49,193 nucleotides of DNA from a virus. Lineage: Duplodnaviria; Caudoviricetes. Each line of letters opens with the position of its first letter. Position 1 is the first letter of the stretch. The notes beneath the pieces are model-generated. The model did not search any database. It worked only from the letters and a program-made list of their open reading frames with translations, and was not told where the DNA came from. Positions 1 through 49,193 of the stretch are shown here, one piece after another. The translations under genes were made by a program, and so were the position numbers. Where the stretch lies: IMG/VR virus record IMGVR_UViG_3300028293_000009, positions 1-49,193 of that record; one strand, written 5' to 3'.

Positions 1-171
1 GCCGCCGCCGCCGCCGCCGCCGCCGCCTACGCCGCCAACGCCGCCGCCGCCTACGCCGCCAACGCCGCCGCCAACGCCGATCACCTTCTCAGGCTCATCC
101 TCGATCTGTGTGCAATGGGCGAGAAGTGCGAAGTCGTACAGGTGCGCAGTCTGGCCGAGCTGCCGCAGTAA
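1..171 (+). CDS. 3' part of Ala-rich repeat phage protein (continues from 48632-49193 across the window break)
   Basis: Frame 1 reads AAAAAAAAAYAANAAAAYAANAAANADHLLRLILDLCAMGEKCEVVQVRSLAELPQ* (TAA 169-171), with the same GCC/TAC/AAC repeat as the window end. Confidence 0.75.
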   Translation, partial: AAAAAAAAAYAANAAAAYAANAAANADHLLRLILDLCAMGEKCEVVQVRSLAELPQ

Positions 172-219
172 CCGAACATCACCGCAAGTTGCAACGAGCA
201 ACGGAACGGGAGGCTGGCA

Positions 220-447
220 ATGGCTGAGAGCAAGTGCAAGGGTTGCGGCAAGAAGATCGTCTGGGCAAAGGACGAGAACGGAACGAAGCATCCGCTCGAT
301 TTGGTCGCTCCCGTCTATCAGATCACGTCGCCAGAGCTGCCGGAGAATGAGGACATGCCGCTCTGCCGGCGCGCGCAGGCAACGTACGTTAGCCACTTCG
401 CAACTTGTAGTCAGGCCAACCTGTTCGGCAAGGGGCGTAAGGACTGA
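220..447 (+). CDS. small Zn-finger-like hypothetical protein
   Basis: GGAGG RBS; CKGC near the N-terminus and SHFATC near the C-terminus. Confidence 0.75.
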   Translation: MAESKCKGCGKKIVWAKDENGTKHPLDLVAPVYQITSPELPENEDMPLCRRAQATYVSHFATCSQANLFGKGRKD

Positions 448-448
448 C

Positions 449-556
449 ATGGCAGCTTCAATCCCGGCGTGGCTCGCTGTTCTTGTTCTCGCGGGTTGCT
501 GGATCATCTTCGCGTGTCTCGTGTGCCGGATCTTTCGCGCGACGCAACGCAAATGA
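449..556 (+). CDS. small membrane protein
   Basis: MAASIPAWLAVLVLAGCWIIFACLVCRIFRATQRK has one hydrophobic helix; ATGA-coupled to next gene. Confidence 0.6.
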   Translation: MAASIPAWLAVLVLAGCWIIFACLVCRIFRATQRK

Positions 557-747
557 CCGCGATCCCTCGATGCCGGCGCAGCGGCAAGCTGTGCTACGAG
601 ACGAAGTGGTCCGCGCTGCGGTCGCGCTCCAAGATGTCGAAGGCGCGAGCATGCACCCGGGTCTACCTTTGTCCGTCATGCCACACGTGGCACCTGGGTC
701 GTGGCCACCGCGATGCTCCGCGCCCGCGGGAGGAGCCGAACGAATGA
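553..747 (+). CDS. Zn-ribbon hypothetical protein
   Basis: CRRSGKLCY...VYLCPSCHTWHL; ATGA overlaps on both sides. Confidence 0.7.
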   Translation: MTAIPRCRRSGKLCYETKWSALRSRSKMSKARACTRVYLCPSCHTWHLGRGHRDAPRPREEPNE

Positions 748-1025
748 AACAGCGCGGCGTCCTGACCACGGAGTGGATCGACTGCTGGGATTGCTTCCAG
801 GGAGTGATCGACCACTTCCGCACGCACGAGTCTTGGAAGGGGCGCAGCACCGGCAACACCTACTACGCGTGGCGACTCGGCACCTTCGACGGCAACGATG
901 CGGCACAGTTCGCCGCGGAGGAGAAGCCGTTTCTCGAGGCTGCGATTTGTCACCCCGTAGCCTTCGCTGTGTTACAAGGCGAGAACTCTCAGGTGTTCCA
1001 CCTGAAGCCGAGGACGCGACGATGA
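744..1025 (+). CDS. hypothetical protein
   Basis: GGAGGAG RBS, ATGA coupling, MKQRGVLTTEWIDCW... Confidence 0.7.
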   Translation: MKQRGVLTTEWIDCWDCFQGVIDHFRTHESWKGRSTGNTYYAWRLGTFDGNDAAQFAAEEKPFLEAAICHPVAFAVLQGENSQVFHLKPRTRR

Positions 1026-1213
1026 AGTGTGACGAGCCATGTGTGTTCTGTGGGCAGCCCGGCCTGGTCTGGGTGCTCTTCCCGCCGGGCAAGCCCCGCT
1101 ACTGCTGCCGCTCGTGCAGTAAGATCGGGCTCGTTCCGGCTCTCGACAAGATCGCAGAGATCGAAGAGCGCGAAGGCCGAGAGGCCGCGATCGCGCCAAA
1201 GGAGAGTGCATGA
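1022..1213 (+). CDS. Cys-rich hypothetical protein
   Basis: CVFC...CCRSC; ATGA coupling. Confidence 0.65.
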   Translation: MKCDEPCVFCGQPGLVWVLFPPGKPRYCCRSCSKIGLVPALDKIAEIEEREGREAAIAPKESA

Positions 1214-1446
1214 CTGACTACCGCGCCGTCTTCGACGACTGCGCCGAGCGACTGAATCAGGAACTGGAGAACTGCGCGGAGCTCGTCGAGGTCCTTCGAA
1301 AGAAGGTCCACGAACGAGGAGGCCCGAAGGCCGGCGCCGAACTCGCCCTGATGTGGCTCAGCGATCACCCCGGCGTCGCGCAGCGCATCGCCATGGCCGT
1401 CGTGGTCGCTACGATCGCGCGCGAGTCGATCGAGGAGGCGCCTTGA
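1210..1446 (+). CDS. hypothetical protein
   Basis: AGGAG RBS, ATGA coupling, typical high-GC3 codon use. Confidence 0.7.
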   Translation: MTDYRAVFDDCAERLNQELENCAELVEVLRKKVHERGGPKAGAELALMWLSDHPGVAQRIAMAVVVATIARESIEEAP

Positions 1447-1706
1447 GCTACGAAGAGCAAGAGCGCAGCGAGCGGCAGTTGTTCGGGTGGGTCTTCCTGG
1501 CGACGGCCAGCGAATACAACGAGGTCCTCGGCCGCACCTACGCGACGTCGGTCTTCCTCGCTCACGACGCACTGCACAGCTTGGTTACCCTCGGCCGCTT
1601 CTCCACCTTCGACCCTCGAGCTCGCGAGATGATCATGGAGCTCACCGGCCTCTACCTACAACTACGCGAGATCGTCGCCGGTCTCGTCCACGACGTCATC
1701 CAATGA
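1443..1706 (+). CDS. hypothetical protein (TTG start)
   Basis: TTGA overlap with the previous stop, GAGGAGG RBS. Confidence 0.65.
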   Translation: MSYEEQERSERQLFGWVFLATASEYNEVLGRTYATSVFLAHDALHSLVTLGRFSTFDPRAREMIMELTGLYLQLREIVAGLVHDVIQ

Positions 1707-1948
1707 GCGAGACCAACCCCACCTGCACGCAGTGCTCCAAGCCCTACACCGTCCCTGCCTCGCGCAAGGAGAACGAGGGCCTGTGTGAGACGTGCCGTCC
1801 ATACCCAGTCTGCGGCCGATGCGGCGGCTTCGGGGATCGCTACGTCCTCAGCACGAAGTGTCGGCACCGCGGATCGTGGCAGAAGTGCGACCGCTGCGGC
1901 GGCACCCGCCACGAGAAACACCGCCGCGGCCAGGAACCAACCACATGA
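1703..1948 (+). CDS. multi-CxxC zinc-finger protein (DnaJ-like CxxCxGxG repeats)
   Basis: CTQC, CETC, CGRCGGFG, CDRCGGT. Confidence 0.7.
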   Translation: MSETNPTCTQCSKPYTVPASRKENEGLCETCRPYPVCGRCGGFGDRYVLSTKCRHRGSWQKCDRCGGTRHEKHRRGQEPTT

Positions 1949-2367
1949 AGTTCATCGAGCTCGACGGCGCTTGCTACAACGCCGACCTGATCGCCACCGC
2001 CAGTAAGCCAGCCTACGGCGAGGGACGCGAGAACAAGACGCAACTGCAGTTCTCCGGCATGGGCAACGTGATCCACGAGGTCGACGTGCCCTACGACGAG
2101 GTCCGCAAGAAGCTGCGGGCCCTCACGCCCGAGGAGCGCGAGACGTACTACGTCGCGAAGATCGTCAGGCTGGAGAAGGACCTGGCGGCGGCGCGCGGGG
2201 CAACGATCGCTGAGGCGGAGTACCAGCGATCACTGGCCGAGCCACAGTGCTACCTCTGCAGCAGCCGCGACGACCTCCGCCACTTCGGCGCCAACGGCCG
2301 CGAGATCAACCTCTGCACCATGTGCCTCAGCCACGGCGGGACACGCGACTGGATGGGGGCGCAATGA
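1945..2367 (+). CDS. hypothetical protein with C-terminal Zn finger
   Basis: MKFIELDGACYNADLI...CYLC...CTMC; ATGA coupling. Confidence 0.7.
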   Translation: MKFIELDGACYNADLIATASKPAYGEGRENKTQLQFSGMGNVIHEVDVPYDEVRKKLRALTPEERETYYVAKIVRLEKDLAAARGATIAEAEYQRSLAEPQCYLCSSRDDLRHFGANGREINLCTMCLSHGGTRDWMGAQ

Positions 2368-2801
2368 AGGCATCACTCGAGGAACGGTTCTGGAGTCGGG
2401 TCGACAAGAACGGGCCCAACGGATGCTGGGTCTGGACCGGAGGACTCAACCCGTGCGGCTACGGCAAGATCCGGGTCGGCGTTCAAACCCGCGGAGCTCA
2501 TCGCGTCAGCTACGAGATCGCAAAGGGGACGGTCCCGAATGGGCTTCAGCTTGACCACCTGTGCCGCAACCGACGCTGCGTGAACCCGGACCACATGGAA
2601 CCAGTGACCCAGAGGGAGAACATCCTGCGCGGTATCAGCTTCGCAGCCAACAATGCCAAGCAAACCCACTGCCACCGAGGGCACGAGCTTGCTGGTGCGA
2701 ACCTCGAAAAGTCGCACCTGCGCCACGGCATGCGGGCGTGCATTCTCTGCTGTCGCATCCGGGACAGGGAGTATCGCAGGCGACGCAGGGAGCGAGCGTA
2801 G
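2364..2801 (+). CDS. HNH endonuclease (phage HNH_3 type)
   Basis: RFWSRVDK..CWVWTG..GYG..AHRVSYE..LDHLCRNRRCVNPDHMEPVTQREN..THCHRGH. Confidence 0.92.
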   Translation: MKASLEERFWSRVDKNGPNGCWVWTGGLNPCGYGKIRVGVQTRGAHRVSYEIAKGTVPNGLQLDHLCRNRRCVNPDHMEPVTQRENILRGISFAANNAKQTHCHRGHELAGANLEKSHLRHGMRACILCCRIRDREYRRRRRERA

Positions 2802-2995
2802 TGAAGGCCTGGATCGTCTGGCTCGACCCGGCGGACAACGACCGCCCGCACTGGGTCAGGGTCGACGACGTCGCCGTCCCCGCCGTCCAGCAGGTCATCG
2901 ACGGGATCCGCGGCCGCGGCGGACGCGAGCAACCACCACCCGTAGGTCCGACCACACCGGAAACCACAACCTGTGGTGTACGGAGCCCGAGTTGA
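2801..2995 (+). CDS. hypothetical protein
   Basis: GTG start overlapping the HNH stop; last gene of the + operon. Confidence 0.45.
   Translation: MKAWIVWLDPADNDRPHWVRVDDVAVPAVQQVIDGIRGRGGREQPPPVGPTTPETTTCGVRSPS
2933..2979. promoter_or_regulatory. tandem NrdR-box-like operator pair 1
   Basis: CCACCACCCGTAGGTC (2933) and CCACAACCTGTGGTGT (2964), 31 bp apart; resembles the NrdR consensus acaCwAtATaTwGtgt; a second pair lies at 45822/45854. Confidence 0.5.
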
Positions 2996-3020
2996 CACCT
3001 ATGGACACGGTCGTTACGGT
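2992..3020 (+). promoter_or_regulatory. sigma70-type promoter
   Basis: TTGACA-N17-TACGGT. Confidence 0.6.
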
Positions 3021-3026
3021 CTCCAC

Positions 3027-3340
3027 CCGACCGCCGAAGCGAAGCTGCACGCGCGCCACGGCCGGTCCTGGAGTGCGCGAGTCGCCGGCGCTGGACACGG
3101 CCGCCGGCGACACCTTCCAGCTCAGGACTCGGGCCGCCACCTGTGCTACATCGCGGGCAACCGCGAACGGCGGCGCAACTAAGCGACCCGAGCCACTGCG
3201 CTGCACCGCGCGATCGCACACTCGAGGGCCCGCTTCCCACACTCCGGGGCCCAGTTCGCATACTCGCGCCGACGACGGTCGCACGCCGCTGCAGCGCGAC
3301 CGCTGGATTCCTGGCGGTCACCGGGGGTTTTCCAGCGGCA
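3027..3340 (+). ncRNA. candidate structured non-coding RNA
   Basis: Starts just after the promoter; nested stems 3031-36/3168-73, 3081-90/3102-11, 3151-56/3161-66 (GCAA tetraloop), 3198-3205/3290-97, 3226-31/3247-52, 3300-07/3331-38; no convincing ORF. Confidence 0.4.
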
Positions 3341-3533
3341 CACGACAGGAACCAGCCATGAGCGACCAGAACAACAGCCTGAGCAGACCAGAAGCCCCCC
3401 AGGCACAACGGGGAGGACGAAACGGACGGAAACGGCACGCGCGCCGAGAACGGGGCCCCGAGAAAGGACCCCCCTGCTTCGCGCGCGCGACCCGGGCCAC
3501 CCCCCTGGTAGAGGGCCGCCCCAGGGGACGGCA

Positions 3534-3561
3534 ACTTCCGATAATGGTTCATATGTTAAGC
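3534..3561 (+). other. dif-like XerC/XerD recombination site
   Basis: ACTTCCGATAA-TGGTTC-ATATGTTAAGC has the 11-6-11 layout, an ATAA inner XerC arm and a TATGTTAA XerD arm; conspicuous AT-rich island in a convergent intergenic region. Confidence 0.65.
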
Positions 3562-3720
3562 CCACGGCCCGGCCGCGTCGGTGGCCCGACCCAACGCGCT
3601 TCGGGGCCGAGGCCATCGGTCGGGCTGACTGGCCGAGCCGGCGGACAGGATGACATCGGCGCCACACCTGCCGTGCGGCCGTGTGGTCGAGGTCGAGGCG
3701 CCGGCCTGCGGCTGCTGCCG

Positions 3721-4227
3721 CTACGCGTCGAGGTCGAGGCGCTCGCGCAGGTCGCGTCTGGCGCGGTGTACGCGGGACCGGCAGCCGGACGGCGAGTAGC
3801 CGAACTCAGCGGCGAGGTCGGCGTCGGTGGCTCCGGCGAACACGCGGCGCGCGAGCAGGTCGCCGTTGCGCAGCGTGGCGATGGCGCCGGCGATCGAATC
3901 GGGCAGGTCCTGGTCTGGGCACTCCGGCGCCGCCTGCGGCTCCGAGACCCATTCGCCGGTGGTCTCGTCGAACATGGCGGGGAACGGGCAGAGGGCGCGC
4001 CAGCGAGTCGACCTCTTGGCGGCAAGGCGCGTGCGGCGCGCGATTTGGACCATCGCCAGGGTTGAGGCGTGCACCTGGGCGCCGCGGGCGACCCACTGCC
4101 AGAAGGCGAGGACCGCTTCCTGCGCGAGGTCGTCGACGTGCGCCATCGTCCACGGGTCGCGGTAGCGGCGCAGGACTCCGGTCGCCACGTTGCGGAGCTG
4201 CTGCCAGTCGAACGAGGGCGCCGTCAT
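3721..4227 (-). CDS. ECF-type RNA polymerase sigma factor
   Basis: Region 2 motif VDDLAQEAVLAFWQ and region 4 motif DLAAEFGYSPSGCRSRVHRARRDLRERL; 168 aa; GAGGAGG RBS. Confidence 0.8.
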   Translation of the reverse strand: MTAPSFDWQQLRNVATGVLRRYRDPWTMAHVDDLAQEAVLAFWQWVARGAQVHASTLAMVQIARRTRLAAKRSTRWRALCPFPAMFDETTGEWVSEPQAAPECPDQDLPDSIAGAIATLRNGDLLARRVFAGATDADLAAEFGYSPSGCRSRVHRARRDLRERLDLDA

Positions 4228-4550
4228 GGCGCCTCCTCGTCTGCATCGCCGAAGGCGGCGCGGGCGGCGTGCGGTCCGTTAGCGCGCTCGAAGTCGTCTC
4301 GGTGCATGCCGTCGACCTTCGGGGCGCGCGGCTGCCGGTGGCGCCTGTGGTGCATCATCCACGGGAGCATGCCGAAGCGGTCCGTCGGGACCGTCAGGAG
4401 CCCGGGGTCGAGGTTGACGGACACCAGCAGGTGGTCGAGCCCGTGGTCGCGGGCGTGGTCCACAAGCGAGTTGAGACACCGGGCGGAGACAGGATGCCCC
4501 CCGGTGATGCCGGCGAGGGCGACGGCAACGTCTACGGCGTCGGGGCGCAT
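4224..4550 (-). CDS. hypothetical protein
   Basis: MRPDAVDVAVALAG...; GGAGGA RBS; stop overlaps the sigma start. Confidence 0.55.
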   Translation of the reverse strand: MRPDAVDVAVALAGITGGHPVSARCLNSLVDHARDHGLDHLLVSVNLDPGLLTVPTDRFGMLPWMMHHRRHRQPRAPKVDGMHRDDFERANGPHAARAAFGDADEEAP

Positions 4551-4552
4551 GG

Positions 4553-4804
4553 TCAGTTCCTCCCCGGTGCGGGCGGCGCCGGCGGCGGCGTGTTGTCGGC
4601 GGTGATGTCGAAGGCGACGAGGCACGCGAGGTAGTCCGCGGCGGCGCCGACGTTCTCGGCGATCAGCTCTTGGGCAACGGCGCGGAAGTGACGGAAGGCG
4701 ACGGGCTCGCCGGCGATGGTGTGTCCGAGCAGGCGGCGCCCGAACTCGATCGCGAGCGGGGCGACGAGGCGGCGGAGTGGTTGGAGGTCCGAACGGGTCG
4801 TCAT
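4553..4804 (-). CDS. hypothetical protein
   Basis: MTTRSDLQPLRRLVAPLAIEFG...; fits the operon. Confidence 0.6.
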   Translation of the reverse strand: MTTRSDLQPLRRLVAPLAIEFGRRLLGHTIAGEPVAFRHFRAVAQELIAENVGAAADYLACLVAFDITADNTPPPAPPAPGRN

Positions 4805-4814
4805 TTGGGATCCT

Positions 4815-4851
4815 GGGGGCGCCGCGGGATTGCGGATTGCTGCCCCCACAA
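4815..4851 (-). promoter_or_regulatory. duplicated leader motif, copy B
   Basis: Minus strand TTGTGGGGGCAGCAATCCGCAATCCCGCGGCGCCCCC just upstream of ATG 4804; shares CGCAATCCCGCG with 5695-5730. Confidence 0.55.
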
Positions 4852-4975
4852 GTGCGCATTCCGGCACGGCGTGTCCCCGACGCCCAGCGGGCGCCCGAGC
4901 TCGAGGGGCGCCGGGGCGGCGGTCGCGGCCTGGGCGTTCGGCTACGCGCGGCAGTCGCGGCCTGACCGCTCGGCA

Positions 4976-5272
4976 TCAGCCGCCGGCCTCGGGCTGATCG
5001 CCTGGGGACCCAAGCGGCCGGCGCCTGATGCTGATCGGAATCCGTTCCTCATCGCTCAGGTCACCGCGCATCAACCGGATGCTGATCTCCAGCGCCTCAC
5101 GTCGTGGGATCCGCTTCAGCAGGCATTCGAGCTTGGTTGCCAAGGCAAGGTTGATCTCCGAGAGGCGGAGCGCCTCGTCGAGCAAACCCGCGTCGATGTA
5201 TTCCCGGCTCACCTTCGTGAGCGTGTCGATTTGCTCGGCAACCTCGGCGATGCGGTTCCGGAGGTTCGTCAT
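4976..5272 (-). CDS. hypothetical helical protein
   Basis: MTNLRNRIAEVAEQIDTL...; ATGA coupling. Confidence 0.65.
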   Translation of the reverse strand: MTNLRNRIAEVAEQIDTLTKVSREYIDAGLLDEALRLSEINLALATKLECLLKRIPRREALEISIRLMRGDLSDEERIPISIRRRPLGSPGDQPEAGG

Positions 5273-5484
5273 TCAGGCCACCCGCGGGCCACGGCCTGAT
5301 CGCTCGGCGGGGCCGGCGGCGCGACGGCGCACAGGCCGAAGAGCCCTTCCTCGATCAACCCGAGGTCCTTGGCGTGCATGAGCAGATCGGCCAGGATCGC
5401 CGGCGCCACGGTCGAGGAGACCATGGAGTCGACGAGCAGGGCGCCGAGCTGCGCCAGCCTGCGCTCCTGTTCGCGTGGGGTCAT
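5269..5484 (-). CDS. hypothetical protein
   Basis: Coupled by 4-nt overlaps on both sides. Confidence 0.6.
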   Translation of the reverse strand: MTPREQERRLAQLGALLVDSMVSSTVAPAILADLLMHAKDLGLIEEGLFGLCAVAPPAPPSDQAVARGWPE

Positions 5485-5681
5485 GCGACGACGGCCTGCC
5501 TTCCGATGTTGGCCGCGACGATGGCCGCGGCGACCTGAGGGCAGACGCTGTTCCCGATGCGCGCGATCTGGGCGGCCTTGGACCCGCGCAACTGGTAGCT
5601 GTCGGGGAAGCCCTGGGCCCTGGCCAGCTCGCGCGGCTCCAGCGAGATCGAGGCCGGCACGATGCCGGAGTGTTGTGCCAT
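5481..5681 (-). CDS. stand-alone C-terminal fragment (motifs IX-X) of a C5-cytosine DNA methyltransferase
   Basis: LEPRELARAQGFPDSY...QIARIGNSVCPQVAAAIV; own AGGA RBS; no motif I/IV part seen in the window. Confidence 0.75.
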   Translation of the reverse strand: MAQHSGIVPASISLEPRELARAQGFPDSYQLRGSKAAQIARIGNSVCPQVAAAIVAANIGRQAVVA

Positions 5682-5694
5682 GTTCCTATCCTCC

Positions 5695-5730
5695 GGGGAG
5701 TCGCGGGATTGCGAGAGTGCTCCCCTACAA
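5695..5730 (-). promoter_or_regulatory. duplicated leader motif, copy A
   Basis: Minus strand TTGTAGGGGAGCACTCTCGCAATCCCGCGACTCCCC upstream of ATG 5681. Confidence 0.55.
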
Positions 5731-5737
5731 AGGGACG

Positions 5738-6049
5738 CTACGACGTTTTGCGTCCCGCGCCCTTCTTCGTCTTCGGCTCCTCGCTGGCCTGCTCCTCGTC
5801 GCGTGCTGGCGGTTCGTCCGCGGCCTGCTTCGCCGGCGCTGGCGCTGGCGGCTCGAGCCGGAGCAGCGGCGGGTCGGCGTCTGCGTCGTTCATCTTCGCG
5901 AGATGGTTCTTCTCTGCTCGCGCGCAGATCGCTTCGATGCGTTCTTCTGCGTCCGCGCCCTCCGTCGCCAAAACCTCAAGGACCTCGTCGGCGAAGGCCA
6001 GTCGCTCCATCAGCTGCGGCGCGTCTCCTGGTTTGCGTAGCTTCGTCAC
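5738..6049 (-). CDS. hypothetical protein, low-complexity C-terminus
   Basis: GTG start with AGGAG RBS; MTKLRKPGDAPQLMERLAFADEVLEVL... Confidence 0.6.
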   Translation of the reverse strand: MTKLRKPGDAPQLMERLAFADEVLEVLATEGADAEERIEAICARAEKNHLAKMNDADADPPLLRLEPPAPAPAKQAADEPPARDEEQASEEPKTKKGAGRKTS

Positions 6050-6116
6050 TGTGCTGCTCCTGCGGTATCTAGGGTGATAACGGGGTGTTTGCGCCGGTGC
6101 CGCCGGCGCGCGGGTT

Positions 6117-6620
6117 TCAGAGTTGGTCGGGGTCGTGCAGCGCGAGCTGGTAGGCGGCACGCTCGATACAACCCGGCTCCTTGCCGAAGTTGAGGCCTGG
6201 GCCGTCGCCGGCGAACCACAAGCGAAGGCCTCCGAAGTTGCCGGAGCCAACGTGGTGGGGCGTTCCGGCGATCGGCTCCAGCAGGTTGCTCGATGGGTCG
6301 CACTTGTCGCAGGCGGCCTGCAGCGCGTCGCTGTGCCGGCGGGCCAGGATGGCAACCGCCGAGGGGCTGTGCGAGACATCGACGAACCGGTTGCCTCCGC
6401 ACAGGATCTCGCCGGTCGCTTCGTCGCGGTCGACGCGCTCGACGGTACGGGCAATCCTCTGCGCGAGCGCGAATGGCACAGTTACGTCGCGCACCGTCAC
6501 GTACATCGTCGATCCCATACTGTAGTGATCGTGACGCACGGAGACCTGCCGCGCGTTGAAACCTGCAGCCTTGAAGGCGGCGCGCAGCTGGTCAGCGGGC
6601 GCCATGGTGTCGTTGCTCAT
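6117..6620 (-). CDS. hypothetical protein, LPD29-like domain
   Basis: LRAAFKAAGFNARQVSVRHDHYSMGSTMYVTV...RDEATGEILCGGNRFV resembles the polyvalent-protein-associated LPD29 domain; GAGGA RBS. Confidence 0.55.
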   Translation of the reverse strand: MSNDTMAPADQLRAAFKAAGFNARQVSVRHDHYSMGSTMYVTVRDVTVPFALAQRIARTVERVDRDEATGEILCGGNRFVDVSHSPSAVAILARRHSDALQAACDKCDPSSNLLEPIAGTPHHVGSGNFGGLRLWFAGDGPGLNFGKEPGCIERAAYQLALHDPDQL

Positions 6621-6666
6621 GTCGGTTCCTCTCTGGTTGTAGTGGTTGACACAGAGGGTGACCACG

Positions 6667-7077
6667 TCACTTCGCGTCCTGCCGGTGGTTCGTGTGCCAC
6701 ACAACCCAGCGGCGATACTTCTGCGCCTTGATCGCGATCCTGCGCAGCCTGGGCAGCCAGTACGAATGCCCTGGGCCCATCGGCCTGGCCGGCAGGTGCT
6801 TGAGGACCCACTCGGGCGACGTCGAGCCGCTGCAACCGACCTGGACGCCCAGTCGCAGGCGGCACACGATCTCGTTGGCCATGAGGTCGCTGACCGTGAG
6901 GATGAAGGGGGACTGGTCGATCGTCACGCCACCGTAGCCGCCGCAACCTGGGCAGTGCTCAAGGAGCTCGCGCGCCTTGCCGAGGGTCTCGTGGCCGGTG
7001 ACACCACAGACCGAGCACGGCAGCTCGCGCCCAGTCTCGAAGTGAATCCCTTGGATGAAGAAGCTGACTGTTGCCAT
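6667..7077 (-). CDS. Zn-finger hypothetical protein
   Basis: CSVCGVTG...CPGCGGYG. Confidence 0.65.
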   Translation of the reverse strand: MATVSFFIQGIHFETGRELPCSVCGVTGHETLGKARELLEHCPGCGGYGGVTIDQSPFILTVSDLMANEIVCRLRLGVQVGCSGSTSPEWVLKHLPARPMGPGHSYWLPRLRRIAIKAQKYRRWVVWHTNHRQDAK

Positions 7078-7184
7078 GGGCAACACCTGATTGAAAAGGC
7101 CGCCGGGGAACTGCTAAGGGAAGAAGGGGAGATACGAGACAGTTTTACGGCCACCGTCCGAGACCAACCCGCGGCTGAGTGTTT

Positions 7185-7508
7185 CTAGATGTCCTGCGGC
7201 TCGCGCCGCACCGTCCACTCTCCCGGCCTCTCTGGGTCAGGATAGAGGAACGAGACGGATCGGTCTTCCTGCGAGCCGTGGTAGTGAACTTGGATCATGA
7301 TCTCCTCCTCCGGGACGATGCACGTTCGCTGGTACGTGTGTGCATCTACCTGCAGGTGCTTCACGATCTCCTTTTCGAGGCGGTGGATTTCAACGCGCGC
7401 GTGCGCCTCGTCGCGCGAGGCCTCGACCGCAACGCGCGTCTGCTTGCGGTGCTCGACGACGAGCTCGCGGATGGTGGGGTGGTCCTTGATCTCGTAGGGG
7501 TTGCTCAT
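7185..7508 (-). CDS. hypothetical protein
   Basis: ATGA coupling; coiled-coil N-terminal half. Confidence 0.65.
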   Translation of the reverse strand: MSNPYEIKDHPTIRELVVEHRKQTRVAVEASRDEAHARVEIHRLEKEIVKHLQVDAHTYQRTCIVPEEEIMIQVHYHGSQEDRSVSFLYPDPERPGEWTVRREPQDI

Positions 7509-7756
7509 GGGTGGCTCACGGCCGGTTCGACGGCAATGCGCTTGGCTTCCTCGAGACGCTTGATCTCTCGCGAGATGCCGACCTGGCGCAGAGCCTCGCG
7601 CTGGACGAGATCCGTGAGTCGGTTGATCTCGTCAGGGATCTGACCTGGATCCATCGAGCCCTGCAGGCCGTGTTCGGCCTTCGCGATGGTCACCTTGTCG
7701 GACCAGTTCTTCTCGCAGGTGACGCTGATCGACACCTGGACTTGGACGTTGTCCAT
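7505..7756 (-). CDS. hypothetical protein
   Basis: AGGAGG RBS. Confidence 0.7.
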   Translation of the reverse strand: MDNVQVQVSISVTCEKNWSDKVTIAKAEHGLQGSMDPGQIPDEINRLTDLVQREALRQVGISREIKRLEEAKRIAVEPAVSHP

Positions 7757-7766
7757 TCGGTTCCTC

Positions 7767-7871
7767 CTATTGAGTGGGACAGGATTTCAGAAGCAGTAAC
7801 AGCACGATTGCCGTGACCAAGAAGCGAACTCCCCAGTAGACGGAAGCGTGCCCAACTTCACGGATCTTCAT
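7767..7871 (-). CDS. small membrane peptide
   Basis: MKIREVGHASVYWGVRFLVTAIVLLLLLKSCPTQ. Confidence 0.45.
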   Translation of the reverse strand: MKIREVGHASVYWGVRFLVTAIVLLLLLKSCPTQ

Positions 7872-7912
7872 GCTACACAATGGGGCGAACACGACAGATC
7901 GTGTCCCGGCCC

Positions 7913-8263
7913 TCACCTCTTGAGCCAATCTGGCGGCTCGGGGATGTCGATGGTCTGCCCAGCCTTGGGGTGTGTGCAATCTGCCAGGAACTGGATCCTG
8001 CCGTCAGTAACGAAGGAGTGGCAGGTGAAGCCCGAGGCGCCGCCGCGCACGAGGATGCTGGGCCGGAAGGTGGGCAGATCCAGCGATCCGTTCCAGGTCC
8101 ACTTCGGACCGTCGAGGTTGCCACCAACGTTGACGGCGTGCGGCTCGTCGCAGCCAGGGCACCAGAACCAGACGGCGACCGTGCCTGTGTCGACGAGCGG
8201 CGAGTCAGGATCCTGCGGGTTGGACCGCTGAGAGATCGGGAAGCTCACTGCGCGCGTGGTCAC
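7913..8263 (-). CDS. DUF6527-like Zn-binding protein
   Basis: WFWCPGCDEPH...WTWNGSLDLPTFRPSILV...CHSFVTDGRIQFLADCTH; GTGA coupling. Confidence 0.75.
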   Translation of the reverse strand: MTTRAVSFPISQRSNPQDPDSPLVDTGTVAVWFWCPGCDEPHAVNVGGNLDGPKWTWNGSLDLPTFRPSILVRGGASGFTCHSFVTDGRIQFLADCTHPKAGQTIDIPEPPDWLKR

Positions 8264-8388
8264 TTCTTCCGGACCTTCACCTTGCCGGTGTGGAGCTCGC
8301 TCTTGAGCTTCTTCTTCTGCGACGGGCTGAGCGGTGAGTCGTTGCTGAGCAACAGGCCGACTTGCTTCTTCGACTTGGTCTTTGGCAT
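8260..8388 (-). CDS. small basic protein
   Basis: MPKTKSKKQVGLLLSNDSPLSPSQKKKLKSELHTGKVKVRKK; GAGGA RBS. Confidence 0.6.
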   Translation of the reverse strand: MPKTKSKKQVGLLLSNDSPLSPSQKKKLKSELHTGKVKVRKK

Positions 8389-8390
8389 GG

Positions 8391-8642
8391 TCACGGTCCT
8401 CTGTGTCTTGGTCTGACAGTTTGCAGGCCTCGACGATAGCGGGCCTGCCGGTGTCTGCGCCGCCAGCGCCGGCAGATGGTGCGTACCTGATCCACGAACT
8501 CGCGCGAGACGAGCCACAGGTCGCGGCCACAGACTTGGTTCATCGCGTGGAACAAGGCCGCGAACTGACTGGGGGAGCAGTGCAGTCCGTCGGGTTCGCC
8601 GTCCGCGATGATGTCGCTCAAACCGCTTCCGAAGATGTTCAC
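8391..8642 (-). CDS. hypothetical protein
   Basis: GTG start coupled to the upstream stop. Confidence 0.55.
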   Translation of the reverse strand: MNIFGSGLSDIIADGEPDGLHCSPSQFAALFHAMNQVCGRDLWLVSREFVDQVRTICRRWRRRHRQARYRRGLQTVRPRHRGP

Positions 8643-8899
8643 AGCTGCAGGGCCTTGTCGTGGTCGTCAGCGTGCTTGCGGATGAGCCGGCCGAGCTCGA
8701 CTTGGCTGTGCAGGTATTCGAATGCCTGGGGCAGCAGGTCGTCGCGCAGGATCGTGACGATGACGTTGACGTGCAGGTCGTGGTCGTCCAGTGGCCTCAC
8801 TGGCGCCGTGCTCACGAGCGGAGCCCATCGCGCAACGGAGCCGAGCGAGGCGGCAACGGCGGCGCCGGCGAGGCGCGCAAGGAAGCCGCGGCGGTTCAT
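8639..8899 (-). CDS. twin-arginine (Tat) signal-bearing small protein
   Basis: N-terminus MNRRGFLARLAGAAVAASLG matches RRxFL plus h-region. Confidence 0.7.
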   Translation of the reverse strand: MNRRGFLARLAGAAVAASLGSVARWAPLVSTAPVRPLDDHDLHVNVIVTILRDDLLPQAFEYLHSQVELGRLIRKHADDHDKALQL

Positions 8900-9159
8900 G
8901 GCAGGCCGGTCAGGTCAGAGACCTTGCACTGGAACAGGCGGCTCAACGCAAGCAGGGCCCGCAGGTCGGGTGTGATCTCGCCGCTGCACCAACGCATCGA
9001 GGTTCTCACCCCGCGCCTTGTGGCCTGCCCGACCTTCCGGTGACTGACACCGGCGGCGACGCGCCGCTCCGCGATCCTCTTTCGGATGCCGCGGAGCAGC
9101 GTACGCCATTCCGAGCTTGGAACTGTCGCCGGAAGAATCTTGGTGTCGGCCGTTGACAT
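8896..9159 (-). CDS. XRE-family HTH transcriptional regulator (Cro/repressor-like)
   Basis: RIAERRVAAGVSHRKVGQATRRGVRTSMRWCSGEITPDLRALLALSRLFQCKVSDL; first gene of the leftward operon at a divergent junction. Confidence 0.75.
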   Translation of the reverse strand: MSTADTKILPATVPSSEWRTLLRGIRKRIAERRVAAGVSHRKVGQATRRGVRTSMRWCSGEITPDLRALLALSRLFQCKVSDLTGLP

Positions 9160-9182
9160 AGCGCAGGATCTTGTCACATGCT
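9153..9182 (+). promoter_or_regulatory. putative sigma70 promoter of the recombination operon
   Basis: TTGACA-N18-CATGCT overlapping the HTH gene start. Confidence 0.4.
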
Positions 9183-9196
9183 CCGCCACCCTTCAA

Positions 9197-9263
9197 GGGC
9201 CCGCCTGCGGAACTCGACTCCTCCCGAGACGACCTCCTTGACCGGCGCAGGCGGGCTCTCTTT
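9197..9263 (+). ncRNA. stem-loop leader/sRNA with CU-rich (anti-SD-like) loops
   Basis: 13-bp stem 9197-9209/9246-9258 followed by TCTTT; inner hairpin CTCG-ACTCCTCC-CGAG and ACCTCCTT. Confidence 0.45.
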
Positions 9264-9287
9264 CAACCAGGAGGCACAGGAACACCG

Positions 9288-9638
9288 ATGGCCCGCAAGA
9301 ACGGCAAAGCGAAGACCCAGGACAGGCAATTCATGGATGCGAGCTCCGCGCCGACCGCGAAGCAGACGGACAAGAAGGCCAAGACCTTCATGGACAAGCA
9401 GGCGGACGAGGATCGCGACGACGCGAAGGCGACGCACTGCAACAAGGGGCTGAAGTCCTGCAAGGACCTGCTCGACCAGATGTCGAAGGCCGTCGCCCAC
9501 GGCATCGCCACCGAGCACGACGGGCAGAAGCGCGCGTGTCTCGCCGAGGTCGGCGACCTGGGCAACGCCGTGCGCGATACTGCGCGCCAGGCGGTGCGTG
9601 ACTCCAAGGTCGAGAAGCGCAACCTCCAGCCGAGCTGA
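9288..9638 (+). CDS. hypothetical protein
   Basis: AGGA RBS; MARKNGKAKTQDRQF... Confidence 0.7.
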   Translation: MARKNGKAKTQDRQFMDASSAPTAKQTDKKAKTFMDKQADEDRDDAKATHCNKGLKSCKDLLDQMSKAVAHGIATEHDGQKRACLAEVGDLGNAVRDTARQAVRDSKVEKRNLQPS

Positions 9639-9642
9639 TCCA

Positions 9643-10293
9643 ATGCGAGACGACGGGAACATCATCGTGTTGGACATCGAGACCCGCCCGGACCCGGCGA
9701 TCGCCGAAGACGTCACCTGGTGGGCAAAGCAGATGGAGTCGATCGAGCCGCACGGCAGCATCAAGGATCCGATCAAGCAGGAGGCCTACCGCCAGGAGCA
9801 GCTCGACAAGAAGCGCGCGAAGATGGCGCTCTCGCCGCTGACCGGCATCGTCGTGTGTGTCGGCTGGCAATTCTGGGCCGACGAGGAAGCGAGCGTCCTC
9901 GAGACCAAGGAGCAGACTCGCAGCGGCGAGAAGGACCTGCTGGAACGCTTCGCCGCCGCCATGCGGTCCGAGGATCCAACGCTCTGGGTCGGGTGGTATC
10001 TCCGCCGCTTCGACCTGCCATTCCTCGCAGCCCGCTGCATGGTCGTCAACGCCGAGATCCCGCACCTGCCAATGCCGCGGAACTGGCAGCGGGTCGTCGA
10101 CCTTGCCCAAGACCTCGACCTCGAAGGCTCTCTGAGCCAGTGGCAATACGTGCTCGGCGGCGGGTTCAAGGAGCACGACGGCGAGGAGCTCGCCGGCCTG
10201 ACCATCCCCGAGCTGGCCGAGCACTGCCGGCAAGACGTGACCTACACCGCGGAGATGGCGCGGCGCACGCGGTTCGTCTGGGGCGCGCGATGA
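9643..10293 (+). CDS. DEDD 3'-5' exonuclease (PolB-exo/RNase H-like)
   Basis: ExoI IVLDIET, ExoII VGWYLRRFDLPFL, ExoIII HCRQDVTYT; adjacent to RecT. Confidence 0.8.
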   Translation: MRDDGNIIVLDIETRPDPAIAEDVTWWAKQMESIEPHGSIKDPIKQEAYRQEQLDKKRAKMALSPLTGIVVCVGWQFWADEEASVLETKEQTRSGEKDLLERFAAAMRSEDPTLWVGWYLRRFDLPFLAARCMVVNAEIPHLPMPRNWQRVVDLAQDLDLEGSLSQWQYVLGGGFKEHDGEELAGLTIPELAEHCRQDVTYTAEMARRTRFVWGAR

Positions 10294-10514
10294 GTCCGAA
10301 GCTCTGTGAGCATGAGCAATGCCAGCGCCCAGCGCTCGATGGGCGTGAGTTGTGCAAGGAGTGCAGTTCGTCTGCACTTGGCAACGTACCGCCAGAGGCT
10401 CTGACGGAGATGGGGCTCGTTCGCGTTGTTTGGTGCAGGGAGTGTCTGACGCTGGACAAGGTCGTGCAGAGCGGCCGCGTCCACGAACAACAAGGAGGAG
10501 AACATGGCCGATGA
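10290..10514 (+). CDS. Cys-rich hypothetical protein
   Basis: CEHEQC, CKEC, CREC. Confidence 0.6.
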   Translation: MSPKLCEHEQCQRPALDGRELCKECSSSALGNVPPEALTEMGLVRVVWCRECLTLDKVVQSGRVHEQQGGEHGR

Positions 10515-11580
10515 AGTTCAACTGACGGGTCGTTCTGGCAAACCGTGGTCGCTAACGAGCTACGTCGCCACCACGGTGAAGTCGAACGTCATGAGTCTCC
10601 TGCCAGGCGGCGAGGCCGACTGGCCTGCGTTCGAGGTCGCTCTGCGCGCCGCGGTTCTCGCGAAGCCGGCGAAGGACGGCAAGCCCGGCCTCGCGGACGC
10701 GATCGCGCGCAACCCCGAGAGCGCCCTGGTCGGCATCGTGAAGTGCGCGCAGATCGGCCTGTCGCTCAACCCGATCCACGAGCACTTCGACTTGGTGCCG
10801 CGCGCCGGCGTCGTGCACGGCGAGGTTCGCGCGAAGGGCTGGCAGCACCTTGCCATGGCCAGCGGCGCCATCGAGTTCATCATCCACGACGTCGTCTACA
10901 AGCAGGAATACAACGCCAACGTCCCCTTCTTCGATCCGATCACGCGGATGCCGAACCACGTCGCAGCCGAGTTCGAGCGCGATAACTGGAAGGACGACGA
11001 CGTCATCGGGGCCTACTGCTGCGTGAAGCTGAAGGGCCAGGACCGCCTCGTCTCGAAGGCTCTGAGCCGCGGGCAGATCAACAAGCGCCGCGCGATGGCC
11101 CAGACGGACAACGTCTGGAAGACCTGGTTCAAGGAGATGTGCATCGCGAAGGCCGACAAGCACGCATTCAAGAGCCCCGACATTCCGAAGACGCCGGCGA
11201 TGGCCGAGGCCTTGCGCGGCGACGACGAGGACGACATCACGGCGCCGGCGCTGACTCCAACGAGGGCACCTTTGCTCGCGGCAGCGCCGACGCCGATTCA
11301 CTCTTCGCCGCCGAGGAAGACTGGCGGCCAGGTCATGTTCGACGCGCGCAGCGACGAGCCTCTGCCCACCGACGAACAGCATCGCCAGGACCTGCTGCGC
11401 GCGATCGACACGGAGTGCGTGAACCAGGACATCTCCTCGGACACGCTGCGCGAAATGGGCGTCAAGCTGATCGCGCTGCCCGACGACACACAGGACTTCG
11501 ACCAAGCCCTGCAGAGTTTCTCCAGCGGCGACCTGGAAAAGCTCCTCGACCACATGATCGCCAAGAGGAACCCGACGTGA
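10504..11580 (+). CDS. recT: RecT-family single-strand annealing protein
   Basis: PESALVGIVKCAQIGLSLNP..FDLVPR..KGWQHLA..VVY..IGAYC..W..WFKEMCIAK; AGGAGG RBS. Confidence 0.85.
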   Translation: MADEVQLTGRSGKPWSLTSYVATTVKSNVMSLLPGGEADWPAFEVALRAAVLAKPAKDGKPGLADAIARNPESALVGIVKCAQIGLSLNPIHEHFDLVPRAGVVHGEVRAKGWQHLAMASGAIEFIIHDVVYKQEYNANVPFFDPITRMPNHVAAEFERDNWKDDDVIGAYCCVKLKGQDRLVSKALSRGQINKRRAMAQTDNVWKTWFKEMCIAKADKHAFKSPDIPKTPAMAEALRGDDEDDITAPALTPTRAPLLAAAPTPIHSSPPRKTGGQVMFDARSDEPLPTDEQHRQDLLRAIDTECVNQDISSDTLREMGVKLIALPDDTQDFDQALQSFSSGDLEKLLDHMIAKRNPT

Positions 11581-11801
11581 AGCCAACCGACGCCGACCTG
11601 GAGAACCGTTTCCGCTACAAGCGTCCCACCGAGGCCACCATCCCGCTGCACGCGCAGGTGACCGAGTCCACGCTCGCGCTGGCCAAGCAGCTGCGCGATA
11701 TCTGCCCGGACGGGCGGAACCTGTCGCTCGCCCTCACCCACCTCGAAGACGTGCGCATGAGGGCGAACGCGGCGATCGCGTGCGACACGCCGGCGCCATG
11801 A
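11577..11801 (+). CDS. Acb2/Tad1-like cyclic-nucleotide sponge (anti-CBASS-type)
   Basis: DLENRFRYKRP...LAKQLRDICPDGRNLSLALTHLEDVRMRANAAIA matches the helical-hairpin signature (RxxSLAxTxLExxxMxANxAI). Confidence 0.7.
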   Translation: MKPTDADLENRFRYKRPTEATIPLHAQVTESTLALAKQLRDICPDGRNLSLALTHLEDVRMRANAAIACDTPAP

Positions 11802-12025
11802 AGCTCTTCCACGTCAAAGACTCCGATCGGCCGATGTTCGTTGTCGCCGCCGACTGGCAGGATGCTCTGCAGTTGTGGAAGGCGAAGATCGAGGAGGAGA
11901 ATCCTCGCCCGGAAGATGTGATGGCCTCGGACTGGGTCATCGAGGAACCACAGGGCATCGACTTCGTTGCTGGCGCCGACGACCTGCTAATCGCCCCGCG
12001 TTTCCTGAAGGCGGGCGACCCATGA
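11798..12025 (+). CDS. hypothetical protein
   Basis: ATGA coupling. Confidence 0.65.
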   Translation: MKLFHVKDSDRPMFVVAADWQDALQLWKAKIEEENPRPEDVMASDWVIEEPQGIDFVAGADDLLIAPRFLKAGDP

Positions 12026-12240
12026 AGAAGCGCGCACCATTGCCAGTGATCGGCGCGGAGGAGGTCCTCCGCGAGGCCGCACGACAGCTCTCCGAGAGTG
12101 CAGACGTGTTCTCTCAGGCGGACAAGATCGTCGAGGCGTCGAACAACGTCGAAGCGATCCAGGACGTCGAGGAGGCGATCCGCTACATGCAGGAGGCGAT
12201 CGCCTACTACCGCGGCTGCGTGAAGGCCTACCGCAAGTGA
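12022..12240 (+). CDS. hypothetical helical protein
   Basis: ATGA coupling. Confidence 0.65.
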   Translation: MKKRAPLPVIGAEEVLREAARQLSESADVFSQADKIVEASNNVEAIQDVEEAIRYMQEAIAYYRGCVKAYRK

Positions 12241-12632
12241 GCCCCACGCAACGAGCCCTCGCCGAGTGCCGCAAGCGCGGCTGGACCGCACAGGTCGTCG
12301 AGAAGTGGGTGGCGCCAGCGCGGCGCCGCATCGACCTGTTCGGTGTGATCGACCTGATCGTCCTCGACGGTCAGGGCGGCGGCCCGCTCGGCGTGCAGAT
12401 CACGAGCGGCCAGCATCACGGGGAGCGAATCACGAAGGCCCTCGAGGAACCACGCCTGAAGCTGTGGATGCAGTCGCCGGCCCGCTTCGAAGTCTGGTCG
12501 TTCGCGAAGAGGTCAATCAAGCTGGGCGGCCCGCGCAAGGTCTGGAAGCTGCGCCGCTCTGCTGCCAATCCCGAGGCGCCACACTGGGGCGTCGAGGAGA
12601 TCAACGTCCGCGATCTGGTGCCTCCTACGTGA
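12237..12632 (+). CDS. PD-(D/E)xK nuclease, Hjc-type Holliday junction resolvase-like
   Basis: SPTQRALAECRKRGW..VVEKW..RIDLFGVIDLIVL..GVQITS. Confidence 0.7.
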   Translation: MSPTQRALAECRKRGWTAQVVEKWVAPARRRIDLFGVIDLIVLDGQGGGPLGVQITSGQHHGERITKALEEPRLKLWMQSPARFEVWSFAKRSIKLGGPRKVWKLRRSAANPEAPHWGVEEINVRDLVPPT

Positions 12633-13288
12633 AGCCATACTTCCAAGCCGAACGAGTCACGATCTACCACGGCGACTGCCGCGAGATCCTTCCGAATCTC
12701 GACGCAGTCGACGCCGTGATCACCGATCCGGTCTGGCCCAACGTCCCCGACGGACTCCTGATCGGCTGGGAAGATCCTCGGGCCTTGCTGGCGAGCGCAC
12801 TCGCCGTGCTCGGAGAAGCCAAGAGGCTCGTCGTCGTGCTGCGCAGCGACAGCGACCCGAGATTCCTCTCGGCAGTCGGAGACCGCTGGCCCTTCGTGTG
12901 CGTGCAGGCGATGGCCTACGCCCTGCCGATGTATCTCGGGCGCGTGTTGGGCGGAACCGAACTCGCTTACTGCTTCGGTGAGCCTATCCCCTCCACTCCA
13001 GGCACGCGCGTGATCCCTATGTGGGGTCCGAAGGCGCAGAACCGCCACGACAACCGCCACAACGGGCATCCGTGTGCGAGGCACATTAGCCACATGAAGT
13101 TCCTCGTCAGTTGGTGGTCTGAGGCTGGCGGCACGGTCCTCGACCCGTTCATGGGGAGCGGCAGCACGCTGCGCGCGGCCATGGACCTTGGTCGGCGAGC
13201 CGTCGGCATCGAAGTCGAGGAGCGTTACTGCGAGATCGCAGCGCGGCGCATGGCGTGTGGTTCGCTTCCGCTCGACTTTCCGGACTAG
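12629..13288 (+). CDS. amino (N6-A/N4-C) DNA methyltransferase, beta class, with DPVW catalytic variant
   Basis: [46 protein letters not shown]. Confidence 0.85.
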
Positions 13289-16200
13289 CGACCGGGCGCC
13301 GCCCAGCGAACCATCGCGTTCTGATAAGAGCGCGTGAACAGGGCCTTGGTCTCCTTCGAGGTCCCCTTCAGTGCCTCGCGGAGCTCGCCGGAGTCGGAAT
13401 ACCACAGGCTCGCGATGAGTTCGAACCGCTTCCGGTTCATGTTCTCGGACGGGTCGTCGAGAGCTCGCGCCATCAGCCGGAACGCCGTGTCGCGGTCGTA
13501 GGCGTTGATGATGTTGCGCTCGTTGCTCGTCAGCACGAGGTTGGCTGTCGCCACCTTGTTCAGCCGCTTCGCCAGGGCCCGGGCCTCGCCGCGCGTCATC
13601 TCCTCGTCCTTGGCGTAGGACTCGAACGCCGTGCGGAAGTCCTGCCGGCTCTTCTGGGCGTCCTGCAGCAACTGCTCTGCGGTGGCCGGCTCGCGCGCGG
13701 TCGCGGCCTCGCGCTCGAGCGTCATGCCGTGGCGGATCGACTTCTCCATCTCGTAGCTGGCCGTCTTCGCTGAGGCCGCCTTCATCGCGTCGCGCATCGG
13801 GCCTAGAACGCTGTTCTGGATGCGCTCGATCGCCTGGTCAATGTCGGGCCCGAGCAGGTTCCATAGGATTCGGCCCACAGCCTCGCCCTTCACACGCGAC
13901 TGCGTCACGCCGGTCGCAGGGTTCTTGGTCAGGTAGAAGTTGGGGTCCGTCGGGTCCGGCACGCGACCGAAGATTTCGTTCGCCGCGCGGGCATACCAGA
14001 GGTTGCCGATCAGCGTCTTGTACCAGGCATCGCGAGCCTTCTTCGCGTCGCCCTGGAAGCTGGCGATGGCCGCCTCGTGCAGGTTGCCGAACTCCTCGAA
14101 CATCAGGGGAAGGCTCGTGCCGAACAGCGGCAGGATCGTCAGGTCGGGGATCGTGCCGATCGTGCGCGCCTTGCGCACCGCATACTCGCGCAAGACAGCC
14201 GGCGCGAACTCGGTGGCCAGGTCGACGGCCTTCTGCCTCCACTCCGGCAGCGTGCCCGCCGGATCCGCTGGATCTGCCGCCAGGTGCATCCAATGCTGCA
14301 GCTTGTGCGAGGTCCACGTCGCCATCGGGCCGAGCAGGGGGACGTCGGAGAGCGCGCCTCCGATCCAGCGCGTGTAGTCCTTGCCGCCGAGGATGCCGAG
14401 CTGCTGCATCGCGTAGGCATACATGCCGAAGTAAGCGAGACGGCCGATCCCTTTGGCGCCGTGGTGGAAGAACTGGCGCCAGTTGCTCGAACTGACCTGG
14501 GCCCACCAGCTGTAGAGCGGCTTCGTCAGTCGGCCGAGCCAGGTCTGGAAGAACTCGCTCTGTGCCAGGCGGCTACCGATGTTGCCCTGCGCGATCGCGT
14601 AGTGCATGGCGACCTTCTGCGCCTCTGCGTCCGTGGCGCCGGCGCGCCGCTGCGACATGTAGGAGCCGAGAAGCGTCTGCATCATGCCGTGCTCCTGCGC
14701 GATGCGGCGCACGTACCAGGAGAGCTTGTCGGCCGTCGTCACGCCCTTCGAGAATGCCTCTTTGGCGAACTCGTGCGCTTCGGCCCCGGTCTTTGGCATC
14801 TGCAGGTGCAGCGACTTGCCGTACCGATACTCGCGCGCCCCCTCGGTCAGATGCCCCATGGTCGACTCGCCGCTGAGGAACGAGCCGTAGGCAAACTGGA
14901 AGGCGTCGTCGAGCATCTCGCGCTCCGCCCGCTTCTTCGGGCTGAGCTTCACCAGCTTCTCCGGAGGCGTGCGCAGGCCTGCCAGGACGCTTTCCGCCCG
15001 CGCCGTCGTCTTGCCGTCGATGACGCGTAGCGTGTGCTCGCGGAGCCACCTGGCCGGATCTTCGCGCAGCTTCGCCTGGGCCCGCGCCAGGCGGATGGCG
15101 AACTCGTTGGCGAACGCGCTGGCCTCGAACGCGTTCTCGATTCCCATGCCCCCGAAGGTCGCGTTGCTCAAGGTGGTCTGCGTGATCTCCATCACGGCCG
15201 AGCCGGGGTTGGCCAAGCCAAGGATCTTGTGTCGGATCAGGGAGGCGACGCCGGTCGCGAACCGGTCCATCTTGCCGAGCACGTTGCGGCCGGTGAGCGT
15301 GCGCAGGATGTCGTCGACGTAGTCCTGGAACTCGCGCGCTCCCTCCTTGCCCTGCTCTTCGAAGATCGCCCGCATCTTGCCGCCCTTGCGGTAGGCGACG
15401 CGGCCGACGGCCTCGGACTGGAACATGACCTCGCGGAAGTGCTTCGGGAGAAGCACCTGCTTCGTGACGGGGTCCTCGCCTGGATCCAGCGACTCACCTT
15501 CGGCCAGCTCCGGCAACTGGTGCTCCACGGCGCCCGCCCGCGGCGGCTGCTCCGGGTTCACGGCCTCCTCGCGCGAGCCGAGGATCAGGATCTTGGGCTG
15601 GAAGGGCTTGTCGACGATCTTCCAACCTCCGTCGCCCCTCTCCACGGCCGCGGCCTCGCGCTCCTCGCGGGTGCCGATCAGCACGCGCGGGTCCAGGAGC
15701 TCGGCCTTCTTGCGGTCGGCAACCGTTCGGAAGTAGGCCGTCTTCTGCGGGCCGCCCTTGCCCTTCTCGAATGTGAGCTCGTAGAGCTTGCCTCCGAGCC
15801 TCTTCTTCAGGTGCGCTCGCGTCGCCGGCGACTCCTCGTCCGTCATCCACTCGACCTCGCGGCCGCCGTGCTCGAGCTCGCCGGCGCGCAGCTCCTCGGC
15901 CGTGACGACCTCCTGGCTGCCATAGAGCCGATCCATGTTGTTCTCCAGCCACTCGCTGGCCGGCACGAGACGGTAGAGTTCGCGCACGTAGTGGAAGAAC
16001 GACCGTAGAGCCGACGGGTCGCGGTTGCCGGCGGCCTCGAGCGCATTGGCGCGGCGCAGCCAGTGGCCACCGCGCAGCTGCCTGGGGTAGGGGCTGTGGA
16101 TGTGGTCGCGCACCATCTGCGGCAGGTCGTCGGCCATGCGTTCGAGCTGCTCGCGCGCCGTCTGCGGATCGGGCATCGGCATCTCGGCCTCCTCGGTGAG

Positions 16201-19200
16201 GCCGAGCGCGCGCTGCATGGCCTGCTGCTCGGAAGGGTCCTTGAGCGGCACCGCCGGTGCGTAGCCCTCTTCGCGGACGCCCCACTCGCGAGCCTCCTTG
16301 GCGCCCTCATCCTCAAGGTGCTTGATGCGCTCGCCGTGCTTCGCGAGCTTGTCCTTGAAGGCCTTGTGGGCCCGCTTCGCCTGCTCCAGCCGCTTCTGCG
16401 CCTGCTTGAGATCGTCGGGCGCTGCCTCGGAGCGGGCATCAATGGCTTCCTGCACCACGGCCTCGGAGGCCTCGACCTGCTGCTGGATCTGATCGCGGAC
16501 CTTCCCCAGGAACCGCAGGTCGCGCCTGCGGAGGATCTGGCTGGGTAGCTTGCCCGATCGAACGATGTCGAGGAGCGATCGGTACATCTCCCGGACCGTG
16601 TCCGCGAGGTCCTTCTCCTTCGGCGTCCAACCTGCCTCGAAGTCCTTCGTCCAGGCCTTCTCTTCGTTCGTCGGCTTGCTCTTGCCCTTGAGCTCGAGCC
16701 ACTTCGTGAACTGCAGGTCGCGCTCCGTGTTCTCCTTGAGGAGGTTCCGATGGAGCATCTCCATGGCCTCGTGGGCCAGCCGGTGGAGAGCGCCCGCCTC
16801 CTCGCCGGCGAGGATCGCATCGGTCTCGCCCCACTTCGACAGCCGGTCGACGAGCGTCTTGGCGGCCTTCTTCAGGGCCGTCTTCTTGCCCGCATACTTG
16901 CTGAGCACGGTCTCGGACCGCTCCCTGATGCGGCGAGCATCGCGCAGCCGGCGAGCCTCGCGCGTCCTTCCAACGAGGCGCCAAGCGGCCGCGAGCGGGA
17001 TGTCGACGCCGATGCGCATGCCCTTCAGCGCGCCCGACAGCATCCGCATGCCGCCGCGGAAGACCTTGCCGTGCGTCCAACGAGCCATCTGCCCCGCCAG
17101 CTTCGCTCCGTCCAGCAAGGTCAGGGCGACGCGTCGCGCGACCTCCGTTGGGATGATCGTCGCGCCGGACTCTCTCTGCCGCTTGTTGAGCCTCGCCAGA
17201 ATCTCGTCGGCCGTCTTGATGGCGGCCTTGGCCTTGGCCAGTCGCTCGCGGGATTTCTTGGCCTCGCGCTTCTGGAAGTCCTGCAGGTCGCTCTTGGTCT
17301 TCGACCTGCGCGCATAGCTCTCGCGACGCAGGTCGGCCTTCGCGACCTCGCCCTCGAGCTCGCCGCGCGCCGTCCCTACGGCGTCGATCGCGTCGCCGAT
17401 GTCCTTGGGGTGTAGATTGCCGGCGTCCAGGTCAGCCTTCAGGCGGGCGAAGTTGTTCTCGTAGAAGGCGGAAGCGAACTCCTCGCCGAGGCCGACGCGG
17501 CGCAGGTCCGTCTTCGGCTGCTCCTTGGACACGATGTCGAGCGGGATGCGCAGGGCTGCGAGCTCTTTGCGCACGCGGGCCTGCTCGGGCGACGGCTGCG
17601 TCTCCGGCTCGTTGCGGTTGCCGTAGAGCTTGTCGTACTGCCGCTGGGCCTCCTCGTCGCCCTGCTGGGCGCGGTCGTAGAGCTCGTTCCGGTCCTTGTC
17701 CTGGGCGGCGTCGAACAGCTTGTCGGTGAGCGTGCGCGGCTTCGGCGGCTTCTCGAGGAATAGTTCCTTCTCGGGCCGCCGCGAGAACTTCCTGGCTGGA
17801 TGCGACTCCGGCAACTTGGAGACGCGGGAGGCCTCGACCACGCTTCGCGGCACCTGCGCCTCGACGATCTCTCCCTCGACCATCCCATTGTCGAGATACC
17901 ACTGGGCCTCGGCGCGGTCGTCGGTCCACCACTTGCCCGTGGCTTCGTCGGTCGCCTTGACGTCAGGATTCCCCTCGAGCCAGTCGGGTCGGCGCTTCTC
18001 GCGCGCCTTCTCCTGGGCCCTGTAGACCGTGACCATCTCCTCTGACTTCGGCGTCTCCTCCGCCGGCATCTCGATCTCCAGGTCTGGCTTGATCTCCAGC
18101 TCCTGGGTCATCATCCGGCGCAGGTTCTGCAGCCGTTCGAGCACCTTGCGGCCGTGCGCCGTCATCGAGGCAAGCGCGGTGATCTCGTCTGCGCCCTCCA
18201 GGTCGCGCACGAGCTCGGCCAGGTCGGCGAGGGCCTTCGACCGCTTGTGCGGCCGCGAGGACGTCAGCCCCTGCTTGCCCTCCAGCTTCTTGAGGCGGTC
18301 GCGGAAGTGGTTCACGAAGTCCGCATGCGTCGTGTGGCCGAAGGACGGGTTGGTCTTGACCCACTCTTTCCACGCGGCCTCGGCGACGGCCTGCGACTTC
18401 TTGCCGGCGTCCTTGGCAGCGTTGAAGGCGTCGCGCACGGCCTCGGGGAGCGCGTCGAGCGCCGGCTTCTTCGTGGCCTTGGCCTGGTCGGTGACGAGGG
18501 CCTGCTTGTCGGTGTGTCCTGGCGCCTCGACGGCCTTGCGCGTCTCCTCCGCGACCTCTGGCGGCGGCGCCGGCCTGCGCTCCTGCAGCATCGCGCGCAC
18601 GAGCTCTTCGTTCGTCACGCCGAGCTTCTTCGTGATGAAGTCGCTGGTGTGCATCTCCTCGGGCAGGTGGTCGAGCAGCAGCGCGGCGCCCTGGGCCCAC
18701 CCCTCGTCGAAGTTGTCAGGCCGAGTGACTTCGCCATACTCGAGCAAACGCCTCTGGATGCGCTCGAGGTTCTCGGTCAGGTGCAGCGAGACGCCGCGCT
18801 CGTGGTCCTGCGCGATCGCCATCGCGTCGCGGGTCAGCTCGGCGGCGATCTCGCGGCCGCGCTCGTCGCGAACCTCCTGCTCGGTCTTTGACTCCGGCGC
18901 CTGGGCGACCTCGCCTGTGGGCACGAACTTCGCGCCCTCCATCTTCATGACTCCGATCTCGGTCATCCGCTGGAGCAGTCTGTGTGCTCGGTTTTTGCTG
19001 ATGCCCATGGCATCGCCGAGCGTGCGGGCCGAGTGAGTGCCGCCATGGCGGACGGCGTCGATCGCTCGCTGCAGCTCGTCGTCGGCCGCCGGGCCCTGCT
19101 GCTCGACGTAGTGGTCGTACTCGCGCTGCATCTCGGCTTGGCTGGCCTCGTCCTGCACGCTCGTCACGCGCTTCCCCTCAACAACGTCGCGCAGCATCTC

Positions 19201-22071
19201 CGAGAAGCGGACTCCGACGTCGTCGCCCTGGCCCTCGGCCGTGACGTCGTAGTCGTTCTTGCGCAGGTATCCTTCGGACGCCAAGGACTGGGCCATCCGC
19301 TCCCAGCTCATGCCCTTGCCACCCTTCTCGCCGCGGATCACGCCGCTGATCCGCCGCTGCTTGAGCGTCTCGCGAATCGAGCGCACGTCGCCAGGGAACT
19401 TCTGCATGCTCCGGTGACTGAGCCCGCCGAGCTCAACGATCCTAGTGAGCATGTTCTTCGTGCGCGTCTTCCGGCGCGGCGTCGGCACCGTCTTGCGCAC
19501 CGGAGCCTCTCCCGGCTCGCCCTCCTGCCGCGCCGTGACCGTGCCCTCGTCGACATTCTCACTGACGACCTGCCACTTCTTGCCCTTGCGCTTCGCCTGC
19601 TTCTGGACGGTCTTCAGGGCCTTGTCGCGCGCGCCGGCGTTCTTCTCCAGCCGGACGTTGGTGTCCTGCGTCAGCTCTTCCTGGGCAACCTCGATCGGCT
19701 TGGCCTTCTGTCCGAGCTTGTTCTTCCGCGCGATGGCCGCGAGTCTCCACGCGCGAGCGGTGTCAGGCTCGTTCTGTGCCTCAAGGAGGATGCGGGCCAC
19801 GTCCAGGTCGCGCTTCACGTCGGCGTCGTCCGGCTTCTCGAGCGCCTTCGCTTCGAGCGACTTGACCTTGTCTTCCAGGCTCCCTTCCTGGTCGGGCAGC
19901 AGGGCCCGCGACATGTCCTCGGCAATGACTCGGGAGTCGCCCTCGTCGCCGAATGCGATCTTGATCTCCTCGCCTGCCCTCCGGCGCTCGTCCTGGGCCT
20001 GAGTCGGGGCCATCTCCTCCAGGTTCTTGCGCGCTTCGGCTCGGATGATGCTGGCGACCTCGTCGTCGAGTCCCGTCGCTCGCATCGTGTCGATGTCGCT
20101 CTCGACGGCATGGAAGAGGCTGAGGTAGTCCTTCCTGCTCTGCAGGTGCGCGCCGAAGGCGTGCGCGACGTGCATGACGCCAAGGCCGGCGATCATCGGA
20201 ACGGTCTGCTGGGCGTAGTCCTTGGCGGCCGTGAGGAAGCCGTCTTCTCCGAAGCCCCAGTCGCCGCGGCCGGCAGCCGCGAGCATCTTCCTGACCGGTT
20301 CGGCGCGGCCGCCGGCAGCGAGCAGGTTGGCGGTCGTGTCAGCGAGCCCGCCCTCGCCGCTGCGGTTCGCCTCGGCGATCGCGCCGACTGCCGCATCAAC
20401 ACCCTCGGTCGCGGCCGGCATCGCAGCGCCCGCCCCAATGACGCTCGCCATTGCGCGGCCGACGCCGGGCTTCGGCTTCAGCACGCCGAGCCCGCGGAGC
20501 GCGGACGTGAAGCTGAAGAGCACTGTCGTCGCAGCCGCCTCGCTGCCGGCGAGGATGCGGTGCGCCTTCTCCGTGGCGTCTCGGAGCTTCGGGTCGGCGA
20601 TCTCATCGAGCTGCTGGCGTGTTTCGGCCGGGAGCTGGCCCGCGTAGGCGCGGATCCCTTCCATGGCGCCGGGGCCGGCAACGTAGGTTCCGACTATCTC
20701 TCCGACGCGCGCGAGCTTCGGGCTGTTCTTCAGCAGAGTCTCGGCGAGACCGCGGGTGACTTCGGCCGAGACCTTGATCTCGCCGCCGATCGGGATCGCC
20801 GCGCTCGCGATGTCGATGACCTGGCTCGTGAGGTCTCGCATGCTCGCCTCGCCGGAGAGCCGGTCGATCACGCGATGCGCGGCCTCTGTGAGGGACGACC
20901 TGAGCTGCTCCTTCGTCACCCCGGGCGGCATGTGGGCGCGCTCGAGCTCGTCGAGCGGGACGCCGAACACTCGCGAGGCCGTCTCCGGCTGGCTGATGAT
21001 GCCAGCGATGATCTTCTCGGCGCGGCCGATCATCTCCTGCCGCGTCGTGACGGGACCTCCGCCGATCGCGCGAACGCCGCGCACGACGTCTCCCCAGCCC
21101 GGAGTCTGTTGCTCAGCGAGCCGCTGGGGCTTGGGCTCTGGCATCGGGACGCCCTGCTGCTTCGCCCAGGCCTCCATCGTCTGGCGGCCCATGTCTCCCT
21201 GGGGCAGGTCGAAGGCGCCCATGCCCGTCGGCTTCCGCTCTGGTTCCGGCTTCTCGCGGGCGATGTCGCCAGGTTGCTCTGTGCGGATCTCCTTCTCGAG
21301 CTCGCGCTCCACCTGTTGCCGCATCTCCTTCGTGCGGGTGTAGGTGCGGCGCCGCGTGCGCAGGTCGGCGATCTGAGACGGCGGCGAGAACGGCTCCTGC
21401 TCCTTGATCGCCCGCTCGTAGTAGTCGCCGCCGGCCGCCTGGTCCTCGTGCAGCTGCTGCGCGTAGGCCGTCGCCTGCTCGGGCGTCTTGAAGATGCCAA
21501 GGTGCTTGCCGGTCTTCTCGTAGTTCTGGATCGCCTCCTCGTCCGACATGATCCGGCCGGCGTCACTGACCGTGGGGACGAGGACCTCGCCGCGGTCGGT
21601 TCCGAACGACATCGAGCGGACCGTGCTGACCGAGCCGTCCGGGTTTTTCACGCGCGGGCGGTTCGACAGGTCGATGTTGCCCTTCTCGACGAGGCCTTGT
21701 GGCTGCGGGCCCTCCGGTTCGAGGATCATCCGGTTGTTGAGTTCCGCGAGCATCTGCGGGCCGCGCTTGACCTCTCCGACGATGCCGAGGTCGAGCTCGT
21801 AGTTCTTGCGGAGGATCTCGTTCCTGACCTGCTCCTGGAACCGCTGCAGGAGAGCCTCCGCCTGCACGGGGTCCGAGGGCAGCTCGGGCGGCAGGATCAG
21901 CGGCGGCATCGGCGGCGGCGGCGCGGCCGTTGGGTCCTGGATCAGGCCGAGGGCTGGAGGACTGTCAGGGCCCTGCGGCGGGACTTCGAGCTGTGGAAGT
22001 CGCGGGGGCGGGGCAGGAGGCATTGGTGCCGGTCCCTGCGGTGAGGGCCGACCCACTGGTTCCTGGGGCAT
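13285..22071 (-). CDS. 2928-aa internal virion/ejection (polyvalent) protein
   Basis: Last gene of the virion operon; largely helical; contains a GNIDLxxRP domain (21437-21696), an FtsK-gamma-like wHTH (18943-19086) and an ART-like segment (17755-18036). Confidence 0.8.
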
Positions 22072-22074
22072 ATG

Positions 22075-23148
22075 TCAGTAGGGGAGTGTGGTCGTTCCGA
22101 GTCCGCTGAAGCGTTGGCGCGGGTAGTTCGTGTCCATGCCCATCCCCTTCGGCACGGGGAGGATCCCGCCGAAGAGGTCCTGCAGTTCCATGAAGCCGGT
22201 GGGATCGCCGGCCTGGAAGCGGCGGTAGGCGTCGCTCATTCGCCAGTAGGCCTTGCCGGCCGGATCGAGTGGTGGCTGGCCACCTGAGCCCGTCATCAGG
22301 TGACGATACTCGTCGCTCATGTTGAAGCCGCTGGCCTGCGCACCGACGCCGGTCGGAGGCGGCGGGCCCGCGGCCGCCATCGGACCCTTGGCTCCCTGCT
22401 GCCGCTGCCGCATGCGACCCTCGAGGATCTGTCGGACCTGCTCGCGCTTCGCCTCCAGGTCGGGGTCCGGCGAGCCCCTCGGTGCGGCCGGATTGGACTC
22501 CAGGTCGCCCGTGTTCTGGGGCTCGGCCTTCGGCTGCGATGGCATCAGGGCACGGAGCATGTCTGGCGTCTGCTGGACGGGGCCAAGCGGCCCTCCACCG
22601 CCGGGCGAGCCTCCCATCTCCGCGCCGGCCATGGCCCCTTGTGCGCCAGCGCCCGCTACCGGAGAAGCCGCGCGCCTGCCGCGGATGTTCTGGGCACCCA
22701 TGACGCGGGTGATCGCTCGCTTGGCCTGCAGGAGGTAGGTCGGGTCGAATAGGATCCCCTCCTTCTGCTGCCCCTCGGCGATCTTCTGGTCGATCGCGGA
22801 GAGCGCGGACTCCGGGTCCTGGCCGTACTGGGAGACGTAGCCCTGGCCTTCGGACTCCCATTCCGACGCGCCGGCGCCGCGGGCGCCGGCGTAGATTTTC
22901 GCGACCTCGAGCTCCTTCTCGTGGCGCTTGTCGAGCATCTCGAGCTCGTGCTGCCACTTCTCCTTGTCGCGCGCGGCCTCACGCTCGGCGTCGCGATTCT
23001 CCTTCGCCAGTGCGTCGGCCTTCGCCGAACTCACGTCCTTCTGGTGCATCAGTGTCTGCCCCAGACCCTGAATCAGAGCCAGGAACGTCGCCGCGTCCCC
23101 GCCCTTCCGACGTCTCCTCCGATCCGCTTTCGCCTCTGCATAGCTCAT
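22075..23148 (-). CDS. putative internal virion/ejection protein
   Basis: Gly/Ala/Gln/Pro-rich with coiled coil; sits just before the giant protein. Confidence 0.65.
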   Translation of the reverse strand: MSYAEAKADRRRRRKGGDAATFLALIQGLGQTLMHQKDVSSAKADALAKENRDAEREAARDKEKWQHELEMLDKRHEKELEVAKIYAGARGAGASEWESEGQGYVSQYGQDPESALSAIDQKIAEGQQKEGILFDPTYLLQAKRAITRVMGAQNIRGRRAASPVAGAGAQGAMAGAEMGGSPGGGGPLGPVQQTPDMLRALMPSQPKAEPQNTGDLESNPAAPRGSPDPDLEAKREQVRQILEGRMRQRQQGAKGPMAAAGPPPPTGVGAQASGFNMSDEYRHLMTGSGGQPPLDPAGKAYWRMSDAYRRFQAGDPTGFMELQDLFGGILPVPKGMGMDTNYPRQRFSGLGTTTLPY

Positions 23149-23338
23149 AGTCGTGGTCCGGGTAGAGCATCCGCGCGATCGCGTTGGCGTCGGTCACGTG
23201 GTGCAGTGACTGCCGGCGGACGCGCGGGCCCCCGCGACGATACCCCCCGAACTCGCGGAGGGCGATCCCGAAGCGGTTGCCGGCGGCCAAGTGGACCATC
23301 GCGTCGGCTTGGAGCCGCGGGCTGATGGGCAACATCAT
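22979..23338 (-). CDS. hypothetical protein (3' end overlaps next gene)
   Basis: ATG coupled to the stop of 23335-24234; fills the 190-nt gap but overlaps the downstream gene by about 170 nt. Confidence 0.3.
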   Translation of the reverse strand: MMLPISPRLQADAMVHLAAGNRFGIALREFGGYRRGGPRVRRQSLHHVTDANAIARMLYPDHDYELCRGESGSEETSEGRGRGDVPGSDSGSGADTDAPEGREFGEGRRTGEGESRRRA

Positions 23339-24234
23339 CTGCTTCGGCTCTGCTGGTAGGCGCCGAGTCCCGCGCCGGCGAGAGCTCCGATGCCTGCGCC
23401 CCAGGGCCCGAAGGCCGCACCGGCGCCGGCGCCAGCGAGAGCACCCTGGGCCGGCCCGACGCCCGGTTGCGTGTCTTGCGGCGACGTGATCCTGGGCGTG
23501 ATCTGCTGGCCGAGTGCGAGCTGCGCGATCGTGCGGTGGGCATCGAAGAGCTGGTTCGCGCTACCCATGCGGTTCCGCGCCGCGGTCTGCTCGAGCTGTG
23601 AGCGGAGGTCGGCCTGCTGGTTCGATCCGGACTGCCGGAGCATCTCGGAGGCGGCCGTGCGCGCCGTGCCGCGGCCGAGTCCCTGCGCGGCCATCGACTG
23701 CTCGCCGCTACGCATCGCCTCGCGCGTGCCGCGTCCGATCTGTCCGGCCGCCGCGCCGTAGGCTCCCATTGCGCCGAGGTCCCAGTTGCCTTGATCGGAC
23801 ATGTAGGCGAGGCCTTGGCTGCCTTCGAGGCGCCGAGACTCCAGCGCGCCCATCAGAGGGCCGGCGATCTCCATGAAGTCGGCGAACTGCTCGGGGTTGC
23901 CCTTGAAGTTCGCGAGCAGGTCCTGCAGCGCGTCAGCTGTCGACGCTCCCCCTTCGAAGCCCTGGAGCAGCGACTCGTACCCGCCCGTCTGGTCGTTGTA
24001 GAGGTAGTCTGGCGGCTGCTTCGGCTTCTTGCCCCAGAAGCCGAGAGCCTTGCCGATGGGGTCGACCTTCTGCAGCGACTGGGCTGGCGGTGTCTGGCCC
24101 CATTGCTCCGACGTGCGCCGGTATTGGGCCTCCGGCCCCGCAGCGAGTCGCCTCTCCGGGGTCGGTGTCGGCGGCGCCGCCCTTGGCGCGCGCCCTCGCG
24201 GCCTGTAGGAGCTTGGGTAACCCGTGCTCGGCAT
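23335..24234 (-). CDS. putative ejection (pilot) protein
   Basis: C-terminal glycine zipper GALAGAGAGAAFGPWGAGIGALAGAGLG; Q/A/G-rich. Confidence 0.7.
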   Translation of the reverse strand: MPSTGYPSSYRPRGRAPRAAPPTPTPERRLAAGPEAQYRRTSEQWGQTPPAQSLQKVDPIGKALGFWGKKPKQPPDYLYNDQTGGYESLLQGFEGGASTADALQDLLANFKGNPEQFADFMEIAGPLMGALESRRLEGSQGLAYMSDQGNWDLGAMGAYGAAAGQIGRGTREAMRSGEQSMAAQGLGRGTARTAASEMLRQSGSNQQADLRSQLEQTAARNRMGSANQLFDAHRTIAQLALGQQITPRITSPQDTQPGVGPAQGALAGAGAGAAFGPWGAGIGALAGAGLGAYQQSRSR

Positions 24235-24243
24235 GCCCGAATC

Positions 24244-24564
24244 CTACCTCGCTCGCGGCTTCGGCAGCCAAGCCAGGGCCAAGTTCATGATCCTCTGGTA
24301 CAGGTCGAGCCACGTGATTGGGCTCTCGGCTGAGTCCGCGACCTCGATGCGCAGCTGCGCAGCCTGCTGGCTCGCGAGCGTGTACTGCTCCTGCGTGATC
24401 TTGCCCGTGGCAAGGAGAGCTGCGACGCCGGTCTCGACTGTTGTCAGCACGGCCATCGCCACGGCGCGTTCGTCAGGCGTCGTGGTGCGTGGGGACGTTG
24501 CGCACGAGGAGAGGGCAAGAAGAACGGTCGTCATGACTGCGGCCGTGATGCGGTTCGGTTTCAT
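24244..24564 (-). CDS. lipoprotein (spanin-like candidate)
   Basis: MKPNRITAAVMTTVLLALSSC has signal peptide plus lipobox; follows the holin-like gene. Confidence 0.65.
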   Translation of the reverse strand: MKPNRITAAVMTTVLLALSSCATSPRTTTPDERAVAMAVLTTVETGVAALLATGKITQEQYTLASQQAAQLRIEVADSAESPITWLDLYQRIMNLALAWLPKPRAR

Positions 24565-24575
24565 GCCGCCGGATG

Positions 24576-24956
24576 CTACCCGGACCGCCTTCCTGCCTCG
24601 ATCGCCCTCTTCAGTTCGTCGACCGCCTTGTCGCGCTCGCGGGCGTACTCCTCGAAGTGGCGCGTCGCCTCCCGCTGAAAGGCGGCGTTCTGCTCCGTGA
24701 GCACGTGGAGCTCCGTGACGAGCCCGCCAACGGTCTTCGTGTTGTTGTCGACCGAGTCCACGAGGCGGCCGCCAATCGACCGGAGAAGCCAGGTGACTGA
24801 CCCGATGATGAAGGCCAAGAGGCCGAGAAGGGTTACCTTCTCCGGCACGGGCATGTCCTGCAGCGCGATGGCAAGGGACAGGCCGGAGCCGGCTGCAACA
24901 AGGAGAGCTCCAGTCACGTGCGGTTGCCTGTAGAGATTGCGTGGCACAGGGGGCAC
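24576..24956 (-). CDS. holin-like membrane protein
   Basis: Two hydrophobic helices followed by a charged coiled coil; start codon uncertain. Confidence 0.5.
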   Translation of the reverse strand: MPPVPRNLYRQPHVTGALLVAAGSGLSLAIALQDMPVPEKVTLLGLLAFIIGSVTWLLRSIGGRLVDSVDNNTKTVGGLVTELHVLTEQNAAFQREATRHFEEYARERDKAVDELKRAIEAGRRSG

Positions 24957-24997
24957 TGTTCCACATAGGCCGAAAGTGAGAATCGGGTGATGACCTG

Positions 24998-25660
24998 CTA
25001 GGCGACGTACGGCAGTAACACTTCGTGCCAACGAATGAAGTAGCGCAGCTGCGACGCGGTTGCGACGGTCTTCGCAGCCGCGATCGAGAACAAGCCCTGC
25101 GGGCGGACCATGTAGAGGCCGTTGGCCTGGAACTCGTGCACTCGCCATACCGCGCCGGCGAAGGCGGTCGCGCCTGGCGCCGACGGGCCGTGCGGCGTCC
25201 ACACACCGGCGACGGTGGCGCCAGCGATGGTCCTGGCACTCGTCATTCCGGCGACGCGTCCGCTGAGCGATGCTTTCGTCAGTCCGGCATCTGCCGGGGC
25301 CGCGAACACACCCGGCTCCATGGCAGCGAAGAGAGCGAGCGAGTTCTGCTGTGTCGCGTCGGTGACGACCTCAACCACGCCGAACGAGTCGATCACGTAG
25401 ACCTTGGCGTTCGCCCCGGTCTCGCCATTCCACAATGAATGGCCCGCCGTGGTCGAAGGGACGGCTGTGAGCGCAGCAGCCACCGCGCTGAGGATCTGCC
25501 AGCTCCCGCCGTGCCTGACCAACTCGGCGAGTGCGGGAAGGCCCTGCACGACGATCCCGTCGCCGCGCGGCGTCATCGCGAGTTGGCTCTCGCTGGAGTC
25601 GGCGCTGTTGGGGATCGTGGTCCCGCGAACTGCTCCAAGAGGTCTGGTTTCGAGGGTCAT
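24998..25660 (-). CDS. putative virion structural protein
   Basis: 220 aa, Ala/Thr/Gly-rich beta-type composition, GGAG RBS, in the tail module. Confidence 0.6.
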   Translation of the reverse strand: MTLETRPLGAVRGTTIPNSADSSESQLAMTPRGDGIVVQGLPALAELVRHGGSWQILSAVAAALTAVPSTTAGHSLWNGETGANAKVYVIDSFGVVEVVTDATQQNSLALFAAMEPGVFAAPADAGLTKASLSGRVAGMTSARTIAGATVAGVWTPHGPSAPGATAFAGAVWRVHEFQANGLYMVRPQGLFSIAAAKTVATASQLRYFIRWHEVLLPYVA

Positions 25661-25664
25661 TGGG

Positions 25665-26111
25665 TTACTCCATTGCGAGGGCTAGGGGCACATCATCTTC
25701 GAGGCCAACTGGTGCGGGAAGCCCGAGGACGACGAAGTGCTTCAGCAACAGCAGGTACTTTCGCTCCAGACTCTCGACCGTGACGAGGCGCTGATCGTTT
25801 GCCTGCACTGCGAGCCCCGCGGCGTCTTCGCCATCCTTGGCGAGCTCGACGAGGCCCGCGGTCTCCGTCGTCGCGAGCTCGAGGTCGATGATGTCAGCGA
25901 TGACGTGCGTGTGCTCCGGCACTCCGATGTCGCCGCCCGCTCCGACAGCGCCGATGTACGGCAGGTCGTTCCAGTGCCTCGTGCCGTCGCCAGCCTTTGC
26001 TTTCTGCGTCACGAGCTCGATTCCGATCTGGCCAGCGAGCAGGACCGGGTTGAGCGCCGTCCACCTGGCCGCCGTCGCGCGCACGTGTTGAACGGTGGGG
26101 AGATCGCTCAC
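25665..26111 (-). CDS. short tail-fibre protein with Mtd_N/hyaluronate-lyase N-terminal-type domain
   Basis: TAARWTALNPVLLAGQIGIE..KAKAGDGTRHWNDLPY; HTHVIADI; ATTETAGLVELA fibre repeat. Confidence 0.75.
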   Translation of the reverse strand: MSDLPTVQHVRATAARWTALNPVLLAGQIGIELVTQKAKAGDGTRHWNDLPYIGAVGAGGDIGVPEHTHVIADIIDLELATTETAGLVELAKDGEDAAGLAVQANDQRLVTVESLERKYLLLLKHFVVLGLPAPVGLEDDVPLALAME

Positions 26112-26353
26112 AGTTCCCCCTCGTCAATCGAGTCGACGTGACGACACATGTTGCGCGACCACTCGACGATCGCCTGGAAGTTGCGCTCGATCACGTTCCG
26201 GCCCGTGGCGCCGAGCGGTTGCGTCTGCCAGCGAACGGCGCTGAGGATGGTACCCGCCTTGAGGGGCACCGCGTCGGAAGGCGGCGCCGGCGTTGATGAC
26301 ATCGTGCCTTCGAGGATCGGCTGCAGATTGAGGAGGGGGCAGGTGCTGGCCAT
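26108..26353 (-). CDS. small tail-associated protein
   Basis: Coupled to the nozzle stop; VIERNFQAIVEW helix. Confidence 0.55.
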   Translation of the reverse strand: MASTCPLLNLQPILEGTMSSTPAPPSDAVPLKAGTILSAVRWQTQPLGATGRNVIERNFQAIVEWSRNMCRHVDSIDEGEL

Positions 26354-29300
26354 CAGGACGTTCTCCCCGTCTTGTCTTCGCTCGTCGAGGTGGCGAGGTC
26401 AATCGCGATGCCGACCAGGCCGAACTTGTCACGCTGGCCGTAGGTTCCCAGGCGCATGCGATGGTAGGTCCCGGCCCGGTTCGATCGCGGCTTCGGCGGC
26501 CTTTCGCTGTAGCCGGTAGCCATTGGGACCTGAGCCGTTTCGAAGCGCACCTCGTCGGACGGCCAGGCCTGCTCGGCCTTGTCCGCGCGCATCACGCCGG
26601 AGATGTCGAGCTGCAGGTCACCCGGCAGAGGCAGGGTCTCGATCGCAATACGGTTGAGGAACTGGTCGCTCGCAATGAACCCCTCCTTGAACCAGGGCGT
26701 CGTCCAGTAGCCTGGGTACGCGCCGATGACGAAGGACGTGTGTGACTGCCAGTTGGGGAGAGGCTCATCCCACTCGATCCGGGTTCCGGTGTTGGCCTTG
26801 ATCGTTCGCGTTTCCTCGAGCGCGCCGCCGTTGTAGGTGATCTTGACGGAGACACCCTGCAGGCCCGCGAGCGCCGTCGGGAAGTTGGCCGTCGGAAGGT
26901 CGATCGCGGTCGAGGTTCCGAGGAGGTTGCCCGTCGCTTCGAGCGTGACTGGCCCGTAGCGATTCTCCTCGTCGTCCGCCCCTTCGATGATGACGTCGTC
27001 GTCGAGCCGCAGGATCCGCCCGTCGGTTCCCCCGATCGCGAGGATCTGTTCCTGCTCGCGCTGCAGGACGCGCATGTAGGCGTGGGCGACCCCCTGCCAC
27101 CTGAGCCAGCACATGGCGCCGAGGTCGAAGACCAGGATCGTGTCATTGAACTCCTGGCCCTTCCGGCGCACGGAGATCAGATACTGCGAGAAGGCCCGCA
27201 GGAAAGCGCCGTGCTGCCCGTAGAGCCCAGGGTTCGATCGGTCGACGACGTTGCGCCAGGTCGGCTCGATGAAGTCGCTGAGGTACTGGACCTCGCTGTT
27301 GTTGAAGACCCCGACCCCGCGCTCGGAGCTACCGTAGAGGAGGTTGCCGCCGGCAGCAGTGCCGCCGCCGATTGACTCGCCGGCCTGCACGAGGCGAAGC
27401 GCGGCGTCGAGCGCGGTCGCCGCGACGATTGCTCCGACACTGAGGCCGAAGATGGAGTCGCGCTTCCCGAGGAAGACCTGGCCGAGGTTGTGCCCGATCC
27501 CGATGACCGGCTTGCCGTCCTCGCTGTCGATGATGATCGCGGCGCTGCTGACAGGGAACTGGCTGATCTCCGACGTCGAGGAGAAGGCAACGGCGTTCTG
27601 GCCTGCCGGCTGCTCCGGGAGATCGGCGAGCACCAAGCTCGATCCGGCGATGGCACAGTGCCGAGCTCGCGGCGCGGGGAGCTGATTGCCGGCGTCCGGC
27701 GAGAGGCCGCTGGCCGCGTAGACCTGGACGTCGGCCCGCGAGCTGTCGTTGTCATTGATGTCGCGGTTGAAGACCGGAGTGCCGCCGCCGGTGGCGCTGA
27801 GGTAGATGCGCCGCGCGACGACCTGCGGGTCCGGACTGCGCGGCAGGTAGCGGATCTGCAGGTGCAGACTGCCCGCCGCCGAGGCCAGGTTGTACTCGCC
27901 GACCTGCACCGGATCGCTCTCGAGCCCGTCCTCCGTGACGAAGGAGACAACCACGAGATAGAGGCCGGCCGTGACTGTGGTGCCGGCCGTTGTGGTGGCC
28001 ACGAGCTCCACGTAGTCCGGCACCGGAGGCGCGACGCCAAGTCGTCTCACGCGGAATGGCGTCGGGACTTGGAAGCCTCGGAACTCGATGCGCTGCGGAT
28101 TGGCCGCGCCGTTGGTGACGACGAGTCGATCGCGGAAGGCGACGGAACGGTAGTGCCGCCCCTCCTCCTGCCGCAGGCCGCTCGCGATCACGTAGAACTC
28201 GCGGATGCGGATCTCGGCTGGGAAGTCCTCGTCGGCCACGTTCGCCAGCAGCCAGCCATCGCCCTCGTCCATCGGCCATGTGTGAAGCGCGGCCGCGTCG
28301 TGAGTGCCGAGCTCGGGGACGTAGCCGTCCGCACCGGTCGGCCATCGCGTGGTGTCCTGTGAGGTTCGCACGGCGACGTCGGCGATGTAGCCAAACCAAG
28401 ACTGGATCGAGAGCGTGAGGATCGGCGCAGAGTCCGGCAGGCTGTAGATGCTGCGGCCGTCCTTGGAGCCGCCGATGTAGAGCTCGGCGCTCGGCAGCAG
28501 GCTCGCCGCTGATCCCCAGGCCGAGGTCTTGTTGACGCCGACCGCGAGGGAGTTCGTGTTGACGAGCGCGGTGCTTTGCCCGTTGATCCAGACCTTGACG
28601 TCGGTGGGGCCGATGAGGACGACCAGGTGATTCCAGACGCCGACCTTCAGGCTCGTCGTGCGTGACACGTCTGCGGGCGTGCCCGTGATGCTGCCCTCTT
28701 GGAATCGCCAGACGAAGCTCGTGCCTTCGACGCCCAGCACCGTGATCGCGCCGTTGTCGGCGTAGACCATCCAGTTCACGATGTTCCCGACGTTCGACTT
28801 GTGCGCGATCATGCGCAGGCCGTCGAGCCGGAGCGGCTTGAGCCAACAGCTGAACTGGATCACGGTCTTGGTCGCGGTGCCGACGACGTTGATGTCGTTG
28901 ACCGCGTCGGTCAGCGCGAGCACGTGGCTGTCGAGGCCACCGGCGAAGAGCAGGCGCCCCTCGTCCCAGGCCGGCTTCGCCCAGAAGAGTTGTCGGCCGC
29001 AGGCAGCGATCTGCAGGCGCCTGCTTTGCGTCTGCACGTCGTAGTCCGCGAGCAGCGTCACCGGCGTCGTGCCGGGGGCCGCCGGAACCATGGCCGTCGT
29101 CCAGCGACAGCCGAACTCCGCTGGCGACCGGAAGCCGTAGGGCTTCTGCCTGTGGCTCTTGAAGCCCGGGTTGAGGCTGAAGAGCGTGTTCTCGGTCTCG
29201 TCGAGGACGTCGGCCTCCGCGCACCGGCGCTCGGCCGCCCCGAGGAGTCCGACCTGATCCGTCACGGAACTGAACTGGACGTGGACGTGCTTGAAGGGGT

Positions 29301-31554
29301 TGGTCTCCTGCTTCCCGGGGAACTCTCCCGGGAAGATGCCGCCGTGGTATCGGTACTCAAGGCTGAGGAGGTAGGCGCCTTTGTAGTCGAAGTCCCGGTC
29401 GTCGGAATCGAACCTGTAGTAGGCGAGGGTGTGATAGACGCGCGCGCCGACGGCGCTGAGGATGTCGTGCCCAAGGACGTCGGTGGGGATGTCGGTGACC
29501 TTGGTTGTGTCGGAGAGCGTGTACTCTGAAGGATCGGCGACCGCGTTGACGCTGGCGATCGGCACTCCATCGGAGACCTGCGTTGCGATCACAGGGAGTG
29601 AGCCGCGGCTGTCCTTCCGGATCGTGTCCTCGCCGTCGGTTGGCATCAGCTGCTTCCTGTCGCCGGGGACCGCCGTGCGCGGATTCTGGAACGTCCGCGA
29701 CTCTGGGAAACGCCAGTTCTCCGCGTCTTCCGGACCGTGGCGCGTGACAAGGGTTCCCGCGTTCGGAGTCGTGATGATCCGGAACGTCTCGATGCGGCCG
29801 CAGAAGCCGCTCGCGGCATCCGTGTTGAGCTGCCAAGTCTCGGCAATGCCGCTGCTCGCGGTGCTCGGCGCCGTGGCTCGGATCATCCGCTCGAAGGATC
29901 CCATGCCGAGGGTGATGCCGCTCGGCTCGTGGCTGTTACCCGTGGTCGCAACCGTCTGGTAGTTGTTTGGGTTGAGTGCGCCCGATGACTTGTGCAGGAC
30001 GCCGTCGATGAACATCTGAAGCTGCGTGCCGCCGTCGATGCGCACGAGCGCCACCGCGTAGCGGCGCCCAGCCTGCAACACGATGTCGCTCGTGAGTGGG
30101 CCCTGGTAGTTGGCGCCGATTGCCTGGGCTGTTACTGCCGGGTTCGGATGAGCGGGGTCGCCGTCGCGACAGTAGCCGAGCAGCTTTCCGTCCTGGTTGA
30201 TCTCCAGCCGCAACACGCTATGGATCTCGGCGATCACCTGGTTCGTCTCCGGCTCGATCGAGTCGACCCAGAACTCGACGGCGATTCCGTGCGGCATGTT
30301 ATCGCGGACGAGTCTCGTCATCGCAGCGACGCTGGTCGGAATCGCGACCGAGCGCCAGTTCGGGCCATCGACGTCGAGGAGCGCGTAGCTCGTGGTTCCG
30401 TTGTAGAACCAGGAGCCGCCTTCCTTGCCGCCGTCGTCCGCGTTGCACGACACCGGGCCGCGCGGCACGAAGAACATGTGGTTGCCGCGGCCGGTCTCCT
30501 CGCGAACGTAGTCCTCCGCGTCGCCGCGCATCGACCATAGCCCGATGAGGCCGATCTGACTGGCGAACTGCAACTTGGTCTGGATCTGCAGGGCGTCGAG
30601 GCTCGCCGGCGACTTCCAAATCGCGATGTCGTCAACCTTCCCCTCCGGTCTGATCTTCGCGTACCAGTAGCCGCCGGAGGCCGCGGTCGTCATGCCGAGT
30701 CCTGGCCGCTGCGTCGCGGATCCGGTGGCCGTGTCGCTAACGAACCGCATGGGGCAGTCGAAGACCTGGATCGGGCACTTGTTCCACGCCACTGTGCCGG
30801 CGTAGGGCGCGCTGACGTTCTCGACGTAGACCGGAGTCTCGCCGTCCCGCACGCGCGCCACGCGAATCCCGAGACCGCTTGCGGTGACGGCCCCGATGAT
30901 GTGGTAACGGCCGCCGACCTCGACTGGCACCGTGCTCGTAGCCGTCTGCAGCGTCCAGCTGCCGGCGACCAGGACGTGCGCCGAGATGCGGAAGCTCCAG
31001 ACCGGAGCGGCGCCGCTGCCGCTGTTGAAGATGTAGATGCAGAAGGGCATGCCCGCGTTCGAGTGCGTTCCCCACTGCTTGTCGACCGTCGTCGGAGAGG
31101 CGAAACCGAACTTGTGCGTTGGCCCCTTGCTGATGATCGGCAGGATCTTCGTCGTGAACGGCGCCGGGTTGTAGTCCGCCGATCCGCTGCTCTGGCCGTT
31201 GCCGCCGTGGAGCGGGATCAGGCTCGTCGGGCTGAACCACAGGCTCACCGCGAAGCTGTCCATGCCCTCATAGATCGTGCGATGGCCCGCGACCATGTGG
31301 CCAGGCGAGATGATGAAGTCGCCCTCGGCCGCGACGCCGCTGTCGCTGAGTGCGCTGCGCGTGCGCCAGGCGACGTTCTCGATGCAGTCGCCAGGCATCC
31401 GATCCTTGAACAGCGGGACGAAGCCGCCGCGCTTCTGCAGGACACCGTCGCGCAACACGACGTTGAGAGCGTCCGGCGACTGGTCTCCCTTGAGGAGCGT
31501 CGGCGGCATCTTCGTATTGAGGCCGCCGAGGATCGGCTTGATCGTCTGTTTCAC
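26353..31554 (-). CDS. tail nozzle/stabilisation protein with about three LamG/ConA-like inserts
   Basis: N-terminal GGLNT..L..DQSPDALNV..GVLQKRGG; LamG motifs such as FSCWLKP..VGVWNHLVV..VWINGQ..LYIGG..FGYIADVAV; beta-propeller-like C-terminal half. Confidence 0.7.
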   Translation of the reverse strand: MKQTIKPILGGLNTKMPPTLLKGDQSPDALNVVLRDGVLQKRGGFVPLFKDRMPGDCIENVAWRTRSALSDSGVAAEGDFIISPGHMVAGHRTIYEGMDSFAVSLWFSPTSLIPLHGGNGQSSGSADYNPAPFTTKILPIISKGPTHKFGFASPTTVDKQWGTHSNAGMPFCIYIFNSGSGAAPVWSFRISAHVLVAGSWTLQTATSTVPVEVGGRYHIIGAVTASGLGIRVARVRDGETPVYVENVSAPYAGTVAWNKCPIQVFDCPMRFVSDTATGSATQRPGLGMTTAASGGYWYAKIRPEGKVDDIAIWKSPASLDALQIQTKLQFASQIGLIGLWSMRGDAEDYVREETGRGNHMFFVPRGPVSCNADDGGKEGGSWFYNGTTSYALLDVDGPNWRSVAIPTSVAAMTRLVRDNMPHGIAVEFWVDSIEPETNQVIAEIHSVLRLEINQDGKLLGYCRDGDPAHPNPAVTAQAIGANYQGPLTSDIVLQAGRRYAVALVRIDGGTQLQMFIDGVLHKSSGALNPNNYQTVATTGNSHEPSGITLGMGSFERMIRATAPSTASSGIAETWQLNTDAASGFCGRIETFRIITTPNAGTLVTRHGPEDAENWRFPESRTFQNPRTAVPGDRKQLMPTDGEDTIRKDSRGSLPVIATQVSDGVPIASVNAVADPSEYTLSDTTKVTDIPTDVLGHDILSAVGARVYHTLAYYRFDSDDRDFDYKGAYLLSLEYRYHGGIFPGEFPGKQETNPFKHVHVQFSSVTDQVGLLGAAERRCAEADVLDETENTLFSLNPGFKSHRQKPYGFRSPAEFGCRWTTAMVPAAPGTTPVTLLADYDVQTQSRRLQIAACGRQLFWAKPAWDEGRLLFAGGLDSHVLALTDAVNDINVVGTATKTVIQFSCWLKPLRLDGLRMIAHKSNVGNIVNWMVYADNGAITVLGVEGTSFVWRFQEGSITGTPADVSRTTSLKVGVWNHLVVLIGPTDVKVWINGQSTALVNTNSLAVGVNKTSAWGSAASLLPSAELYIGGSKDGRSIYSLPDSAPILTLSIQSWFGYIADVAVRTSQDTTRWPTGADGYVPELGTHDAAALHTWPMDEGDGWLLANVADEDFPAEIRIREFYVIASGLRQEEGRHYRSVAFRDRLVVTNGAANPQRIEFRGFQVPTPFRVRRLGVAPPVPDYVELVATTTAGTTVTAGLYLVVVSFVTEDGLESDPVQVGEYNLASAAGSLHLQIRYLPRSPDPQVVARRIYLSATGGGTPVFNRDINDNDSSRADVQVYAASGLSPDAGNQLPAPRARHCAIAGSSLVLADLPEQPAGQNAVAFSSTSEISQFPVSSAAIIIDSEDGKPVIGIGHNLGQVFLGKRDSIFGLSVGAIVAATALDAALRLVQAGESIGGGTAAGGNLLYGSSERGVGVFNNSEVQYLSDFIEPTWRNVVDRSNPGLYGQHGAFLRAFSQYLISVRRKGQEFNDTILVFDLGAMCWLRWQGVAHAYMRVLQREQEQILAIGGTDGRILRLDDDVIIEGADDEENRYGPVTLEATGNLLGTSTAIDLPTANFPTALAGLQGVSVKITYNGGALEETRTIKANTGTRIEWDEPLPNWQSHTSFVIGAYPGYWTTPWFKEGFIASDQFLNRIAIETLPLPGDLQLDISGVMRADKAEQAWPSDEVRFETAQVPMATGYSERPPKPRSNRAGTYHRMRLGTYGQRDKFGLVGIAIDLATSTSEDKTGRTS

Positions 31555-32423
31555 CGGACGATCCTGCTCGAGTAGAACCTCGTCGGCTCTCCGCTCGACC
31601 TGACCGCGATGCCCGACTCGAAGTTCTGCTGCATCATCAGGAGCTTCTTCTCGGCCGCGGCCCGCTCCTCCTCGCTGCCCTGCCGCGTGAACATCTCCTG
31701 CGTGACGATCCTGACGAGGTAGTTCGCGAACTCGTCAGGCACGGGAACCACGATCGCGAAGTTGTCGTTCGCCGTCGGGTATGGAAAAGGCTCCGTGAAG
31801 GTGAGCACCTGCTCGACGTGTGACGTGCAGCGGCGCACGAAGCCCAGGTTCGGGCCCGACACCGCCTCGAACCGCTGGCCGGTGTAGACGTTGTCGCCGG
31901 GCTTGAAGGTGCCGTCCTCCTGGACGACCGTGAGGGAGAACTCACCGCTGGCGCCGCTCGCGACGAAGTAGAACAGCGGGGCGAGCTGTCGGATGTACCA
32001 GACGCGCAGGGTCGTGAAGCCGGCGATGTGCCCGCGGATCTGAATCGATCCGTTTGGGCCCCAGTGCCAGACCGCCCGCGATCCGGGGAAGACGCCGCGG
32101 GCTTGGTCCTTCTGCTCCAGCGGGGCCTTCACCAGCGGGTAGGTTCCAACCGACGCGCCGGGATTGAGGAACTCGAGGAGCTGCGGGTCAGCGATGCGCT
32201 CGGCCGGCGAGAACTGGTAGACGTCCGTCTCCACTCGCGTCAGCGTGGTCACGGTGATGTCGTCGTAGTCGAGGCCGTGGCTGTCCCCGTGCGTGCGTAG
32301 CACGGTGAAGATGTCCGAGATCGCGTCGTCGAAGGCGCGCAGGATCTCCTCGTCGTCGAAGGCGCGGGCGTCGCGGTCGTGGATGCGCTCCCGCACTCGG
32401 AGGATGGCAGCCCTGACGTTCAT
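31551..32423 (-). CDS. head-tail adaptor / tail tubular protein A-like
   Basis: Helical N-terminus RVRERIHD..FDDEEILRAFDDA, C-terminal VPDEFANYLV; lies upstream of the nozzle. Confidence 0.65.
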   Translation of the reverse strand: MNVRAAILRVRERIHDRDARAFDDEEILRAFDDAISDIFTVLRTHGDSHGLDYDDITVTTLTRVETDVYQFSPAERIADPQLLEFLNPGASVGTYPLVKAPLEQKDQARGVFPGSRAVWHWGPNGSIQIRGHIAGFTTLRVWYIRQLAPLFYFVASGASGEFSLTVVQEDGTFKPGDNVYTGQRFEAVSGPNLGFVRRCTSHVEQVLTFTEPFPYPTANDNFAIVVPVPDEFANYLVRIVTQEMFTRQGSEEERAAAEKKLLMMQQNFESGIAVRSSGEPTRFYSSRIVR

Positions 32424-32830
32424 GGCCTGGCGACGACGAGCCTGTTGTTGAGGGCGTTGAACAGATCCTTGGAGCCTTCCCGGATGCGGTCGCGCGACCT
32501 GCTCTTGATCGACTCGGCCTCACGGCACTCGTCGAGCGATCGGAGGAACCGCTCCTGCTCCCACTTGTCGTCGAGCCGAGCGGGGTGGCAGGAGTTGAGG
32601 AAGTTGACCGTGTTGTGCAGGTTCGGCGTCTCGAACCGCGTCTTGCTGCCGAGCACGCGTATCAGCAGTTGCTTGCCGTTGACGTTCTGCACCAGGCACC
32701 ACCGCTCGTGTTCCTGGTGCCACAGGATGTCGACGGTCGGGTGCAGCCGGGCCATCGCCTCCTGGACGTGATCCGGCACCTGGCCGCCTGCCTTCGCCGC
32801 CCACTTCTCTGTGCTGCGTTGGATCCTCAT
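32420..32830 (-). CDS. hypothetical protein of the virion operon
   Basis: ATGA coupling; LHPTVDILWHQEHERWCL. Confidence 0.65.
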   Translation of the reverse strand: MRIQRSTEKWAAKAGGQVPDHVQEAMARLHPTVDILWHQEHERWCLVQNVNGKQLLIRVLGSKTRFETPNLHNTVNFLNSCHPARLDDKWEQERFLRSLDECREAESIKSRSRDRIREGSKDLFNALNNRLVVARP

Positions 32831-33651
32831 CGCACGTTGTCTGCCGAGAGCATCTGCATGATGACCTGGATGTTGTCCGTGATCGCCCACTGCGAGACGG
32901 CGGTCGCGTCGTTGATCGCGAGTTTGTCGGGCGTGCCGATCCATCCCGAGGCTGACTGCCCGATCTCGATCTTGTCGCTGGCGACAGTCTGGATCGGACT
33001 GCCGGCGCCAGTCATGTCCTGGATCGTCAGGCCGAGGATTTCGAGCGGACGACGATCCACGCTCGCCGGCGGCGCCTTAGTGATGGCGGGGCCGACGCGC
33101 TGCGTGAAGTTGAACGGCGTTCTCGTCGTCGGCCCGACGCGCCTGCCGGAACGCAGCGGCAGCGGGAGGCCGAGATTAGTTCCGGCGATGTGGTTGTTCG
33201 TGGCGTCGATCGTTTGGGTCCAGTCCCAGCGCCGGCCGAGAGAGAGTGTGTCGCCTCCTGCGGCGAGCCCCGTATGCAGGAGGTCGACGCGGTCGACGTG
33301 CACGAACACCTTGGCGAGGTAGATGAAATTGTTGGTCTTCGCGGCCAACGTCAGAGTCGGCGTGAGCTCGTCGACGTACTCGTGGAACTGGTCGTAGCCG
33401 CGCACGCGCAGCTTGACTGTGCCAGCGACCGGCGCTCCCTGCACGATCTGAGCGACGAGCGTCCCTCCGTAGGCCTGGATCCTGTTGTTCAGCGTGAAGG
33501 TCGCAAACGATCCAGCGGCACCGACGACCTGTGCGTTGACGAAGTACGTCGCAGAGCTCTGCGCCAGCATGCGGAACTGGCGGTAGGCGAGGCCTGAGCC
33601 CGGGGCGACGTTGCCCTCGAGCAGGCCGGCGATTCGTGGGTTGGTCGCCAT
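32827..33651 (-). CDS. virion structural protein, paralog 2 (decoration/cement-like)
   Basis: Shares motifs with 33656-34720 (VRGYDQF..KVFVHVD..IGQSASGW). Confidence 0.7.
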   Translation of the reverse strand: MATNPRIAGLLEGNVAPGSGLAYRQFRMLAQSSATYFVNAQVVGAAGSFATFTLNNRIQAYGGTLVAQIVQGAPVAGTVKLRVRGYDQFHEYVDELTPTLTLAAKTNNFIYLAKVFVHVDRVDLLHTGLAAGGDTLSLGRRWDWTQTIDATNNHIAGTNLGLPLPLRSGRRVGPTTRTPFNFTQRVGPAITKAPPASVDRRPLEILGLTIQDMTGAGSPIQTVASDKIEIGQSASGWIGTPDKLAINDATAVSQWAITDNIQVIMQMLSADNVR

Positions 33652-33655
33652 GGGA

Positions 33656-34720
33656 TCACCCGTTCGGGTAGCCGCGAGTGGCGTTGGCGCCGCGCGCCGT
33701 GCCGAGCGTCGACCGGATCATCGCGGAGAGCTGGAGGTCGTCTTCGCCGGCGCGCGCGTAGAGCGTCGCCAGTCCGCCGGCCCTCGTGCTGGATCCGCCA
33801 AGGTTGATGTTGGCTATCTTCGTCGTCCACGGAGTTCCGTCCGTGCTGAAGAACCCGAACTTGTGCATGTAGCCCTGCCAGCCAGCGGCGCTGCGGCCGA
33901 TGCAGCATCCGGTGACAGGAGCTGCTCCGGCGACTGACTTCTGTCCGCGCGCGGGCAGCGGAGCCGTCGTATTCAAGACTGTCGGCGTGTTGTGCTCGCG
34001 CAGGATGACACCCATGGCGCCGATGATCTCCGGCGTCGGGAACGGCATGTCCGGTCCGAATGGGCCGACGCGCAGCGGCGTTCCCACGCCCCAGTTCGGC
34101 GCCGTGCCGACGAAGTCGAGGTTGGTCGACGCGATCGCGCTACCGCGCGCAGCCTCCCAGGTCGCGTCGCCAGGGTGGTCCGTGATCGCGAAGTTCGAGG
34201 CAAGCAGCGGGTCGATGATCGTGTGGCGGCCGATCGAAGCGATCGAAACGGTGCCAACGTTGCTGATGTTGCCGGTGATGACGTAGACCTCGTCGACCGT
34301 CGCGAACACCTTCGACATGTTGACGACGAACCACTGGCTTGTCGCGTCGATCACCTTGCTGATGAGCGGCGTGATCTCCTCCTGGTAGACGCCGAACTGG
34401 TTGGTGCCCACCATGCGGATGCGCACCTTGACCGTCTGTGGGAATCCGACAGCGAGGCTCGGGAAGGCGACGATCGACACGGAGGGTGTCATCGGCACGA
34501 TCATCACGGGATTCCACGTGCCGCCCGCGGCCCTGATTCCGGTGGGCCAGGTTCCCATCAGGGAAGCGTCGGCGTTGCCGATGAAGCCCTCGCCGACTGC
34601 GTTGAAGAGGGTCGTGATGACCGAGTGCAGTTGCCCGTTCCGCATCCCCGAGCCGATGTGAACGTTCTCTTCCTTGATCCCAACGCCCGCAGGTTGCGGG
34701 GTCTCTGCGTACTGAACCAT
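33656..34720 (-). CDS. virion structural protein, paralog 1 (decoration/cement-like)
   Basis: Directly after MCP; AGGA RBS; MVGTNQF..KVFATVD..IGRSAAGW. Confidence 0.7.
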   Translation of the reverse strand: MVQYAETPQPAGVGIKEENVHIGSGMRNGQLHSVITTLFNAVGEGFIGNADASLMGTWPTGIRAAGGTWNPVMIVPMTPSVSIVAFPSLAVGFPQTVKVRIRMVGTNQFGVYQEEITPLISKVIDATSQWFVVNMSKVFATVDEVYVITGNISNVGTVSIASIGRHTIIDPLLASNFAITDHPGDATWEAARGSAIASTNLDFVGTAPNWGVGTPLRVGPFGPDMPFPTPEIIGAMGVILREHNTPTVLNTTAPLPARGQKSVAGAAPVTGCCIGRSAAGWQGYMHKFGFFSTDGTPWTTKIANINLGGSSTRAGGLATLYARAGEDDLQLSAMIRSTLGTARGANATRGYPNG

Positions 34721-34812
34721 CGCGTTTCCTTGCCCGTCTCCTTGTGCAGCGGGCGGGCCACCCACTGACAAGCCCCAGGAACCGCTGAGGCGCCGGTGCG
34801 TGCGCGACCCGA

Positions 34813-36210
34813 CTACGGGTCGAGGATGTCCTGGATCGAACCGTTGCGGTTGCGCGCGTCCGTGCCCATCTCCCAGTAGTGGTAGAGGCAGGCCTGGAAG
34901 GCGTCCTGGTTCTCCATGCGCGTCAGGATCGAGCCGTCGGCGTCCATCCAGTTGTAGTCCGTCTCGGAGGCGATGAAGATCGTCTCGAGCGAGAGGCCGT
35001 AGATGCGACCGCGCGTGCAGTCCTTGTCGACGACGAGCGGGCGCCCGTCGTAGGTGAGGCTCTTGAACCCGCCGTCGAGCTCCATCGTGTTGACGTACTG
35101 CTTCGCGGCGACGAGCAGGTTGAGGTACTGCCGGCGGATGCCGTGCGTCGTGATCCACAGGTCGATGGAGCCGGCGGCCGTCTGGTCCTCCAGGTCCATG
35201 AGCTGCTGGAACATGTCGGGCGAGAAGGGAATCGGCGTGCCCGCGTTGTCGATGATCGGCGACTTCCAGATCGGGAACGTCGCGATCGGAATCGCGCCGA
35301 GGCCGGTCGGCCAGGACACGTTGTCTTGGAACACCGGGTCCGCGTCGTCGATGATCGCAGCGAGACCGTTCTGCTCGTATCCGCGTGCCCACGAAGAGCC
35401 CGGAAGATCCGTGCTCGCCTCGCTGGCGAGGTAGAGGTACTGAGTTCCCGACGTCTGCACGAGGTTGATCGGGGCTCCGGCAGCATCGACGAAGTTGACC
35501 GTGCCGGCCGACTTGTCCACGCTCGCGAGGAAGGCAGCTCGCATGCTGCCCGCGAAGGTCGCTCCGCCGCTCGTCGGGATCGTTCCGATCGACACCGAGC
35601 CGGTGTCCGAGGTCACCGAGCTGAGCACGGCGACGCGCATCCCGTTGTCGAGGTACTGCGTTCCCAGCGCAGTCGACACGATGCCACCCGGGTTGATGAC
35701 GGTCCACGGCCCCGCGCTTCCCGCGGAAGTTCCCACGAGCTGGCAGAGGCGGCCGGAGCCGTCGCCGAACATCACGCGGTTGTCGTTGACCTGCACGTCC
35801 TGGACGAGGCCTTGCACTTCGCCGTCCATGACGCGGATAAAGGAGCCGCGGTCGCTTCGCGATGCCGAGGCCGCCGGCCCCGAGAACTTGATGCGGCCGT
35901 AGCTGTACTTCGCGTTGTAGCGCGCCTGTTGGTAACGCTGCTGTTGCGGGTCTGGCAGGCGGCCGCCTTCTGCGATCGAGCCGTAGCCGAAGTTGCGACC
36001 GACGCGGAGGTCGATCACCATGTACTTGCCCTCGATCATCGTCTCCGGTCTGCGGCCAATCAGCCGCTTGAGGACGGTGTTCGAGTTCAACTGGTCGACG
36101 ATCGCCGGTTGATAGACTTCCTTCAGGATCTGCGAGAGTGCCGCGGCTCCTGCCGCCGTCGACACGAGGTTGGAGCCACGAGTGGCCCCAGAGACCGTAC
36201 CAACTGCCAT
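34813..36210 (-). CDS. major capsid protein (HK97 fold)
   Basis: LKEVYQPAIVDQLN..GSIAEGGRLP..NRVMFGDGSG..GGFKSLTYDGRPLVVDKDC..ARNRNGSIQD; GGAGG RBS; follows the scaffold. Confidence 0.88.
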   Translation of the reverse strand: MAVGTVSGATRGSNLVSTAAGAAALSQILKEVYQPAIVDQLNSNTVLKRLIGRRPETMIEGKYMVIDLRVGRNFGYGSIAEGGRLPDPQQQRYQQARYNAKYSYGRIKFSGPAASASRSDRGSFIRVMDGEVQGLVQDVQVNDNRVMFGDGSGRLCQLVGTSAGSAGPWTVINPGGIVSTALGTQYLDNGMRVAVLSSVTSDTGSVSIGTIPTSGGATFAGSMRAAFLASVDKSAGTVNFVDAAGAPINLVQTSGTQYLYLASEASTDLPGSSWARGYEQNGLAAIIDDADPVFQDNVSWPTGLGAIPIATFPIWKSPIIDNAGTPIPFSPDMFQQLMDLEDQTAAGSIDLWITTHGIRRQYLNLLVAAKQYVNTMELDGGFKSLTYDGRPLVVDKDCTRGRIYGLSLETIFIASETDYNWMDADGSILTRMENQDAFQACLYHYWEMGTDARNRNGSIQDILDP

Positions 36211-36225
36211 ACCCTACCTCCGAGG

Positions 36226-37116
36226 CTACCTGCGCTGCGCGAGGGCTGCCTCCGCTGCTTTGCGGAGAGAACCGTCCCGCATGTGCTGAGCCCGCCAGCC
36301 GCCCTTGGGGGCAGCGATCACTGTCTGTCGAGGCACAGGGGTCCCCTCAAGAGCGTCGGCTTCCGCCTTCTTCCTGAATCCCTGGAGAGCAGAAGCTGCG
36401 GCCTGCACCACGGACTCGACGGGCTGGTCTTGCGAACCCAGCACCTGCTCCATGATGCTCCGCTTGGCGAAGTGCAGCAACGCAGGGTCGGTCATCTCGG
36501 CGAAGACCGGGAACTGCTTCATAGCCGCATCGACTCGCTCCGACGTTGAGAGCTCGCGCTGCTGACCGAGACGGTGGTTCTCGAACGAGGCGAGAGCCTT
36601 GACCGCCTGGCGCACCTGCTCGAACTCTTCACGCGAGATCCCATTCGTTGCAGGGGATCGCGCACGTAGCTTGTCTCCGAACGCTTCGGCCTCCACGTCG
36701 TCCGCCGAGGATTGCTCCTCGTCGTCCTGTTCGGGCCCTTCGCCGGAGAGCAATGCGAGGATCTTCTGGCGCCTGGAAACATCGAGTCCCTGGAGCCGCT
36801 CACGGAGAGCACGAACGGACTGCAGATCACCCTGCTCGGCAAGGCTATCGTCGAGAGCCTTCCGCGCCGCTGCGACCTTGTCCCGCTCGTTGTAGAGCCT
36901 CGTCAGCTCGTCGATGGCGACGCGCTTCTTCACGCCGCCAACTTCCACTTCCACTTCCTTCGGGGAACCTCTCTCTTCGACGACAGGAGGATCAGCGCCA
37001 TCGGAGCCCTGAGCACCCGTCACGCCAGCCGCGGCGAGGACCCGAAGCAAAGTCGGATCGGTCACGCCCGGCACAGCGGGAGGCTGCCCTGGTTTCGTTG
37101 TCGTTGGTACTACCAT
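36226..37116 (-). CDS. capsid scaffolding protein
   Basis: VEVEVGGVKKRVAIDEL, acidic coiled coil, immediately upstream of MCP. Confidence 0.7.
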   Translation of the reverse strand: MVVPTTTKPGQPPAVPGVTDPTLLRVLAAAGVTGAQGSDGADPPVVEERGSPKEVEVEVGGVKKRVAIDELTRLYNERDKVAAARKALDDSLAEQGDLQSVRALRERLQGLDVSRRQKILALLSGEGPEQDDEEQSSADDVEAEAFGDKLRARSPATNGISREEFEQVRQAVKALASFENHRLGQQRELSTSERVDAAMKQFPVFAEMTDPALLHFAKRSIMEQVLGSQDQPVESVVQAAASALQGFRKKAEADALEGTPVPRQTVIAAPKGGWRAQHMRDGSLRKAAEAALAQRR

Positions 37117-37152
37117 CGTGTGCTTTCCCGTCCGGGGCGCGCGCCCCGAGGA

Positions 37153-37287
37153 CTACGGGTTCGTCTTGCCCTTGTGAGGCTTGACGTTGGGCTGGGTGAC
37201 GCCACCGCCACCCGAGTTCTTGATGCCTGAGACCTTTCCGCTCTGCTTGACCGGAGTCGGGCTCGGCTTGAATTGCTTGCGTCCCAT
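37153..37287 (-). CDS. small basic protein
   Basis: AGGAG RBS; MGRKQFKPSPTPVKQSGKVSGIKNSGGGG... Confidence 0.55.
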   Translation of the reverse strand: MGRKQFKPSPTPVKQSGKVSGIKNSGGGGVTQPNVKPHKGKTNP

Positions 37288-37295
37288 GTCGTCTC

Positions 37296-37979
37296 CTACT
37301 TGCTGGGGACGAGGTTGATGCCGAGAGCTTCGGCGACCTTGCCGACCTGCTCGGCGTAACCCTCGCCGTGTTGTTCGTCGATGGTCTTCGAGATCGGCGT
37401 GCGCTTCTGGCTGTAGTCGTTGTCGACCACGACGCTCGAGGACGCCGTCTCCTTGCTGACCTGCCGCCGGAACTGCCGCAGAGCCTTCCGATCGAAGGCC
37501 GCGTCGCGCGAGGCTTCGAAGTCGGCGACGAGCACGAGCTTGCTCCGGCCATCGCCGACCACGCGGCCGTAGTCGAAGGCGCCGCTCTGCATCAGCGGCA
37601 GCCGGTTCCCGCAGTGCTGGCACCTGGGCTCGTGTCGGTCGATCTGACTCGGGTGCAGGTTCTGCATCCAGGCGAGCTGCGAGTGGTGGATCGCGGGCGG
37701 CTGGTCGTACGTGTTCCCCATGAACTCCCACTCCGTTCCGAGGAAGTAGAGCGCGACCTGGTTGCACTTCGTGCAGCGCAGGCCCCACTTGTGGCCGCCG
37801 GTGATGATCCCTTCGAGGTTGCCCTGCGGGACGTTCACGCCGTGACGCGACATCAGGTCGCGCTCTTCCGGCGTCAGCGTCTGCAGGCGCCCGAGGATGT
37901 CGCCAAGACGCGAGACGTCCTTCGCAGGCTGGCTCGGCTTCGGCTCCTCGGCCGGCTGGCTCTTCTTGTCCTTGCTCAT
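37296..37979 (-). CDS. Zn-ribbon protein between portal and scaffold
   Basis: CTKC...CQHC; ATGA-coupled to the portal stop. Confidence 0.65.
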   Translation of the reverse strand: MSKDKKSQPAEEPKPSQPAKDVSRLGDILGRLQTLTPEERDLMSRHGVNVPQGNLEGIITGGHKWGLRCTKCNQVALYFLGTEWEFMGNTYDQPPAIHHSQLAWMQNLHPSQIDRHEPRCQHCGNRLPLMQSGAFDYGRVVGDGRSKLVLVADFEASRDAAFDRKALRQFRRQVSKETASSSVVVDNDYSQKRTPISKTIDEQHGEGYAEQVGKVAEALGINLVPSK

Positions 37980-40132
37980 GGGCTCTGAGGCTTCGGCTGG
38001 GAAGTCTGACTCGGCGGGGACGCTTTGCCAAGGGGTTTCGCCTGTGGGCTCTGGCCAGGGGCGCCTCCTGGCATGCCGCCGGCAGAGACCTGCTGAGCCG
38101 CGGCGGTGGCCATCGCCATCTCCGCGACCGCGCCGATGTGCTTCTCCATGTGCGCGAAGAACATCATCTTCAACATGGGCTGCAGCAGCTCGAACTCGTC
38201 TGTCTGCGTGCACTTCAGGTGTTCTTCGTAGTGCGCCTGGTGGTCGTCGTACTTGCTGACGTCAGGCAGCGAGTCGCCGGGCGCCGGCTTCAAGAACATC
38301 ATGTTCTCGATCTGCGCGCGCCGCCGTGACCCGTCTTCCTGCAGGAACAACTTCTCTGCGCCGCCGACCTCGAGCGCATCCAGGACGAGCCTCTTCTCGG
38401 CGCCGGACATCGGATTGAGCACGCCGAGCGTGAGCATCTGCGACATGAGCTCCATCGTCGCGGCGCGGCTCTTCGGCGTCATGGAGCCAGGCCTGACGGT
38501 GACGCGCGTGTTGCCGTTGAGGTCAGAGCCCTTGAAGTACTTCAGGTCGGCCTGCCGGCTCTCGCCGTAGATTTGGATCGCGCTCGGGATCTTCCGGAAC
38601 TTCCACTCCAGGTTCAGCATGTGCCGGCCGAGCTGGGCGAAGGACTTCTCCAGTCGCGAGACAATCGGCGAGATGCCGAGCTGGTCTCGTTCCTGCAGCA
38701 TCGCAACCGCGTTTCCGCTGCGCGCGCCCTGCGGCATCTGTCCCAACGACGCGTCGTTGAACGAGCTTATCATCTGCAGGTCGTGCTCGCTCATCGAGCT
38801 GCTCGTCACCTGGCCCTGGCCGACCGGCGGAGGCACCACGAGCTCGGGCTTGCCGATCCGCGGATTGTAGAACAGGACGTCGCCGGTCTCGTTGCGCACG
38901 AGGCCTTTGGAGAGCGTCCCAATCGGAGCCATCCACTGCGGCACAGAGAGAACGTCTCGGTGCTGGATGAGCTGCTGGCGCGCGCGGTTGTATTCCTGTT
39001 GCGGCCCGATCAGGTGCTCCACCGTGCTCATCGCGTGGTAGCGGCCGGGCACTGGGATGTTGTGGTAGTCGACGATCGGGAAGCGCGTGTCGAGGCCGGC
39101 CTCCGCGAACCGGTGCGGTGCGATTTCGAGCACGACGTCTCGGTGCGCGCAGATGGTGAGCCCCTTCGGGACGCGCGCGCTGGGCACGTGCCAATACTCG
39201 TCGACTTCGACTGCGCCCTCGTCGTCGCCGTGATCTCCGCCCATGAACGGAAGGCCGGAGCTGCGCACGAGGGACGAGAGTCTCTGGCGATAGATGTCGA
39301 GCCGGTTCTCGGCCTGCATGGTGACCGGAACCGCGTCTGCCTTGTCCGGCCAGCGGTCGTAGACCTCGTCGATCGAGAACGTGCGGCGAATCAGGATCCA
39401 TGGCATCTGCCGCAGGCGACGGAACCGTGTCGGCATCCACACGTCGAATGGAGACAGCGTCTCGAAGTCGTGCTCGCCGTCGTTCTTCGTATCGAACGCA
39501 CCAAGCTGGTCGAGCCACTGCTTCTGCGCCGGCAGCAACTGCTGCTGCGCAACCGGTTGCTTCGTCATCGGGTCGTAGTAGAACTTCCGAACCTGGCCTT
39601 TGGTCGGGTCCCAGGCGTCATACGCGAAGGCGTTCCCGCAGGTGTCGAGCCAGAGTGCGACCTCGAGTCGGTGCTCTGCGAGATCCAGGTGTTCCACGAG
39701 ATGCTCGAGCAGGTGCTGGCCGACCTTCGCCCCCTCCTGGTCGACTTGGTCCGGCGTGTTCGGGATCACGCTCCAGTCGATCTTGGCCGAGGTCAGGCGG
39801 CCCATGTTCGACATCACGAGCCGCAGGATCAGGTTCGCGACGTACCCCGAATCCGCGAGGAGGATGTTCGGGTCGACGTTCTCCAGCAAGGCTTGCACAT
39901 CCAGGTTCTGGATGCCGCAGTAGTACTGGATGTTGGCGAACCACTGCCTTCGAAGGGCCATCGAGACGGTGTCGCGCCGGCGCCCGCCGTTGGGTCTCGC
40001 GGCTTCGAGGATCGAGTTGGCGTCCTCGTCGCTCAGATCGTCCGGATCGAGCGGCCTCCCTCGGTCACGCGTCAGAACCGCTATCGGATCCGCCGTCGTC
40101 CTGTACTGCGTTGACAGTGGGTTCTGAACCAA
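37976..40132 (-). CDS. portal protein (podovirus-type)
   Basis: 718 aa between TerL and scaffold; WFANIQYYCGIQ, LIGPQQEYNR, ARSGNAVAMLQE, DDHQAHYEEH; TTG start with GAGGA RBS. Confidence 0.88.
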   Translation of the reverse strand: MVQNPLSTQYRTTADPIAVLTRDRGRPLDPDDLSDEDANSILEAARPNGGRRRDTVSMALRRQWFANIQYYCGIQNLDVQALLENVDPNILLADSGYVANLILRLVMSNMGRLTSAKIDWSVIPNTPDQVDQEGAKVGQHLLEHLVEHLDLAEHRLEVALWLDTCGNAFAYDAWDPTKGQVRKFYYDPMTKQPVAQQQLLPAQKQWLDQLGAFDTKNDGEHDFETLSPFDVWMPTRFRRLRQMPWILIRRTFSIDEVYDRWPDKADAVPVTMQAENRLDIYRQRLSSLVRSSGLPFMGGDHGDDEGAVEVDEYWHVPSARVPKGLTICAHRDVVLEIAPHRFAEAGLDTRFPIVDYHNIPVPGRYHAMSTVEHLIGPQQEYNRARQQLIQHRDVLSVPQWMAPIGTLSKGLVRNETGDVLFYNPRIGKPELVVPPPVGQGQVTSSSMSEHDLQMISSFNDASLGQMPQGARSGNAVAMLQERDQLGISPIVSRLEKSFAQLGRHMLNLEWKFRKIPSAIQIYGESRQADLKYFKGSDLNGNTRVTVRPGSMTPKSRAATMELMSQMLTLGVLNPMSGAEKRLVLDALEVGGAEKLFLQEDGSRRRAQIENMMFLKPAPGDSLPDVSKYDDHQAHYEEHLKCTQTDEFELLQPMLKMMFFAHMEKHIGAVAEMAMATAAAQQVSAGGMPGGAPGQSPQAKPLGKASPPSQTSQPKPQSP

Positions 40133-40439
40133 CGGTCCTCTGAATCACGAAGTGTTGGGCAGTCTGTTTGTCGCAACCGAGGATCTTCATGACTGCGGCA
40201 ACGTCCTCGTTTACGCGCTGCTCGATCGTTGAGTCGACAAGGTAGGGGGCCACGCCGTGCTTCCGCAAGTGGGAGGCGACGAAGTCGACGCTGGCGAGCT
40301 CTGCGAGCTTGTCGTTCTGGGCGACGATCAGCTGCATCATGCGGTGATGGACCGCTGTCGAGCGGCTAGCTAGGACGACGGTGCATCCCGCGAGAAAGGC
40401 CACCAGTGCGCACAGGACGGTAACCGTTACTTGTTCCAT
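40065..40439 (-). CDS. membrane-anchored hypothetical protein
   Basis: N-terminal hydrophobic helix; located between TerL and portal. Confidence 0.55.
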   Translation of the reverse strand: MEQVTVTVLCALVAFLAGCTVVLASRSTAVHHRMMQLIVAQNDKLAELASVDFVASHLRKHGVAPYLVDSTIEQRVNEDVAAVMKILGCDKQTAQHFVIQRTVGSEPTVNAVQDDGGSDSGSDA

Positions 40440-41193
40440 TGCGTTGCTGTTCTCGTTGCTCGCGCAGTTGTCGGACCTTCTCCCAGACCTTGGCGTCGAA
40501 CGCGCGAGCGTCGTCCGCCGGCTTCCTGGGCTTCTTCTCGTCTGTGACGATCGCGCTGTATCGCCCCTGCCGCGCGAGCGCGTAGGCGAAGACGCAGTCG
40601 TCCTTGTTCTTTCCGCGGGCGCGCTCCAGGCCCTGATCGTCGAACTCCATCGTGCGCAGCTCGCCGACGAGCTTCTCGTCGCGCGTGAAGAGGCCGCCCT
40701 CGCCGAGGGCTTCTCCGATCCTCATCATCAGGATCTTGCGCGAGGACGTGGACGTCTGCCACCCGTAGCGCGGGAGGAGCGGGTCCATGTCGATCATGTT
40801 GACCATGGTCGAGCGGTAGACGTTGTCGTAGCGAAGCGTCTCTGTGACGCGCGTGACGACAGCCAGGCCGGGGCCGTTGAGCTCGGGAACGAGAAGCGCG
40901 TTGTTGTAGTAGACGCAGACCGCGACGGCGATCGACGCGAGCTCCTCTGGCGGGACATAGCCGTGCCAGGTCGCGACGTGCAGGCCGGACTCGAGCTCGA
41001 TCACCAGGATCGCGGAGTAGTCGACGCGCTGGTCGGAGTAGAACGCGAGGCCGCGACGCTGCAGCGCGGTGCGGTCGCGCTTCTTGCCCTCGGAGGCGTC
41101 GAGGCCGGCGACGTATTCGCGGCCGTCGACAGGATGGTCCCAGATGCGCAGCGACCCCGTCGGGTCCGGCGTGAGTTCCTCGCGGCAGTTCAC
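40366..41193 (-). CDS. terL: terminase large subunit, C-terminal RNase H-like nuclease part
   Basis: LRIWDHP..YVAGLDASEG..DYSAI..LLVPELNGPG..KDDCVFAYALA; GTG start overlapping the upstream TGA. Confidence 0.85.
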   Translation of the reverse strand: MNCREELTPDPTGSLRIWDHPVDGREYVAGLDASEGKKRDRTALQRRGLAFYSDQRVDYSAILVIELESGLHVATWHGYVPPEELASIAVAVCVYYNNALLVPELNGPGLAVVTRVTETLRYDNVYRSTMVNMIDMDPLLPRYGWQTSTSSRKILMMRIGEALGEGGLFTRDEKLVGELRTMEFDDQGLERARGKNKDDCVFAYALARQGRYSAIVTDEKKPRKPADDARAFDAKVWEKVRQLREQREQQRNGTSNGYRPVRTGGLSRGMHRRPS

Positions 41194-42284
41194 TTCTCGA
41201 CGATCTCCAGGTGGATGTTTCCCACCCACAGGGGCCGAGTGCAGTTCTCTTCGAGCCTCGCTATGGCCTCGGCACTGAAGACAGGAGAGCCAGTGGTGAG
41301 AAAGGCTTCCTTGGCAGTGCTCGGATACTCCTGCCGAAACTTGGCCTCGGACCCCTGACACTTGCCGGCGATCGTGCGCCGACGCCAGTGGAGTTGTTCG
41401 ATGGCGAGTCCGTGAGTCTCCAGGAGGCGACGTTCGGTGAGGTCGAGCGTTCTTCCGAAGGCGTTCTCGTGGTCAGGGGATGCGAACGGAGTGGTGTACT
41501 CGGGATCCCAAAACCAAGGAGCAAAGAACGGAACGTAGTAGCTGCCGCCAGCCTCTGCTTTTCTCCAGGCGTCATAGAACTCGCCCACCGCTCCCTTGGC
41601 GGTCGACTCCATGACAACGGACGTGCCAGCGCGCTCAGGTATGGCCTGCAGCGCGCTGTTGAGGGTCTCGCTGGCGTCTGCCCACATCGGGACCTCTGAA
41701 GCGTGGAAGTGGTGGTAGGTGTCGCCGCGTCCCGCCGAGAGGTTGCCAGCAGTGCGAACGGTTGAGAGGGATCCATTCTTGAGCTCCAGAGTCTGGTCGC
41801 TGTTGCGGACAGTCTCCTGCGCGAACCACATGTTGCGGTGCAGGAAGTCGCCTTTCATGAACAGCTCGGTGCTGCTGTCCTGGTCGTAGCTGATCGTCAG
41901 GGCCTGCCGGTTCGGCTCACGATCGCACTGCTCGTAGTGCCATGACTGCAGCATCGTCGAGACGCCCATCTGTCTGGCCTTGAGCAGGAGCGCGCGGATC
42001 GGCAGGTTCTCGTTGCGAGCCTTCACGATCACATGGTCATAGAACCGCTGCTGGACGTAGTTGAAGCGGAGCTGCGCGATGACACCCGGCTGTTTCGTCT
42101 TGATGAAGTGCGTGCGCTCGATGTAGGTGCGCTCGTCTGGCCACATGCGGCGGAGAGCGGCGCGGCCCATGGTGTTTCGCTTCTTGCGATCCTTCTCGCG
42201 CGCGAGGATCGGGCGGAGCTCTTCGAGCGCGGCGACCTCCTGGCGGTCGTAGAACTGCTCGAGGAACTCGGTCTCCGGGATCAC
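41190..42284 (-). CDS. terL: terminase large subunit, N-terminal ATPase part
   Basis: Walker A LLKARQMGVST, Walker B FHASEV, motif III ESTAKG, FRQEYPST..EAFLTTG. Confidence 0.9.
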   Translation of the reverse strand: MIPETEFLEQFYDRQEVAALEELRPILAREKDRKKRNTMGRAALRRMWPDERTYIERTHFIKTKQPGVIAQLRFNYVQQRFYDHVIVKARNENLPIRALLLKARQMGVSTMLQSWHYEQCDREPNRQALTISYDQDSSTELFMKGDFLHRNMWFAQETVRNSDQTLELKNGSLSTVRTAGNLSAGRGDTYHHFHASEVPMWADASETLNSALQAIPERAGTSVVMESTAKGAVGEFYDAWRKAEAGGSYYVPFFAPWFWDPEYTTPFASPDHENAFGRTLDLTERRLLETHGLAIEQLHWRRRTIAGKCQGSEAKFRQEYPSTAKEAFLTTGSPVFSAEAIARLEENCTRPLWVGNIHLEIVEK

Positions 42285-42616
42285 GGGATCGGCAGCTTGC
42301 GCGCCTCGAGTTCCGCCTCGGTGATCGTGCAGTAGAGCTGCGAGGCGTGTGCGACGACGAGGTTCGCGTCCTTCTTGCCGTCGAGTTCGATCTCGCGCGC
42401 GCCGAAGTGGTCGAAGACGACGATCTGCCCCTCTTCGAGCGGAAGCGACTCGCCGTCACCTTTCACGTTGCCGATCAGTGGCGCGGCCAGTTCGCCGATG
42501 GTGACGACGCGCCCGTATGCGTACTTGATGCCGAAGCTCTCAGGCAGCTGGATGAGTCCCTGTGCGTCTTGCTTCTTTGGCTTCCGGATCAGGACGTGTT
42601 GGCCCACTGCGTTCAT
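42281..42616 (-). CDS. groES: GroES-like co-chaperonin
   Basis: VGQHVLIR..GLIQLP..GRVVTIG..LEEGQIVVFDHFGAREIELDG. Confidence 0.8.
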   Translation of the reverse strand: MNAVGQHVLIRKPKKQDAQGLIQLPESFGIKYAYGRVVTIGELAAPLIGNVKGDGESLPLEEGQIVVFDHFGAREIELDGKKDANLVVAHASQLYCTITEAELEARKLPIP

Positions 42617-43049
42617 CTTTCTCCGTGCTGGTTGGCGTTCCGTGCTTGTCGAGCCACCACTTGAGGGTCTCCTCCGCGGGAGTCTCGGGCGACTTCTGCT
42701 GCGGCAGCGTAGCGATTTGGAACGTGTGCGCTATGGCACGGTGTGCCGCCACCTTGTTCGGGGTCTTCTCCCTTCGGTTCTTGAGGATCCTCTCCAGCGT
42801 CTTCACGCCGCGCAGAAGCGCGTGCGTCATGATGATCCTGGCCTCGCTCCGCAGGTTGTTCCAGTAGGCCTCGTCGCGCAGCAAGACCTCGACTTCGACC
42901 GCTGACAGGCCCGTCACGCTGGCCAGGTAGTAGACGTCGTCTCGCCCCTTCTCTGCGATCGCCGCGGCCAGGAGCGCCTTGACCTTCGGTTGAAGGGCGA
43001 TCTCGCGGGTCGCCATCGGGACCTGTTCTGCTACCATGCCCGGCATCAT
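42540..43049 (-). CDS. putative terminase small subunit
   Basis: First gene of the packaging operon; HTH-like N-terminus and helical core; start uncertain (43016/43037/43049). Confidence 0.5.
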   Translation of the reverse strand: MMPGMVAEQVPMATREIALQPKVKALLAAAIAEKGRDDVYYLASVTGLSAVEVEVLLRDEAYWNNLRSEARIIMTHALLRGVKTLERILKNRREKTPNKVAAHRAIAHTFQIATLPQQKSPETPAEETLKWWLDKHGTPTSTEKDERSGPTRPDPEAKEARRTGTHPAA

Positions 43050-43073
43050 GCCACACCCTGACCGCGAGGAGCC

Positions 43074-43652
43074 ATGAGGACCGCACTGGAGTTGATGAGC
43101 GTCCTGATTACGACCGCCGTCCGCATCGTGATGTTTCCCAATGGCGCGAAGTTCGACGCGACAGACGGTTTCGTCGGAGCCGGACACATCACGCGGCTGC
43201 TGGTCAGCAACCAGGGCACCGGCACGACGGCGTTGACCTGCACGCTGTGGGACGCTGTTGATCCGAACACCGGGCGAGCTGTCATCGGTGGAACCACAAC
43301 GCCGAAAGATCGCTTCCGACTCATCGGCGGAACGACAGCCGTGATGCACACCGGCCTCTGGCACAACCCTTACTGGCTCGACACGCCAAGCACCGACGTT
43401 ACGAATGCTCGCAAGATCGTCGGCGGAATTGTGCTCGGAATCCCCACGCAGAATCGCGCGTACGATATCCCGATCGGCCAGGACTTCCCCGGCGGCATGA
43501 TTCTCACGCTGGACCAGGCCAACGGCGCGAACAGCAACCTGCAGATCGGGATCGAATACATCCCGTGGGTGAGTGGCGGCGCGCGGCGCCGGCAGATCTA
43601 CCGGCCGGGAACCACGACTCGAGTCCTGCCCGTGCCATCGCTCGTGCTGTGA
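43074..43652 (+). CDS. putative virion-type beta protein
   Basis: Thr/Gly-rich, clean codon bias, GAGGAG RBS. Confidence 0.6.
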   Translation: MRTALELMSVLITTAVRIVMFPNGAKFDATDGFVGAGHITRLLVSNQGTGTTALTCTLWDAVDPNTGRAVIGGTTTPKDRFRLIGGTTAVMHTGLWHNPYWLDTPSTDVTNARKIVGGIVLGIPTQNRAYDIPIGQDFPGGMILTLDQANGANSNLQIGIEYIPWVSGGARRRQIYRPGTTTRVLPVPSLVL

Positions 43653-44017
43653 GGCTCGCGATCATCGGGCGCGACATCCCGAGGACGCGCGAGATCATCG
43701 AGGAGCTGCTCCGCACCTGGAAGCCGGAGCACGTCATCACGATCCGCCGGCACGGCCTTGGAGCGTTCGCCTTCAATCTCGCGGAGAAGCTCGGCATCCC
43801 GCGAACCAACTTCTGGATCAGCCAGGGCGTCTGCGGCGCGGCTGGCGGCGAGGCCGCGGCGCTGCAGGCCGCGCGAGTCGGCAGGCCGGATGCGCTCGTC
43901 TGTCTGTCGCCGCGGAGTCGCGACTACACGATCATGGGCGCCTTCCGGCGCTGTGGCGTCCAAGTCGCTCTCGGTCACTTCGACAAGGCTCGGGCCGTGA
44001 CCTGGGTGCGCCTGTAG
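43649..44017 (+). CDS. degenerate SLOG/YspA-like protein
   Basis: MRLAIIG..HVIT..G..AFNLAEKLGIP..GAAGG..PDALVCL..GVQV follows the YspA-type layout but lacks the canonical GxR and GAD motifs. Confidence 0.45.
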   Translation: MRLAIIGRDIPRTREIIEELLRTWKPEHVITIRRHGLGAFAFNLAEKLGIPRTNFWISQGVCGAAGGEAAALQAARVGRPDALVCLSPRSRDYTIMGAFRRCGVQVALGHFDKARAVTWVRL

Positions 44018-44032
44018 CGGTATCGTTCCGCC

Positions 44033-45820
44033 ATGGCCGTCGCAGAAGAGCAAGAGGTCATTATCGTCGCGGGCTCGAGCAACATCGCGGCTTACAAGTC
44101 GCGACTCTACGAGCTGCCACTTGCGGAGTACGTGAGGTGGTTCACGAAACCTCCGCCGACGGCGACGACGCCTAACCGGCCGATCCTCGACAAGCTCTCG
44201 AACAACCGCATCCTGACGCCGCGGCGGCCATTCGCGAACGTCACGCAGCGCGGCATCGACATGGGGACGCCACCAACGAGCACGTCGTTCAAGTACCTCG
44301 GATCAAGCATCGCTGCGGTGGTCGCCGACACATGGTGCGTGCTGCGAACGGTCGCGGTCGTCGGACCGGTGACAATCACACAGGCGTCGCCGGCCGTGTT
44401 CACACAAACGAAGCACGGGATGATCGCTGGCACGAGCTTCACGTTGAACACGACCGGCGCGCTACTTACCGGCCTCGCAGCGGGCGTCACCTACTACGTG
44501 CTCCCCACGAGCCTCACCGTCGATAGCTACAGGGCCTCGTTGACGCCGGGAGGTCCGGCGATCAACACGACTGGGACGCAAAGCGGCACTCACACCACGA
44601 CGCCGACCGGCACCACGGCCCATACCTACGTGCGCAGGGTCGCAAGCGTGGCGGGCCAGGTCGTCACCTTCGATCCCGCGCTTCCAGACGGCGCCGTCAC
44701 GACGGCCGACAGTGGCGCCACGTTCCTCCTCGAGAGCCACACAATCTCGTCGATCGACACGATCGGGGGTATTCCGCGGAAGGGGTTCACGAAGACAGGA
44801 AGCCCAGCGGCCTTCGACGCCAACGTCGCCGACAAGTGGGTTGTGGTCTTCAACGGAGCGACGGGTCAGGGTGCGGACACCCCTCCGAGCCCAAACCTCA
44901 ACGAGGTTCGCCGCATCAAGACAAGGGTCAGTGGCACCGCTGTCGAGTTCTACGACGCGTTCTTCCACGACACGACACACCCCGAACGAACGCCGGAGGT
45001 CGGCGATGGTTTCGTTGTGCTGATGGGCGCGAACGCGGTGCACTCGATCGCTGAGATCACGCAACCGAACTGCGTCCTGCAGGAGATCCAGTTCGCGTTC
45101 GGCGATGAGCCGTGCTTCTACACAGGCCTCGACTACACCAACTGGGATCAGACGCCGTTCGCCTCGCCGCGGGCCTTCAACTTCGACCCGACGTGCAGCT
45201 CGCTGACGGAGCTCGCGTGGCAGTTCGGCGCCTACTTCAGCAAGCCGCTCGTGTTCATCGAGATGGGTATCTCATCTTCGATGATCTCGCCGTTCCCTTT
45301 CCCGGACTTGACTCCGCGCCACGACTTCTCTTGGGGATGGGACCTACGCAGCCTCGACTTCGACCCAACGATCAGTTCCGGGATCTACGACGCGCTCATC
45401 AACTACATCGACGTGACGCGCGCTCTGCTCGCGGCCGAGGGCAAGACCATGAAGGTGGTCGGCATCTTCATGAACATCGCCGACAACGACCCCGGCGACC
45501 TGCAGCGCTTGATGCGGCTCGGTGAGTCGATCACGCAGTTCCGCGACTCGATCCGCACCTACCTCGGCGACCAGAAGATCCCATTCGTCATGTCGGGCCC
45601 GAGCGCCTACGGGTTCAACTACCGCCCGTTCATCTACGCGCAACTCCGTCAGCTCGCGAAGAACGACGGCTACACCGGCCTCGTCGACACGCGGTGGCCG
45701 ACCTACACGTACGCGGACGATGGCCTGCACTTCAGCGTCGCTGGGCAACTGCAGCTCGCTCAGCACTTCTTCGGTTGCTGGAAGGCAACAAAGGCCCGCG
45801 GCGACCGCCTCGCCGCGTGA
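44033..45820 (+). CDS. SGNH/SASA-type O-acetylesterase with inserted fibre-like beta domains (tail-spike candidate)
   Basis: N-terminal IVAGSSNI (block I Ser), C-terminal DDGLHF (DxxH); insert VTITQASPAVFT..HG..GLAAGVTYYV. Confidence 0.7.
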   Translation: MAVAEEQEVIIVAGSSNIAAYKSRLYELPLAEYVRWFTKPPPTATTPNRPILDKLSNNRILTPRRPFANVTQRGIDMGTPPTSTSFKYLGSSIAAVVADTWCVLRTVAVVGPVTITQASPAVFTQTKHGMIAGTSFTLNTTGALLTGLAAGVTYYVLPTSLTVDSYRASLTPGGPAINTTGTQSGTHTTTPTGTTAHTYVRRVASVAGQVVTFDPALPDGAVTTADSGATFLLESHTISSIDTIGGIPRKGFTKTGSPAAFDANVADKWVVVFNGATGQGADTPPSPNLNEVRRIKTRVSGTAVEFYDAFFHDTTHPERTPEVGDGFVVLMGANAVHSIAEITQPNCVLQEIQFAFGDEPCFYTGLDYTNWDQTPFASPRAFNFDPTCSSLTELAWQFGAYFSKPLVFIEMGISSSMISPFPFPDLTPRHDFSWGWDLRSLDFDPTISSGIYDALINYIDVTRALLAAEGKTMKVVGIFMNIADNDPGDLQRLMRLGESITQFRDSIRTYLGDQKIPFVMSGPSAYGFNYRPFIYAQLRQLAKNDGYTGLVDTRWPTYTYADDGLHFSVAGQLQLAQHFFGCWKATKARGDRLAA

Positions 45821-45821
45821 C

Positions 45822-45869
45822 CCACAACCTGTAGTGGGTGTCAGTCGCGTCGACCACAAGACGCGCCGA
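45822..45869. promoter_or_regulatory. tandem NrdR-box-like operator pair 2
   Basis: CCACAACCTGTAGTGG (45822) and a half-conserved CCACAAGACGCGCCGA (45854), 32 bp apart. Confidence 0.5.
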
Positions 45870-45887
45870 CGATCGCGATCCCTCGTG

Positions 45888-45917
45888 TTGACACGGTGCG
45901 GAGACGGTCCGTAGAAA
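45888..45917 (+). promoter_or_regulatory. sigma70-type promoter
   Basis: TTGACA-N18-TAGAAA; spacer shares GGA(C/G)ACGGTC with the 2992 promoter. Confidence 0.55.
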
Positions 45918-46042
45918 AAGGCGGGCCGCTCGACCTCCACTCAAAAGATCGGCGGCCCTCGACAGGAACGGTGAGGACTTCTACCCAAGGCCGGCTCGCT
46001 GGGCAACCTCTCCGTCCCTTTCTCCCGATGGGGGAGGGGGGG

Positions 46043-46127
46043 CTCTGTACTCTAACCTCTTCTGCTCTGACTCTGCCTTCGAGGGTTTTTCTCGGGTACA
46101 GAGTACAGAGGGCAGAAGAGGTTAGAG
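46043..46127. repeat. long inverted repeat, candidate replication origin
   Basis: Perfect 16-bp arms CTCTAACCTCTTCTGC (46050-65) / GCAGAAGAGGTTAGAG (46112-27); alternative 11-bp pairing 46043-53/46100-10. Confidence 0.75.
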
Positions 46128-46155
46128 GGGGTATACGTGCTTCAGAGGGGCGAAT

Positions 46156-46518
46156 GTGACCGAGGACCCTTCGGAGATCCTCGTCATGCTCCGCACGCTG
46201 ACGGAGATCGGCTACCGCGACCTCTGCAAGGACGGTGGGCCGAAGCGCCTCGCGCTCGCGCGCGGACTGCAGAAGGCCGGCGTCACCGACCTCGTGTTGC
46301 GGATGCTCTGGGACTTCGCGCGCACGGCCGACAAGTACGGAAGCCCCGAGCGGCTTCTCTGCTACTGGCTCGGCAACCCGCGCGTGACCATGATGAAGAT
46401 CGCCGAGATGCGCCGGCACAACGTCTGGCTCGCGAAGCGATACGACGACGCGCAGAAGATGCCGCCGGACGCCGTCGAAGCTCCGATCATCGACATCAAG
46501 ACGCAGAAAAAGGTGTGA
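46156..46518 (+). CDS. hypothetical protein next to the inverted repeat
   Basis: GTG start, GAGGGG RBS, clean codon bias. Confidence 0.65.
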   Translation: MTEDPSEILVMLRTLTEIGYRDLCKDGGPKRLALARGLQKAGVTDLVLRMLWDFARTADKYGSPERLLCYWLGNPRVTMMKIAEMRRHNVWLAKRYDDAQKMPPDAVEAPIIDIKTQKKV

Positions 46519-46592
46519 CCCCTTGCGTCGGTCGGAGTCATGCGGCACCGTGTGTCACGCACGAACCGCACCTACAAACACGGAGAACTCTG

Positions 46593-48377
46593 ATGCCGAA
46601 GCTCGCTCTCGTCACTCACCACGACAAGCCGGTTGAGGGATGGTTCCCGACCAACCTCGAGGGATCGCCGCCATTCCTCACCGGTGCAACGCCTCTACTC
46701 CGCTACGTTGTCGGGAAGCAGAGCGGCCTCGACACCCACAACTGCGACGTCTTCTGCACTCTCGATCCCCACTCAAAGCTCGAGGTCGACCTCGCCGAGT
46801 CTCTCGCCGATTCGTTCTCCCTGCCGCCGCCGGCGAAGTGTGACGCTTGGCTCGGCGGAGTTCCGGTGAGGATCGGTGGCGTGCGGATGACGAGGGTGTC
46901 GACGGCCGTCAACGGCGCGGCCTACGACATTCACTACAAGGCCAGGATCGGGCCGATGCTTCTCGTTCACGTCTTCCTGCACTGGTATCCCGATCAGGCG
47001 TGGTGCCCTGGCGAGATCATGCTGTGTGCGAGCAACCAGGCGTTCCCCGACATGATCGCCACGATCCCCGCGAACCTGAGACTGCAGATCGGCGAGGCCC
47101 TCGTCAGCGTCCCCGGCCTTCCGTTCAATCCGGTCTTGATGCAGGAAGGAGACTGGCTCGCTCACGGCCAGGTTCGTGCGCTTCCGTTCACGCTGACGTG
47201 GCTCGAGTTCGCAACGGCTATGGATAAGGAGACGGCCTTCGCGGTGAGCAACTCACTGATCCAGGTCCGCGGCATCGAGAACCTGATGCTCGGAGGGAAC
47301 CCTTTCTTACCCGAGGGATTCGACGCGCTCGCATGGACCAACGGCCTGCTGCCGACCGTGATCGCGAAACAGCATGACTGGCTCGACTCGCCTCTGGATC
47401 CGGCGATGGACTCGCGCCGGCCCGGAGCGCAAGGAGCGCAGAGTTTCGCGGCGGGACCGGCCATGGCCGACCCGACAGCGATGGCCGTCATCGACATCGC
47501 GGCTCGCGACGGGTCGTGGCCCATGGTCCACATGGAAGCCGACGGCGAGACGCTGCAGTGGTGGATGCATCCGAACCTGCGGATCTACACCGGGCAGGCC
47601 AACACGAGGATCTGCACGGACTGGCTCGGCAAGCCGCGCGTCGTCACGTCTGCTGAGGCGCACGGCTACGCCGGGCCAGAGGACGAGCACTGGTTCGACT
47701 TCATCCTTTGGCCCGGCGCGCGGCTCAAGGGTCGACCGGCGATGCAGCGCCTGATGGAGGCGCACGCGGTCAACTTCCTGTTCCGCTGGGTCACCGAACC
47801 GCCGGGAAACTGGTTGAGCGCGAACCGTGCGATGGGGTGGCTGGGCTTTGTCGCCGGCGAGCTCTTCCGCGGTCTGGCGGATCGCGCGCTCGCAGACGCG
47901 GTCGCCGCCAGGTTCAAGGCGGTCGTCGATCAGCTCATCATCCCGATCATGGGACCGAACGACGCGTGGTGGAGCTGGACCAACGCCGGCAGCATCGGCG
48001 CCAGCGACAGCGATCTGCGCGCGATGCCGTGGCAGGCCGAAGTGATGGCGGTGGGAATGTGGTACGCCGGCACGGTCTGCGGCCACGCTCCAGCGGTGGA
48101 CTTCGCCTACAAGATGTCGGAGGAGATCGTCAAGCGAGCGTGGTTCAAGCGAGTCGACGGCTACTGGGTCTCGCGCGACGTGATCGCGCAGAACGGCGCC
48201 GACCTTCCCTACTACGACGCCTATCGCCACTTCGGCATGAAGGCCTGCGACGTCTTACTGAAGCGCGACCCCGCGCACGTCGCGGCCGGCGAGATTTGGC
48301 GCCAGCGCAAGAAGGAAGCGGCGAAGGATCTCTACATGCTGTCCTGGTTCCTCCCCGGCGTCTCGACCACGACTTGA
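46593..48377 (+). CDS. 594-aa protein, possible beta-domain plus alpha/alpha-barrel carbohydrate-active enzyme
   Basis: GGAG RBS; Trp-rich helical C-terminal half (DEHWF, RAMGW, PWQAEV); function is a guess. Confidence 0.55.
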   Translation: MPKLALVTHHDKPVEGWFPTNLEGSPPFLTGATPLLRYVVGKQSGLDTHNCDVFCTLDPHSKLEVDLAESLADSFSLPPPAKCDAWLGGVPVRIGGVRMTRVSTAVNGAAYDIHYKARIGPMLLVHVFLHWYPDQAWCPGEIMLCASNQAFPDMIATIPANLRLQIGEALVSVPGLPFNPVLMQEGDWLAHGQVRALPFTLTWLEFATAMDKETAFAVSNSLIQVRGIENLMLGGNPFLPEGFDALAWTNGLLPTVIAKQHDWLDSPLDPAMDSRRPGAQGAQSFAAGPAMADPTAMAVIDIAARDGSWPMVHMEADGETLQWWMHPNLRIYTGQANTRICTDWLGKPRVVTSAEAHGYAGPEDEHWFDFILWPGARLKGRPAMQRLMEAHAVNFLFRWVTEPPGNWLSANRAMGWLGFVAGELFRGLADRALADAVAARFKAVVDQLIIPIMGPNDAWWSWTNAGSIGASDSDLRAMPWQAEVMAVGMWYAGTVCGHAPAVDFAYKMSEEIVKRAWFKRVDGYWVSRDVIAQNGADLPYYDAYRHFGMKACDVLLKRDPAHVAAGEIWRQRKKEAAKDLYMLSWFLPGVSTTT

Positions 48378-48409
48378 GTGACCACACCCTGACGCCCGTG
48401 AGGCTATCC

Positions 48410-48578
48410 ATGAACGTCGAAGCCGTGCTGCGGGCGGAGCGCGCCGAGCTCCCAAGCGGCGACGTACTATCTGACCCACGAGCGCGGTCGGGCCAAGCAC
48501 CGCGAGGAGTCGAACCTCATCGGCGAATCGGCACGCCTCAACGCGACCATGCTGAAGACCCTCGTTGCCGCCCTGTAG
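48410..48578 (+). pseudogene. small ORF interrupted by a +1 frameshift
   Basis: MNVEAVLRAERAEL then, after one extra C at CTCCCAA (48449-55), QAATYYLTHERGRAKHREESNLIGESARLNATMLKTLVAAL*. Confidence 0.45.
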
Positions 48579-48631
48579 GGCGGCCCTGGAACAACCCATC
48601 CCCACCAACAACGACGAGAAGGAGCTAGACC

Positions 48632-49193
<562 letters not shown>

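Follow-up and report, generated by a model that had tools for sequence, protein, structure and literature searches.

Elements known to exploit Xer recombination are plasmids, filamentous and tailless phages, satellites and islands, and a literature search by title and the start of the abstract listed no lineage of tailed phages that lacks an integrase yet conserves a dif-like site. In phage P1, the Cre/loxP system provides one recombination site per genome, able to circularize redundant DNA and to resolve dimers. Among plasmid xrs sites, the central region determines compatibility, and an Acinetobacter xrs site that deviates from the TTAT motif was not cleaved (PMC11705084). The integrating elements TLC and GGI (the gonococcal genetic island) are characterized by an XerC arm that is conserved and an XerD arm that has diverged; their central regions are homologous to host dif, and VGJ integrates despite a partly mismatched central region (PMC5357621). 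In the E. coli crystal structure, six residues of the FtsK gamma domain contact XerD (Q1288, R1289, R1292, I1293, G1294 and N1296; PMC5052618, Table 1), with the Gln1288–Arg1289 surface making a salt bridge to XerD Glu184 (PMC5052618). An FtsK winged helix-turn-helix (wHTH) is also an occasional dsDNA-binding domain of phage polyvalent proteins (Iyer et al., 2017, PMC5512222).

The dif-like site

We analyzed a stretch of 49,193 nt (the window), the genome of a soil phage (G000) that CheckV rated 100% complete. The preliminary description had reported a dif-like 28-mer at 3534–3561, and this site is real: it reads ACTTCCGATAA TGGTTC ATATGTTAAGC, is non-coding, and lies far above chance. The site and its surroundings comprise:

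3534..3544, plus strand: XerC-type arm, ACTTCCGATAA, with 9/11 identity to B. subtilis dif; the same in G004, with a TTCYGATAA core in G001, G002 and G007
3545..3550, plus strand: central spacer TGGTTC, 6 bp; each relative has another one
3551..3561, plus strand: XerD-type arm, ATATGTTAAGC, with 8/11 identity to E. coli dif; first base off the TTAT consensus
2802..3720, no strand: non-coding gap between converging HNH and sigma-like genes, containing the 28-mer and three C6 runs (at about 3395, 3469 and 3500)
3721..4227, minus strand: ECF-like sigma factor, with 160 nt between its end and the 28-mer; no homologue in the relatives

The reference dif sequences of B. subtilis and E. coli were taken from PMC3025954. 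With a matrix built from three published seed sites only, the 28-mer scored 25.3 bits, compared to 10.8 bits for the next-best place in the window and a maximum of 16.0 bits in shuffled sequences (n = 10). (A result of 0 in 100 shuffles came from a pattern fitted to the window site and is not independent.) The inner motif reads ATAA-N6-ATAT and so fails the intact ATAA-N6-TTAT, which G001, G002 and G013 have; arms of the form ACTTCCGATAA-N6-ATATGTTAA, the ATAT variant of the window, were found in 27 genome stretches. The gap was considered non-coding because the reading frames there lack the codon bias of genuine genes: across the 28-mer, third-position GC was 0.67–0.78 with flat first and second positions, compared to a third-position GC of 0.89–0.92 in the major capsid protein, RecT, sigma and giant genes. 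Nothing in Rfam matched in the window, and no sigma-70 promoter or terminator matched within 2700–4300. KOPS octamers pointing towards and away from the site numbered 1/1, 6/3, 4/2, 5/1 and 3/5, showing no consistent polarity.

Half of the G6/C6 runs in the whole genome (3/6) fall at most 300 nt from the 28-mer. The G/C runs near the site might mark a packaging end, but the left ends of the known Jasmine and Shocker terminal repeats have no such runs.

Relatives and the question of integration

Relatives were sought with the virion genes as bait:

34813..42284, minus strand: major capsid protein, portal and split terminase of a short-tailed, P22/SU10-type phage

Four complete close relatives with the site were used (G001, G002, G004 and G007), together with G013, a partial genome in which the giant open reading frame (ORF) is intact. 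G008, which apart from its start is the same sequence as G007 16377–32854, was left out of the site count as a duplicate. The cultured relatives were distant actinobacterial phages with 26–30% capsid identity, and further searches through the terminase, portal, giant protein and metagenomes returned only fragments or already-known genomes.

All four complete close relatives have one dif-like site apiece. Scored with a family matrix (built from the three published seeds and every family site except the one being scored), the window site reached 31.6 bits against a null maximum of 15.9, and the sites in G001, G002, G004, G007 and G013 reached 25.2, 21.7, 25.7, 28.5 and 26.0 bits, respectively. 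For each of the six phages, none of 20 simulated genomes attained the score of the site. With the three-seed matrix, just the window and G004 sites outscored the shuffles; those in G001 (18.0), G002 (13.5) and G007 (13.1) did not, and the G007 site was only the second-best place in its genome. In the four closest genomes, the site lies 8–11 kb past the giant gene, at a similar position and in identical orientation. No small gene common to the site-bearing genomes was found.

Several candidates were set aside. A strict dif pattern matched 5 of 20 capsid-relative records but missed all the complete close relatives (0/4), being too strict for their XerD arms. Weaker matrix matches in G015 (19.6), G019 (19.4), DS1 (19.2), G021 (13.6) and G022 (12.1) were excluded before counting; those in G015, G021, G022 and DS1 fall within long or conserved ORFs, and that in G019 was called coding by its flanks alone. 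A loose family pattern hit 47 viral stretches, mainly AT-rich and apparently by chance, with no identifiable new family member among them. There was no above-null site in G003, G006, G012, G014, G017, G020, G025, Jasmine, Shocker, ctLwi270, L087, L091 and L092, several of which are fragments.

Across the phages, the XerC-type arm is conserved and the XerD-type arm variable, and there are six different spacers in six phages. Such free drift of the spacers and outer XerD-arm bases, together with the lack of an intact TTAT motif in the window, G004 and G007, would fit a site to which XerC/D bind without recombining it (a decoy or loading platform that, for example, stops FtsK or unloads SMC), or a fading relic. 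Recombination-independent binding of XerD to dif-like loci is described in PMC9226527, but the known binding-only loci have arms of the XerD type, and in these phages it is the XerC arm that is best preserved. Furthermore, phages with only 35–67% capsid identity, whose site flanks and adjoining genes are not shared, have kept the 11-6-11 layout and the two inner halves. We consider a bound-only or relic site improbable.

The preliminary description had also found no recognizable tyrosine or serine recombinase, and as far as tested this held: PF00589, PF00239 and PF07508 had no matches in the window, and PF00589, the only family scanned in the relatives, was absent from the complete site-bearing ones. 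The following genes of the window bear on its lifestyle:

8896..9189, minus strand: Cro/CI-type HTH regulator, divergent from the exonuclease–RecT cluster (HTH_31, E = 8e-5; DicA-like, E = 8e-5)
9598..11580, plus strand: PolB-type 3'-5' exonuclease and RecT annealase by Pfam and PHROG matches, both genes of homologous recombination

RecT family members are present in 4/4 of the closest genomes, and the window has no recognizable partition, Rep, primase or polymerase gene. A genome with a Cro/CI-type regulator, yet with no integrase and no recognized replicon or partition genes, could belong to a tailed IMEX, with the site acting as an attP that integrates at host dif through XerCD, helped by host FtsK or an unrecognized activator, and with the winged helix described below being incidental. 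The conserved XerC and divergent XerD arms resemble those of the TLC attP and difGGI (PMC5357621), and the G008 contig begins 2 nt upstream of its XerC arm, as a junction would produce. The varying spacers argue against integration, given the host-like central regions of TLC and GGI, although VGJ tolerates a partial mismatch. The spacer TGGTTC occurred in none of the 27 genomic sites having the arms of the window, and no arm plus spacer and no close prophage was found in 401 Acidobacteriota genomes. A search with the left flank of G007 returned G007 alone. A 48,992-nt contig passes uninterrupted through the site, and no joint or loose end at the site was among those listed for four soil runs, in which contigs drop rare forms. 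Only one of the 20 capsid relatives is a provirus (G020); it is distant, encodes an integrase and lacks the site. DUF3653, presumably the family of XafT-type activators, was absent from all five genomes searched. (The term does not occur in PMC9226527.) On balance, we regard an attP as possible, but rather unlikely.

The winged helix of the giant protein

The last gene of the virion module encodes a giant protein, in which these features were distinguished:

13285..22071, minus strand: giant protein, 2,928 residues, a putative internal or ejection protein of the polyvalent type
19054..19488, minus strand: unnamed domain directly before the winged helix, also in other giant phage-type proteins
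18901..19092, minus strand: winged helix, residues ≈994–1057, a diverged FtsK gamma descendant by fold, leave-one-out HMM and orthologues
18580..18798, minus strand: segment past the winged helix, common to G001 and G002 (blastp, ≈39% identity, E = 1e-13 and 9e-11)

Its size, its position and the domains that it has in common with other proteins suggest that the giant product is an ejection protein. It has several domains, some of them in common with polyvalent proteins, and is encoded among the late virion genes, as expected of the polyvalent type. One segment is shared with proteins of 2,100–2,300 residues that carry LPD22, two of which also have ART-PolyVal; one search with a segment of the giant protein returned only itself. 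The unnamed domain had four matches among 1.84 billion representatives, the best stretches lying inside query residues 5–151. Orthologues of 2,500–2,800 residues are present in G001, G002 and G004, and since the segment at 18580..18798 is common to G001 and G002, the orthologous position of the winged helix is fixed.

The preliminary description had placed an FtsK-gamma-like wHTH at 18943–19086 (residues 996–1043), which left out the wing, extending to ≈18901. The winged-helix fold was borne out: AlphaFold predicted three helices and a β-wing with a mean pLDDT of 83.6. The likeness to gamma was only partial. The window segment alone scored 16.1 bits with FtsK_gamma (PF09397), under the cutoff of 30.6 bits and no better than the generic families MarR_2 (18.4) and HTH_IclR (18.5). 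In VIA-align, P. aeruginosa FtsK gamma (2ve8) came second (Z = 9.1, rmsd 3.7, 62 aligned residues), tied with Z-α and other winged helices; FtsK gamma was missing among the Foldseek matches listed, and the ESM Atlas had nothing at ≥0.9. The domain nevertheless derives from FtsK gamma, since in two of the relatives the orthologous domain is recognized as FtsK gamma: G004 with 46.4 or 42 bits and G002 with 35.1 or 30.4 bits in two runs (G001 had 14.7). A leave-one-out family HMM recovered the window domain at E = 2.5e-6, and the G004 domain matched the XerD–gamma crystal structure 5DCF at E = 7e-8. By these sequence relationships, the winged helix is a descendant of FtsK gamma. Of the four domains, that of the window lies furthest from gamma proper, with a mean alignment score of 36.5 compared to 82.0 for G004; a tree of the domains had very long branches and was not resolved.

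The preliminary description had proposed that the giant protein is co-injected and that its gamma domain contacts XerD, firing the site without cell division in an XafT-like manner. In support of this, the giant proteins of the four closest complete genomes (G000, G001, G002 and G004) contain the domain, which is descended from gamma, and all four genomes bear the site (4/4). Conversely, G007 and G013 have the site and no gamma domain, and 0/12 unrelated viral records with strict arms had a gamma domain above cutoff. The co-occurrence is confined to one clade and hence to one event.

Of the six contact residues, only two (I and N) are retained in the window, and 0, 1 and 3 in the three relatives. 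(This comparison uses stand-ins for the host XerD, whose surface could differ from that in E. coli.) The 1288–1289 pair is GD in the window and AE, QK and QR in the relatives, of which only G004 keeps Gln-Arg (1/4); the pair was present in 27/27 parsed Terriglobia FtsKs. Position 1289 is thus Asp in the window, Glu in G001, Lys in another relative and Arg in G004, and of the changes reported, R1289E harms recombination most (PMC5052618). A nine-residue gamma peptide fused to XerC is enough in E. coli (PMC5052618). What the phage domains do retain is Arg at 1285, Leu1287, Ala1298 and Arg1297, the last of which was used as a non-contact control (PMC5052618). Judged by these residues, the XerD-activating surface is not preserved in the window domain, whose likely role is to bind DNA, not to activate Xer. 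Two observations that the preliminary description had named as counting against it, a generic wHTH score and relatives with one element only, were thus made in part. The proposal is not supported for the window phage, where co-injected activation is unlikely, but could hold for G004; as a general account it appears distinctly improbable.

The four domains and arms line up roughly, loss of the gamma surface going alongside a nearer-consensus XerD arm, and G004 has both the most FtsK-like domain and the most degenerate XerD arm. An ancestor and G004-like members may have taken FtsK gamma into the co-injected protein as a XerD activator, firing a site with a poor XerD arm after entry, while window-type lineages regained a near-consensus arm and the surface decayed. 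We consider this history quite unlikely, and the link between the site and the winged helix is weak.

Proposed role and known systems

The reading that we favor, and to which we would give about an even chance, is that host XerC/XerD recombine the phage's own DNA copies at the site, and that the winged helix is a DNA-binding descendant of FtsK gamma and not an activator. Entering DNA would circularize, a circular replicating stage being only assumed because no partition, replication or polymerase gene was recognized. Replication and RecT-driven recombination would then yield dimers of circular DNA, carrying two directly repeated sites with identical spacers, which host XerCD might resolve as at single plasmid xrs sites, triggered by host FtsK or by some FtsK-independent route. 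Because the spacer is phage-specific, a crossover with host dif or with another phage would be unlikely to go to completion. The six distinct spacers, the lack of TGGTTC in the 27 sites and of arm plus spacer in the 401 genomes, and the contig that passes through the site favor such recombination among phage copies, as do the compatibility rule of plasmid xrs sites and the plasmid sites mentioned below. Should the terminal redundancy of packaged DNA span the site, this Xer reaction would also circularize the genome. The gamma domain was probably acquired separately from the site, through a single capture in an ancestor common to the four closest phages, as a dsDNA-binding add-on of the co-injected polyvalent protein, and has since drifted towards a generic SxRxL...LG(V/I)S..RA helix-turn-helix. 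The TLC- and GGI-like arm signature counts against self-recombination, and the window XerD arm deviates from TTAT as does the uncleaved Acinetobacter xrs.

The phage site shares with chromosomal dif/XerCD/FtsK (PMC3025954, PMC5052618) the 11-6-11 layout, the arm identities and a single copy per replicon, but it resides on a 49-kb genome, has a GC-richer spacer that varies among relatives and an XerD arm off TTAT, and lacks KOPS polarity. Like plasmid xrs/pdif in Acinetobacter (PMC11705084), it is a putative host-XerCD site with a variable central region, carried by a mobile replicon that encodes no recombinase; those sites, however, are modules flanking cargo, whereas the phage has a single copy and no recognized plasmid replication or partition genes. 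(Similar unannotated sites are present on Planococcus and Staphylococcus plasmids.) With the IMEX (TLC with XafT, VGJ, CTX and GGI), it has in common the missing integrase and, in the relatives, the conserved XerC and divergent XerD arms, but this is a tailed dsDNA phage with no DUF3653, no common small gene by the site, varying spacers and no integrated copy found. As in the polyvalent proteins, a gamma-type winged helix occurs in a giant late-region protein of some family members only; here, its decay can be traced over four orthologues in phages with dif-like sites, while the part of PMC5512222 considered draws no Xer link.

These four orthologous domains, from near-intact gamma to a generic winged helix, form a natural series bearing on whether any phage ever made FtsK gamma into an activator. 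If the site works, the absence of an integrase no longer equals the absence of site-specific recombination in tailed phages, and lifestyle calls based on gene content overlook a class. The difference from P1 Cre/loxP is that the P1 recombinase is encoded by the phage, whereas here it would be XerCD of the host.

A dif-like site in the window and in related phages

The candidate site in the window, with its XerC-type arm, 6-bp spacer and XerD-type arm, lies in a gap of 0.9 kb that shows no codon bias:

Window 3534-3561: dif-like site, ACTTCCGATAA TGGTTC ATATGTTAAGC

With a matrix built from three seed sites of PMC3025954, this 28-mer scored 25.3 bits, compared to 16.0 bits for the best of 10 shuffles, which upholds its earlier description as dif-like. 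The first base of its XerD arm differs from the TTAT motif, which PMC11705084 describes as important for cutting in Acinetobacter, making full activity of the site less likely.

Relatives were collected with a capsid profile, which gave 20 viral loci; five of these lie in records whose completeness is 90% or higher. We scored 25 sequences with a matrix combining the three seeds and the family sites, omitting each genome's own site. Seven sequences reached at least 21.7 bits (the window, its close relatives G001, G002 and G004, the complete relative G007, the identical contig G008, and the partial genome G013), a score attained by none of 20 simulated genomes. The support for the relatives' sites comes partly from the family matrix, since the published seeds alone raised only the window and G004 above shuffles. 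No site was found with the family matrix in 13 of the 25 sequences. Five weaker matches were judged to be coding and were discarded.

Sites found in relatives by the matrix search (XerC-type arm, spacer, XerD-type arm)
G001: TGTTCCGATAA CGGTTC TTATGTTGTCC
G002: GCTTCTGATAA TGCTCA TTATGCTGTGC
G004: ACTTCCGATAA GGTGCA GTACGTAAAGC
G007 (G008 identical): GGTTCTGATAA TGCTCG GTATGTTGTGC
G013: ACGTCCAATAA TAACTA TTATGTTATGT

The site is conserved as two arms around a freely varying spacer. In the four closest genomes (the window, G001, G002 and G004) the site has the same orientation, 8-11 kb past the gene for the giant protein, while its direction with respect to the virion genes is reversed in G007 and G013; no common neighbouring genes surround it among the site-bearing genomes. 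The preliminary description had reported no recognisable recombinase, and six-frame searches of the window with PF00589, PF00239 and PF07508 indeed gave no matches. The site-bearing relatives, searched for tyrosine recombinases (PF00589) only, gave none either. Two distant relatives, G015 and G020, each encode a tyrosine integrase, and no site was counted in them. From these comparisons, we consider the Xer-type site to be real and lineage-conserved in integrase-less podophages.

Runs of G6/C6, often CCCCC(T/A)G, are present at window 3395-3505 and likewise near the sites of G001, G002, G007 and G013. Five of six phages have such runs no more than 300 nt from the site, against an expectation of 0.03-0.36 per genome. 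In G001, a KOPS motif 120 nt upstream is directed at the site.

Genome content and sample

The window is a complete virus record (rated 100% complete) of 49,193 bases with a GC content of ≈66%. By their matches, the portal is of P22 type, the adaptor and capsid are of SU10 type, and the terminase occupies two ORFs; RecT, a PolB-type exonuclease, an ECF-like sigma factor and a Cro/CI-type helix-turn-helix protein are also encoded. The scanned ORFs (54 + 27, hand-picked from 345) included no recognisable gene for a polymerase, primase, Rep or partition protein. All four runs holding the window stretch are soil metagenomes; one may be its source, and one has a small share only. Further features are:

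Window 40366-42284, minus strand: large terminase, as separate ATPase and nuclease ORFs
Window 5481-5681, minus strand: C5 cytosine methylase by profile matches, C-terminal fragment only
Window 12266-13288, plus strand: N4/N6 methylase by profile matches
Window 21706-21970, minus strand: N-terminal segment of the giant protein (residues about 34-122), without a Pfam name

The two terminase ORFs are separate in all nine genomes compared (the window, G001, G002, G003, G004, G006, G007, G013 and G021), reflecting either programmed frameshifting or a split that has been conserved, and are preceded by a GroES gene in seven of the nine. The N-terminal segment is common to the giant proteins of G001, G002 and G004. 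An ORF with a terminal long (Ala)n/Tyr repeat apparently continues across the record ends (window 48632-49193 and 1-100), which suggests that the genome is circular or permuted and that the record was broken at the repeat.

The winged-helix domain of the giant protein

The 2,928-residue giant protein contains a predicted winged helix:

Residues about 994-1057: winged helix by predicted fold

This domain had been described as FtsK-gamma-like. The window segment by itself is not diagnostic: it scored 16.1 bits with FtsK_gamma, below HTH_IclR and MarR_2; gamma was absent among the Foldseek matches listed, and in VIA-align it shared the top place with Z-alpha. The structural comparison confirmed a winged helix but not its kind. 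The relatives settle the origin. FtsK_gamma scores were 46.4 bits for G004, 35.1 for G002 and 14.7 for G001 (42 and 30.4 bits by hmmscan for G004 and G002), the G004 domain matches gamma structures from both E. coli and P. aeruginosa, and a profile of the three relatives had the window segment as its sole match (E = 2.5e-6). The identification is thus correct by descent from FtsK gamma. The segment following the window domain also occurs in G001 and G002, and a segment beside the domain recurs in giants bearing LPD22 and ART-PolyVal. PMC5512222 already lists the FtsK winged helix as one of the domains that polyvalent proteins carry infrequently and that are predicted to bind dsDNA.

It had further been proposed that the domain is co-injected as a XerD activator that fires recombination at the site. 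In PMC5052618 (Table 1), gamma contacts XerD through Q1288, R1289, R1292, I1293, G1294 and N1296; the R1289-E184 salt bridge is critical, and R1289E is the worst change. Of 27 FtsKs parsed from 29 Terriglobia loci, a single class serving as a stand-in for the host, all have Q1288 and R1289, while R1292 is found in 16 and N1296 in none. The corresponding pair at 1288-1289 is GD in the window, and AE, QK and QR in the relatives. All four phage domains share an Arg replacing the invariant Ser1285, together with Leu1287, Arg1297 and Ala1298, a helix-turn-helix pattern that we read as probable DNA binding. All four domain carriers have the site, and the domain was never met without it, but the carriers form one close group, and the site occurs without the domain in G007 and G013 (the G007 giant ORF is split at contig ends in a tandem repeat, so that a small gap is possible). 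Twelve unrelated viral records with strict arms, four of them complete, likewise had no gamma domain above the cut-off, with one weak match at 15.7 bits. By descent the gamma domain is real, but in this phage it probably does not act as an activator, and recombination fired by a co-injected protein is unlikely.

Possible roles of the site

The arms of the window site recur in 27 stretches of bacterial genomes; their spacers vary, and TGGTTC is not among them. In five of those genomes there are 3 to 24 related sites apiece, again with differing spacers, resembling plasmid pdif/xrs arrays. Four bacterial genomes, G029 and G031 (Tectomicrobia), G030 (Dehalococcoidia) and G028 (Terriglobia), have 4-24 ACTTCCGATAA-N6 sites, often clustered, in which spacers and XerD arms both vary; these are pdif-like module arrays outside Acinetobacter. 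Similar unannotated sites are present on Planococcus and Staphylococcus plasmids. The twelve viral records with strict arms, which include a giant-virus bin and complete records of 39, 50 and 216 kb, gave no PF00589 match. Leptospira phage LalZ_80412 has a weak 24-nt match (L303 3001-3024) in a gap directly after a ParB-like gene, and 20 Leptospira plasmids also match. A dif-like match (L300) lies at the extreme end of a provirus record, G082, which has its own tyrosine recombinases.

P1 Cre/loxP is a comparison system for phage site-specific recombination, and XafT is linked to DUF3653. The site may be used by host XerCD, either on phage DNA or at the host dif. Integration is suggested by the arm pattern, which is like that of TLC and GGI, and by the G008 contig (G008:C1:1-30, L218), otherwise identical to G007, which starts 2 nt ahead of the XerC arm, possibly at a recombination junction or a genome end. 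Against it, one 48,992-nt contig runs through the site without a junction, and 401 Acidobacteriota genomes gave two distant capsid matches and no match to arms plus spacer; these negatives are weak, since contigs drop rare forms and the host may belong to another group. The prophages or junctions looked for at the site were not seen in these contigs and genomes, and integration is rather unlikely but a serious alternative. A site that is only bound, or a relic, would be rather improbable. The dif phage of bioRxiv 10.1101/633727 is an inovirus. We prefer self-recombination of the phage DNA, to which we give about an even chance, because no junction or close prophage was found and because the spacers are phage-specific, whereas TLC and GGI, with their similar arms, retain the central region of the host, as described in PMC5357621.
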